Of a DNA stretch of 64,000 bases, positions 1 through 64,000 are shown piece after piece. Source of the stretch: Chlorokybus atmophyticus (taxonomy: Eukaryota > Plantae > Mesostigma and Chlorokybus algae); NCBI GenBank assembly GCA_009103225.1, contig RHPI01003156.1:802159-866158 (forward strand), written 5' to 3'. Each line of letters begins with the position of its first letter. The stretch's first letter is position 1. The notes below the pieces were generated by a model. The model had not been told where the DNA came from, did no database searches, and worked only from the letters and a program-made list of their open reading frames with translations. Position numbers and translations under genes: made by a program.

Positions 1-2604
1 ACGCCCTTCATGAACATGTACTTAAAAGTTCTGAAGAACCGCTCCAGCAAGTTGTTGGTTTCAATGTTGCGATGGGCGAATTGCCGCCCACAATCTGCCC
101 ACATGCCTGCGTACACATGTCCGTACTGACTGTTGGTTGAATTGAGCACTGCTGGCAAGGCTCATGCAATCAACTGCTTACCATAGCAAGGCAACCACTC
201 TTCTTGCAAGTACTTAACATTAGCTGGCTGGTTGGCGAACTTTAAGCAGAATCTCGTGCAAGTCGCTTGAAGACATCCTCATCTTGCGTCTGCTTCAAGT
301 TGCGCACGTCCGCAAGCACCTGCTTGCGCGTGCCCGCGTCTCGGACACTTTTCTTCAGGTGCCTTTCCCAATCTTGCATGAGGTGGAAATAGCACAACAG
401 CACATTTGCTCCTACTGATTGCACAGCCTTGATCTCGGCAGCGCTCTTATCCATCATGATGTTCTTGGGAAGAACGCCACTTGCAGCTGCGATAGCTTTG
501 AGAAACATGGCAATAACGGAGTGCTCCTCTGTGTTGCAGATCATGAAAGCCACCGGAACACCTGTCATATGACAACATAAAGTTGAGGTTAAGCACACCT
601 CGCACAAGTAAGAGCCTGTACGTACCGTTACCGAAATCATCCTTTATGAGCATGGTGAAGAATGGATAACCATACTTGTTGGTGCCGCCAGTTGCGTACA
701 ACAGGGCTATGTCCCTCCCAAAGATCTGCAACATTTGCCGTTGAAATTGTGTCTGAACACCAACAACCACATGGCCTTCTCTTGCTGGTGATGTCAATGC
801 TTCGTTGGTGTAGAACAAGATGCTAGTCGTTGGCAATTGCGCTACTATCTTGTCCAACGCAACAGCATCATTCTCGTCAAGGCGTGTTGCTCGTTGTAGT
901 CGTTTGTACAAGTTGAGAATGCCTTGATAGCTCAGTGTCTGCCTCGCATCCGCATATGGATTGCCATCAATTTGCTGATTCACCTCCGTGCTTAGCACTA
1001 GCACACAAAGCACGTGTTATTGCAGGTCGTTAAACTGACTGCCACATGTGCTTGGCATCATTCACTCTTACCAATCTGCACCTCCTTTGGTTTCAGACCC
1101 AAACGAAGAAGCTCCACCATCCTTTCCTCCAGCGAATGGTCAGTGTCCAAGAACTTCAAGTCCTCAACGCTATCTGCATGTAGCTGATCAGTCCGTGCTG
1201 ACACTCGCACGCGCACGTGCTGACCAATGGCATGTTGATGCACTACATCAGGTAAGCCCTTGCTAGCCGGCATGGGCATGTGTGCATGTGCTGTTGAATG
1301 CAACCAAACAGGTCATCCCGTGCATGCAAGGAGGCATGCGCACGCTCACATGCGCATGCCTCCTTGCATGCTGATGTGTGATAGGCGAGCCCGTGCTGCC
1401 TTGGATATGCGTGTGTTGCCTGCGCATGCACGTGCCGGTGTGCGCATATACGCGCATGTGCTGCCAACTGGTGCGCTGATGGTGTGCAGGTGTGAAGTGT
1501 TCCAAGCAACATACCTGGCACGTGGTTGGTATGGTTGCACACTTCCTCTATGATGGCAGCATCCGGTTCATGAGTAAGTACGGTAACTGTCAAGCGAAAT
1601 CCACATCCGCACTTTGCAGAAGCAACTGGCTGTCTCCGTTGATCGCGCGTGCTTAATCTAGCACCACCGCGCTTGCAACCATAGGTGATTTTCTGTAGAT
1701 AGTGTTTGCGCTCAGTCTCCACCTCATACCGACTCTTAGGATTGTACAACACGCGCAAGTTGACGCAATTCTCTTGTTGGTATGCTTCCAGGAACTTTGC
1801 AACATCACGGCGCAACACGGTCTTCACTAGCAGTTGGCCTAGGAGAGCATGTCATTTCAGATCAGTAGTTGAAAGCATGCATTGCAAAGAAAAGAAGCCC
1901 AACTGTGTACCTTGTGGTTGTTGCACCGGTTGAGGGGTAAGAGCTTGCAAGTGTGTTTTCGCTACTAAAGCTTTTCGTCCATCCATGAAGGTCACAGCAC
2001 ATCGCGTGCCTTGCAAGCTGGTCACAGCGCCCTCCGCCCCATAATACCGTCCATAGATGCAAACAACTTGTTCATGTACACGTTGGGGTGGGACATGATT
2101 GCCTGAATTGGAGTTTTGAGTATGTGCTCACTACAAAACATGTACGATAGGTAACTTGCATTCGGCAGCTAGGTACAAATCATTATGGCGTGTACAAACC
2201 TTTAAACATAGGATGTATGTTTGCATGCAGGACCCATTTTGTCTTGGAGTGCACTAGCTTGCTGTCACCATCCCATTGTGCTTTGTAGCGCATGTGTTCG
2301 GCATCAACGCAACGAACAATTCCCAATTTACCAGTGTGCCGGTGCACAATGCGTGCACCCTCGTGCAATGGCACACCTGATTCGGCAGTGTCTGATTGAG
2401 TCTGTTTAATTGGTGGGCCTGCATTGAGTGTGGACCAGAGAGCAAAACACAAGTTTGTCGCAATATCGTATGGTTGACATGAACAGTTTGTCAGCTGTGA
2501 CTAACACAACAACAACCTTGTATGCAAGTTATCTAACCTCTATCACACATGCCATTATTGTCGGCATTGTCTGCCTGCGTGTCTTGTCGCACTGTATGCG
2601 ACAT
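1..2604 (-). mobile_element. Mutator-like (MULE) transposase gene, multi-exon, probably inactive; runs off the window start
   Basis: Spliced minus-strand exons give a FAR1/WRKY-GCM1-type motif (KCGCGFRL...NHTNHVP), a MULE DDE core (IALLYATGGTNKYGYPF; PKNIMMDKSAAEIKAV...LLCYFHLMQDW) and YLQEEWLP...WADCGR...ETNNLLERFF at 1-240. The first catalytic Asp appears as Tyr (TAC) and there is a frameshift near 250. The start codon at 2604 is tentative. Confidence 0.85.
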
Positions 2605-3249
2605 CCCATCAGTCTTGCTACCACTGTGGTAAGCTCACACCAGACCATGTGGTTATTCTTGTTAGTCACATTCATTGCACATCACACGACAAAACAGCAT
2701 CTTAGCGTCAAAACCAATGCACGCACAACCTGCTCGGCCCAAAGCATGCAGTGCTCCGTCAAGTACATACCTTGGAAAGCAGACGCCAGCCACACCATCT
2801 GCCACTTAAACGCTACAACATCAAAGCAAGTATCTACTGTCGTTATAAGCAAGGCGACCAGATATTCAACCGCCGCCGCCAGGCCTGCCGCCGCCGCCGT
2901 CGTCGCCCGCCTCGCTGCCGCTGTCGCCGCCGCCGCCCTGCGTGGCTGCCCCTGAACACTTGATTCATGACAGGAGTGAACTAATTGTTTCGCCGCGAGT
3001 GGCTGGCGGCAGTGAACTGTTAGTTCACCGCCAAAGCTGGTGCCCGACGCCTTGGACGAGGGTCAGCCAAGACTCGCGACTTTCGAGGGAGCCGCATGTA
3101 ATCGGGTCTGGTGCTTAATATAATAGGCAGGCAGTGGAAAGGAGGCGTGTGCACGGTACGCCTTGCGAATTGAAGCGTACAATGTACGGTACATTGTGTA
3201 CGGTCTTCCCTAGTTATGAAAATCACATCTATCCTGACCCCTTTCATTC

Positions 3250-4242
3250 CACTAACGGGGGTATTCTCTTGGTGTTTAAGAGAATATGTATTCTCTTACT
3301 GTCATCAGCATAACTATGCTCTTAATGAGGTTACCGCCAGAAACATGCATGTGTGTTCATGACAATATATATGCTACTAACGAAGTGCTTTTTGAAAACA
3401 TGCTTATGGTCATAGTAATTATGTTAATGTGCGTGGTATGCGATGTATCGTAAAGTGTCGTCAACTGCAATTTAATTGTGTGAGTGGCATGCAATTGAAT
3501 GTTGTATATTGTGCAAATCTTCAGCCGCTGATTGTGCAACTTCGCCTTTTGGGAAAAGCTGCAGAATTCTGCTGCTGCTGCTGAACAACTCCTCTACACA
3601 CGCCTGCAAGTATGGTGTGGTGGGCACGGAGAAGGGGTTTAACGCGCTGACAGTGGACAACGTGAAGTGCCTGTTCCTGCCTCCCAACACAACCAGCAAG
3701 GTTCAGCCTTTGGACGCTAGCATCATTGTTGCGTTCAAAGCCAGGTACACATTGTTTTTCTTGCTGCATTGCTTTGGTAAGCAACAAGCTGTTCAATTAT
3801 GACTCTTGTGAAATGATTTGGTTCGAGGCTGTCCAGGATGTCCTCATCATCAAGACCAGTCTCGGTTTGGACGGTGTTATCCGCATGTATGAACTCATTA
3901 TGTGATAGCATCTCTGTGCGTGGAATGGGGAGATACTGCATGATGTCGCCAATTTCCACAACATCTTGCTCACATGCATCGCCGTCGGGACTGGGCGCGT
4001 GCCAGGAAGCAAGAGTGACGCCACTCTTTTTTCATCAGTTCTTTACGGCCGTGGCGGTGAGCTCGCCGTACGCCTCGAGATTCCATATAATCGCCTCTCT
4101 GAGCTGCACTTTACCTTTGCTTCGATTGGCTGTGGGGTCGGCATTGTATTGCTGCAACAAGTGTGCAACAAGCTGTCTCTCTTTGCTTGTACCTGTTACA
4201 CATCGCGGGAAAACACGTATTATACTCTAACAAACAAGGGGG

Positions 4243-4322
<80 letters not shown>

Positions 4323-6855
4323 NTGCGTGCATATTTGTGACTAAGAGTTCACACAAAGGTGTGTTGTAGTTGATTGCGAGGAGGTTGTGCCGCCGCGCAT
4401 CACGGTGGCGGAGCATAAAGTTCCCCGATGGTGTGGAGGCATTCATTGCTACCAATGACTACCCCATCTCAAAGCATCATCAACTCACATTACGTCAGCT
4501 GCGTAATGTGGTCATCAAGCATTGTATCTACGATGCTGGGCGTCAAACCCGCATCCAGAATTTTTTCACAGCGGGAGATACCGGGCATGAGGCTAGCACT
4601 AGTGGCATTGCCAATGAGCCTGTTATGGTAGAGTAGCATGCATCACTTGAGCCAGTAAGTGGTGATAATGCATGTGTTCGTCATGCTCACTTGGCATATG
4701 CATGGTAAATACTAACACATACAAATAAGTAATATGTGCACACATTTACATGCGCACACGCGCGTATACACGAACATGAACATGCTTATGGTCATAGTAA
4801 TTATGTTACTGTGCGTGGTATGCGATGTATCGTATAGACATACGTATATAATATATAGTGTTGTTATGTAGTATAGAGGCTAACAAATGGGCCAAGTACT
4901 GTGCTCATGTGCTTTTTGAAAACATTCTCCTGCACAGTTTATTCAAGCATTCTTGTTGTGCTCGTACTCAACGCCAATGCGAATGGAAGTCCATGTGCTC
5001 CTGAAACACTTTGGCCTTTTGGATGTACCAAAGGGTAGAAGTAGCAACTTCTCGGACCCGACTGCATTCACACACAACGCCACTGTGAATCTGTCCTTCT
5101 CTCTCTTTCCCCCTCGAGCTTCCTTGCTGGCAGTGACCAGTGTGCGACGGAGACAGGCTCCATAGATCACGCCTGTAACAATCAAGGCCAAATTTCGTGA
5201 TTTTCATGGCCATTTTAGGCCTTATTTGTGAGATATCATGTTTTTCATGACTTGTGGTGGATATCGGCGAGTTGCGAGTCTGCCGCAGATATCGACCGGC
5301 CCAGGGCTAGTCTTGAAGACGCCAGAAAACGGAGGGCCAGTCGAGAAGGGCTCGACCAGATTTCTGGAAGGGCCTGGCGCCAAGTAGTATAACTTGACCA
5401 TATGAGCAGCAAATGAGGAGATCTTTGGTGCGTCGGAAAGGTCTAGAAGTGTACTACAAGATTCTGCAAGAATATATTAGCTTCTAGCTCTGTCTAGCGC
5501 TAGAATCGTCCAGACAGTAGCATGTGCAGACTGGTAGGTATAAAAGTGACATTCTACAATTTGCAATACAACCTTTAGCTCCCTAGTTTTTTGTTGTGCA
5601 GGCTTGGTGGTGGTTAGCAGGAGTTGCTAGCGTGTGTCAACTGGTGTGTGCTTGCTTGTGTGACGATCCAAGGCGCTACACAAGTCGGTGTGTAGCTTGG
5701 AGCGCACGCGCGTGCGTACGCGAGTGGCGGGGCGCGCGTGTGTGCTTGGCAGAGGGGGCAAGGTTCCGGTATGAATACCGTGCCTTGGTGAGAGGGTTGT
5801 TGACTGGACCAACTCACAGGTGACAAGGCACAAGCATCGTCACAACGCCACTCTTGTCCATGTTGAAAGTGTTGCGGGGGCCATACTTCTCGGGGATCTT
5901 TGGCAAGTCCACGCGGGCCATATCCACCCCCTCTGCAACTGCATCATTCGCTTCACCGTTGGCAGATATGGCATGACGTTGCTTGCATCCACCCATGTAA
6001 TGCATTGAAATCTTCTATGCCAAGTTTGCTAGCAAAGTGGAAACTCTTCTCAATTAAGATGTGATCCGTGATGGCATTGCGAGCACGAGTTTGTGTAAAC
6101 CATGTGTACAAAGCTTCCTCTAACCTGAGATGAGCGGCAAGACGAATTTGCTTTGTAGATTCTGCAAAGTTTTCTCCTTGGGCTAACGTGTCCACTATCT
6201 TGTCATGACTATGCAACAACTTGGACAAGGCTCTCCATTTGATAACTAACCTTAACTTGGCCTTTATGTTGGCGATGAAGTCCGCTTGTTTGACGATAGA
6301 GTTGGCACACATTCATCATACAACTCAAGAATGCGCTTCTTATCCTTTAGTGAGTGATGTTGCTACGTTTGAGGGGCTGTTGGGATAACATGATATCCTA
6401 GCAAAGTATGAACACCCTCAGTATGCGCTCACGCAGTCACACTCCATACTGAAACGCACATATGAACATCACACCTTAGTAGAAGCGCCTCACAAGCTTG
6501 GTCCAACTATGCCCCTACCAGGGCGTGCGATGATTTGCTACATATAATTCTCCTGCCGGCACCTCCCCACGCGTCGCCGCCGCCGCCGCCGCCGGCTCTC
6601 GTGGGCCACCTCCAAGCCCACTATGCGAGCGCGTGGCGGCGTTAAGGCACAAGCACGCTTGTGCCTGCGCAGCGGCTACCCCGATAACAGAATATAAGCA
6701 CCAGGTTTTTGAGTCTGAAAAGTTAGCCTTTATTACGTAAGAGAATATTCTCTTAAAAAGCAGTATTTGCTTGTAAATTAATCGGTCTTTCAAGAAATTA
6801 TCATGTTAACGGGGTTATTCTCTGAAACCAAATTCTCTTAACGGTGTAAGATTGT
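3250..6855 (-). mobile_element. pogo/Tigger-type (Tc1-mariner) transposon, degenerate and internally rearranged
   Basis: CENP-B-like HTH (LEEALYTWF..., 5953-6312 -), FNMDKSG/RRTL...KDRFTVALCVNA...HNKNA (4943-6005 -), LLLLNNSSTH...LFLPPNTTSKVQPLDASII.AFKARY (about 3560-3744 +), post-DDE exon (3800-4192 -) and C-terminal RQTRIQNFF (4363-4570 +). TIR-like TAAGAGAAT/CCCCGTTA motifs at 6729-6855 and 3252-3298. Confidence 0.85.
5174..5844 (+). mobile_element. Solo LTR (671 bp) inserted into the pogo transposase
   Basis: Termini TGTAACA...GTCACA and a perfect 5-bp TSD ACGCC (5169-5173, 5845-5849). Removing it restores the transposase sequence DKSG-VIYGACLRRTL. TATAAAA near 5540; strand inferred only from this TATA motif. 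Confidence 0.85.
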
Positions 6856-7630
6856 AACAAGTTGGACACACTACACTGTCCCCCCGCCCTCCTCTTATAA
6901 GCACAGTGTCTATTGTCTAATGGAAAGGGGCATTCTGGTGACTGTGTGAGTGCCTTATATTTTTGCTAAGAGATCATGCTCAGCGGTATTTGATTACAAC
7001 TACAGTAGTGATCAGAATCTTACGTATTGAACATATTACGCTCTCGTACGCACTACATCGCAAAATGTTTCCCCTACCGGCAGACCAAATATTGGCAACG
7101 GCCGTGCACCTGAGGATACTCATTTGAACTATCGTGGCGCAGTCCACCTGTAATCTCGATACAGGGACCTAATGTAACGGCCGTCACCATCAGTCGGCGG
7201 CCGTTTTTATAAAGGGACTGACCCAGACTGACAGGAACCTGTTAAGTACCCATCAGTCAAGCAAAGGGGACTTGACCTAACCAACCGGTACCTAACAATT
7301 AGGTACCGACGACTGTACCTCGAAGGTGCCTAACCATCAGGAATCTTTGGGGTACCTTATGGTACTTTAAAGGTATCTGACATTAATGTCCCTAGTACCT
7401 ATCGGTACCTACCGGTACCGTTTAGTCATGAGCAGGTGCTGCATGCATGTGATTGTCGTCAACCATGAGAGGTGGCGAGTTACAAGCTTGACCAATTCAC
7501 AAAATAAAAATAGCAATAACCCTAGACATAACGTGTTGCTACGCTACACCGTAAACTACATTGAGCTACGACTATTACGACTACTACCCTATACTCTACC
7601 CTTATACTCAGCCGCCGCTCCTCCGCTCCT

Positions 7631-7662
<32 letters not shown>

Positions 7663-7923
7663 TCGCCGCTTCTCCTGCGCTTGGCCTGGTCGGCAAGGGC
7701 GTCAACACAGCATCATACACTATGACACATTACACATATGAACAAGCTCATCTACCATGCCTTTGAGTCGCCGCCGCCCTAGGCTGGCCTGGCCTGCAAG
7801 AAGGGCGGTTGGGTTGCGCTGTTGCACTTAACATGACATCATGCATAAAACTCAGCCACTATGTGTACACACACATTCACAAACTCACTTATTGTCGCCG
7901 CCGCCGTCGCCGCCACCACCGCC

Positions 7924-8888
7924 NNNNNNNNNNNNNNNNNNNNNNNNNNNNNNNNNNNNNNNNNNNNNNNNNNNNNNNNNNNNNNNNNNNNNNNNNNNNN
8001 NNNNNNNNNNNNNNNNNNNNNNNNNNNNNNNNNNNNNNNNNNNNNNNNNNNNNNNNNNNNNNNNNNNNNNNNNNNNNNNNNNNNNNNNNNNNNNNNNNNN
8101 NNNNNNNNNNNNNNNNNNNNNNNNNNNNNNNNNNNNNNNNNNNNNNNNNNNNNNNNNNNNNNNNNNNNNNNNNNNNNNNNNNNNNNNNNNNNNNNNNNNN
8201 NNNNNNNNNNNNNNNNNNNNNNNNNNNNNNNNNNNNNNNNNNNNNNNNNNNNNNNNNNNNNNNNNNNNNNNNNNNNNNNNNNNNNNNNNNNNNNNNNNNN
8301 NNNNNNNNNNNNNNNNNNNNNNNNNNNNNNNNNNNNNNNNNNNNNNNNNNNNNNNNNNNNNNNNNNNNNNNNNNNNNNNNNNNNNNNNNNNNNNNNNNNN
8401 NNNNNNNNNNNNNNNNNNNNNNNNNNNNNNNNNNNNNNNNNNNNNNNNNNNNNNNNNNNNNNNNNNNNNNNNNNNNNNNNNNNNNNNNNNNNNNNNNNNN
8501 NNNNNNNNNNNNNNNNNNNNNNNNNNNNNNNNNNNNNNNNNNNNNNNNNNNNNNNNNNNNNNNNNNNNNNNNNNNNNNNNNNNNNNNNNNNNNNNNNNNN
8601 NNNNNNNNNNNNNNNNNNNNNNNNNNNNNNNNNNNNNNNNNNNNNNNNNNNNNNNNNNNNNNNNNNNNNNNNNNNNNNNNNNNNNNNNNNNNNNNNNNNN
8701 NNNNNNNNNNNNNNNNNNNNNNNNNNNNNNNNNNNNNNNNNNNNNNNNNNNNNNNNNNNNNNNNNNNNNNNNNNNNNNNNNNNNNNNNNNNNNNNNNNNN
8801 NNNNNNNNNNNNNNNNNNNNNNNNNNNNNNNNNNNNNNNNNNNNNNNNNNNNNNNNNNNNNNNNNNNNNNNNNNNNNNNNNNNNNNNN
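7924..8888. other. Assembly gap (965 N)
   Basis: Run of N bases. Confidence 1.
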
Positions 8889-9433
8889 GGGGGGGGGGGA
8901 TGTTGGCAAGGTGCTGTGCATTAAATTGTTGTGGCCCACTGGGTAAGGTGCAACTTGCGCTGAGCCATTCATTTTCGCCCATTCGTCCAATTTTCCGGTC
9001 CGGTGCCACTTCACACTTCACCGATCCCGCCGCGCGCTCCCCCCCGTGCATTCGTCGTTTCGAGCCAAAAGCGGGCCAATGGCAGCTCGTCGAAGCCGTC
9101 GCGCGCCGGATACAAACTTTCAAAATTCAACGGACAGAGCGCTGGAGCGTGCCTCACCGGGTTCCTTCAACTAACCGGGTCGCCGGCACTGCATGGCGGT
9201 TAGATGCAACTCGTAAACGTCGTCTTCGACGTTTCGTTGAGCGAACGCGGTCAGGTTCGCTCGACATGCTCAGTCAGCGCGCGCGCTAAACTGTCAAGTG
9301 TCTCAGTTCGCGCTTAACCGCTGTTCATATATAATGCACTCAGCTGCCGGCATAGCATCTGTTATTATTAGCGTTTCTGTGCGGCGGTGGTGGTCTTCGT
9401 CGTCCCCGGCGTGTTTGTCGTTGTTGGCGGGGT
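8889..9433 (+). repeat. Apparently identical copy of the H1 upstream region 13974-14520
   Basis: The sequence and ORF translations match between the two copies. Both start in a poly-G run next to Ns and diverge after GTTGGCGGGGTT. Confidence 0.95.
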
Positions 9434-9649
9434 TCGGGGGGGGGGAGGAGAGGGTTATTTAAGCAGCATGCACCCAAACAAATACATTAAAAGTCAGCAT
9501 GCACGGTTTAAAGTTGTCTTAGTGGCTAGCCTAGACTACTTGCATTTGCGCGCACGCCAGCGCTCTCGTGACTGGACAACAAAGGAGCGCCGCCTCCCGT
9601 GCTGCATCCGGTTGGACACGTCGCCCGCCCACTCCATAAAAGGTAAGTG

Positions 9650-11515
9650 CGCCTCACTCATCCAGGTTTCCTTATTTCAGTTCCAAGAGCGGTATAGCTG
9701 CAGCGCTTGCACTTTGGTTTGCTGCTTCCTCTCCTCCACCAGCTTCCTCTCCGCCTCCTCCTCTTCCTTTTCTCCCTGTTGCCTTGCCTTCTCTTCAGCT
9801 GCTTTCTTAGCCGACTCTTTTGCTTCTTTTGCTGCTGTGCTTGCCTTCTGCATGCTGCTACTTTTGCTCTCTCTGCTGCTTTAGCCTCTCTTCTTGTTTT
9901 AGCTGCTGCTCTTGCTGACTTGCGTTGTTGAATGCTTTCAGCCTCCAGTCTTTTCTGCTCCTCAAGCTCTACCTGCCGGTTCCTCACTTCTTCTCCTATT
10001 AGCCACTCTGCTGTCTTGGGTTTAACTCCCTTTCTTCTTTTGGGCGGGGGTTCAGCAAGGTTCTCTTGATCTTGCATGTTTGGTGCATCTTCGTTGTCTT
10101 CTTCTTGTGATTCTTGTGCATTGGCATCTTCATCTTCCATGCCATCCAGCTTGCAGTCTAGGGCACAACGTGGACCATCAGGTGGCAGGTACTTGTCCAC
10201 CGCACAGTGATTCGAAGGGTAGATGCCTGCACACACATTGCTGAGTGCATGGCATGCTCATGCATCTGCATGCACAGGCATGCACACACATTGCTGAGAT
10301 GACGAGAAGATGGCTGCTTACCGCATGCGCGGAAGCCAGAGATGATGTTGCTGGTGCTGAGACCTGCTGGGATGCTGGGCACTAGCATCTTCAGGAAAGC
10401 TTCATTGGGCAAGCCTCTGACAGTGGGGTTTGCTCTGCTCCATGCCATGCACTCTTGCTTGTACCTTGCTTTCAGGGAGGAGAAACAGGCCACGTTCAGC
10501 ACTTGGAGGCGGTGGGTTGTAGGGCGGGGGGGGGGGNTTGTCTATGGTCTTGAGGTGATATCTGCTAACATGCCCCTCGCATATTAGCAGAGCAGGGTTT
10601 GCAGGGCTTCGGCCACCAGGCATGTTGGCTGCCAAGTGGTCAATCCAGGTGGCGAACTGTTCAGTTGTCATCCACGCATTCTCCTGCCTTGCAAGCTGGT
10701 ACCTATGGAGTGGTTCCCAAGCTGCACTCCACTCTTCATGTAACTAAGTGCCTGCCAGTATAGCTGTGCAAGGTATTGCATAGCCAGCTCCAGTCACTGC
10801 AACCGTGACAGTGATGTGCTGCCTTCATACTGCTGTTCCAAGTTGGGCCCACTTGGATTCACTGTAACACAGGGTATATTAGTTGCTTGTGTGCAGCATT
10901 GCATTCACATTGCACTCACTTCTTGACTATTACTGTTCCGTTTTTTATACAGGACTCTGGCTCAATCCCCACCTCATCACCGTTAACAATGCGTTCTGGA
11001 CCTATTTATGAGGACCTACAGGACACCCTTGAGCTGCTGATAGTAGTCTCCTTACGATCCATCTTTGAAAGGACGTCCTCTTACCGGCATCAACAGGTGC
11101 AGCTATGTGCTTGCTCAACTTGTGCCTTCACCAGAAACGCAGGACCCAATACCTCCCCAGTATGCCTTTTTTAAACTTCTCCTTCCTCCTGTCATTCTGC
11201 AGCTTGGCAACATAGACAGCAATGTACTGTTCTGTTGTTACCTGCCCTCTATTGTAGCTATACATGAGCACTTTAACTAACTCTTTTTACTCCTCCAACA
11301 CTGCGGGCCTCCCTGCACCCCTAAAACATACCAACATTGAGCATTTACTGCCACTGCTGCTGCTGCACTAACACTTACTTGTAGTCTTATACTCTCTCAG
11401 GGTGGTTGGCGCAGTCACTCAAGGTTGAGGCAGGAAGTCCACACTCACGGGCAGCTTCACAAAGAGACATGCACCATGAAGCTATTGCCTAGAGAGCTGC
11501 CAGCACCTCTGGCAT
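9650..11515 (-). mobile_element. Fot1/pogo-like DDE transposase pseudogene
   Basis: HTH_psq-like MSLCEAARECGLPASTLSD (about 11400-11515), RFW*RHKLS, PERIVNGDEVG, WMTTEQFATWIDH...NPALLICEGHVS, LNVACFSSLKARY...SNIISGFRACG and a Lys/Glu-rich C-terminus. Multiple stops and frameshifts; termini not resolved. Confidence 0.8.
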
Positions 11516-13494
11516 CAACTTCTGGCGTGCAAACTTGGTGATATATGGGACCCTCCTATGCTGGTTCTCTCTGGCTTCTTTAGCAGATGCACAAACTTGT
11601 TGGTCACACGCTTAGCGCCAGCCCCTGCTTTGCGCTTCACCTGAGGCATTAGTTAGCAACATGGGCAATGATGAGGATTGATTAAAAGACTGCCTGAGCC
11701 CATAAGCATTGCACACATATGTAGTATAGCATAGAATAGTAGTAGAGCATAGAAGTAGAAGAACACCAACCTGTGTAGAATGCTTGGGTTGGCTCATTCC
11801 CGTGTAATACAAGCGTGCTAGGCTTGCTCTCCTTGCCTTTGCAACACACTTGTCCTCCCTACCCCCCTCCCTCACCCACACCCATGCTTGCAACCAACAA
11901 CGCCCCACAGCCCAGCACCAAGCCTCAGCAACCCTAAAACACGCTTAAAACACTCACACAACAACGCCTAAGCATCCCCACGGCGCCCATATGCAATAGT
12001 TATGCCTAACTCACCGTACCACCCATTGCAACCCTCACACGTAACACCCAAAATGGTGCCAATCTAACTATGACATGTCATATCTAATTAATATAAAACT
12101 TTGTAGGAAGTTGTATATTGGCATAGGTACCTCATTGCAAAAAGCCCCATTCAAAAATCTCAAGTAACCAAAAAGTTATTACAGTTGGCCAACAAGTGCA
12201 GAATTTCTAAAAGTGGCGCCTAATTTCATACATTGAACATGTTCATAACGCGGCGCACTCATCCACATCGCGCGATGTTGGGTTCTTCCGGTAGGTCTCC
12301 TCTCAATCTAACGGCTGACGAATGCCTACCGCCAACGGAGCACGACGCGGAAGTTATAGCAAAACATCTAACTACTGCCGAAGGGCACAAACCGATATTA
12401 GGGACAGGACGGCATACGAAGCGAAAACCAATCGAGAGAATCAAGAAGCAAATATAACGTTCTGGTCACTACGGTATTCAATTGTGAGCTTGCACAATGC
12501 TCGAAATTGATAATCACTGAAAGCCTGCTTAAACCTAGCAATTACGGTCATTACATATAACAGCATCATAACTTCCGATAAAGTGTATTAATATAGTTAC
12601 ACTACGTTATATTACATGTGTACAAATAGCAAAGCACAAATTATGCTTTATTGCTATGCTGCAATGCATGAGTTTGTAAAAGCATAGTTATTGTAAAATT
12701 GCTTAACAAGTTGTTGAAGTTATTTCAAGCAAACAAAGGATAAACCTTGCGCAATGAGTGTGCATCACTTATCGCGATTTACATTGTTGATTTAAATATT
12801 TTAACCTTTTGAATTTACTGATCACATGCTCGCGCATTATGTAAAAAACAAAAACACTCCACCCCATAAGTTGCTCTCAAGCAAATGTACATGCCTTAAA
12901 GTGAGGTTTAATAATCCTTACACTCACGAAAAGTTTCATACTGAAAGTTAAGACTCTCGTAGTAACACAAAGTGTATTATCATGAAAGCAATAAGAATAC
13001 CACAATTCATACCAATTAATACGAAAGCATTTTAAACTATATCATATAATTGGCAAATTGCATGGGCCATCATTATGCGATTATAATACAATACATTCAA
13101 ATATTAGACATGAAATGTCCTTATATATACATGAGTATATTACCACAATTCTTTTCGAAATAAATGACGTGCTTTGTGCATGGTCACGTATGTGTGGTAT
13201 ATCATAAGGCGTTATTGTTAAATAATAAGATCGCATAACGCTTAGCGATTGCAAATTAAAATAGTTGCATGCAACATGCGCTTTCCCAAATTTAAATGCA
13301 CCCCCGGCATTGAATTATATGCATCATATGATAGAATGATCACCGATATATGAACATATGACAAGTACATGCACGTGCATTTTTAACCAGTACATTGGAG
13401 AGACTGCAAATTGCAGACTGCACATGTAAACAGTAATAATGTATGCTTTTTGCTCTTTGCATCCACGTACCGCATTAGCTATGTACATGTATAC

Positions 13495-13575
13495 ATACAT
13501 ATATATATATATATATACACACTTATGTATATACGTACATATACATATGTGAATATATATATATATATATATATG
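13495..13575. repeat. (TA)n microsatellite cluster in an AT-rich intergenic region
   Basis: Direct reading of TA runs. Confidence 0.9.
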
Positions 13576-15002
13576 TAACATGATATGTAGTTTTTTATAA
13601 GTAACGAGCCTAATTTCAACAATGTAGCGGCTACATTGATATAAGCATTCATTGCGTCAGTTTAAGCATTATATATAACTTGCACGCCATGACCAATGTG
13701 TTGATTTATTCAACAATGCAAAGGTCGTACACAAGATCACCCAACGCAAGCCTCAATTTAAACTCGTACAAAGTCCCATAAAGACATGCGTATCACTTTT
13801 GTGGTACGACTTTGACTCCAAAATCTTGAAATGTAAGCGTCGTCCGCTTAATTGGCTTACTGGGCATTGCCCGTCATTACCTAAAAGAGCAATTGCCATA
13901 TCATCACAATACATTGATAGATTATGTCATTTTAGATAAGCATACATGTGCACGTAGTTTTGACGGGGGGNNNGGGGGGGGGGGGATGTTGGCAAGGTGC
14001 TGTGCATTAAATTGTTGTGGCCCACTGGGTAAGGTGCAACTTGCGCTGAGCCATTCATTTTCGCCCATTCGTCCAATTTTCCGGTCCGGTGCCACTTCAC
14101 ACTTCACCGATCCCGCCGCGCGCTCCCCCCCGTGCATTCGTCGTTTCGAGCCAAAAGCGGGCCAATGGCAGCTCGTCGAAGCCGTCGCGCGCCGGATACA
14201 AACTTTCAAAATTCAACGGACAGAGCGCTGGAGCGTGCCTCACCGGGTTCCTTCAACTAACCGGGTCGCCGGCACTGCATGGCGGTTAGATGCAACTCGT
14301 AAACGTCGTCTTCGACGTTTCGTTGAGCGAACGCGGTCAGGTTCGCTCGACATGCTCAGTCAGCGCGCGCGCTAAACTGTCAAGTGTCTCAGTTCGCGCT
14401 TAACCGCTGTTCATATATAATGCACTCAGCTGCCGGCATAGCATCTGTTATTATTAGCGTTTCTGTGCGGCGGTGGTGGTCTTCGTCGTCCCCGGCGTGT
14501 TTGTCGTTGTTGGCGGGGTTCTGGAGGTCGTTGCACACGGCGCGGCAGGTGCGGGTGGTTACGCTGCTGCCTTCTGCTGCTCTTTTCACTCACAGTAGCT
14601 CACAGCTCGCAAGCCTGTCGGCGTGTCCGCCATAGCCAACTCTTCTCGTAAGCTTTGCAGCTTTTGTCAGTTTGTGTGGTGGTCGTTGTTGGATAGCTTG
14701 TTGGCGGCGGTGGCGGCGGGCAGGTCGCTGCTTTGTACACAGCTTCATCACTGCATTGCGCAGCAAGTGGTACACGCTCTCAAGGGTGCTGTTCACTCGG
14801 GTGTTGACGCAGCTTGCCTCTCATGCCTGACTCATGCTTGCCGTCAGGGTTTCAGCTTGCCGTCCTGTCAGGGTGTGCGTCTCAGGCTTGTGTGTGACGT
14901 GCAGTCTTGTGCGGCGTTGTTTGCTAAATTCGTTAGCGTTGTGATGAAGCAGGCCTTGTGTGCTTGGTGTACTCACGCATAACTTGGTGTGGTTGAACAG
15001 TG

Positions 15003-16130
15003 ATGGCCCCCAAAGCGGAGAAGGCTGCAGCCGAGAAGGCTGAGAAGGCCGAGAAGGCCGACAAGCCTGAGAAGGCGGAGAAGGTAGAGAAGCCTGAGAA
15101 GGCCGAAAAGGCTGAGAAGGTGGACAAGCCTGAGAAGGCCCCTAAGGTGGCCAAGGCCTCCAAGGCGGAGAAGGCCCCCAAGGCGGAGAAGGCCGAGAAG
15201 CCTGCCAAGGCCAAGGCCCCTGTTGTCAAGCGGGACCATCCCAAGTATGATGAGATGGTGAAAGAAGCCATCCTTGCTCTCAAGGAGAAGACAGGTTCCT
15301 CTACACTTGCCATCGCCAAGTACCTCGAGAGGGTGAGTGTGTTGGCATGTTTGTACATGCAGCTGTGCAGTCGGTGTCCTGGTTTTCAGCTGGCTTACCT
15401 GCTGTCGCGCAGGAGTATGCAGGAAAGCTGCCTTCGAACTTCAGGAAGCTTCTCAACAACCAGCTCAAGAACATGATCAAGGTGGACAAGCTGAAGCAGG
15501 TAAAGAACTCTTACAAGCTGTCTGACAGCTTCAAGCCCAAGCCTGTCAGGAAGCCCTCCATGCGCAAGCCCAAGGTGGGTGCTAGCTTCAGCTGGCAGCT
15601 TTGGGACTGAGGTTCGCGTGTGGCCTTATGCAAGGCTGACCAGTGGTTAAATGTTAAGCAGGCTGCCAGCGAGAAGAAGCCAACGGTCAAGAAGGCAACA
15701 ACTCCTAAGAAGCCTGCTGCCAAGCCAGTGACCCCAAAGAAGGCAGTTGCTGCCAGGCCAGCAGCAACCAAGGCTGCTGCTCCAAAGCCAGCCAAGGCTT
15801 CCACACCCAAGAAGGCTGCAACGCCAACTAAATCCCCCAAGGTGCGTTAGTTGTGTGCATGACCCGATCTTGACTTGGTTATTCTGAACAGTTCGTTGCA
15901 TACTTTCGGACTTCATGTCACGCACTGACACTCTGTTGCAGGCTGCCAAGCCCAAGGCTTCACCTGCCAAGCCCAAGGCTAAGCCAAAGACCGCTGCGCC
16001 AAAGCCAAAGACAGCAACTGCAGCTCGCAAATCACCGGCCAAGAGGAAGGCTCCTGCTACAAAAGAGGCAAAGGCCCCTGCTGCTAAGAAAGCCAAGAAG
16101 GCATCAGCAGCGCCCGCCCCTGCGTCGTAG
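15003..16130 (+). CDS. H1: Linker histone H1, 4 coding exons (15003-15332, 15413-15574, 15662-15841, 15942-16130), 286 aa
   Basis: Globular domain HPKYDEMVKEAILALKEKTGSSTLAIAKYLE-REYAGKLPSNFRKLLNNQLKNMIKVDKLKQVKNSYKLS and a K/A/P-rich tail. Three canonical phase-0 GT-AG introns join all exons in frame. An acceptor AG just before the ATG suggests a 5' UTR intron. Confidence 0.97.
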
Positions 16131-16178
16131 GGTGCTGCTGGTGTGGCCCTACTGTAAATACCCTACCCTCCTCTCAAT

Positions 16179-16202
16179 GGTGTTTTATATAAACACCACC
16201 CA
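16179..16202 (+). promoter_or_regulatory. Histone 3' stem-loop-like element followed by ACCCA
   Basis: GGTGTTT-TATAT-AAACACC-ACCCA lies 48 nt after the H1 stop codon. TGTAA is at 16153-16157. Confidence 0.6.
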
Positions 16203-16689
16203 TCTGCTGGCGATCTGTCGCTCTATGCTGTGGTACAACGCAGCGCCTGTATAGATGCCGCGTACTCATCACACCAGTCTCACCAGCTGGCACGCCTTAT
16301 TACTAGCTACTATACTATTACTGGATGTTGTACTGTGCGGTAGTGTTGGATGATGGGCGGTAGGTTCTGCTGAGTCTGTTTGGCAGGTATTGGGAAACTA
16401 GCAGTCTGGTGTTAAATAACAAACCTGCAATCAGGTTTGCGGTTGACAGTGGGTTTGCAGTGCAGTGTTGTGGTCAAGTGCATTGAGGAGGTGAAGTGAG
16501 CACTCTGCGGAACATACTAGGCAGCAGACCGTAACTATGTGTAAGCAAGTATGCTGATAATGTTTGCTTTGATGTACAAACAATGCACAACAGTATGTGT
16601 GTGCTTGTACTCCGGGCCCCTCAATTTTACCCGCTGCGGTGGAGAGTTGAATTGTTGTGTGACACGTTGTATCAACAGCAAGCAGTGCA

Positions 16690-17310
16690 GAGGACCAGCT
16701 TGCCCAAGGTCACAGTCGGCAATCACAACGCACTGCTATCTTTAGTGAGGCAACCAGGCCAGGTGGGAGGCAGGCCTCCCACTCGCTAAGACTGCTACTA
16801 GCAACTGACGCTATGCTGGAATCAACATACAATCGTTCAAATGCAGTGTACATGTCTGGGATACACATGCTATAGCGCACTACAGCATATGCCCTGCTGG
16901 GCTTCTTCTGTAATCAACGAGGACAACCCGTGTGCTGGCCGCATCAATGCGTGCTTCTTTGATACCGCAAATGTATTGCGCCTGTCATGCCCTTCTTTGT
17001 TGTTGAAGGGCATGACAGGCGCAATACATTTGCGGTATCAAAGAAGCACGCATTGATGCGGCCAGCACACGGGTTGTCCTCGTTGATTACAGAAGAAGCC
17101 CAGCAGGGCATATGCTGTAGTGCGCTATAGCATGTGTATCCCAGACATGTACACTGCATTTGAACGATTGTATGTTGATTCCAGCATAGCGTCAGTTGCT
17201 AGTAGCAGTCTTAGCGAGTGGGAGGCCTGCCTCCCACCTGGCCTGGTTGCCTCACTAAAGATAGCAGTGCGTTGTGATTGCCGACTGTGACCTTGGGCAA
17301 GCTGGTCCTC
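16690..17310. repeat. Perfect inverted repeat with 306-bp arms (16690-16995 and 17005-17310) and a 9-nt spacer
   Basis: The arms are exact reverse complements by inspection. The right arm ends exactly at the single N at 17311. Confidence 0.95.
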
Positions 17311-17386
17311 NGATCCACCCACAGGCCATCAAAGTCTCCACATAGCAGAAGGTCAGCTGAGCACATTTAGTGTATGTAGTCCATCG

Positions 17387-19504
17387 CTAGACAGCAGTGA
17401 CCAGTTCTGCAACAACTGGCTGCGACACTGGTGTGTAGGGCCACCAGCTGTATGCATTCTCTATGGCATCGTACTCACCATCAACGAGAGGTCGCCGCAA
17501 CCCGCTGCCCCAAGCAGCAATCAACATGGCCTCTGCGCGTCCTGTGTCACGCAATGAACATTAAGCCAAGAGTCACACAACATCTGTCCATCTTACGCTT
17601 CAGTTTTAACATGATTTCCAGTATGTTTGCGTACCATGGTCCATCTTGCGGGCAAGCATGTGCTGAAGCTCTGGAAATAGGGCTATGGCCAGCGCTCTGC
17701 TCATGTCCTGCGCGGAACAATACCTCAATGAAGCCTGCCTCTCAGCAGTGCAGAACTCTAATTGAATCACATTGGGTTGCATAGGCATACATATATCCAT
17801 GTGGTATTTTGAGCTACAAACGCGACAAGATGCACCATACAGCATGCTTGCGCACCGAATGGTCATATACACCGCACGTGGGTGTCATGACGCAGGCAGT
17901 GCGATTTTATCAAAGTAGAATCCACAATGCGCTATCACACGTGTGCTTTGCAGTATAAACTCTCCCTTTCTGTCTCATTAACATTAACAATTGTGCAGCG
18001 ATAGCGGCTGATGACACGCACCTTCAATTCACGCGGCTCTCCCGTGAGACCAAAGGCGCCTTTCCAGGTTCGGGGATGCACCGGCACTATGCGCACCCCA
18101 TGAGCGGCCAACACGCCCAGCCAAACCCCATACCCAAAACCTTGCACATACCAACCCTGCGCCCAATGAATACAATGACGCGCACCAACAAGATCCCCCC
18201 CCCCCCCCCCCACCCCACACAATCGAATACACCGCGACAAGGACATGCAACCAGCAACAAGCCAAGCGCATTAGCTGTTCATGGTGAGAGAGATGTCAAA
18301 CCTGTTTGCCGTCCAGTGCGTATGGTGTACTTTTCTCAATAAACGCAACGCTGCCTACGCACAGAAGGCACCCGTTTTAAGTGATGGTTGCATCTCAGCA
18401 CTTGTACACCGTGCTACTCGCTTGGCCTGCAGATGAAGCAGCAGCTGCCGTCAATCAGCCCGCCTTTGTTGTGCTGTTATGCAAAGTTGTCTCCTACCTT
18501 TCGGCAGTGTCAGTGAGCTCATGAGCTTGTGCGTGGCAACAGGGTCGTGGCGATTGCGCATCGTCTTGCCGACCGCCACCTTTGCGGTGGGCACATCAGA
18601 GACGACTGTCACCCTACCATCTGTAAGGCGCAGGTAAGCCTGCGAAATATGTGCTCGCATTAGCGCAATCTGCTGTGATTGCTTCCAAGAAGCCCACCAC
18701 TGACACTTTTGCATGCAGCACATGCATGCGCTGCATTGCAAGTCAGCAGCATGCACGGGCAATTGCCACATGCTGGCAGAGGCAGTGGAAAGACGTGCAT
18801 AAGGTGCTATGGCAACGGTGGCTTATTGAGTTTCCAGCGACTGAACAGCTGGGAGCATAGGACCATGCGATTAGCAAAAGAGCAACCGTCAGCGTATCAA
18901 GACATGTTAAATGACTTGGTGCAGCTGAGCAGACATGCGAACGTGCAACACTAAAATGTCATTCGGTAGCCAAAACCCGAAGACCTTCTGCTGCTGAAGT
19001 GTCCGACAACGTCTCACATGCATTGACACGTGAAGTGGACACAACGCGGAGTGCGTGTTACTTGAAAAACCACCATGATGACGTTTTTCCACAGCCCGTA
19101 GCCATTATGCATGCGTTCCTGCAACATACCAGTGCTCCTTTGCAGTCGGGATCGACGCCAATTATGCTGGTGGCGTTGCCTGCGGCCTGTGCCACGTCTT
19201 CTGCATCCTCCAACGGGACGGCAACAGCAGTTTTGGCCTTGCGTGCAGCAGGCTTCCTCTTCTTGACAGCCTCCTTAGCTACAGCTGCTAATGCTTCAGT
19301 TGCTGTCGCAACGGAGGCGGCGGCAGCAGCGGTGGTTACGCTTCGCCTGTGCTTACTGCTATGCTGCTGCCTCTCCGCTGCTACTAACAACGCATCTCGC
19401 CTTGTCGCCGCAGCATCTGTCACCAGCTTGATTCCAACAGGCGGCGTGATCAGCAGGCTCCTCAGGCAACACATGCACCCCGCCACCACCGCCGCCGCCG
19501 CCAT
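17387..19504 (-). CDS. MOC1: MOC1-like RuvC-fold plastid Holliday junction resolvase; exons 19504-19130, 18639-18498, 18354-18302, 18156-18022, 17707-17635, 17541-about 17387
   Basis: An Ala-rich transit-peptide-like N-terminus precedes [73 protein letters not shown] and DMSRALAIALFP...RKMDHG-RAEAMLIAAWG. Splice phases are consistent. The exact 3' end is uncertain. Confidence 0.88.
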
Positions 19505-19726
19505 CGCCTACATCGCCAGCAACTTCATGCACTAACTTCTGCCTTTGGTTACTAATCAACCGTCAGGCTGTGAGTGCCTAACTAGTGGACTAACCGAGTT
19601 AATGGCCCCACACTGTAGATATCTGACCTACTTCCTATGTAGGTCCTGCAAAGCCTCTATATCAAGCCGCGCCCCACTGGAAGCGTTGGAGACTTACCCC
19701 CCGGGGCTAGGCGCCGGGGCTTACCT

Positions 19727-20004
19727 CCTAGCACACCAGTTAACGGGGTAGTATAAGGACCTTTTGCCTTAATTGCTCCCTGATGCATTGAAAGGCATTC
19801 AACTAAATGGCCATGATTTAATGATCTCTATTTCTTTTATGCATTTGACAGCCATTTCGCCTTTTCAGATCAGTAACAGGCATAGTATAAAAGGCAGTCT
19901 CGTTTCCATTTCATTGTGTGCTTCGAGCAGTTGCTCCCCTACTATGACCCCTAATACAAGTTGCACCCCTACTAATACAAGTCCTTTGTGACAAGTGTTT
20001 TGCT
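19727..20004 (+). repeat. About 275-bp dispersed repeat; second copy at 51016-51285
   Basis: Both copies start CCTAGCACACCAGTTAACGGGG, end ...GACAAGTGTT(T)TGCT and contain internal GTTGCNCCCCTACTAATACAA repeats. Confidence 0.95.
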
Positions 20005-20199
20005 GTCAATGTTAAAAGGTATCCGACTTTGTCAACGTTGTATTTTCTTTGCTATTTGTCAAGCATCGATTATGTCGATACCAGGCGCAACCAGGCAATT
20101 TAAAGGTGCTGCCCTACCGCGGTAGTCGGCACCCGCTTTGCGTGCGTTGTTTGTTGGCCCGCGTTTTGCGCGGCACCCTAAAGTCGGCGTAAGGTGCCG

Positions 20200-20700
20200 A
20201 TAGTGCGATAGGGATAGGGAAAAGAATAGGGATGATGCCTTTGGCGTTATTAGTATCCTACGCCGCCCAAGTGTGTGCGCGAACAGAAGGGATAGGGATC
20301 GGAATAGGCAAAGAGATAGGGACGGCAATAGGGATAAGGCAAAGAATCAGGATAATGCCTTTGGCACTATCAGCATCCTACGCCGCCCAACTGCGCGAAC
20401 AGTAAAGATAGGGATCCGAATAGGGAAAAAAATAGGGACGGCAATAGGGATAGGGATAGTGTCCGCTGGTAGGGATAGGGAAAAGAATAGGGATAATATC
20501 AGTGGCACTATCAGTATCCTACGCCGCCCAAGTGTGTCGCGCGAACAGTAAGGATAGGGATTGGAATACGGAAAGAGATAGAGACGGCAATAGGGATAGT
20601 GTTCGCGGAGTTGGCAAAGTTGGCAAAGTTGGCGAAGTTGACAATAGTCAATAATCGTACTGATAGGGTAGTTATAGGGATTTTAATAGGGGTAAGCATA
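20200..20700 (+). repeat. (GATAGG)n-rich array with three direct repeats of about 120-140 bp
   Basis: Core TAT(T/C)AG(T/C)ATCCTACGCCGCCCAA...GCGCGAACAG in units starting near 20230, 20350 and 20490. GTTGGC(A/G)AA occurs three times near 20610-20636. Confidence 0.9.
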
Positions 20701-21038
20701 GTGGTAATTGTGATTACGAATATTTCTCCGTCGCCGATTGGTTGTTTCTGATTATGATTGAACCAATAGGAGTTGAGCTTGTGTAATCTCTTGCAATGTA
20801 TATAGGCATGATATTGTCATATCCAATCAAAAACATGTTACTACACATACGTTTCTCAACATAACGCCCTTCAAGCTCAATTTTATTGAGGGTTTGGAGC
20901 TGGTGGCGGCGTAGCTGTTGGCGCGGGCGCGGACTTTGTGGCGGTGGGCATTTGTGGCTACTTGAGTGGCACAGGTGTGTTATTAGGAGTAGTGACATTT
21001 GGTTATTGGTCTTTGAGTGAACACATGATTGGTGAAAC

Positions 21039-24000
21039 ATGGACAATGTTGATGTTGGCAACTCTTCTTGGACTTACTCAACCCAACAACTTTCCACATG
21101 GATTAAAGAGCAACACATGTTCATTGGAGACATGCAATGTTGTGGTCTTTGTGGTGTGACATTATTTGGTCAATTTCAACGCAAAAAAATGAAGCTATAT
21201 GATCTTAATCATGAGATACCTCCTTACGCTATTGCGAACATGTTCATGGGTGACTTTACACGTACACCCACCTCAATGCGAGTTTGTCAAACATGTCACA
21301 ATAAATCGTCACGAAGACATCACACCGTCATGTACTCTACTGAATATATGCGCAAATTATTATCTGAACATCCCGTTGCTGTACAATATTTGGGACTTCT
21401 TAATACAAGCATTTGTTTGGACAGTCAAGGTCCACATAGCCATGGTGTTGGTATGTTGGGGACAAGTTCCTTAATTAAAGGACCACTAATTGTGTGGGAC
21501 AATTATTGCTTTAACATTGATCATGTTCCTGCATCACTTCATGAAGTACTTAGTGAATTGCTCATCACCAATGCACATGTCAGAAAGTCTTTAACCATGT
21601 TGGAATACCCTTCTATTTGTAGTGGAGTACCGGTTGCACATAGTACGATAGTCGAACACATTGTGCGAGAACAATGTCGTCGTGGTTTACTCAATGTAGT
21701 TAATAATCAAGAAAGATTACACGTTCTGACCACATTACTTCCTATTGAGACACCCACCAACAACACACATATACCCAACAATTTGATTGCTGGTGGTTAA
21801 ACTTGTCGTGCCACCAATGCGCATACAATTTTCATTCCTCTGAGGCTAGTACAAACTTAACATTAACAGTTGAAGATGCATTATTTCCAATGAATTTCCA
21901 CAAGGTGTTGGTAGTTTTGATGGTGTACACATACGTCATTTCACTGACTATATTCAAATGCGTTGTTCCATGGCTTTTTCCATGTTCACCTTGTATAAAC
22001 CTTACATACTATTAATGTATCACATCCGTCAAGCCCTGATGTTGGTTACTCAATGTCGCACCATATTATTAAACAAATCCATCATGAAATATCGCAAGGA
22101 TCACCCAAATTCATCAGATGAAGATACTATTCGTCATATCATCAAGTACAAAATCCCTAATTCTATTATAGGATCACCCAGTTGGCATCGCACACAATTG
22201 GGTGACTTGCTTACTTTGGTTGATCATTGGGGTATGCCTACGCTGTTTGTCACGTTAACTGCTGATGAAGTAAGCGAAACCAAATGGCCCGAAATTGTTG
22301 ACGTTTAAAACTTTCTCAAAAACATCGATCCAAACTTTACGTGGCGTGATGCACCCATTGAATGTGCCAGATTGTTTCATCATCGTTTTACAGTGTTTTT
22401 TCAAACATACATCATACGCAAGAAAATTTTAGGTAATGTAGAACACTACGTGATACGTTATGAAACTCAACATCGCGGGTCTTTACATGCTCATGTTATG
22501 GTTATCTCAAGATGATATTGAACGTGTTTCAAATGAGATTGTTGCATTCATACCGGGACAGTATGATGATAACACTGAAACCATAATTCCACCAACTGAC
22601 ACATACCAACGTGTGTTATTTGAGTATATAAGGAAAAACAATTACACATTTGTAGCCCCGTCGGAAGTTGTCGTGCTTTCAATAATGAATGTCGTTACAG
22701 TTTTCCATATGATACCTAATCAGAGCGTGTAGCCAAATTCAATGGCAATAGTAAACGTTATGATTATTACCGACCACGTTATCAAGATCGTAATGTTGTT
22801 CCATATCATACGTCGTTGTTACTTTTATGGGGTGCATATTGTAATGTACAGAAGGTGACAAATGATAATTGGTCTTTATATATACTTAAGTACACTATGA
22901 AGACTGAACCGCTCGGGGCACTGAATATTAATATTGACAATGCAAAATCATTGAGATTGAATGGTTTATCAGATACCGAATTACGATTTATTAGTGCCAT
23001 GTACTTGTCTAAACCATTATCTCCATGTGAAGCTGCTATGACTTGCTTGGAAAACCTATTATCCAAAAATCAAGCCGTGTGATTTACATCGACTCTCATA
23101 TGCCTTCGTCGCGTACCAAACTATTACAAGGTGCTCAACATGTTGTGATACATTCAATTGACATTCATTGTGCACGCCCACAGGAATTGGAGTTGGTGTC
23201 CTTTTGCGAGTACTTTCGTCAATATTATCGCACCAAAGGTGTCAACAACTCCTCACGGTACGTTCTGCCCAAAGACACGTTCATTGACTCACTGGGGTTT
23301 GTTGTGAATCAACTATAAGAATCACAGATTGTCAAATTCACAGATTGTCATCATGTGCATAACATGGAAGGATACTTTTTCAATCATCTATTAAGCAAAG
23401 TTCATTTTAGGAGTGAGCATGAGTTATTAAGTGATGACAATGAACAACGCTCATATTATGATGAATGCATTATTCGTGGGTATTTGGATGATAATACCTA
23501 CACTTTGGAACAACATATTATCACCTATTGTACTAAACACTTATTTACGGATTATCAAATACAACAATTACTTACGCAAATGGTTGGAAAGCAATCAGTT
23601 GATACTACCACCAACATTCCTAATATGAATGATTTGCACATTTACGAAATTGTAACACAACAACAGATTGAGGCATTAGGTTATGTTCATGAGTTTTAAG
23701 ATATTGCACATGGCATGTTAAGTCCCGAGCAACAATGTGTCTTTGATCACATTATTTCACAACACTCGGGTTTTCATGTTATATCGAGGACACCGGGATC
23801 CGGTAAAACGTATTTAACCAAAAAGATCACATATCATTTACGAAATCTAGGGTTAAAAGTTATGCTATGTGCATCTACAGGAGCTGCAGCTATTCGATTA
23901 AGTACAACTGCACGCACTGTTCATACTGCTTTTGGAATACCTTGTGCTGGCAGTTTCTTACCATATTTATCACCCATAGACACACGTTATGCTATAATGA

Positions 24001-24983
24001 ATGCTACTCAAGTTTTTATCATTGACGAATACTCCATGTTAATTGCTGAGATCATTAATTTATTATTTCTGCGCGTTCGGCAGCTATATGACCCAACAAC
24101 ATTTTTAGAAAAGATTCAAATCATTTTTGTTGGTGATCACAAACAACTACCATCGGTTTGCAAACATAGTCGTGGTGAGAACACACAACCTTGTGATAAG
24201 TGTCATAGTGGACATAGTCGTTATTGGAATGTTGCTCACAAACATACACTTAACACCTCTATTCGTCATGATTCTGATCAAGAATACTTGAGATTTCTTA
24301 ATGTCATTCGTAGTGAAGTTCCTTCACAAGGTCTAGTAGAAGATACATTGCATTCTTGTATTATGAATGGTTCATGGGAAAGCAATTTTACTGCAAATAC
24401 TATTACAATTTGCTCTCGTGTTCATGATGTTATACAGTACAACGACAAAGCCATCCGTAGTCTATTTCCTGAAGATGAAATACATATCATCATACTATAT
24501 AGCAATGGTACCAATGAAGTTGACTTGTCAGAGTGGATAAACGAACCCAAATTTCATATGTTAACATCAGTTGCAATACGTGCTAAAGCTATTTTACTTG
24601 CTAATTTAGACTTGAACGTTGGCGCCGCCAACGGTGCTGCAGGAGTTGTTACAAAATTACGCTTTTATTGTGAACATGTATCAGCTATTGAAGTATGTTT
24701 AAATGACACTCAAAAAAGCATTGTAGTCACACGATCCACTTATAAAACACATACACACAAAGGCAAGTCGTTCTATACATCGACGTTTCCATTACAACTA
24801 GCATATGCAATTACAGGACATAAAGTACAGGGTGCTACTCTTAATACACCAACAATTATCAATATGCGACATGCATTTGTGCCCGGGTTGTGGTATGTTG
24901 TGTTGTCAAGAATTACTAACCGATCCTTGTTGACATTGACGGACAAGCCTCAAGCCATTGACATGCAACCCATACCATGGTAA
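21039..24983 (+). pseudogene. Helitron RepHel (HUH Rep plus PIF1 helicase), intronless, with frameshifts and stops
   Basis: N-terminal CxxC motifs (CCGLCG, VCQTC), Rep motif 1 WGMPTLFVTLTADE, HUH RYETQHRGSLHAHVMLWL and YILKY. Helicase motifs TPGSGKT, IIDEYSM, GDHKQLP, FPLQLAYAITGHKVQG and YVVLSR. Confidence 0.95.
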
Positions 24984-25100
24984 CAGGTAAATTGCAATGC
25001 AATTGCATTCATTACATCATATTCAATACCAATCTCTACGTCTATAAATATGTACATATAGTTGTTTTGTTTATATGTTAACACTGACATGCTGATGCAG

Positions 25101-26238
25101 ATGGCTTCTTTTGACTCACGCGCAATCTTCAAGCGGGTTAAGACATAACATGAGGAAGCTCCAGATCAACGCAAGCGTGCACGCAAAGACGCTTGGGAGC
25201 TCTCCAATGCCCAAAAGCTTCTCCTCGACAACAATGGTGTACTCCCTGAAGACTACGACAGCATCCCGTTTACGCAGTCAGAAGCTGACATCTTCATCAA
25301 AGATGTCATTCGCGCTAGCGACAAGTTCAAGCAGGAACACGGAGTTGGCATCATCACAGGTGCTATCCATATGAACCACATGATGTACAATACAGTTACA
25401 ACATTTTTATTTATTGAATAATACATTGCGTGTTTGATGTGTTAGGTGGTTGCAAACATTTCATGAAGATTTTGGGGCATGACCTTCCCTCCAACACCAA
25501 ACGCACTATTGCCTATGTGGCTTGGAATCAAGTTTTTGCAGAACTTAACCCTAAAAACAATAAAATTGGACGAAAACCGATTCGCGCCCAACAGATGGTG
25601 GAGTTGGTAGTCTGCTACAAGGCGTGCTCGTTTGACGAGGCCAAAGTACTTTCCAATGGCGAAGCTGCTGACTACCTCGATGCCATCCATGAGCAAGACC
25701 CCAAATACAAAAAGACCAACAGCACTACATCTGATGAGGTATGTACTATGCTTCATGTGTTGTAGCATTTGAAGCACAAGTTGAGCTCTGAAAAACACAT
25801 CTTGCACGCAGGTCGCGAATGAGGTGCGTGACTTACTCAACAATAGTTGCATGGATGCCACACTCGCACTACCCGCAACACCTTTACTCAAAGCCACTCG
25901 CAGCAACCGCGCTGTCGCAAAGCCTTGAAGGGTAGTCATGGTTTTGTGTACCTACTACGGCATATACATGAAGGCAAAGTTTATATAGGACAAGCAACCT
26001 AGTACGAAGATTTCATGAGCACCGACGTCACCCACCTCGCAAGTTGCAGCAAGACTTGGACGTGACTCAACCGTTTCAAAACCAGGTTGAGATGCGGTCT
26101 TTGGGGTGGGCTACGACCAAGGACGAGCTGGATGCTTTAAAAGCCAAGTTCATTCGCGAGTATAATTCAAGCGCGCCAAACGGCTACAATGTGGATCAAG
26201 GCAATCCCGCAAAATTCAAGGCATTTTGGGCACGTTAG
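25101..26238 (+). pseudogene. ORF X (unknown domain) followed by a GIY-YIG endonuclease domain; exons 25101-25359, 25446-25738, 25812-26238
   Basis: GFVYLLRHIHEGKVYIGQA / VRRFHEHRRHPP / LKAKFIREYNSSAPNGYN. The upstream exons align with those of element 2. Contains a stop and frameshifts. Confidence 0.8.
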
Positions 26239-27853
26239 CGTAGAAATCCTCATTTTGGTAGAAATAAGCGTTAAACAATACAATGGTAGTAATAACGTAA
26301 TACCTTTGGTGTCTGAATATGATGTTCAAAATGCATGTAACAATACATCCCACATCCTCATCCCTATCGCTATTCCTAACTCCATCCCTACCCCTATCAT
26401 TTACCCATGCCTCCACTACCACTCACCATTCTCAAACCTCTATATTCCCATCCTTAACCCTATCCCCACCTGTCCCTATCCCTATCTCTATCCCCATCCC
26501 TTGCCCATCCTTATCCCTATCCCTGTCCCTATCCCTACGCTTCTCCTAATCACCACCACATGCTATTCCCAACCCGGTCAACATCACACTATCACCATCC
26601 CTATCCCTATTACAATAACTACTCTCACCACTATCTCTATCCCTACGATTCACCCTATCACCACCACATGCATTAACCCTTTCACCACGGCATGCACTTG
26701 GCAACCACATGCAGCGTCACACACTTAAAATCAAAGTGACACAGAATAACATAAAAAAACTGTAGTTACGACCATATCTACAAATGTCAATATCATTGCA
26801 CCAACTTTGCAACCAAATGTAGCAGCACGCGTCGGATCTGTGCAAGAAAAACGTCAGTAATTTGTACAATATATCACACCTTATGGGACACATCATACTT
26901 ACCTCCAGCTTATCTTCCTTGCCGCGATGATCTCGAGGCAATGCTCGGAGCTCTTTCGTCATCTTGAAAATTTCACCCACACTTTCCGGTGCAACAAAAT
27001 CCATGGCCAACTTCACGCAAGACTGCGACATCAATGCACGCGAATTAAATACAAAATACAAAATACGGGTTGATTGAAAATGACTGCAGCTTTACCTTCA
27101 AATTGCGGACCTGGTGTGGACATCCAGCAGGTATAAATATAGCATCTCCGACATATTGGATAATACGCCAAGGTGTAACACCTACCACATCAATAATCAC
27201 GACAGATTAGATACCAATCAATTCAACCCTCATTAAACATACAACAACAAAACCATAGCAACACATTTTATAGCCAACAGCTTACCGTATTGCTCTTGCA
27301 ATTCCAATAAATGTTCAACACGCAAATAAAATGTCTGATCTTGAATTGGGTCAGTCACCTACAACCACAACTCAAATGAGTATCACACAAATGAATTAGC
27401 TCATAAACGACATAATGATTTGTAATTATCACCTCCTGCAAAGGGGCATTGTGAAGATAACGAAATCGGTGTTTATTCTCCACCAGATATGCACGCAGCT
27501 TGTTGACATCTTAACGATGAAAGATATCCCATACAGCTCCGCCAGTAGGTGCCTAACACAAATCATCAACTGACGACAATTGCAAGTGGGGCAAGTGGGG
27601 CAATTGCAAGTAGACATACACCTATCAATATATGTCAGCAAATATACATACCGTATTTTGCATACGAGCTTTTCCCGATAACTTTTTCGCTGCACACGAA
27701 CTTCATCACCACATGGATCCTGAGTGAACATCAACACATTGACCTATAGATGATGCCCAAGTTATCAAACCATATAACACTACCATAATCAACAATTCAA
27801 TCACTCACCGCATCAGACATGTCGCAGTGTAAATGCGTAACAGAATTCCCCAC

Positions 27854-29880
27854 CTCACGTTCCTCTTCGCATCCATAACCAATGTAGCATTTCGGACCCA
27901 AATCCGCAGGAATGTGCTCCTGCAAATGAATATGGTGACAACATATTCTCATCTCACATACTTTCCGAAAATATGTAACTCGCTATATTTGAAACACCCA
28001 ATCCCTCTCTTATCTCTCACGCTAACCCTATGCATGCCTAACGCTATCCCTACCCTCTCCCTCTCCCTCTCCGTGATCCTCTCCCTCCCCCTTCCCAGCT
28101 TCTATCCCTCTCCCTATTCCTCCCCCTATCTCTATCCCTGCCCTATCTTGCCCTATCCTTATCCATCTCCTTGTCCCTCTCCCTCCCCATCTCCCTCTCC
28201 CTCTCCCTCTTTTATACCTCTCCATATCGCTATCCTACTCCTCTCTCTCTCCCTCTCCCTCCCTCTCCTTCATATCCCTGACCCTATCCCTCTCCCTCTC
28301 CCTGTTGCTGTCTCTCTCCCTCTCCCTTTCCCTCTTCGTCTCCCTCTCACTCTTCTATCCCTCTCCATGTTCGTCTGCCTATCCCTCTCCCTCTCCCTCT
28401 CCCTCTCCCTCTTCTAACCCCCCCCTAGCCCTATGCCTCTCCCTATCTCTATCCCTACCCTCTCCCTCTCCCTCTCCCTCACCCGCTCTCCCCTCCTTCT
28501 CCCTATCCTTATCCGTCTCCCTACCCCTATCCCTCTACCTCTCTCTCTCCCTCACGTTCCTCTTCGCATCCATAACCAATGTAGCATTTCGGACCCAAAT
28601 CCGCAAGCATGTGCTCCTGCAAATGAATATGGTGACAACATATTGTCATCTCACATACTTTCCGAAAATATGTAACTCGCTATATCTGAAACACCCAATC
28701 CCTCTCTTATCTCTCACGCTAACCCTATGCATGCCTAACGCTATCCCTACCCTCTCCCTCTCCCTCTCCGAGATCCTCTCCCTCCCCCTGTTCAGCTTCT
28801 ATCCCTCTCCCTATTCCTCCCCCTATCTCTATCCCTGCCCTATCTTGCCCTATCCTTATCCATCTCCTTGTCCCTCTCCCTCCCCATCTCCCTCTCCCTC
28901 TCCCTCTTCTATACCTCTCCATATCGCTATCCTACTCCTCTCTCTCTCTCCCTCTCCCTCCCTCTCCTTCCTATCCCTGACCCTATCCCCCTCCCTCTCC
29001 CTGTTGCTGTCTCTCTCCCTCTCCCTTTCCCTCTTCGTCTCCCTCTCACTCTTCTATCCCTCTCCATGTTCGTCTGCCTATCCCTCTCCCTCTCCCTCTC
29101 CCTCTCCCTCTTCTAACCCCCCCCTAGCCCTATGCCTCTCCCTATCTCTATCCCTACCCTCTCCCTCTCCCTCTCCCTCACCCGCTCTCCCCTCCTTCTC
29201 CCTATCCTTATCCGTCTCCCTACCCCTATCCCTCTACCTCTCTCTCTCCCTCACGTTCCTCTTCGCATCCATAACCAATGTAGCATTTCGGACCCAAATC
29301 CGCAAGCATGTGCTCCTGCAAATGAATATGGTGACAACATATTGTCATCTCACATACTTTCCGAAAATATGTAACTCGCTATATCTGAAACACCCAATCC
29401 CTCTCTTATCTCTCACGCTAACCCTATGCATGCCTAACGCTATCCCTACCCTCTCCCTCTCCCTCTCCGAGATCCTCTCCCTCCCCCTGTTCAGCTTCTA
29501 TCCCTCTCCCTATTCCTCCCCCTATCTCTATCCCTGCCCTATCCTTATCCATCTCCTTGTCCCTCTCCCTCCCCATCTCCCTCTCCCTCTCCCTCTTCTA
29601 TACCTCTCCATATCGCTATCCTACTCCTCTCTCTCTCTCCCTCTCCCTCCCTCTCCTTCCTATCCCTGACCCTATCCCCCTCCCTCTCCCTGTTGCTGTC
29701 TCTCTCCCTCTCCCTTTCCCTCTTCGTCTCCCTCTCACTCTTCTATCCCTCTCCCTGTTCGTCTCCCTATCCCTCTCCCTCTCCCTCTCCCTCTCCCTCT
29801 TCTAACCCCCCCCTAGCCCTATGCCTCTCCCTATCTCTATCCCTACCCTCTCCCTCTCCCTCTCCCGCTCCCTCCCTGCT
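27854..29880. repeat. Three tandem copies of a unit of about 700 bp (CCCTAT/CCCTCT-rich intron plus part of a JmjC exon)
   Basis: CTCACGTTCCTCTTCGCATCC recurs at 27854, 28551 and 29250. Confidence 0.95.
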
Positions 29881-31479
29881 TCTCCCTATCCCTATCCTTA
29901 TCCGTCTCCCTACCCTTGTTCCTGTCCCTATCCCTATCTATCTCCCTCTCCATGTCCCTCCTTGTATCCCTCACCCTGTGCCTCTCCCTACTTTATCCCT
30001 ACCGTACCCCTCTCCCTCTTGCATCCCTCTCCCTACCCCTATCCCTCTCCCTATATCTATCCCTACCTTACCCCACCCTACCCCGAAAAAAGCAAAAACG
30101 TGGTAATGTGCAATAACATTATGCAACCACATTAATCCACATTAATCAACACATACCTCAGGATCATAACATAATTGGCTAAATTCACCGTTTTGATGCG
30201 TGTACTCTTTTTAAGGCAACATGTCTATGAAATCTGCATAAAGCTCAGGTAGCACATCTTGTAAAGAAGCCTAACAATACAAAACAACATTATTATCAAT
30301 ACACAAATACAGCATTTTTTTGGCCACAGATGCCAACGAACCTTTGTAGGCCAATTCTTTATTTTGAAGAATTTGCGTGTGTGGTCGGGAGTATCATACC
30401 CATGTGCGAAGCCTCGGAAAAACTCGGCAGTACTCAACTTGACCTGAACAACAACAATGCAATGAGGACAAACAAACCCAATAATATAAACACAATTAAT
30501 AAACCTACCTCACACCATCCATCACAATCCAACACAACAACAGAGGGGGAGATGCTGCCGATATCACGCCGTAAACTTCGAACGCTCAAATCAACACTCA
30601 TTTCACCAGTTTGTCTGATACGCTCCACAACGACGGGATGTCCACGTCGCAAATGCCATTGGAAATGGCTCAACCTAGCTTTATCTACAAACAACATAAT
30701 TAAATGAGTTTAACACAATGCACATACACACACCCTTAAACTGGTCATGATCTTACCTTTGTTGAATTTTACCAGTGGGATACGAAACACGTCATAGTCC
30801 TGTAACAACAACACAATTATGAAACGGACAAATCACAACCAACTGAACTAAACAATAGATAGGACAAAACAACCATAGCGTTGACATTTACCTTACTAGT
30901 CTCGTACACAGGTAGATAGATAGCTTGCACCGCCATATGCGCCCAATCAGAATGCACCACAACACCTCTATTAACATGTACATTATCAACACGATTTAAT
31001 GCAAACACGAAGCATCACACAAGCAACACCTGTATGATGGTCTGATCGATTTCCTCTCACGCATTTCCATGCATAGCTTGCAACCCTGTGCAACAAACCA
31101 GGTTAAATAAAACAATATATAGCAACATCGTCAAACAATCACCAGAAAAAGGGAACAAATATACCTCATCAACCACAGCTTCAGAAGGGCCCTTCGACAG
31201 TTGCGAGACTTTTAAACGTAAAGCAGCGCGGTCTATATGAAAGACTTGCTGCACACGAATAGCACCTACATGGCTAACATCGTTGCACAATGCTATACAA
31301 GATGAACTACATCGTTCAAGAAAGCACTGTGCACAAATATCAAAACCTTTGCACAATACACATGTGCAATGTATGTCTTCAATACTCCCGCGACATCGAT
31401 TACTGCAAACGCATTTAGTCACATGTGCAAGGTAGAGGCAACTCAACAAAAAAGCTTTCAAATAGCAAAAAGTAGAGAA

Positions 31480-32020
31480 CAGTGGGATAAGGACAGGGAA
31501 AGGGATAAGAATATGATACGAACAGGGATAGGGATAGGAAGAGGGAGACCGAGAAAAAGGAATAGAAAAGTAGGAAAAGGGATACAAATATGGATAGGCA
31601 GAGGGATAGGATAACGGATAGGGATAGGGAGTAGGGGATATACATAAGGAAAAGAAATAAGGATAGTGATAGGTAGAGGATAGGAACAGGGATAGGAATA
31701 GGAACAGGGGGAGAGAGAGAGAAAAGTAGATAGAGTCAAGGATAGGAAAGGATACAAATAAGGATAGGGATAGGGAATAGGGGTTGGAGAATAAGAGTGC
31801 GTGGAAGGGAAAGGGATAAGGAAAATCACGAGGATAGGGAGAGGGATAAATATAAAAAGACAAATAGCAGAGGGGAAATAGGGATAGGGGAATAAGAGGG
31901 ATAGGGGTAGGAATATGATCAGAATAGGAGATAGGCGATAGAAGATAGGAGGATAGGTGGGGGTTGTATTAAGTATAGATGCAAAGGAAAGGAATAAGAT
32001 AGGGGCAAGTATAGAGCATA
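31480..32020 (+). repeat. (GATAGG)n-rich purine tract within a JmjC intron
   Basis: Same motif as 20200-20700; the reverse complement form occurs at 26350-26660 and 28000-30080. Confidence 0.9.
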
Positions 32021-34161
32021 GGTAGAGTGCGAGGCTTACCAAAGTAACCGTGCACAAACCACAGTAGGTAGATCCATTAGTTGGTGTTGTTCTAGAAACA
32101 CAAAGTCAATAACAACCACAAAAGCAAAAAAACACAAACCGAGTACAACAACAAACTTACTTGTTAAAGTCAAGGTGTCCAATTGGAGCTCAATGATAGT
32201 GATAACCACCTTGGCAACATGTTGCAGTATATAGCTCATAGTGCCAGATTTGATACTCATAGGAATTTCTCTTGCCTGTAAATTCCATCACATATGACTA
32301 TACCACACACCACAAGGCAAAGCATACACCACAAAATTACCGCCGCACCTTACGTTGCCTAGATGACAACACATTTTCAAGATCTATCTCTTCAAGAGCA
32401 CGCTTGCCGGTCTTCTTCCCTGGCTTGCCTTTGTTGCCTCGAGTTTTCCCTTGTTTTGTACCCTTTGCAACCTCCTCACATGCACCTGTTCAACCGATAC
32501 ATATCAAACACATAACACACAATTCAAGCACATACAACCCACAACATACCGCCATCACTGTGCAGCACAACCGGAGAAGCCACCGTACAACCAACGCCAT
32601 CAGGTGCATCTGGACATACAAAAAATATAACAAAAATTAGCACTAGCTGAGATCCGAGATGAATGCAACACTGTATGTACAACACAACATGAAGCAAACA
32701 GTAACACATGGACACCGCACCGCGCGGCACCGCGGCATCCTCTAGCTGTTGCAGACGCTGCGACAATCCTGCAATCAACTCATGGGCATGATCCAGTCGC
32801 TGCCGCAAGTGCACATTCTCCTCATCACAAATAGCAAGCTGCTCCTGCATCATCACACTAGACACCTCCCACATCTCCGCCATATCATCCACTTGCAACC
32901 GCAACCTACTGGCTTCCCTATCGCGAGTTGCAAGTTCCTCATGCAAGACAACCTGCAATAACAACAAATGAGGAACAACAATCACAAACAGACACACATG
33001 TCCACGAGCAATTACTTGTCTGCACACCACCAACACGTACACGTCGTGACACCAGCTGATCTTGCAGAGCAGATGAGTTGAACACTGCTGCCTCTTCAAC
33101 AACATATGGAACGGCAGGACTGCCTTCCGCCGCAGCAGCGGGAACCGGCAAGGCAATCAGTGGTTGCTTGCCCTACAACAACAAACCACACTAACTTTGC
33201 AACCATATTGCAAAACCAAACAAACAGTAACACATGAATACATACCTTGAATGCCTTGAACGCTTGTTTCGCTCGGGCCCAGGTACCTGCACACTGCATA
33301 ATACAACATGGAACAACAACAAGCCATACACATAATGTTACAGTTACAATAGCAATAACACATACAAAATCGGGCTGCTGCATAAAGGCACGCTCCAATG
33401 GACGAACATGACGAGGACGCTGTCCCACCTGATATGGTAAAAACCATAAGTACTCATAATGTCAACAAGATAGTACAATAGAGATAATACAGCACAAACT
33501 TACTTGAATGGTAAGAAGAATAGCCTTGGCTAAGGTTTTCATATCAGCACCACTCTCCTCACCACCACCATGGAACCGCATACGGAAATAACGACAGGTG
33601 GCGGTTTGCAGATGCTGACGAACTTTGAAAAGATCACCCACTTTCACATTGGACCCACAGTAACGACATCCCCATTCACACAAACTAGCCATGAAATAAA
33701 AACTCCTGCACATCGTTAACATCGTTCACACACAGTTGCCGTACAATACCATAAAGCATGATAAAATTACGTAAACACCATTCTACCTTCACACGTAAAA
33801 AACTGTAGTTAATCTACTCTCGAATGCTCCAGTGTCGTCACCAGCGGCACCTGACCTCACCCCACACCACCACCACATCATACCTATCATACAAACGACC
33901 CTGTCACATCCACAACACGAACACATTAAGCAACCGCCGCCGCCGATGTCAGTCACACAGTCGTAACACATGGCAGCAAACGTACTTTCATCAGCTGTTC
34001 AGCTGCCGTATGCGCCTGCGGCTGTCTACGGCGACTGCGCTCACCCCACGCCGCACATCAACCCGTCACGTCCACACGCCAGTACAGCGGACGACCGCCG
34101 CCGCCGCCGCCGCCAACGACAACCAGACAGATGTACCGCCTGGCCGGCGCCGTAAAACGCT

Positions 34162-34170
34162 AAACCCTAA
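34162..34170 (+). promoter_or_regulatory. Telobox AAACCCTAA upstream of the JmjC gene
   Basis: Exact match to the plant telobox, next to a GCC-rich putative 5' UTR. Confidence 0.45.
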
Positions 34171-34807
34171 TACACGTTCCAAATCCTATTAACACACAAA
34201 GGAAAACCGACATTTGGAAATGCCGATAGCTAACAACCGCCCATTATAACCAAACATATTTCACATCCACCAACGCAACCATATAGGAATACTAATACGA
34301 AAGTTTTGATTCGAGCCCTGTCAGCCTCCATCCTAGTTTGCTTGTACATTTGCATGCGCGTGTGAGTGACACTGTGCATGTTGTTGTGCTCATTTTGCAT
34401 ATTTGTATGCATTGTGAGCTGCTGCTTAACCTGGGGATGTAGGTTAAACGGTCCAGATCTTTTGATTTCTGATCCAACGGGCCCATTGTTTACACCGCCC
34501 AGCCTATCAGAAGGCTGGAGGCGGTACAGCGCGAGTTTCGCGCGTTTGTCGGACCTCGACCGGACGTTGCCGGTCGCAACCGGCGTCTTTTTATCATTTA
34601 ATCATTTAATCATTTGTGCTTTATAAACGCTTATTTGGGTAAGTGTCTGAGGGATTCTTACCCTCTATTCTCTTAGCTCTTATTCTAACTACCATACCAT
34701 AAAGGGTGGACGGCCTCTGTGGACGGCCCCTCGCTTCCTAGTGTCAGAGCAAGTCTCGCCTATGCCAATCGGGCGTGAAAACATTTAAACAAAATCATGT
34801 GTGGGGG

Positions 34808-34972
34808 NNNNNNNNNNNNNNNNNNNNNNNNNNNNNNNNNNNNNNNNNNNNNNNNNNNNNNNNNNNNNNNNNNNNNNNNNNNNNNNNNNNNNNNNNNNNN
34901 NNNNNNNNNNNNNNNNNNNNNNNNNNNNNNNNNNNNNNNNNNNNNNNNNNNNNNNNNNNNNNNNNNNNNNNN
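34808..34972. other. Assembly gap (165 N) between two versions of the LTR-end/PBS sequence
   Basis: N run with near-duplicate flanks. Confidence 1.
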
Positions 34973-36637
34973 CTCGCTTCCTGGTATCAGAGCAAGTCTC
35001 GCCTACGCCAATCGGGCGTGAAAACATTTAAATAAAATCATGGGGGGGGTGGGGGGTGGGGGGGGGGTTACAATTGCAATAAACCTTGGGCCTATCAGAT
35101 TAGTACAATGAGTACTAACAGCGGGGATTCCGTCAATGACGATATCAACCCTTAAGAAATTGAGGAGGTTACCGACAATATGTATAGTAGCACGATATAT
35201 ACATACTGTCGGTATCCTCCTCTTGGTAGTATCTGCAATAGTATTGCAGATACTATGACCAGCATTTCTGCCCCAAGAGCAGCACCTATTGTGCCTAATT
35301 GCCACAAAAGAAATTTCCAATGCCAACTAAAATATTTTTTTCGAGGAAATCCCATGAAGATGTTGGTCGGTGGATTTCACACTCAGCGCGGTTGTATCAG
35401 TGGTCTGAGGATGAGAAGTTTAATTTGACAACCACATGCTTGCGCAATGGCGCACAAGATTGGTTCGACCAGTCTGATTGAAATAGTTGAAAATAATTTA
35501 AGGAGCGCTACACGTGCGCTTTGACACTGTTGATTCCAATGTGTGGACGACGAAACTGAACAGTCGTAAACAGGAAGTTGGTGAATCAGTGTAAATATAC
35601 ACGGATGGCATTCAAGTCCTCATAGACAAACTCGGGAGGAAAACCTTCCCCGCAACGTGGCGCAAGGTACGCTTTATTCAAGGACTTCTCCCTCACCTAC
35701 ATGAAAAAGGTGACTGCACGCATACCTGAAACCTTAGGAAATGCATTACGGGATGCAAGATATTTTGAGTCCGCGGCCTTGGTGCAACAGCAAACAAAGG
35801 CTAAAGACGAAGACGAAGGTCAATGCTGTACAAGCACGTGATCCGGCATACAATGCACTTGAGACAAAGGTTGACCTTACTCAAAAGCTTCAGCATTAGC
35901 GCGAGCAAACTCTCACACCCAACTGGTGAAGCAAACCAAGTACTCCAAGCACAAAAGTGGTAACAAACCAGAGTCAAGCTACAGTGGTATTAAGAAGAAC
36001 TTCAACAGAAGCAACATGCACTGCACATGTTGTAACAAATCGGGTCACACTGCAAAAGGATGCTTCATTAATGAGAGGGATGAATTGCGCAAGTGCACAA
36101 ATCCTCACAGCGACAAGTGCAGCTAGTGAGTTTGCAAGACTTGGTCACTGAGGACACTGCTTTTGCAATCACAAGTCTTACCTCAGGTGGGAAGACCTTT
36201 ATACCTCCCAAAGCTGAGGTGAGAGCAAGTGTGTCACAAGTTGACATCACAGATTTACCGAATGTGCAAGTACCCAAAGGTGCTAAGTACAATGTGATCG
36301 AACAGTTGGACAATATGACAGCTAAAATCTTGCACTTGCTCAAGGTTAGCCCCAAGTATCATTAACACTTGCTCGATTACTTGCATAAGTTCAACCAAGT
36401 TGGCCAATGAAATTAAAGGTATCAAAACTACAGAGTTTCTCAGCGCGATTGCCACCATGGCTGTGCGCTATAAAAGTACAATAGCAATGGTTCACGTCAG
36501 TGGCCATGAGTTGGAAGCTGTCGTAGACTCTGGTGCGGCTTGCACCGTAATGGGCATTGCGACTGCTCGCAAGCTTGGGCTTGAGAAAACAATGCAAGCC
36601 ACAATGTGCACTATGCGCATAGCCAACGGACAGGAAT

Positions 36638-37078
36638 TGTAACAGCACCACCGTCGCTGGTGATGCCCCTTCAATCCTCTACCCACACCCACACCGCCTA
36701 TGACAAGCCTTTCAGCGGCGTGGCCGCCGCTGAGCAGAGAACTAAAATATCCCTTACATCAGTTTGATGTGACCTTTTATATCAAGAGTATATCAAATGT
36801 ATACCTCTCAATAATTCACTCACAATTGAAAGATACCTATCGTAAGGTACCTGACGAGATAGTGATCACATTTTATCAAATGTGACACTAAATACGCTTG
36901 AATAAGCGGTTCTACACCCATTGGGACTTATTGAAGCTATCATAAAGCATCGTAGCCTTTAATAAGCGAGGAACCGTAGAAAAGAGGTAAAAATAAGCAT
37001 ATATTTAGATACTTATTTATACAAAATGTGTTATTTAGGTAGCAATAATACCCCTATTACTATTGCTCTCTCGTTACA
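36638..37078. mobile_element. Solo LTR (441 bp) nested in the Gypsy protease
   Basis: Termini TGTAAC...GTTACA with TSD GGAAT/TGAAT (one mismatch). Removing it restores IANGQE-CSFLG. Confidence 0.8.
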
Positions 37079-40000
37079 TGAATGTTCCTTCCTCGGCACA
37101 TTACCACAGCATGACATCACAATTGGCAATGTGACACGAGCAGTGGATATAAATAAGTCCATCATTGGACTACAATTTATCGATTGGTACAAGCTGGCTG
37201 CACAAAACCGGTGCGAAGTTGGATTACTCAACCCAACAGCTGACATTTACATGCAAGCCACACGACAAGAGTGTTGAAGTAGACTTACACTTCACATATG
37301 AGCCTGCATTGACTTGTTTGGTGGCTTCAACTTCGCACGAACAACGCGCACATGCCGATTGTACTATGTTATTGCAAATACACAATTCAAAATGTCTGAT
37401 ACATTGACGCCTAATGAACAACAACAGTTGATGGTATTGTTGTGGAATGCAACATAGACAACTTTGCAAAAAAGTGGGAACCTCTCACTCACACACCTTT
37501 GGTCAAGCATGCCATTGACACAGGTGATGCAAAGCCCATCAAACAGAGACCTTACCGTTTGTCGTTCAACGAACCAAGTTGGTGGAACGCAAACAGGTCA
37601 ACGAAGAAGCTGAGAAATTGCTCAATGCAAACATCATTCGCCCATCCAGTAGTCCGCGGGCCCACGAGTACTACTAGTAGTGATGGTGCCAAAGCCGAAT
37701 GGAAGTATACGCTTTTGTATTAGCTATTGCAAGCTGAACAATGTGTCAAAGAAAGACGTGTACCCACATCCGCGCTGCGATGATGTGTTGAAAAAAGTGG
37801 GCAATGCCAAGTTCTTCTCAATCTTGGATGCTTTGCAAGGATATCGGCAAGTACTTGTTAAAGAATGAAAGTGACAAGAAAAGACGGCATTTGCCACACA
37901 TGATGGCTTGTACGAGTCGAATTATGCCATTCGGGTTAACCAATGCCACGGCAACATTTCAACGCTTGACAAGTAAGGTGCTCAAGGACTACATTGGTGA
38001 CTTTATTATTGTGTACTTGACTGATATACTCATCTTCTTAAACACCTATGAAGAGCATCTTCAACACTTGGAAAAAGTGTTTGCTATATTGCAAAAGGCA
38101 GTTATTAAGTTGAATGCACAAAAGTGCTCATTTGCAATGACGGAAGTCAAGCACTTAGGCCACCATGTGTCTGTGGCAGGCACACTACCTTAACTTAAAA
38201 GGGTTGAAGCTGTGCGCAATTGGTCCGCGCTTGAGAGTGTGACATAAGTCAGGTCTTTCCTCGGGTTGGCCTCATATTACAAACGGTTCATTCCCAACTT
38301 TGCAGATTGCGCAACCATTGCACGACCTTATTAAAAAGGCGTTGGAGTATAAGTGGGGCCCGGAATAACAGCAAGCGTTTGATGCGCTTAAGCTAAGCCT
38401 CACCACAGCGCCTGTGTTGTCAGACCTGACTAAAGCAAGCCATTTTTCATGATGACTGATGCCTTTGACTTTGCACTTGATGCGGTATTGGCACAGTACA
38501 CAGATGATTGCAAAAAACCAGTCATTGCATATGCGAGATCGCTCATCTCTGCAGAGACGAACTACAGTGTCTCTGAAAATGAGTGCTTAGCCATTGTTTG
38601 GGGTGTCTTATTTTGGGAAGTGTACTTGCATGGCAACAAGTTCACTGTACTCACAAACTTTCACTTTCCAAAGTGGTTGATGACTACAAAGGATTTTACA
38701 GGTCGGCTTGCCCGATGGGCTTAAAACATTGCAGCAATGTGACTTTGACATTCAGTACCATTCTGATGAAAAAATTGGCAATGTGGATGCACAAAGCCGC
38801 ATACCTCTCTGAGGCCCAGAAATGCCACCACTGATGCCAATGACAACTTGTTACTACCATTGAATGGTACCTACTGTAGGAGCAGTTAAAGCTCAGATAA
38901 GCTTCGGTCTTGGAGGAAAGGAGCTCACTGATAGCTCAGATTGATACTTTCATCTGAGTGATGAGGTTGAGGAATTTTTCGCAATCCCAATTGAGATAGC
39001 TTCAGAAGAAGCTCTTACACCAAAGGGAGAGTCATCTCCACCTCGCAAGAGATTGCGGTGCTCGTATTGCTACATACGCAATCATCACGCGACGGCAAAT
39101 TGCCCACACAAGTCCACCATCAGGTTTAAAGATGTGCTTGATAATGCACGAGTGATTGCTTAGCTCATAAGGGGGAAGGATGCATTAACTGGAAAGCCCC
39201 AAGGTATAAGAAGAAAGGTGATCAGCAGAGCCAAACGCTATTTTGTAAATGAACAAGGTTTGTGGCTGCAGTCAACCTCACCGTATGGGAAGGACAGCCT
39301 GTCTGGAATTGATCCCTCCACATTTGAGATTGATCCCTCCACATGAGACCCGTGCTAAGTTTATTAGGATGCGCATGATAACTCAAGCCATCGTTCCGCC
39401 ACAGTGGTGGGCGAATGGTTGAGACAGCGATTCTTTTATTACAAATTGAGGGAGGAGGTCAAAAAGTATGTAAAAACATGCATAGAATGCCAAGCTAATG
39501 CTCTGAAAGTGCGTGAACCTGCACCACTCAAGCCAATCAAAGTGAGTGCATTAGCATTTGAGAGAGTAATCACTAACCTCATAGGGCCGAATGAGCCACC
39601 AACCCTCCGTGGCAACACATACGTGATTACTGCCATTCATCACCTGACCAAGTGGGCTGAGGCTCGAGCACTGCCAAACAAAAAGGCAAGAAGTGTCTAT
39701 CCCTTCATCATGGAGGACATTATAGGACATTATAGGCCGACATGGCCTTCCCAGGATCTTGCATAGTGATGAGGGAAAGGAGTTTATGCAACAGCAGTTG
39801 CATGACAAGTTGGACACAATGCAGATTGCACACTATAAATCTGCTTCTTACCACCCACAAACCAACGGGTTGATTGAGAGATTCAATCAAACCATCAAGT
39901 CTGCAATTGCCAAGTACGCACAGACGTACACAGACAGGTGGGATGATATGTTACCTTTTACAAGGTTGGGATCTCGCGCGATGCGCCAACGCACGACATT

Positions 40001-40479
40001 CTCCCCTTTTCGCGTGCTGTACAATTGTAAACCACCCCTCCCTATTGACAGTGCAATTGAGGGAAACAATTTTCAAGTCGTGGACTTGGAAGACTTGGAC
40101 GGAGAATGGTTCATAAAAAATGGACAGGCATTGCAAAAGTTGCATGAACATGCGGCAAAAAATATTGCTAAAGCTGGGGCAAAGCAATTTACTGAATTCT
40201 TATCTCGCAAAACTTCCATCAACCTCCGCAATTCGTCTTGGTTAGCATTATTTTTATGGTTGTAACCTCGGCATTACTTACTGAGTATCGCAGCACGTAT
40301 GGTGGCGTGAGCGTTATGTTGATTATTAAGTTTTGAAACACTTAACTGCAGGTTGCTAACCATATTGTACCATATTGCACCATATCGCAGCATATGTATT
40401 CATATCGCAACATATCGCAACATATTGCAACACATATACATGTGGATTTGCATCAGTGCACGCCCTAATTGCTGGACTG

Positions 40480-43400
40480 TACCGAGATGGTTCTTTATGA
40501 TGGCGACGAATGCCAGGGCGGTTGATATGTTCCAGTTGGTATTGTTTCGTCATCCGCTATGACTCACGAGCAACACTGCGATTTGTCTCAGCATTGCGAA
40601 TTGTGGGACGACTGCGATGATATGCTTTCCTGTTGCCAAGATGCACAACGTAAGTTTGTCACGCGCATGCAATGTTGTTTTTTGTGCGGGCATGTATAGT
40701 TTTACGCTGCTGCTGCTACTTATCATCCAATGTATCGACAATCAGTACCCACTGTTGCACCATATGGTTTGGCTAATGTCTTCATGTCCCATTATACCAA
40801 GTGTGATAGTAATTACTACCAATGCCATCGATGTAGTCACGGGTCGGAGCGTTCCAGTTACATTGTGTTACACAGCGCACTGTACATTCGCAAGTTGTTG
40901 GAGGCACATTTCATGGTAGTGCAGATGTTGTCCCTTGTCAACACGTCCATGGCGCTTTGCGCCTTATATAAACTAACACAATTTCACTTCTAGCCAAGTT
41001 CAGCAGTTGAATATGATTAACGGTCCATTTATTCCTTGGGATGAGTTTACACATCAGAACCAACATGCCATCTTGTTGCTGGAGTTGTTGAGCAAGCTAT
41101 TATCGTCCAACACTCTTGCTCAGAAATATCAGACCTTGGCAGAACAACCATTTGGTTTTGACGGCATCCCCACTGTCGGTTCATCTACTATTCGTAGCAT
41201 TGTGTCTCGTGCACAGGGTCGTAATCCTTTATACATTGCTGGTGAATCAGCATACACATTCGTTTTAACCACTTTGTTGCCATTTCCTTCGCACAGCACA
41301 GTTGAAGTCACGCTGGTCACCATGTTGCGCGTTGGACATATGTCGCTGCGTGAGCCTTGTGTTCTTCTTTTTATACACATGGATACAGGTGGTGCGTACA
41401 ACATTCCTGGTTTAACTGTTGAGTCTGCGCGGTTTCCCATGTTGTTTCCGCACCATCGTGGGTTCTTTGATGGTAACGTGTACAGCAGACTGTCAGATTA
41501 TGTCAAGTTCCGTCGTACGCAATCGTTCTCAGTTTTCACATTGTACAAGCCTTATTTGCTGTTAATGTACTAAATCCGTCAAGCAGCTTCTCATAGTCAG
41601 AAATTGTCGCGAAGTTGCAAAGGACGCTGATATTAAGAAGTTCCTCAAACAACCACCTACTGCCACAATCAATGATGCCATCAAAAACGTTGTACAATTT
41701 CGTGTCCCTGGTGACATCATTTGATCTCCAAGTTGGCATCGACAAAAGTTGAGTGAGCTGTTGTGTCTGGTTGAGCATTGGGGTATGCCTCATCTCTTTG
41801 TCACCATGATTGCAGATGAAGTGTCCAGTACCAAATTTCCTGAAATTGTTGATTTGCAGAATGTTCTCCACAATGTCTCCACGCAACTTAGTTGGCGCGA
41901 TGCCCCTGTGGAGTGCGCACGTTTGTTTCATCATCGGTTCATCACCTGCTTTATGGAATATATCATGCAAAAAGATATTCTTGGACGTGTGATGCACTAT
42001 GCTATCAGGTATGAAACACAACACCGTGGAACTTTGCATGCACATGTTATGTTGTGGTTACACCCCGATGATGTTGAACGAGTTTGCAGTGAAATCACTG
42101 CGATTATCCCCGGAGATTTTGACCATGCAAATCAGCAAGTAATTGTACCAACTGGTTCTAAACTGTCATTTATGAATATGTTGCACGCAAGCAGATGCAC
42201 AAGCCTGTTGGCAGTGGCTGCTGAGCATTTGACAACAAGTGCGACATGGGCTTTCCGTATCCCGTACAACCAGATTCTCGACCGCAATTCAACACAGAAA
42301 CGCGCAGGTACGATTACAGACCACGCACCTGTGACCGCAATGTTGTTCCCACACATCCAGTGCAATTATTATTGTGGGGTGCTTATTATAATGTGTTGCA
42401 AGTCACTGACAGTTATTGGAGCAAGTATTTAGTCAAGTACACAACAAAAATGGAACCTTGTGGCACTGTTGATAATACATTAGACACCAATGCGCTCGGT
42501 TTGCAAGGATTGACTGTTAATGAATTGCGCATATTGAACACAATGTACTTGTCCAAACCCATTGCTCCAGCTGAAGCTGCTTTGATATGTTTGAATATTC
42601 CCATCATGCAAATGTCGTCCAATGTAACATGAATTGACACGCATTTGCCTAATAATCGTTCTCGCATAGTGAACAGTCGTGCACGTACAGTAATTGTGCA
42701 TCCCATGCATCGTTATTGTGTCAGGCCTGACGAGGTAGAAAGAGTAACAATGTACAACTACTTTCGACAGTACATGAACCGAGATGGAGACACTATGTCA
42801 CATAACACTGTGCGTACTTTAAGAGATAGACTGAATGCATTTGTGTATGAGTTAGCTGTCCCGCGCATCATCAGATTCACGGATTACCATCCTGTACACA
42901 GCATTGAGGGGTTGTGTTTCAATTTACTTCTTCAGCGGGTTACTTTTCGTTCTGAAGTTGATTTGATTTCTTTGAACAACCAATCACGCACTTACTATAA
43001 AGAATGTGTGTTGCGGGGTTTTATTAACAACACAAACAGCAGTTTGTTGACACATGTCATGCGCTATGCCGAACGTAATCTATACAACGGTGTTAAGATT
43101 TACCATATGATGAACGCCATGATGCAGACCACTGATAATGCTATGAATGCCTTGTCTATGGCTGCAGCTGGTCCGATAGACAGCCAAACTGCACCAGAAC
43201 CTACCACGCAGTATCCAACAGCAACATCATCCAACCCCGCATCTCCAGCTTCAACTGTGACAATGGATCCAGATGTATAAGCGCCGATGTTTCAAGGTAC
43301 TGTGAATGTTAAGGAGTTTGCGTTTGCGAACAATTTTTCTTTGGCCAGCCAGCAAGAACGCTCCGCAAGTAGTATCATTGCAGCACCGGTTGGTGTACAT

Positions 43401-44626
43401 GTAATATCTGGTTGTCCACTGGACTTGGCAAGAGCAGGCAAAACATTTTTGACTAAATTCATCACTCACATGTTGCGCGTTGCTGGGATATCTGTTTTAC
43501 TCAGTGCTACAACTAGCGCTGCGGCTCAGCTCATCTGCTTCAACTGTACATATCAACTTTGCAATACCTGTCAACGGTCAGCAACTCCGGTTTGTAACTG
43601 CTATGGATGATGCCTACAAATTGTTACATCATTGTCGAGTGTTTATTATTGACGAGTTTTCCATGATGACATCGCGGTTGTTTGACTTGGTAATGCTGCG
43701 CTTACAGCATCACCAAGTTCATGGACCAGAATTTCTACAAACAGTCGGCGTTGTATTGGTTGGTGACCACAAGCAACTGCCAGCAGTTTGTGGACACAAA
43801 GTCCAAGACACATCGCAGGTTTGCAGCAAATGCCATATTCCTGCATCACAAAGGTGGCCATGACGTAGGCAACATTTTCTTTCTGGTTTAGTGCGTCATG
43901 CTTCAGACCCTCTATTTGCTCAATTCTTGATTCAGATTGTTTCTGGCATACCCAATTTAGCAGAGATAGCCGATGCGTTAGGTGGCTGTCTGGTGACTTC
44001 GGAGTACTTATAGCAGTTACCAAGTGATGCAACCATATTGTGTTCGCATGTACAAGACACACTGGCTTTCAACAGCATGATTGTGAGACAACATTTTGCG
44101 GCCGATGCTATTGTGCCAACACAAACTACTTACTTTCAATGCAGTGAACGTGCCCAAATTGTACGACTGGATCTACAAACCCAAGTTTAAATTATTACCT
44201 TCAGTCGTCAAGGGAGCAAAGGTATTGGTTTTAGAAAACGTTTCACTGCAAGATGGTGTAGCCAATGGGTCTTTGGGAACAGTGACGCAGTTCAGATACT
44301 ACAAAGGTAATGTGAGCAGTATACAAGTTACATTTGATTACTTGGCAGAATCCATGTGGATGCGCCGAACAATACAGCAAACAACAACGTTTCAAGGCAA
44401 AACGTACTACAAAGCTGTGTTTCCTTTGCAGCTAGTGTATGCAATGACAGTGTTCAAGTGTCAAGGTGCATCGCTACAATTAACTACTGTTGTCCACATG
44501 CAGGAAGCCTTTGCTCTTGGATTGTGGTATGTGGCGTTGTCGCGTGTGACAAACAGGGCCTATTTACGGTTGACGCGTTTGCTGCGCCCTGAAGAGATGA
44601 CGCCCGTTCCTTGGGATTTACGTTGA
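40480..44626 (+). pseudogene. Helitron RepHel of element 2, degenerate
   Basis: WGMPHLFVTMIADE, RYETQHRGTLHAHVMLWL, YLVKY, AGKT, IIDEFSM, GDHKQLP, FPLQLVYAMTVFKCQG and YVALSR. Colinear with RepHel 1 but clearly diverged; the start is approximate. Confidence 0.93.
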
Positions 44627-44695
44627 TAACCGGTAAGTGCAATCAGTGTTGCGCAATGGTGTGGCATATGTTGCATTATTTTGGCGATATGATAC

Positions 44696-44920
44696 GATGT
44701 TGCGCAACGTTGTTTGATATCGACGCATATCGCAGATGCTTGAGCATGTGTGATCGATAATGTACAACATTGCACTACATGGTTCCAAGTTGGACGATAT
44801 TGCTTTAGGCGACATGGTACGATGTTGCGCAACGTTGTTTGATATCAACGCATATCGCATGATGTTTGAGCATGTATGAACGATGTTGCACAACATTGCG
44901 TTATATGATTCCATGTCGCG
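44696..44920 (+). repeat. Two tandem copies of a unit of about 125 bp containing CATATCGCA
   Basis: GATGTTGCGCAACGTTGTTTGATATC near 44696 and at 44821. Confidence 0.9.
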
Positions 44921-45370
44921 TAACATGAACTGCATCTCATGACCACATTGTACACATTGTACGGTTTGATGACATGGCATATACAGTTGATTGCCGTATC
45001 GCCCGTCATCTAACCATGCTTTGTATGCAATCATCTCCTCCATCCCATCATCTCTTCTCACCAATCGCATCGCGGCATGGCTTAGCACGTGGTCCTCTGC
45101 CGATGCAGACCCTTTTCCTTGCCACGCAGGTATACATTGGCAGTATATTTAATGCTGCTATAAATGTACACCAGTTGAAACGTCAAGTCGCAGGGCACTG
45201 TGCATACATGCCTGTCGCATCACCTGCCTCAGACACCTGCCCATCGTCGGAAACTGTCACCTCAGCCAGACACAGGTAACAATGTGGCTCAGTTTGCCTC
45301 TGTTTAATCTGGAACTCTGTGAGTCAACATGTTGGCGAGCGTTACATTGACAATGCACCTGATTGACAGC

Positions 45371-46878
45371 ATGGACTTTGACGGAAAAGACCTGTTTGAG
45401 AGGCTCTACGCTTAAATTTCCAATGACGAACCTGGCTTCAAGCGTCCAAGTACAAGTAGCTCTGGAGGTGATGCGCCTGGTCGTCCGCTGACAGCAAAAC
45501 AACTGGTAGCATGTGACTCATCAAGAATCGCTCTCAAGACAAGCTGGAGAGGCTATTCACCAAGCCAGAGGCCGATAAGTTAATTCGCCCTGCCAAAGAG
45601 AGAGCTCAAGAGTTTCGCATAAGCCACGGGGACTCCATTGCAACTGGTGAGAGGCGTTAAATGTACACTTACACACTGTGGTGCATGTGTTAACTGGTGC
45701 AAGTATGTGCAGGAACATGCATTTACTACTTTAGAAAGCGCGGCATCGACATTTCTGATGACCTAAAGCGCCAAGTAGCTTACAAGCTGTGGGACACTCT
45801 AATGCGCAAGGACAACCCAGATGCTAATAATGCAGAGCCAATTTATGCTAATCAGGTACGTGTCAATGTGACACTTGGTCATTGGCCAAAGCACCTGTAG
45901 TTAACAGATGTCTCACAGGTGTTTGAGCTGGTGCACGTTCGCAAAGTTTGCAACTGGGAGACAGCGCATTTTATGTCGCAACAAAAGGCAGAAAAAATCA
46001 TTGAGCAGATCAATAAAGCAGAACCAAGGGAAGCTCCAGTAGCAAATGTTGCTGCCAATGAGGTGTGTTGTTATCCAAGTTGATGATGGGATTACTGTGC
46101 TTGCCAAGATTAATCGCGATGACATGAGAATGCTATGGTTGCGTAGCAGAGTTCCAACAACAATGGGCACATCAAGCCAAAACCCATGCACTCACTCCAT
46201 CTTTTATTACACTTCTGTTTTTGCATTGGCTCCCTTGCATCTTATCCTTTACCCGTTGTCTATTTCCTTGTTTCTACTTCGCTACGCATATATGTCACCA
46301 TTGTTCAACATCAATCTCGGATGTGTACTACAGCGTTTATAGTAACATTGTTCTTTGCAGCTAAACGATGATGTCCAGATGATCCTGCGATCCTCGGCAG
46401 CAAGAAACAGCAAGTGTTGTCTATTTCCTTGTTTCTACTTCGCTACGCATATATGTCACCATTGTTCAACACCAACATCAGGGCCTCTGCACGTACCTCA
46501 AAAGATGTGCGCACCCCATAAACACAGGTGTGAAGTTTATCTACAAGTTGACGCATGTGGCAACACCAAAAGTATATATCGGTCAAAGTAGCCACTCGGG
46601 TCGACGTTAAGGAACATCGTAGACACCCGCCTAAGAAAATGTTGCCTGACTTAGATAGCAGTAAACCTTTTGAAGAACAAGTGCAGTTGGAAGTTTTAGG
46701 TGAAGGACATTGCAAGGCGCGAATAGATTGGTTAGAAGCTAGGTATATCACCCAATACGACTCTCGAGGGTGCAAAGGCTACAATATGGAAGAAGGCAAC
46801 CCAGCAAGGTTCAAGGCATTTTGGGCGCGCCGACGTAGTGGTAGCGGTTTTGGCAATAAAAACAAGAAAACAGAGTGA
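45371..46878 (+). pseudogene. ORF X plus GIY-YIG endonuclease of element 2
   Basis: MDFDGKDLFERL...FTKPEADKLI...HGDSIAT|GTC...KRQVAYKLW...PIYANQ|VFELV...AANE|, then FIYKLTHVATPKVYIGQS...KEHRRHPP...WLEARYITQYDS...GYN. Frameshifted. Confidence 0.8.
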
Positions 46879-47050
46879 AACTGGCTATTGTTTGTGTAGG
46901 TCACCATGTGTGTTGGACAGTTTGTGCGACACCATGCTTTGGTGTCGATATGATACAGGTGGGTGCATATTAGTGGTGTAACTGTGTTGGTGTAACTTCA
47001 TAGATGTACGTATGCTGTGGTGTTTGGTGTAAGTGTATTATCTCAGCGAC

Positions 47051-50025
47051 GTAAATTAACCGGGTTCATCATATTAACTGAGGTTATGTCACATTTTAAC
47101 TGAACTCTTTCAACAAGGAACTCACGACATGTCATGCAACATCGCACCATAGCAAGCCATATCACACCATACGGTGTCACGGCAATCGATATGCCGACAT
47201 ATAATGTCATATGGCGTGATATGGCTGAATGTCGCGCGACGTCGCTGGACATCGTGAGTTCCCTGTGCGTCATGTTAACACAATTCAGGTCAAATATCCG
47301 TATGCTGCCTATCGCAGTGACACAATGTGTGCGGCCATGTGTTGTTGTGCAAGCATGTTCCATAACAACACAACCATACAAGTAAGAACAGAGCATAAGA
47401 TTATTCAATTGACAAACTTGACATATGCATCGACAAGGGCAAAACGGGTTCCAGGAAAACAGGTCTACTAAGGGGGGGGGGGGGGGGGGGGGGNCCAGCG
47501 CCAGCAGCACCGGTATTGTGTGTATCAACATCCTCATCATCGTCACTGCTGCTCAGTTCATATACAGGGAAATCGGGGAGCGCTGCACCACGTGGTGGGC
47601 GATGCATAAAAATAAGTTGAAAGCAGCGGCAGAAAGGACACTCAACTTGAGGGTGAGATCCTGTGCGCAGCTTCTTCAAGCACTGATGGCACAGTGTAGC
47701 TCCGCAACATGGCATTGGTAGCAACGCTTCCACTGGCTTTTGCTCGCAGCAGATCCCGCATGTGTTATCTTCAATATCTACCACGCGCTTGCCCTTGTAG
47801 TCCTGGCGCACATGTTGCTGCATTTCTTCGGTTGTTGCTGCTTTACGCAGCAACGGGGCAACTGTGCAGAGGTAGGTACAAAGCTTCTCCCAGAGTGTTT
47901 GGTATAGTTGCAGTTGCAGCTGCCTTTTAACATCTCTGCGATTGAGGAGCGATACCTGGTACACCAACCAGTGAACACCAAAGTGTTGCATTTGTTGATA
48001 GTTGTCATAATTGTAACTGTTCAGTACCTATCCGTCAAGGTCGATCTCTTTCAACATGTACTTTGCCAAGCTGTTCAACTCTTTTCTGGTGACTTTCAGT
48101 TCCAACTGAAAGCTCTCGAACTGCACGCCATTGGGTTCAACGCGCTCACAACATCGCCAGTTTGCCGTTTAAAGACGCAGGACGCTTGTCAGCTCTGCGA
48201 TCTACAATAGCAAGTCACTTGCTGGTTAATCAAACAGTGCAGGAATACATACCTTTTTTTTGTGTGCAGCAACTGTCTGGTTGGCTTTTCCAATGTGGCA
48301 TTGCAGACGCGCCAATTTTGCATCGTTATGCTTATTGTGTTGCTGCAATTGTGAGGCCCTGCGCTAAGCTTCATTCAGCTGCTTGCGTAAACCCACGATG
48401 CTTGCTGCGTCTGCGTTTTTAACGCTTTCTGTCATTTTTACGTGCTCAGCACGCTTCAGGTCAGCAGAGCGTTGTTCTGCAGCAGCATGGCCTGCACGCA
48501 GACCATTAAGTTCAGTGATCATTTTCAACAGCTTTGCAGCGATTTGGGGATTAGGCTGTGTCTGGTTTTGGCGTAGCTGCTCTGCTTGCTTCAGGTTGCG
48601 CTCGCGAAGGACTGTGTTCTCGTCAACTAGTTTGAAATCTGCAAACAATGCCATCAGTGGTGTGTTAAAACAATGGCACAATTTCCCTTACTTTTGTTTG
48701 TAGACGAATGTTGTTTTGTACTTCACGAAGCAGGTTGGCACTAAAGGTGTCGATAGCAACACGCATAAGCTCAGGTGTAATTTGGTGAGTTGGCAAACGC
48801 GGCATTGCTTCCCCTGCATTCATATAGTTCACATGATCAGGTTGGAACCTCTGCAACGATGACATTGATCACCTGTTTCAGCGTCAGTGACATGAGACGT
48901 GGTGGGAGTAGCAGGCGCCATCGACAAATTCCTACGGCGCTACCGGATTCACACGAGAACCTGTTGGGATACATGCACTGAATGAAACCGTTGATGTCAC
49001 CACGAAGCAGTCACGTCTTTGTTGGCACCGTTAAGGCACTGGCATTGGTGGCTTCGATGAGGTCAGGATCGTATAAGATTTTAACAGGGTGCAGAACATC
49101 ATGCAGCGACGGTGGCAGGGGGGTTGTTTGCTGTGAAGGCCACGTTCCAGCAACTGGCATAAAGGCACCCACAGTAGGATTGAAGTTGTGTCGTGCTAGT
49201 GCAGCCCGACCCTAAGTGGCAACAAGTACATAAACATGATAAGAATCCCACATAAGTCCGTTCAATGTGCCTAATCATGCACACAGCAACATGCACTCAT
49301 AGTAAATTGACAGTGACATTGCACATTGTTAAACTCCCAGGCTGTGGAGCAGTTTGCTACTCGACCCGTGCACAATGCATGCCACCATGCAGGACTCACC
49401 AGATCCAACCAGTACTTCAGCAAGTCGTCTTGCTGTTGGCGTGTTAATGCATTGAAGGCGTCCTTGTGGATACCGCTAGTAAGGTGAGATTTAAAGTTTT
49501 GCACTCCCACTCTGGCGATCCAGCTTTTGTGTATGCCTGTGAGGATGCAGCCGTACATGCAACGAACGAAGTAACTTTCGAAGGTGGCAACACGCCGAGA
49601 ACCCGCCATGGACATGAGTAAAAAGGCGACGCAATGCACCAACGAAACAACGCGGCGGCTATGCTCGACAATCTTGGCGTCGCTGTCGTCGAAGAGCTTG
49701 CATGCGACTTGGTTTCCGGGCCATGGTAGTCATCGACCATATCGCCCGGGCGCGTATGATATCCCATCATACGCAGACACATTACGCACGAACCACAGTT
49801 TGACTTGAACTCTGTTAACATGTTGCCCAGGGAACTCACGATGTCGAGCGACGCCGCGCCATATCACGTCATATGACATCATATGCCGGCATATCAATCG
49901 CCGTGACACCATATGGTGTGATATGGGTTGCTATGGTGCGATGTTGCATACCATGTCGTGAGTTCCTTGTTGAAAGAGTTCAGTTAAATGTGACATAACC
50001 TCAATTAATATGACGGCACCGGAAA
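47051..50025. repeat. Pair of imperfect inverted repeats of about 240 bp (about 47051-47295 and 49798-50025)
   Basis: TCATATTAACTGAGGTTATGTCACATTTTAACTGAACTCTTTCAACAAGGAACTCACGAC... on the left matches the reverse complement of the right copy. Confidence 0.92.
47401..49615 (-). CDS. Multi-exon cargo gene with a zinc-finger-like N-terminus, coiled coil and C-terminal RING-type finger (possibly decayed)
   Basis: Exon 49615-49400 (CMYGC...FKSHLTSGIH), exon from 49211 (RHNFNP..GAFMPVAGTW), coiled coil at 48364-48681, and CGICC...PCCGATLCHQC...CPFCR at 47760-47626. Middle exons are not fully resolved. Confidence 0.72.
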
Positions 50026-50069
50026 TTTATTTTGTGGTGACCTCAACTGAAGCGCATTGCACGCACAAT

Positions 50070-50144
50070 ACCATATGTGTGATATCCAACATATGCTGTT
50101 GAGCATATCGCGCCATATGATGCTGTATGCTAGCACATCAAACG

Positions 50145-50179
<35 letters not shown>

Positions 50180-50450
50180 AGTGACGCCATATGCTGTGCT
50201 GCAATGTCGCGCTACGTTGCGTCCGTCTCTCCTTGTATGCCTGTTGTGGCGGTGACATGGCGTGTGATCATTGACGTCACTGAGTTAACAGAGTTCTGGT
50301 CACATTGCACGCATGATACCATATATGTGATATCCATCCATATGCTGTTGAGCATTTCGCGCCATATAATCCGGTATATTAGCACATCAAACGATATTCT
50401 ATCAAGTGACGCCATATGCTGAGCTGCAATGTCGCGCTACGTCCCATCCG
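50070..50450 (+). repeat. Tandem duplication (period about 250 bp) of a CATAT-rich unit with an internal (TA)n
   Basis: CATATGCTGTTGAGCAT...ATCAAGTGACGCCATATGCTG occurs twice. Confidence 0.85.
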
Positions 50451-51285
50451 TCGTTGTCTTGGATGCCGGTTGTAGCGGTGACATGGCGTGTGGCAGGCCT
50501 CAGCCTGCACTGACGGATTGTACTGACAATTCTTGTGTGGTGACTCACTGGTGACGGCCGCCCGCCTCGCGCCCAATCAGCCGCATCACTAGTTGCGTCA
50601 CAGTCGACAATAATTCGTGAGTCTCGCCTCTGGCATATAAGATAGGCGCCAGTGTTCTCACCGCCATGAAAACGACTATGCGATGACTTTAACGTAATCG
50701 TTCTACTTGTTTGAGCCTAGGTAAGCTCTGAAAATCGGTGTGTAGCTGTCATGGCTCATACACAATGCATACCAAGTGTTGTTTTCAAGTTTCATGATAT
50801 GAACACGAGGTATTTCATACATTTGTGGCCATGGGCACATTGTGCACATCCATGCTAACACGCGCGTGTCTATGCATAGGCCACAATGCCTCGTGTACGC
50901 TTCTTCCTGGACGTGAGTATCCAAGTGACCTTCTCGATAACTTGTGGGACACGATACCACGCCATTACCCATCGGGACATTGTGTGCGCGGCGAAGCCAA
51001 TACGGTTTCACGCCCCCTAGCACACCAGTTAACGGGGAAGTATAAGGACCGTTTGCCTTATTTGCTCCTTTATGCATCAAAAGACATTCAACTAAATAGC
51101 CACGTTTCTTAGTGATCTTTATTTCTTTTATGCATTTGACAGCCATTTCGCCTTTTCCGATCAGTCACAGGCATAGTATATAAGGCAGTCTCGTTTCCAT
51201 TTTATTGCGTGCTTCGAGCAGTTGCTCCCCTACTAATACAAGTTGCACCCCTACTAATACAAGTCCTTTGTGACAAGTGTTTGCT

Positions 51286-52820
51286 CGTACACTTGCATGC
51301 GCGTGTGAGTGACACTGTGCATGTTGTTGTGCTCATTTTGCATATTTGTATGCATATACTTGAGCTGCTGGTTAACCTGGGGGTGTAGGTTAGACGGTTC
51401 AGATCTTCTGATCTCTAATCCAACGGGCCATTCTTGTTTACACCGCCCAGCCTATCAGAAGGCTGAAGGCGGTACAGCGCGCGAGTTCCGCGCGTTTGTC
51501 GGACCTCGACCGGACTTTGCCGATCGCAACCGGCGTTTTCTAATCATCTAATCACTTGAGCTTTATAAACGCTTATTTAGGTAAGTGTCTGAGGGATTCT
51601 TACCCTCTATTCTCTTAGCTCTTATTCTTCTTGCCATACCATAGAGGGTGGACGGCCCCTCGCTTCCTGGTATCAGAGCAAGTCTCGCCTACGCCAATCG
51701 GGCGTGAAAACATTTAAATAAAATCATGGGGGGGGTGGGGGGTGGGGGGGGTGTTACAATTGCAATAAACCTTGGGCCTATCAGATTGGTACAATGAGTA
51801 CTAACATCGGGGATTCTGTCAATGACGATATCAACCCTTAAGATATTGAGGAGGTTACCGACAATATGTATAGTAGGACTATATATACATACTGTCGATA
51901 TCCTCCTCTTAGTATTATCTGCAATAGTATTGCAGATATTACGACCAGTATTTCTGCCCCAAGAGCAGCGCCTATCGTGCCGAATTGGCACAAAAGAAAT
52001 TTCCAACGCCAACAGTGATATTTTTTTAAGGAAATCCCATAAGGATGTTGGTCGGTGGATTTCGCACTCAGCGCGGGTGTATCAGTGATCTAAGGATGAG
52101 AAGTTTAATTTAGCAACCACATGCTTGCGCAATGGCGCACAAGAATGTTTCGACTAGTCTGATTGTGATAGTTGGGGACAATTTGAGAAAGCGCTCCGCG
52201 TGCGCATTGACACTGATGATTACAATATGTGGACGACGAAACCGAACAGTCGTAAACAAGAAGTTAGTAAACCAGTGCAAACATACGCAGACGGCGTTCA
52301 AGTCCTCAAACTTGGGGGAAAACCTTCCCCGCAACGTGGCGCAAGGTACGCTTGATTCAAGGACTTCTCCCTCACCTACATGAAGAGGTGATTGCACGCA
52401 TACCTGAAACCTTTGGGGATGCAACATACTTTAGGTCCGCGTCCTCGATTCAATAGCAAACAAAGGCCAAAGCCAAAGACAAAGACAAGGTCAATGCTGT
52501 AGTCCGGCATATAATGCACTTCAGAGAAAGGTTGATAACCTTATTCAAAAGCTTGAGCAATTAGCGCGAGCGAACTCTCACACCCAATTAGTGAAGCAAA
52601 CCAAGTACTGCAAGCACAAAGGCGATAACAAATGAGTCAAGCTACAGTGGTGCTAAGAAGAACTTTAACAGAAGCAACCTGCACTGCACATGTTGTAACA
52701 AATCGGGTGACACTGCAGGAGGATGCTTCATTAAAGAGAGGGATGATTTGCGCAAGTGCACAACAATTCCTTACAGCGACAAGTGCAGCCAGTGAGTTTG
52801 CAAGACTTGGTCACTGAGGA
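51286..52820 (+). mobile_element. Second copy of the same Gypsy family (LTR, PBS and gag only), truncated
   Basis: LTR 51286-51667 is similar to 34343-34738 (roughly 90% by eye). PBS at 51668-51679 and gag with CCHC. Similarity stops at 52820. Confidence 0.93.
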
Positions 52821-53283
52821 CAAAGCAAGTCTCGCTTGTTGGCTACTTGACACTTGTTGGCTACTTGTGCGCGCCAAGCATTAGATGCTCCTGAGTTGGA
52901 GACGCGGTACCTATCACGCTTTGTGACTGCCTTCCGCCAGCGCATATGTGTCACATTCCAGCGCGCGCAGGCCACAGCCATTGGCTCTAGCTGCAGCTGC
53001 AGTGCACGCAGCCCCCTCCTTGCATGTGCACGATAGACAGCATGTAGCACTTGAGGACATTGCTCGTGTACTGCCTGCCGTATGATTGTGTTTGAGTAGG
53101 GTAGTATTGGACACCGCACACCAGTATCGCCAGTTGGCACCCGTGTAATGTATTCTTCCGTGTACCATGGTGCGTACGTAGCTATATGAAGCTGTTGCTT
53201 GGCGCCTTAGAAGAAGCGGTAGCGTTGGTTTTGTCGGCGTGAGCATTGTTGTCGGCGACGTTGTGGACCGCCTACCAGTCAAG

Positions 53284-54488
53284 ATGATCGACCACGTCGG
53301 GTTGGAAGTCAGGGACCTGGCCAGGAGCTTCCGCTTCTACTCCCGGACGCTGAAGGTGATCGGGTATGATCCGACAGACAGAGCCTGGCCTGCCATGGTA
53401 TGGTATGGTAGAACAAGGTCGGCACGAAGCCTTATTTTGCCTGTCAGGTACTCGAAGTTTCCAGAGGAGATACCAAGTGGTGGGGTTCGAGAACGAGCAG
53501 GGCAAACCGGATTTTTGGCTCATCCAGAAGGTAGTCGCCGTTCGCGGCGACCACGTGGCTTTTACCGCACAGGTGCCAACGCAATGCCCATGTGCAAGCG
53601 TTGCACATAGTGCAATACCTTTTTGCCACACTTCCTGTCTGGGTATAGCCTCGTGTTGAGCAGTGCATGCATGCCACCTTATACCATATGCAAGGCCGTG
53701 CATGCACGGACGTTGGGTGCCAGATGCATGCATGCAATTGAGATTGTGTTTGCTCCACAGCTGTCATGCACACATGCACACCAGCTCAAGGCAAGTGCAT
53801 GTATGCTGTGCGTCATGCAGTGTACTTGTGCAAGGCAGATAGTGTGTGCAGAGAGAGAGGAGGAGGAGGAGGAGGTAGAGACAGTGGACAAAAGCGGCTG
53901 GGAGAGTTCGGGCAAACTTGCGGCGCAGTTTGCCTGAGACCATAAACTGATTATGCCTTTGCAGACCCGTGAACAGGCCAGCAAGTGGTACGATACTGCC
54001 ATTGCAGCGGGCGGCAAGGACAACGGTGCGCCAGGTGAGGAGTCTCAGCATTGCAGTTGACTGCGTTTGCTGTTGCGCAACAGGGAGAGTAGTGAACTCC
54101 CTCGCATGCGTGTGTCACAATGCATCACTGCATGTCATGTGCACGCATGCATGCGCATGTATCATTGTGCATGTGCGTGAGCTTGCACATTCATGCACGT
54201 ACATATGCATGCAGACACTGGACTTGCTTACATGCACAGCCACTGACCAACACTTTCCAACTACCTAACACCAACACAGATGCCTTGCGTTTGCCTTCTT
54301 TTGTCAAAGGTTACCGGCCGCACAATCATCCCTTCTACTACGCGGCATGCGTGATGGACGCCGACGGCCACCGCCTGGAGGTTGTCTGCAACTACCTAAC
54401 GAGGCCGCCGCACCACAGTAGAGGGAGTGTTTGTGCTGATGGTGGCGCATGCGTGCTTTGTATGGGTGTACAGTGTGGGCGCATGTAG
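53284..54488 (+). CDS. VOC/glyoxalase-bleomycin resistance family protein, 4 exons
   Basis: MIDHVGLEVRDLARSFRFY, VVGFENEQGKPDFWL...DHVAFTAQ|TREQASKWYDTAIAAGGKDNGAPG|YRPHNHPFYYAACVMDADGHRLEVVC. The exon 1-2 junction frame is unresolved (possible indel or non-standard splice) and the stop position is tentative. Confidence 0.85.
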
Positions 54489-56060
54489 GAGACCGCAGTG
54501 ATCAGTTGCTCCCATGGCAGCTGGACTCAGTGTGGCGCTTGTGTATGTAAGGGGTATGGTACGGTGGCAGCATGCATGGTGTGGACAATGCGAATGGCAT
54601 GCATCAGCACAAGCATACACACGCTTTACACATCAAATTTAACCACCGGGCTAGTTCTATGGCTGCTTGCTACACTATACCAATGCTAGCCCGCCCCGTT
54701 AGACATACAAGCATGCATTCAGGTAGGTGAGACCATGGCACTACCTGCTGCTTGCTACTGCTAGTGGATGCGCTGAGGGGCCCCAGCGCACCATTGCTTT
54801 GACGTGCTTGGTTTCTGTTTGCCTAATACTGACTTGCCAATCGTGCTCGCCGTGTGGTTGTTGCTATTGGTTGTGGGTTGTCACATCACTAAGCACATCA
54901 CTAGTCCTAGAGTCCTAGCAAGTTCTTTGCCTACGTACACTTGTATAGTGGGTGTTCAGTATATTACAGTGTATGTCAGTATACGAGTGGACAGTAGAGT
55001 GTAAATACAAGGTGTCTGACGGTTATTTGTACAGAAAGCGGCCGTTTGCGCTTGTGCCTTTTTATATATAGTGGTGGTTCACTTGCGATGTTGTCAGCCC
55101 GGAAAGACTGCTTGCTTGTGGCGCAGCACAGGCTATTGCTCAAAGGTATGCTCACAAGAGAGCACTCACTACTATATGTACAGATACATGGCATGTGCAG
55201 CGGGATGACTCACAATGACTGATTGCGTTCGCACTGCTGGGTTAGATTAGTATTGACAACACTCAAAGCACAGGACCAGAATGGCTGTGCACGCCTTTCA
55301 TATAAATACGATCAAGTCTGCACAGCGTGCCTCTGATTACTGTACCATGCGAGCACATGTCAACTCGGTGGAGTCTACAGCGATGGCACCAGCAGGAGTC
55401 ACAACTGAACATCTCCTACCTACATACACGTACATGGGTGTACAGAATATGCAATGCGAGATTGTGTGTAGCGCACTGTGCTACTCTACAACTACCACGC
55501 TGAGGACAGCAACAACAGCGGCCGTAATGCTTGCTGCCAGAAGTTGCGCCCAGATTGGAACGACTGGCACTGTGCAGATGTTGCACCCACGCACCTTCCC
55601 GCACCGACGCAGCGATGCTGCAGGTATGCATGCAGGGACTGACACTTTACGGGGTTGTGGCATGGGTGTGCATGTAAACAACAGAAGTGCATACCCCAGC
55701 GGTTCATGGTGTAACAGTAGTGCAAACTGTGTGTGTTTCTCTTGTGAGTGCTAGGCCTGCAAGTGTACTGTCACTTCAACGTGTGCGACTGCATGTCTTA
55801 CACGCGTGCATGCTACAGTTACCTTGACCTCGCACACGCACCTTGACCGAATGAGCGATCCGGCAACGCCCAAATTAGCTGACAGCAAGTGGCTGAAACT
55901 GAGCTTTAGCCAGCTGCAACATCTGCGCAGGCATGCCGACAGCAACGCCGAAGAGTAACCTCGCAGAACAAGCCACGCCAGCCCACGCCGGAGGCGCCGC
56001 CCATGTCGCCATACATCTCCCCGCCCACCCTCTAAATGCCAGCGCTGCCAACTTGCTGTC

Positions 56061-58958
56061 ATGGCGCTGGCGGGGTTTTTGGCGGGGTCACCGGCGGCAT
56101 GGCTGAGGGTTGAGCAGCAGCAGACGCGGCTCTCTCCTTGGCGTTGCTGTCGTCATGCTGCTGGTTGCAGGAGGAGAAGCACAAGCAGTGGTCTGAAGGT
56201 GAAGCTTGCTGCTGGAGGCTTGCCGAGGAGGCTAAAGAGGCAGAGTAGGCACAGGGTTAGGGTTGGCCAAGGTTATTCCTCTGTCGTTGTTGCGGAATCT
56301 AGCAAGGTTGAGGTGATTGAGGAGGAAGAGCAGAAGCCGGCTGAAGCAAGGCCTGATGATGGTCATCAACAAGCTGGAAGCAGCTCGGTTGAGGTAATTC
56401 AACCACAGCATCTTGCAATCATGTGGTGAGTGTATCGAACCATTCACGCACAATCATAGTCACCGTCCTCACATGCAATCAATGCACGCCATTGTCGAAA
56501 CCACGCAGCACGTCACCAACAACTCTGCTGTCACTTACATGCGATGAGTTAACAGAGCTTGCTTCTTGTAGCTGGTGTTGGCGCTAGAACGCAATGCAAA
56601 TACAAGAGCACAACGCAGCTCCCTTGAAGTTGATTCTCCATTGAATCAGCACAAGTTAGTATTGCTTTGTGTCAACAGAATTACTCGCCAAAGTTGATTG
56701 TGAAATGTTATTCCCTCAACTGACATTTGGTTGTGTTGCTACGTTACTGTCTTTGTTGCTTCGTCTTGGCTTCAGTCATATCACCACACTTCAGCATGTC
56801 ACACGCAACTGGTCACCAAGGGTGAGCCAGTGGCTCCACTGAAGTGGTCCCCTGTTCTTGTCACTCAAAGTTGCTCATGGTTGGATGTAGCTCCTCCATG
56901 GGGAACGCTTTTCCTCGCATGGCTTGTTGACATTTTCTTGCAGAGAAAATCACTGCATGCTATGACTGTCTCTCAGCACTCTGTCAAACTGGTAGTTGCA
57001 CATGCGATCACGTGACATGAAGTCTTGCACGCAGTTGATGTGGGCGCGTGCCGCGCTTGTGGCCACGCCCATACTCTGGGGCACATACTCGCCAGCGGTT
57101 CGATTAACTTACGCAGCGGAGGGAGCTCCAGTACCCAGCGCGTTGGCTGCCACTCGCTCGGGTCGGTCTGTTCACACATATCGATTCTCAACCAAAACGA
57201 TGGATAACATGAGCTGGAAAGACTCTCAATGCTGCACTCTGTTAACAGCATGGGTATGCTGTGTGTATGCAGTGCTGTTGCTGTTAGCCTTCGTGCCGTT
57301 TGTGCTGCGCTCCAGGCAGCAACACAGCAAGCGTGTTGTAGTCCCCGCAATGAGCGACAATGTCCACGAGCGCCCGTCTTTGTGGAAGGCCGCTCTTGAG
57401 CTCGCTTTGTGGAACACGTGCGGCACAGGCTTGCAAGTAAGTAGTCATGCGAGTTACTCTCAGTTCTGTTCACACATCACTTGGACAACTGCAATTGCGG
57501 AATGTCTTGATGTTGATACTCTACTCAGGCGCTTGGCCTTATGTCGTCCACTGCAACGCGCGCGGGCTTTCTCATACAGCTGGCAACGGTGTTCGTTCCA
57601 GTGCTAGTGTCGTTGGGCGGGGGGGAGGTGTCGCTGACAGTCTGGGCCGCGTGCTTGCTTGCGCTTGGAGGGGTGGCTGTGATGGGCGGTGGAGGCACAG
57701 GACTGGGTGCAAGTGACACATCATGCCATTGCCTGTTTTTTTGCTTGACTGCCGGCTGTGCATTGGGCACAATTGGTCAACACTAGGCTGTTGACACATA
57801 CAAACATGCACACGCGCGCGCACGCATGGTCACACGCACACGCAGGAACGCGCGCATGTACGCACCCACACCCACCCACACCCACACCCACCCACCCACC
57901 CACACACACACATACATTCACTCGTTGGCAGCAACGGCCTTTGGTAACGCTGATGAACCCACAGGTGACTTGGTCAGTCTTGGAAGCGGGGACATGTTCA
58001 TTGTGCTGTCCGCCATGTCTTACGCAGTGTACACGGTGAGCTGAGTGAGTCGGGTGGTTTGTCACAGCATGTGTGGTTGTTACGTGTTTGCGTCACTAAC
58101 ACTGGCGCCTGACACATATACCAGGTGAGGCTGGGCGTGCATGCGGTGCGCCATCCCACACTGGAGTTAACGGCAGCAAAAGTGGCTGGCAACGCGGCCT
58201 ATTCAATAGGTGTGTACGTACCGATTCATGGCTAGTGTATGCTACCGTATTGCTGCTTGCAGTAGTCATAATTATATTGCATCGTGGTAAGCATTGTTCC
58301 AAAGCCATAGTTGGCTTGCAGGTTGGGCAGCGGTTGATGCGGGTGTACGAATAAACCAAGGCAGTGTCCTTCAGGTATGGGTTAACCAATTGCACATTGA
58401 GTTGGTGCGGAACTTGAACCAGACTCTTGTGGTGTGCGCGTTTGTTGCAGAGTATTGGAAGTGTTGGCCTTTCATGCGTTGGTGTGCATTGCAGACTATG
58501 TGGCCTGGCGCGAGTAACCTGATGTCGTGGCTGTTGGTGCTGTACACTGCAATTGCGCCTGGCGCGCTTGCTGCATACTTGCAGACATCCGGCCAAAGCA
58601 AAGTCCCTGCGGCTCAAGCGCAGGTACATTGACATTAGTAAAGCGTACACATATGCTTGCACTACAACAAACAGCAGGCACTGTTGCATGGCTAGCAGAG
58701 AGATTGACTCTTGTCACATAGGGTGTACTGGATGTCTACCCCCATGAATGGCGCTATTGCTGTTACGCTTGCAGTACATCTGCTGGTTGATGATAATTAT
58801 GTCACCATGTGTAGGTGCTTTATGCGCTGCAACCGATATGGTCTGCCATACTCGCGGCTGTGCTTCTGCACGAAGAGTCCTCACCACGGGCGTGGGCGGG
58901 AGGATCACTGATTGTCGTGGCTGCTTTGCTGCCGGCCATCCAACTGCGCAAGCGTTGA
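56061..58958 (+). CDS. EamA/DMT-superfamily transporter with a probable plastid transit peptide, multi-exon
   Basis: A long R/S/A-rich N-terminus precedes ALVATPILWGTYSPAVR, AALELALWN, ATRAGFLIQLATVFVPVL, GDMFIVLSAMSYAVYTV, LYTAIAPGALAAYLQTSGQSKVPAAQAQ|VLYALQPIWSAILAAVLLHEE...GGSLIVVAA. Confidence 0.87.
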
Positions 58959-59649
58959 GGTACATGTATTGTATACATATGGGTCAGTACCGACAGGATT
59001 AGACATCGACAGCAATCGGTTGTAGGACATTGATGTATCATTGGGTTGCTTGCCAACAGGTTGAATTGTTTTGTTACAGTACAAAGGTCTCGATGCCCCA
59101 CTGTGGCTTTCTTAAGTCGTGCGTGTGTTCTGAGAGTTAACATGGTACTCCGCTGTACTGTCTGCTCATGGGAGTTTATTTGTGTTAGTGATAGGTGGTC
59201 ACGTGCACCTATAGCCCGCGCATTTGACACAGCAGACTTACTTACTTTTCACAGCACACTGTTTCAAGCAGCAATGTGACATGTTGCACCGCTGTATCAT
59301 TGCGGTTAAGTATTCTACTACTATCAAGTAAATGTAAGTGCATCTTTATACGCTATTTAGAAACACAAAAAAGGACTTATTTGTGCTATGACATTCCCAC
59401 TGACACTATGACCGTTGAGAAATTATAGAATGTAACACTCTGCAAGGTGCCAGAGCACTCAATCATTGGAGATGAATGGCGCACGAGGAGCTACATTGCG
59501 AGGACGGGCTTACCTTGATTATAAACATAGCACCTATCGCAATGTGGTGCAAGCACATAAACGACTGCATTGAGTGAACACCATGTAGAGACAGCCTACT
59601 GCTGTGCTTACACGGGGTGTCCATGGTGTAACATGCTGACACATGCAGC

Positions 59650-60572
59650 TGCGTGGCCTCATGCAGGCAGGGCTCTGCGTGCACTCTCTCCCCCATCGCC
59701 TCCAGGCTGCTCCGCTCCTATCCACAGCGCCATGGGGCAGCTGGCGTGCGCATTCGTTGCTATTGCACTGTGGCAAGTTAGGCCTGATTTGTCTACTGTC
59801 TGCAGCCCACATGACTCGTCACTCTGGGGTCACAGCCTCTTTGGCTGCCACATTGCTCGGCAACTGGCCTGCATGTATTGCTACTTCAGCGTCAGCATCT
59901 ACTTGTCCTGCGGTGTAAAGTATATGCATTGCTGTGGTTGTAGATTCGTCGACGTTGCGCGTGACGAGTTGTTCGCCCTGGTGATGGAGGCTGGTTTCAT
60001 TGTCAGCCGCGAGCGTTTGGGTTTCATGCCCATCCACGGGGAAGTTGCATGCAGGCAGACGGCTGGACATAGTGGCATACAAATTGGGCCGCGACAGAAA
60101 GCTGCTGCTGGATGTCACGGTGACGGTCACCGTCACGGCATGTGGGCCCCTCCCGTGGATTAAGCTGGCGCTGCCGTGCGGGTGGCGGAAGCGGCAAAGT
60201 GACGCAAGTATGGTGACCATGTGGAGACACATGGCGATGTGGCGCGCACACAATCGCAGCACGGTGAAAGTCCTCTCTCAGAGTCCCATGTGTCTCCATT
60301 GCGAGCGGGTAAAAGGTGTCTCCCGCCGGGTGGTCACCATACTTGCGTTTTACCCGCTCGCAATGGAGACACATGGGACGCTGAGAGAGGACTTTCACCG
60401 TGCTGCGATTGTGTGCGCGCCACATCGCCACAGTACGCATGGCGGAGCCACGGCGGCTGGAGAGCTTCATCCGCATCAGTCCGTCAGCGCATGGCATGCG
60501 CCTTTGAAGCGGGCACATGTGATGGCGATCTTGGAGCAAAAAGCTGCGGCGGTGGCCACGGTACCAGGATAG
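59650..60572 (+). mobile_element. 5'-truncated non-LTR retrotransposon remnant with a restriction-like endonuclease (RLE, CRE-like) region
   Basis: PHAGRALRALSP, (RH)DVARDELFALVMEAGFIVSRE, RRLDIV...LLLDVTV, RKYGDHPAGDTFYPLAMETHGTL (part preserved only in an inverted copy) and LKRAHVMAI. Heavily frameshifted. Confidence 0.7.
60232..60430. repeat. Fold-back inverted repeat with 83-bp arms (one mismatch) and a 33-nt spacer
   Basis: 60232-60314 pairs with 60348-60430. Confidence 0.95.
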
Positions 60573-60702
60573 GGTCCTGTGGTTCAAGGCTCTCCAACTA
60601 CTAAGGCGGACGCAGCGCTCGCTCAGCATGATGGGGTCACCACTACGCAGTAGCGGTAGTGCATTTTGGGTTGTGTGTTTGTTGCGTACGGTTGGGCATG
60701 GT

Positions 60703-60783
60703 TGTAACATCGGCGCCTCACCCACTAGGCCATGGCAGCGACTTTCGCTGCCATGGCCTAATGGTTAAGGCGCCGATGTTACA
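60703..60783. repeat. 81-nt near-perfect hairpin with TGTAACA...TGTTACA ends
   Basis: Two 16-bp stems separated by a 7x7 internal loop, with a 3-nt terminal loop (CTT). Confidence 0.9.
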
Positions 60784-63195
60784 GTTGACTTGGTTTGATC
60801 GCTTAATAGCATGAACAAAGTCGAATGTGCAATCACTTAAGGTTAACAAGAGTTGTTCTAATTAATGAAGTATCTTTGATTGAATTAAACCCTTGATTTG
60901 ATAGGTTCAGGGCTATTTGTTACAATAGTGCCAATGGCCGTTGGGTATGGTTGCAGCATGTACGACAAATGCTTGTATGTCAATGATATTTTTATCATAA
61001 TAGAGGGTGATCTTTCACCATTGTTGTTAGTCATCTAACGTTGTTCTGCTGGCGCTGCTTGCACTTGTGGCATAAAGCCCTAACTACCTTGCCCTTTGTT
61101 GTATATTGCATAATTTGCTGCATGCTTGCTAGCCTAGCCGGAGGGTGCGTATGCATCCGCATGACTTCGTAGAGTGGCACAGCTGAGCAGGTAAATGCTG
61201 CAATTTCTTTCGTTAACTCACAATTCCGTTCCTTGCCATGTACATGTTAGTCACCATAATTGTCCTTCATCTGTGTATAGCGATTGGATTCATCTGTATA
61301 TATTGTGCCACTCATGTATGCAAGAGATGGTATGCTACCATGTTGCTGCTGGCTTGACCAATATGCGGTCAAGTTACATGCCAGTTGCGTGTGTGCTTGC
61401 TCTCCAGCGCACGCTAATGTTTGCAAATATAGCCTGTACAGAATGCGGCGAAGGGCCTGTGGAGGCATACTGTACAAAATACACATGTAGGAAGCGGTTG
61501 CAGAGAGGGAGGGTACAGGGCCAAGAGAAGCTGCAACATTGGCAACAAACCACTGCCATTGCGAAACGTGGATATGGGAGGAGCTACATGTGCAGGTGAA
61601 AAACAGCTCTTGTTGTCACGGTGGACATGTTGGCAGAGTGTGGCACGCACTAATTGCATACGCTCAGAGTGCCGTAACCCAAGTCCACGCACTGAATGTG
61701 AAGACTATGGCGGGAAGATTTTGCCTTCGGGTCTTGCGAGGAGCCAAACAAGCTGTGTCAAGTGCCTTTCCCTAAAGCGCCCTTGTGCCGCAGAGAGGTG
61801 TTGTAATTCAATGACTGCTTATCGCATGAACGACTTGTGTTGTGACTGCTTGCGCCAATAGTGTCCCCTCCGCCAACAATGGCAATCGGTGGTCCGCGGT
61901 CTGTGCGGTGCCTGCAACGCAACAACGCACGATTAGTAAGTGATGTCAGTCTGTGTATACGCAGAGTAGTGTGTGTAGTGGAGTTTGGATGACAGGACAT
62001 TCAGCGCACTGCACGGACAAAGATTTTTAGAAGCTACAGAAATTATTCAATAATGAAAACGCAAGGGAAATGGCATACATTGCACTGAAGCCCTCGCCGA
62101 GAGAAATAGGCTGGCACTGAGGCGGAGGGCAGGGATGCGAGGCGCAAGCTAACAGGACTACCTAAGCGGCAACAAGCAGGACTTCATCGAACACATGGAA
62201 TGGGAGTTCAAGACGTGGCATGGGCTGATATGCTTGGACAATCATGGCACGTTTTCAGAGATAGCCCACCGCAAACCACTTGCCAAAATCAAGAAGAGGG
62301 AGAAAGACCTTATCAAGTGCATCATGTCCTTGGACAACATCTAGACGTTGCCTACCATCCTCAACCGGATGAGGCATGCTAATAAAGACTTTCCCTGCGA
62401 TTACGCGGCATACAAGCGCCTGGAGAAGGTGCACCAAGAGCTCCTTGAGTGCTCAGCTGCCAAGGTAGCTGCTTAGTATTCTTGGCACAGCTCTATCGCC
62501 GCCACCGCCGCCACTATCGCCGCCACTGCTAGCTAGCATCACCGCCAAGTTGGCGGCGCAAACCACAAGCAACTATGGCGGCCAGGGCTGCTGAGCTACT
62601 CCACCGATGCGGGGTAACAGGTCTTACAGGTTGGGGTTGGAAAATGAAACAAGATGTATGATGTGTGGCAGACCAACCCCTGCGCCGCGGTGGTACTCCT
62701 GTGCCTAGTATAGGCTATATATACTAGCGCTATACCGCTACCGGTAGACTGTATCGCGCTGCCACAAAGGCAGCGCTATTCAGTGCTACTCTGGTACTAC
62801 TATTCTCCTTCGCTGCGCAGTTTGTATTAGTAGTAGCAGCAGTAGTAGTGGCAGCGGCATAAAGAGACATGATGTAAGTGGTGCATGTAGTTGTAGTCTT
62901 CCTGGTGCTAACTTTGGGAGGGGTGCTTTGTTTACAGAAGCCTCTGCAATCCAGGCAAAGCACTCCACCACCAGTGGAACTGTGAAGATGCAATGTCCTG
63001 CGCATTTGTGACAACTACACATCAGCTTGTATGCTCATTTACAAACAGCAACAGCCTGTCTTTGTGCGTACATGCAACTAGCCACCACACTGACTGCTGA
63101 CAGGGTTACATACAACTACACTGGGCTGTTCCCAGTCCTGCAATACTCGGCAATGAATTACACAACCTAAGTGCACAACGCAATCAACATCAATG

Positions 63196-64000
63196 CTACA
63201 CCAGCGTCACACCGGCGGCAGCGCAATACTTGGCAAGCTTGGCCTGATCTGGCGAGGGCAGCGTTTGAATGACGGGGGCAAAACGCCCTCTATGTGCAGA
63301 GGTTAAGCGCCCAAGAGCAGCCGCCAGGAACTGCCGCGCGTCTTTCACGTTCTGCGCCGGGTCCTGTTCCGGCTTGTGAGCATGATGCAACTGAGCATAT
63401 ACAGCAGCATAGCCAGGCGTCTCGAATGCATCTTCGTCAGCATCATACTCTGCCTCAGCGGCCTCAACTGCCTCAGAGGGCTCTTCACACAGAGCGACAG
63501 CTGTATGCAAGAGCTTTGCCCAAAGTGGAAGCGCCGCATCAGCCTGCATGACACAGTGAGCGATGAGCATGCATACTTGTATGATTGTTCTGTCTCACAT
63601 TAGTCACACCCAAGTCAAAGTGACACAACAAAAGGCAAATACGAACCTGCAGAGTACTGCAATCTGCGAGCGTTCTTGAAAGCGCAACAACCAGCAGTTT
63701 TCGTTCCATCCGGCCGGCGATGGTGGCAGCAGCAGGAACCCATACAGCTTCCAACAACATGCCAAATACCCCTCTCTGCACGGATTCAATGCTCTCAGCC
63801 ACGACGACAGGCCCATGAACTGATATAAACAGTGCCAGAAATACTGCCAGGCCTCGGACATATTTGGGCGTCTTGATGGTCTGCAACAAGTGGTGACTCA
63901 GTACGGTGTTATTCAACGATGCACGACGCACAACGGCGTGTGATATACACCATAAGGTGGTAGTGCATGTTAGAATGCGCCAGATGCGGGTGTGCAGATA
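63196..64000 (-). CDS. CSE1: Exportin-2 / CAS (importin-alpha re-exporter), last two exons (about 63880-63647 and 63543-63196)
   Basis: TIKTPKYVRGLAVFLALF...GVFGMLLEAVWVP...GRMERKLL and GYAAVYAQLHHAHKPEQDP...GRFAPVIQTL...YCAAAGVTLV*. The gene continues beyond the window. Confidence 0.9.

Follow-up and report, generated by a model that had tools for sequence, protein, structure and literature searches.

A three-gene Helitron-like transposon copy in a Gypsy LTR of Chlorokybus atmophyticus, with a captured KDM3-type gene as candidate anti-silencing cargo

Limits, genes and class of the Helitron-like element

The window analysed here, a stretch of 64,000 nucleotides from contig RHPI01003156.1 of the alga Chlorokybus atmophyticus, contains two divergent Helitron-like copies (elements 1 and 2), both of which sit inside a Gypsy element. 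Element 1 consists of a RepHel pseudogene, a second gene with a GIY-YIG nuclease domain and, on the opposite strand, a third gene of the JmjC type.

19724–19997, plus strand: left flank, first ~275 bp of the Ty3/Gypsy 5' LTR (repeat R), 89% identical to 51013–51282
19998–34336, plus strand: element 1, Helitron-like rolling-circle transposon copy of ~14.3 kb (split LTR and shared 3' terminus)
20208–20599: ATAGGG-rich tandem arrays upstream of RepHel (TRF, hexamer counts)
21039–24983, plus strand: RepHel pseudogene with zinc-finger-like N-terminus, Rep and PIF1 helicase (Pfam, tblastx)
25101–26238, plus strand: second gene, with an N-terminal part without assigned identity and a GIY-YIG nuclease domain at 25847–26235 (Pfam, tblastx)
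26446–26537: CCCTAT array between gene 2 and the JmjC 3' end (TRF, hexamer counts)
31515–31850: ATAGGG array that forms part of an intron, or of a spacer, in the third gene (TRF, hexamer counts)
34308–34336, plus strand: 3' terminus of element 1, ending CATCCTAG, then TTT
34337–40330, plus strand: right flank, with the remaining LTR followed by Gypsy gag (CCHC), protease, RT, RNase H and integrase
40331–50592, plus strand: element 2, with limits predicted from terminal motifs
51013–52825, plus strand: paralogous empty site, an unbroken repeat R copy (LTR and gag start)

The ends of element 1 can be fixed because this copy sits inside the LTR of a retrotransposon. Indeed, it forms one insertion in the 5' LTR of a Ty3/Gypsy element, which it splits at 20000/34336. 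The right flank, whose Gypsy domains were assigned from ORF content, is 87–88% identical to 51279–52822. In the public runs X1 and X2, contigs of other LTR copies pass uninterrupted through the insertion site (loose ends at 34338). Element 1 reads 5'-TTTTG...CATCCTAG-3' with a junction ambiguity of 4 nt (GTTT) and starts at ~19998–20001; the start at 19727 given by the earlier sequence-only reading is that of the flanking LTR and not of the element. As GTTT can be assigned to either flank, the junction can be read as a T-rich end without duplication or as a 4-bp target-site duplication. The 3' terminal 29 nt align with 50566–50592, just past the third gene of element 2 (z 4.6; 1 in 500 shuffles), and CATC[N]CTAGTT is found at exactly two sites in the 64 kb, namely the 3' ends of the two elements. 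Both 5' ends read G/TTTTG; beyond GTTTTG, the 5' terminus of element 1 lacks significant similarity to element 2.

Both enzymatic hallmarks of Helitron-like elements, a Rep (HUH) endonuclease (PF14214; motif YETQHRGSLHAH) and a PIF1-type helicase, are encoded by the first gene. Helitron_like_N (PF14214) was matched at 21958–22308 (E 9.4e-8; 32.9 bits versus a Pfam cut-off of 28.9) and the PIF1 helicase (PF05970) at 23715–24983 (E 3.2e-19), and the gene is collinear with two other RepHel genes, that of element 2 and L001 (tblastx). It is interrupted by at least four stops (22306, ~22717, ~23319 and ~23700) and two frameshifts (~22495 and ~23050). The second gene, which is 44% identical to 46636–46872 of element 2 (tblastx), has its GIY-YIG domain broken across two reading frames, visible as complementary weak Pfam halves (PF01541 positions 2–20 and 20–78), and gave a SegE_GIY-YIG match with an E of 0.0018.

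Canonical Helitrons (HLE1) were taken to begin with 5' TC, to end with 3' CTRR preceded at ~11 nt by a hairpin, and to insert at A^T. Element 1 does end in CTAG, but it starts with TTTTG between flanking G and T, and folding of its ends gave no 3' hairpin (z +1.4). Elements of the Helentron/Helitron2 type (HLE2) are characterized by T^T insertion and runs of Ts at their boundaries (PMC4067079, PMC11417382); in element 1, the junctions GTTT/T...CTAG/TTT permit a T^T placement, and elements 1 and 2 both begin with TTTT. The signature of HLE2 in Rep motif 2 is an R before the motif and RGS rather than RGL (PMC4067079), and by eye we compared this quoted pattern with VIR-YETQHRGSLHAH in element 1 and AIR-YETQHRGTLHAH in element 2. 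Neither a terminal or subterminal inverted repeat nor a 3' palindrome was detected in end folds or among the 25 longest of 66 inverted pairs, all of which were motif arrays, although weak repeats are easily missed with one copy. Nor did Pfam detect the AP endonuclease that a Helentron in the strict sense has fused to the RepHel C-terminus; a separate GIY-YIG gene follows. The Rep motif and the T-rich junction suggest a place toward the Helentron/Helitron2 side of the superfamily, and the termini (5' TTTTG, 3' CTAG) resemble those of the 'proto-Helentron'.

A KDM3-type gene as cargo of the element

The third gene occupies the stretch that separates gene 2 from the 3' terminus typical of the family, and it is convergent with genes 1 and 2.

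26793–30682, minus strand: JmjC part of the third gene, 10-exon model, 340 aa (KDM3 alignments)
30682–30509, 30443–30342, 30270–30157, 27919–27809 and 27743–27666, minus strand: first five JmjC exons
27552–27433, 27358–27286, 27181–27096, 27022–26903 and 26837–26793, minus strand: remaining JmjC exons
31060–31330, minus strand: KDM3-type zinc-finger exon, CxxC-x7-H-x-C-x2-C-x4-C-x2-C
32340–33692, minus strand: putative 5' part of the third gene (open frames only)
33692–33465, ~32980–32680 and 32489–32340, minus strand: Cys-rich N-terminus, coiled-coil-like segment and basic stretch of this putative 5' part
30211–30213, minus strand: in-frame TAA within a conserved exon, where the plant LPFKEYT motif has its F
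27511–27513, minus strand: second in-frame TAA, likewise within a conserved exon (WDIFHR*DV)
27853–29975: three tandem copies of a ~698-bp unit in the large intron (self-blast 96% and 92.5%; TRF)

The multi-exon JmjC gene that had been proposed on the minus strand is real, as judged by a Pfam JmjC match above cut-off, matches to KDM3B and the 10-exon model. All nine introns modelled in the JmjC part are GT-AG and no frameshift was found; the stop codon of the model (26795–26793) agrees with the previously noted gene end at 26793, and the tail-to-tail arrangement with the GIY-YIG gene, which ends at ~26238, was likewise recovered. The 340-aa product matches plant JMJ25/JMJ26-type proteins end to end (E 1.9e-84, residues 4–340), the named best full-length matches being JMJ25 and JMJ26-like. 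At the level of single exons, the one encoding the second His (27181–27096) exceeds the Pfam JmjC cut-off (E 8.4e-7) and matches KDM3B structures (E 7.7e-9), and the HxD exon (27919–27809) also matches KDM3B. The Fe ligands had been described as intact, and THLHCD and PAGCPHQV indeed align to the KDM3B ligand positions (HxD and second His). For 10 of 13 KDM3 proteins, the zinc-finger exon aligns with the zinc-finger region that precedes JmjC (z 4–9), a match of moderate strength given that the exon is short. The putative 5' part matched no Pfam family, and no WRC/RING-type domain was detected in the N-terminus of the third gene. Hence, of the features of a KDM3/JMJD1 gene, the JmjC fold with its ligands, the zinc finger and the end-to-end similarity are present, while an intact reading frame is not. 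Cellular plant KDM3 proteins (Arabidopsis IBM1/JMJ25 and JMJ26) have the zinc finger, the JmjC domain, the iron ligands and most intron positions in common with the gene of element 1, which differs in being only ~38% identical to them in the JmjC region, in its N-terminus, in its location inside a transposon and in being a pseudogene. Seven of the nine JmjC intron positions match breaks in intron-containing cellular KDM3 loci, which indicates that the gene was captured as genomic DNA.

The sequence-only reading had also placed the JmjC gene within the element rather than beside it as a host gene, and the paralogous empty site, the 3' terminus shared with element 2 and the element-specific arrays bear this out. 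That the JmjC gene is cargo of element 1 is well supported, because it lies inside one insertion that splits an LTR intact elsewhere. Since the 14.3-kb segment that interrupts this LTR includes the JmjC gene, a host gene merely adjoining the Helitron has a negligible probability. As a control, RepHel or GIY-YIG was found near none of 80 environmental KDM3 loci (650 kb). We also considered that the JmjC gene might belong to another, unrecognised mobile element beside or within the Helitron, or that the Helitron might have landed in such an element, all within the LTR. The empty site fixes the outer junctions only, and the 5' terminus is like that of element 2 in no more than GTTTTG, as such a composite would allow. 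However, the 3' terminus beyond JmjC is that of the Helitron family itself, neither terminal repeats nor target duplications nor further TE domains surround the gene (no LTR pair, TIR pair or other TE domain in 26.2–34.3 kb), and the same motif arrays occur on both sides of the gene and inside it, so that we regard a composite insertion as very improbable.

These arrays, which had been noted in the element and in the JmjC introns, account for 74 of the 81 ATAGGG/CCCTAT hexamers in the window; they precede Rep, lie in the space that separates genes 2 and 3, and recur within two introns of JmjC (TRF, hexamer counts). The claim that the JmjC gene is AT-richer than host genes held in part: GC3 is 0.43 in its exons, lower than in two host-like ORFs (0.55–0.77), but not as low as in RepHel (0.27–0.32). 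Nonsense decay like that of RepHel, also claimed, was found: two conserved JmjC exons each contain an in-frame TAA, as compared with the stops and frameshifts of RepHel. With 2 stops per 1.0 kb of JmjC exons and ~6 lesions per 3.9 kb of RepHel, the similar decay fits a scenario in which both genes were freed from selection upon insertion. The ~698-bp triplication, which is CCCTCT/CCCTAT-rich, duplicates the HxD-exon acceptor and the first 66 nt of that exon twice, leaving repeated pseudo-exon pieces, and breaks one intron/exon border. The element 1 copy is dead, and all three of its genes are pseudogenes in which disabling mutations are about equally dense.

Element 2 encodes RepHel, a GIY-YIG gene and a reverse-strand coiled-coil/RING gene in the same layout, with the RING gene occupying the slot of JmjC. 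The N-terminal homology that had been proposed between the third genes of the two elements was not upheld: BLASTP found none, and the best local alignment was marginal and lay partly in a probable intron, leaving the slot itself as what is shared. Protein databases contained no close relative of the JmjC or RepHel of element 1. In low-coverage read contigs, diverged paralogues were seen for RepHel as opposed to only near-identical pieces for JmjC (95–100%), and JmjC-bearing copies may therefore be few in number. Only one JmjC-bearing copy was read, and this copy is a pseudogene.

Possible roles of the captured gene

KDM3/IBM1 enzymes remove H3K9me1/2 and oppose CHG methylation, and the loop between H3K9me2 and CHG methylation silences transposons in plants and algae. 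To our knowledge, few transposon-encoded countermeasures to silencing exist, with VANC as the main example. Helitrons, on the other hand, frequently carry captured genes that have no function. For the three-gene copy in the Gypsy LTR, we consider it fairly probable that the product of the captured KDM3 gene, when intact, served anti-silencing, where both the demethylase activity and this use are inferred. The three-gene Helitron-like transposon took up a KDM3 gene, with zinc finger and JmjC module, as genomic DNA; the element 1 copy inserted into the Ty3/Gypsy 5' LTR, and all three of its genes are now decayed. The intact product would presumably have been an Fe(II)/2-oxoglutarate-dependent H3K9me1/2 demethylase, whose most likely use would be to free element copies of H3K9me2, the mark that sustains CHG methylation, such that RepHel stays transcribed. 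Conceivably, the ATAGGG/CCCTAT arrays, which in the window fill the non-coding parts of the element and little else, guided the enzyme to it. A broader proposal, namely that a Helitron-like lineage in a green-lineage genome keeps a KDM3 H3K9 demethylase under selection as an ATAGGG-recruited anti-silencing enzyme, while in a sister lineage this slot is taken by a RING protein, is speculative and in our view rather unlikely to hold in full.

The most serious competitor of an anti-silencing function, though a doubtful one, is passenger capture, in which a host KDM3 gene was picked up as genomic DNA, was never useful to the element and is decaying in one or few copies. Two nonsense codons and the disruptive intron triplication would be expected under such a scenario, the cellular intron positions point to capture at the DNA level, and diverged paralogue contigs were seen for RepHel and none for JmjC. 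However, most of the KDM3 catalytic module has been kept (the zinc finger and the 340-aa JmjC region), with nine GT-AG introns, no frameshift and the iron ligands present, and the lesion density of JmjC is not above that of RepHel. Moreover, ~38% identity to plant KDM3 together with element-specific intron arrays suggests long residence in the element, and another gene fills the same slot in the divergent element 2.

Alternatively, the cargo could have served transposition or targeting by opening H3K9-methylated donor or target chromatin, such as that of LTR retrotransposons, or could have acted non-catalytically, like Arabidopsis JMJ24 or fission-yeast Epe1. JMJ24 acts via its RING domain. 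For Epe1, non-enzymatic functions are reported (PMC7192584). That both copies sit within a Gypsy element, the kind of target typical of heterochromatin, and that a RING gene fills the slot in element 2 would be consistent with such a role, but two insertions in one retrotransposon do not make a statistic and the conserved iron ligands argue for catalysis in the ancestor. No result obtained here separates this role from anti-silencing, and we judge it improbable.

Our literature search found no paper on a Helitron-borne JmjC gene, and the closest precedents are the Phytophthora proto-Helentron with a SET domain and fungal DNA transposons with TET/JBP. Proto-Helentron-Pi of Phytophthora infestans (Thomas et al. 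2014, PMC4067079) is, like element 1, ~14 kb long, has 5' TT and 3' CTAG and was delimited by a paralogous empty site. It carries several accessory ORFs, including a Clr4-like histone-modifying SET domain, which writes H3K9 methylation, whereas the cargo of element 1 is of the eraser type; it also lacks a GIY-YIG gene, shows A/T insertion as against G/T or T/T, and is present in 25 copies (PMC4067079). The fungal transposons (KDZ and others) resemble element 1 as class II elements with a 2-oxoglutarate/Fe(II) dioxygenase that erases a silencing mark (PMC12730594), but the substrate of TET/JBP is 5-methylcytosine in DNA and not methyl-lysine, and dioxygenase family, transposon superfamily and host kingdom differ (PMC12730594). 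VANC of the Arabidopsis VANDAL elements (MULE), as described in PMC5735166 and PMC10398659, is a transposon-encoded factor that works against silencing of its own family via short family-specific motifs gathered in the non-coding regions of the element. The layout of these VANDAL motifs is matched by the ATAGGG arrays in element 1 and by other arrays in element 2, even though binding here is pure conjecture; furthermore, VANC is not an enzyme of known fold, is unrelated to JmjC and belongs to a different transposon superfamily. HelenSM92, an HLE2 of Sphagnum magellanicum (HELIANO, PMC11417382), has in common with element 1 its green-lineage host, a GIY-YIG besides RepHel and T-T sites, but it has short terminal inverted repeats, which were not found in element 1, and no JmjC or chromatin gene is reported for it (PMC11417382).

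If the anti-silencing reading is true, a rolling-circle transposon with an H3K9me2-erasing enzyme would represent a direct and testable counter-defence, that is, an enzymatic transposon-encoded eraser of heterochromatin, and Helitron-like elements would be able to keep an entire chromatin-enzyme gene, with its many exons, as resident cargo. Read conservatively, the locus still offers a Helitron-like element whose ends are exactly defined and which contains a gene that is nearly complete, and cases as clean as this are unusual. The terminal motifs, 5' TTTTG and 3' CATCCTAG, can be used for genome-wide mining of the element 1 family.

Boundaries of the element that carries the JmjC gene

A repeat that is unbroken at 51013-52825 is divided at element 1, the Helitron-like copy holding the JmjC gene. 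Its first ~277 bp lie at 19724-20000 (89% identity) and it resumes at 34336, running to 36156 at 87-88% identity, with four bases at the junction (GTTT) assignable to either side. Because this repeat leads into a gag CCHC knuckle, protease, reverse transcriptase, RNase H and integrase (35.3-40.26 kb), its sequence identifies it as a Ty3/Gypsy element's 5' LTR plus leader, and the same continuation rules out that it arose from element 1 by internal deletion, as a non-autonomous derivative. In contigs of X1 and X2, two public DNA runs holding the locus, other copies of the LTR are uninterrupted across the insertion site, and loose ends before 34338 resemble 19970-19998. As the LTR is split at element 1 but continuous at 51013-52825 and in these contigs, the whole of ~19998-34336, including RepHel, the GIY-YIG gene and the entire JmjC gene, is DNA inserted into the LTR.

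Features of the two Helitron-like elements
~19998-34336: element 1
21958-22308, plus strand: Rep domain of RepHel (Pfam Helitron_like_N, E 9.4e-8, above the curated cut-off)
23715-24983, plus strand: helicase of RepHel (PIF1 helicase, E 3.2e-19)
30682 to the TGA at 26795-26793, minus strand: JmjC gene, 10-exon model built from the DNA reading
40331-50592: element 2, predicted ends G/TTTTG at 40331 and CATCACTAG/TT at 50592 (slash at the boundary)

Element 1 starts with TTTTG and ends in CCTGTCAGCCTCCATCCTAG. Its final 29 nt, ending CATCCTAG and then TT, align with 50566-50592 (z 4.6, 1 of 500 shuffles), a site just beyond gene 3 (reverse strand) of the divergent element 2. Only two sites in the 64-kb window read CATC[N]CTAGTT, namely the 3' ends of elements 1 and 2, and the 5' start G/TTTTG is common to both. 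Since the 3' end of element 1 recurs behind the third gene of element 2, the JmjC gene is placed, by this sequence match, with gene 2 on one side and the family's 3' terminus on the other, a slot occupied in element 2 by a coiled-coil/RING gene. A nested second element around the JmjC gene is unlikely, because a search of 26.2-34.3 kb for an LTR pair, a TIR pair or another transposon domain found none. Moreover, element 1 contains 74 of the 81 ATAGGG/CCCTAT hexamers in the window; they occupy the region before Rep, the stretch separating genes 2 and 3, and two introns of gene 3, which agrees with the sequence-only reading that the JmjC introns are filled with the motif found upstream of Rep. 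Its central proposal, that the JmjC gene belongs to the element and is not a host neighbour, is thus borne out by the empty LTR site, the shared 3' end, the lack of a nested element and the motif arrays, and we regard this structural claim as very probably correct.

One further argument, that gene 3 of element 1 and gene 3 of element 2 have a homologous N-terminus, could not be reproduced. BLASTP gave no match between these N-termini, coiled-coil and zinc-finger-versus-RING comparisons stayed at chance level, and the best local alignment (Smith-Waterman score 42, z 4) was dismissed as evidence since it runs partly through a probable intron. What the third genes share is slot and orientation. 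An inverted repeat of ~230 bp (47060-47294 and 49799-50022, 86-89% complementary), composed of CATAT-type motifs, flanks the RING gene of element 2. Near the ends of element 1, AAGTTTTGA (34300-34314), 36 nt before the 3' end, is similar to the 5' junctions AAG(TG)/TTTTG (19995-20003 and 40328-40336), and CTGTCA occurs near both ends in direct orientation; these strings may be candidate recognition sequences.

Identity, origin and predicted role of the JmjC gene

Stop-free pieces on the minus strand of element 1 carry KDM3 signatures. The exon with the second histidine matches the Pfam JmjC domain above cut-off (E 8.4e-7) and KDM3B crystal-structure sequences (E 7.7e-9), and KDM3B is also matched by the HxD exon. 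In the model, all introns run from GT to AG, exon phases are compatible and no frameshift is required. Plant KDM3 proteins, which the databases name JMJ25 or JMJ26-like, align with residues 4-340 of the 340-aa product at ~38% identity (best E 1.9e-84). A KDM3-type zinc-finger exon lies ~600 bp upstream of the model, and of 13 KDM3 proteins compared, 10 align with it in the corresponding region (z 4-9). Because seven of the nine intron positions fall no more than 2 residues from alignment breaks in cellular KDM3 loci with introns, taken from metagenomes, the gene derives from a genomic KDM3 gene rather than an mRNA. As a control, 80 environmental KDM3 loci (650 kb) were searched for RepHel or GIY-YIG nearby and none had either; therefore, KDM3 genes are not generally paired with RepHel or GIY-YIG.

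Judged by homology, the JmjC gene when intact would have encoded a KDM3-type Fe(II)/2-oxoglutarate lysine demethylase. The established KDM3 substrate is H3K9me1/2, and Arabidopsis IBM1 counteracts CHG methylation. In a transposon, such an enzyme would most simply serve to remove H3K9me1/2 from the element's own copies. Such a retained anti-silencing function of the cargo is possible but rather doubtful, the main rival being a captured gene without function. The sequence-only reading had been aware of no such description, and our literature search, its scope being journals outside subscription, likewise found no Helitron or other transposon with JmjC, jumonji or demethylase cargo. Helitron-like elements with accessory chromatin genes are a known kind, within which the JmjC demethylase cargo would be new.

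Decay of this copy and its relatives

This copy of element 1 is dead. Two in-frame TAA codons interrupt conserved JmjC exons, one at 30213-30211, where LPFKEYT has its F, and one at 27513-27511, inside WDIFHR*DV, while RepHel has stops at 22306, ~22717, ~23319 and ~23700 and frameshifts at ~22495 and ~23050, all within stretches conserved with element 2; the nonsense decay reported earlier for both genes is therefore present. Lesion density is alike in the two genes at ~2 per kb of coding sequence, from small numbers, and this similarity is suggestive of both having been intact when inserted and having decayed jointly afterwards. In the large JmjC intron, a 698-bp unit stands three times in tandem (27853-29975, 96% and 92.5% identity), and with it the HxD exon's acceptor and opening 66 nt are duplicated; this could be true decay or an assembly artefact. 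The second gene, on the plus strand downstream of RepHel, ends in a GIY-YIG nuclease broken across two frames (PF01541 positions 2-20 and 20-78; SegE_GIY-YIG in Pfam, E 0.0018) and is 44% identical to its counterpart in element 2 (tblastx).

At the protein level, RepHel of element 1 is collinear with the divergent second RepHel at 40.6-44.6 kb and also with the metagenomic Helitron L001. Its helicase ORF matched only four metagenomic relatives at 35-41% identity and two weak ones at 23-24% in protein databases. Neither this RepHel nor the JmjC gene, JmjC exon pieces included, had a close relative in the protein and contig collections, which have no record of the helicase ORF itself. The best context came from two JGI metagenome contigs, L001 and L002, whose RepHel is 41% identical in the helicase (at 1491-4731 in L001); GIY-YIG, RING and JmjC genes were not detected in their 8.6-9.9 kb. 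X1 and X2, the only DNA runs with the locus, confirm the window sequence and the empty LTR site, and at ~3x word depth, with contigs of 100-300 bp, they are too shallow for copy number or alternative flanks. They hold RepHel paralogues at ~85-87% identity but, shallow as they are, only pieces 95-100% identical in the JmjC region, so JmjC-bearing copies may be few. Among the public runs listed for the JmjC exons there was no RNA run. At 31940-32115, contigs of both runs, which are labelled as different organisms, share ~4-5% differences from the window but match it exactly in adjoining sequence; an allele, or another copy of the JmjC-bearing region that has diverged slightly, may be the cause.

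Classification and surroundings

Rep and helicase domains identify element 1 as Helitron-like. Several features set it apart from canonical Helitrons: it begins with TTTTG instead of TC, its flanks are G and T, and neither the canonical 3' hairpin nor terminal or subterminal inverted repeats were found in folds of the ends or among the 25 longest of 66 inverted pairs. By the features described in PMC4067079 and PMC11417382, the T-rich junction favours the Helentron/Helitron2 side, and the Rep motif, which compared by eye has R before it and RGS/T after it, may do so too; a search for two marks of that side, subterminal inverted repeats and an AP endonuclease, found neither in element 1. Among described elements, proto-Helentron-Pi of Phytophthora (PMC4067079) comes nearest in architecture: it is ~14 kb long with 5' TT and 3' CTAG, its boundary was fixed via a paralogous empty site, and it has a SET domain aboard. 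A GIY-YIG domain was previously reported in an HLE2 family of Sphagnum (PMC11417382), the family-specific non-coding arrays of element 1 are reminiscent of VANDAL elements and their VANC system, with motifs in non-coding regions (PMC5735166 and PMC10398659), and fungal transposons with TET/JBP dioxygenases (PMC12730594) would be a functional analogue.

Both Helitron-like copies lie within one Ty3/Gypsy retrotransposon (19724-52825), element 1 in its 5' LTR and element 2 beginning ~70 bp past the end of the integrase ORF (40262). A further LTR and gag start follow at 51013-52825, the LTR copies being merely 87-89% alike, which suggests a tandem LTR-internal-LTR-internal layout. Elsewhere, a 553-bp direct repeat (8889-9441 and 13975-14527, 99.6% identity, ~4.5 kb between copies), whose first copy directly follows an N run at ~7.9-8.9 kb, could represent the two LTRs of a young element or have been duplicated in assembly. 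ORFs at 242-1827 (minus strand) resemble a MULE/FAR1-type transposase by eye (e.g. ...CYFHLMQDWERHL...). A linker-histone (H1)-like ORF at 15000-15476 (plus strand; lysine/alanine-rich repeat, GC3 0.77) served solely as a host-gene composition reference. Two palindromic stretches match their own reverse complement, at 16690-17310 (621 bp, 98.6%) and 60232-60430 (199 bp, 87%).
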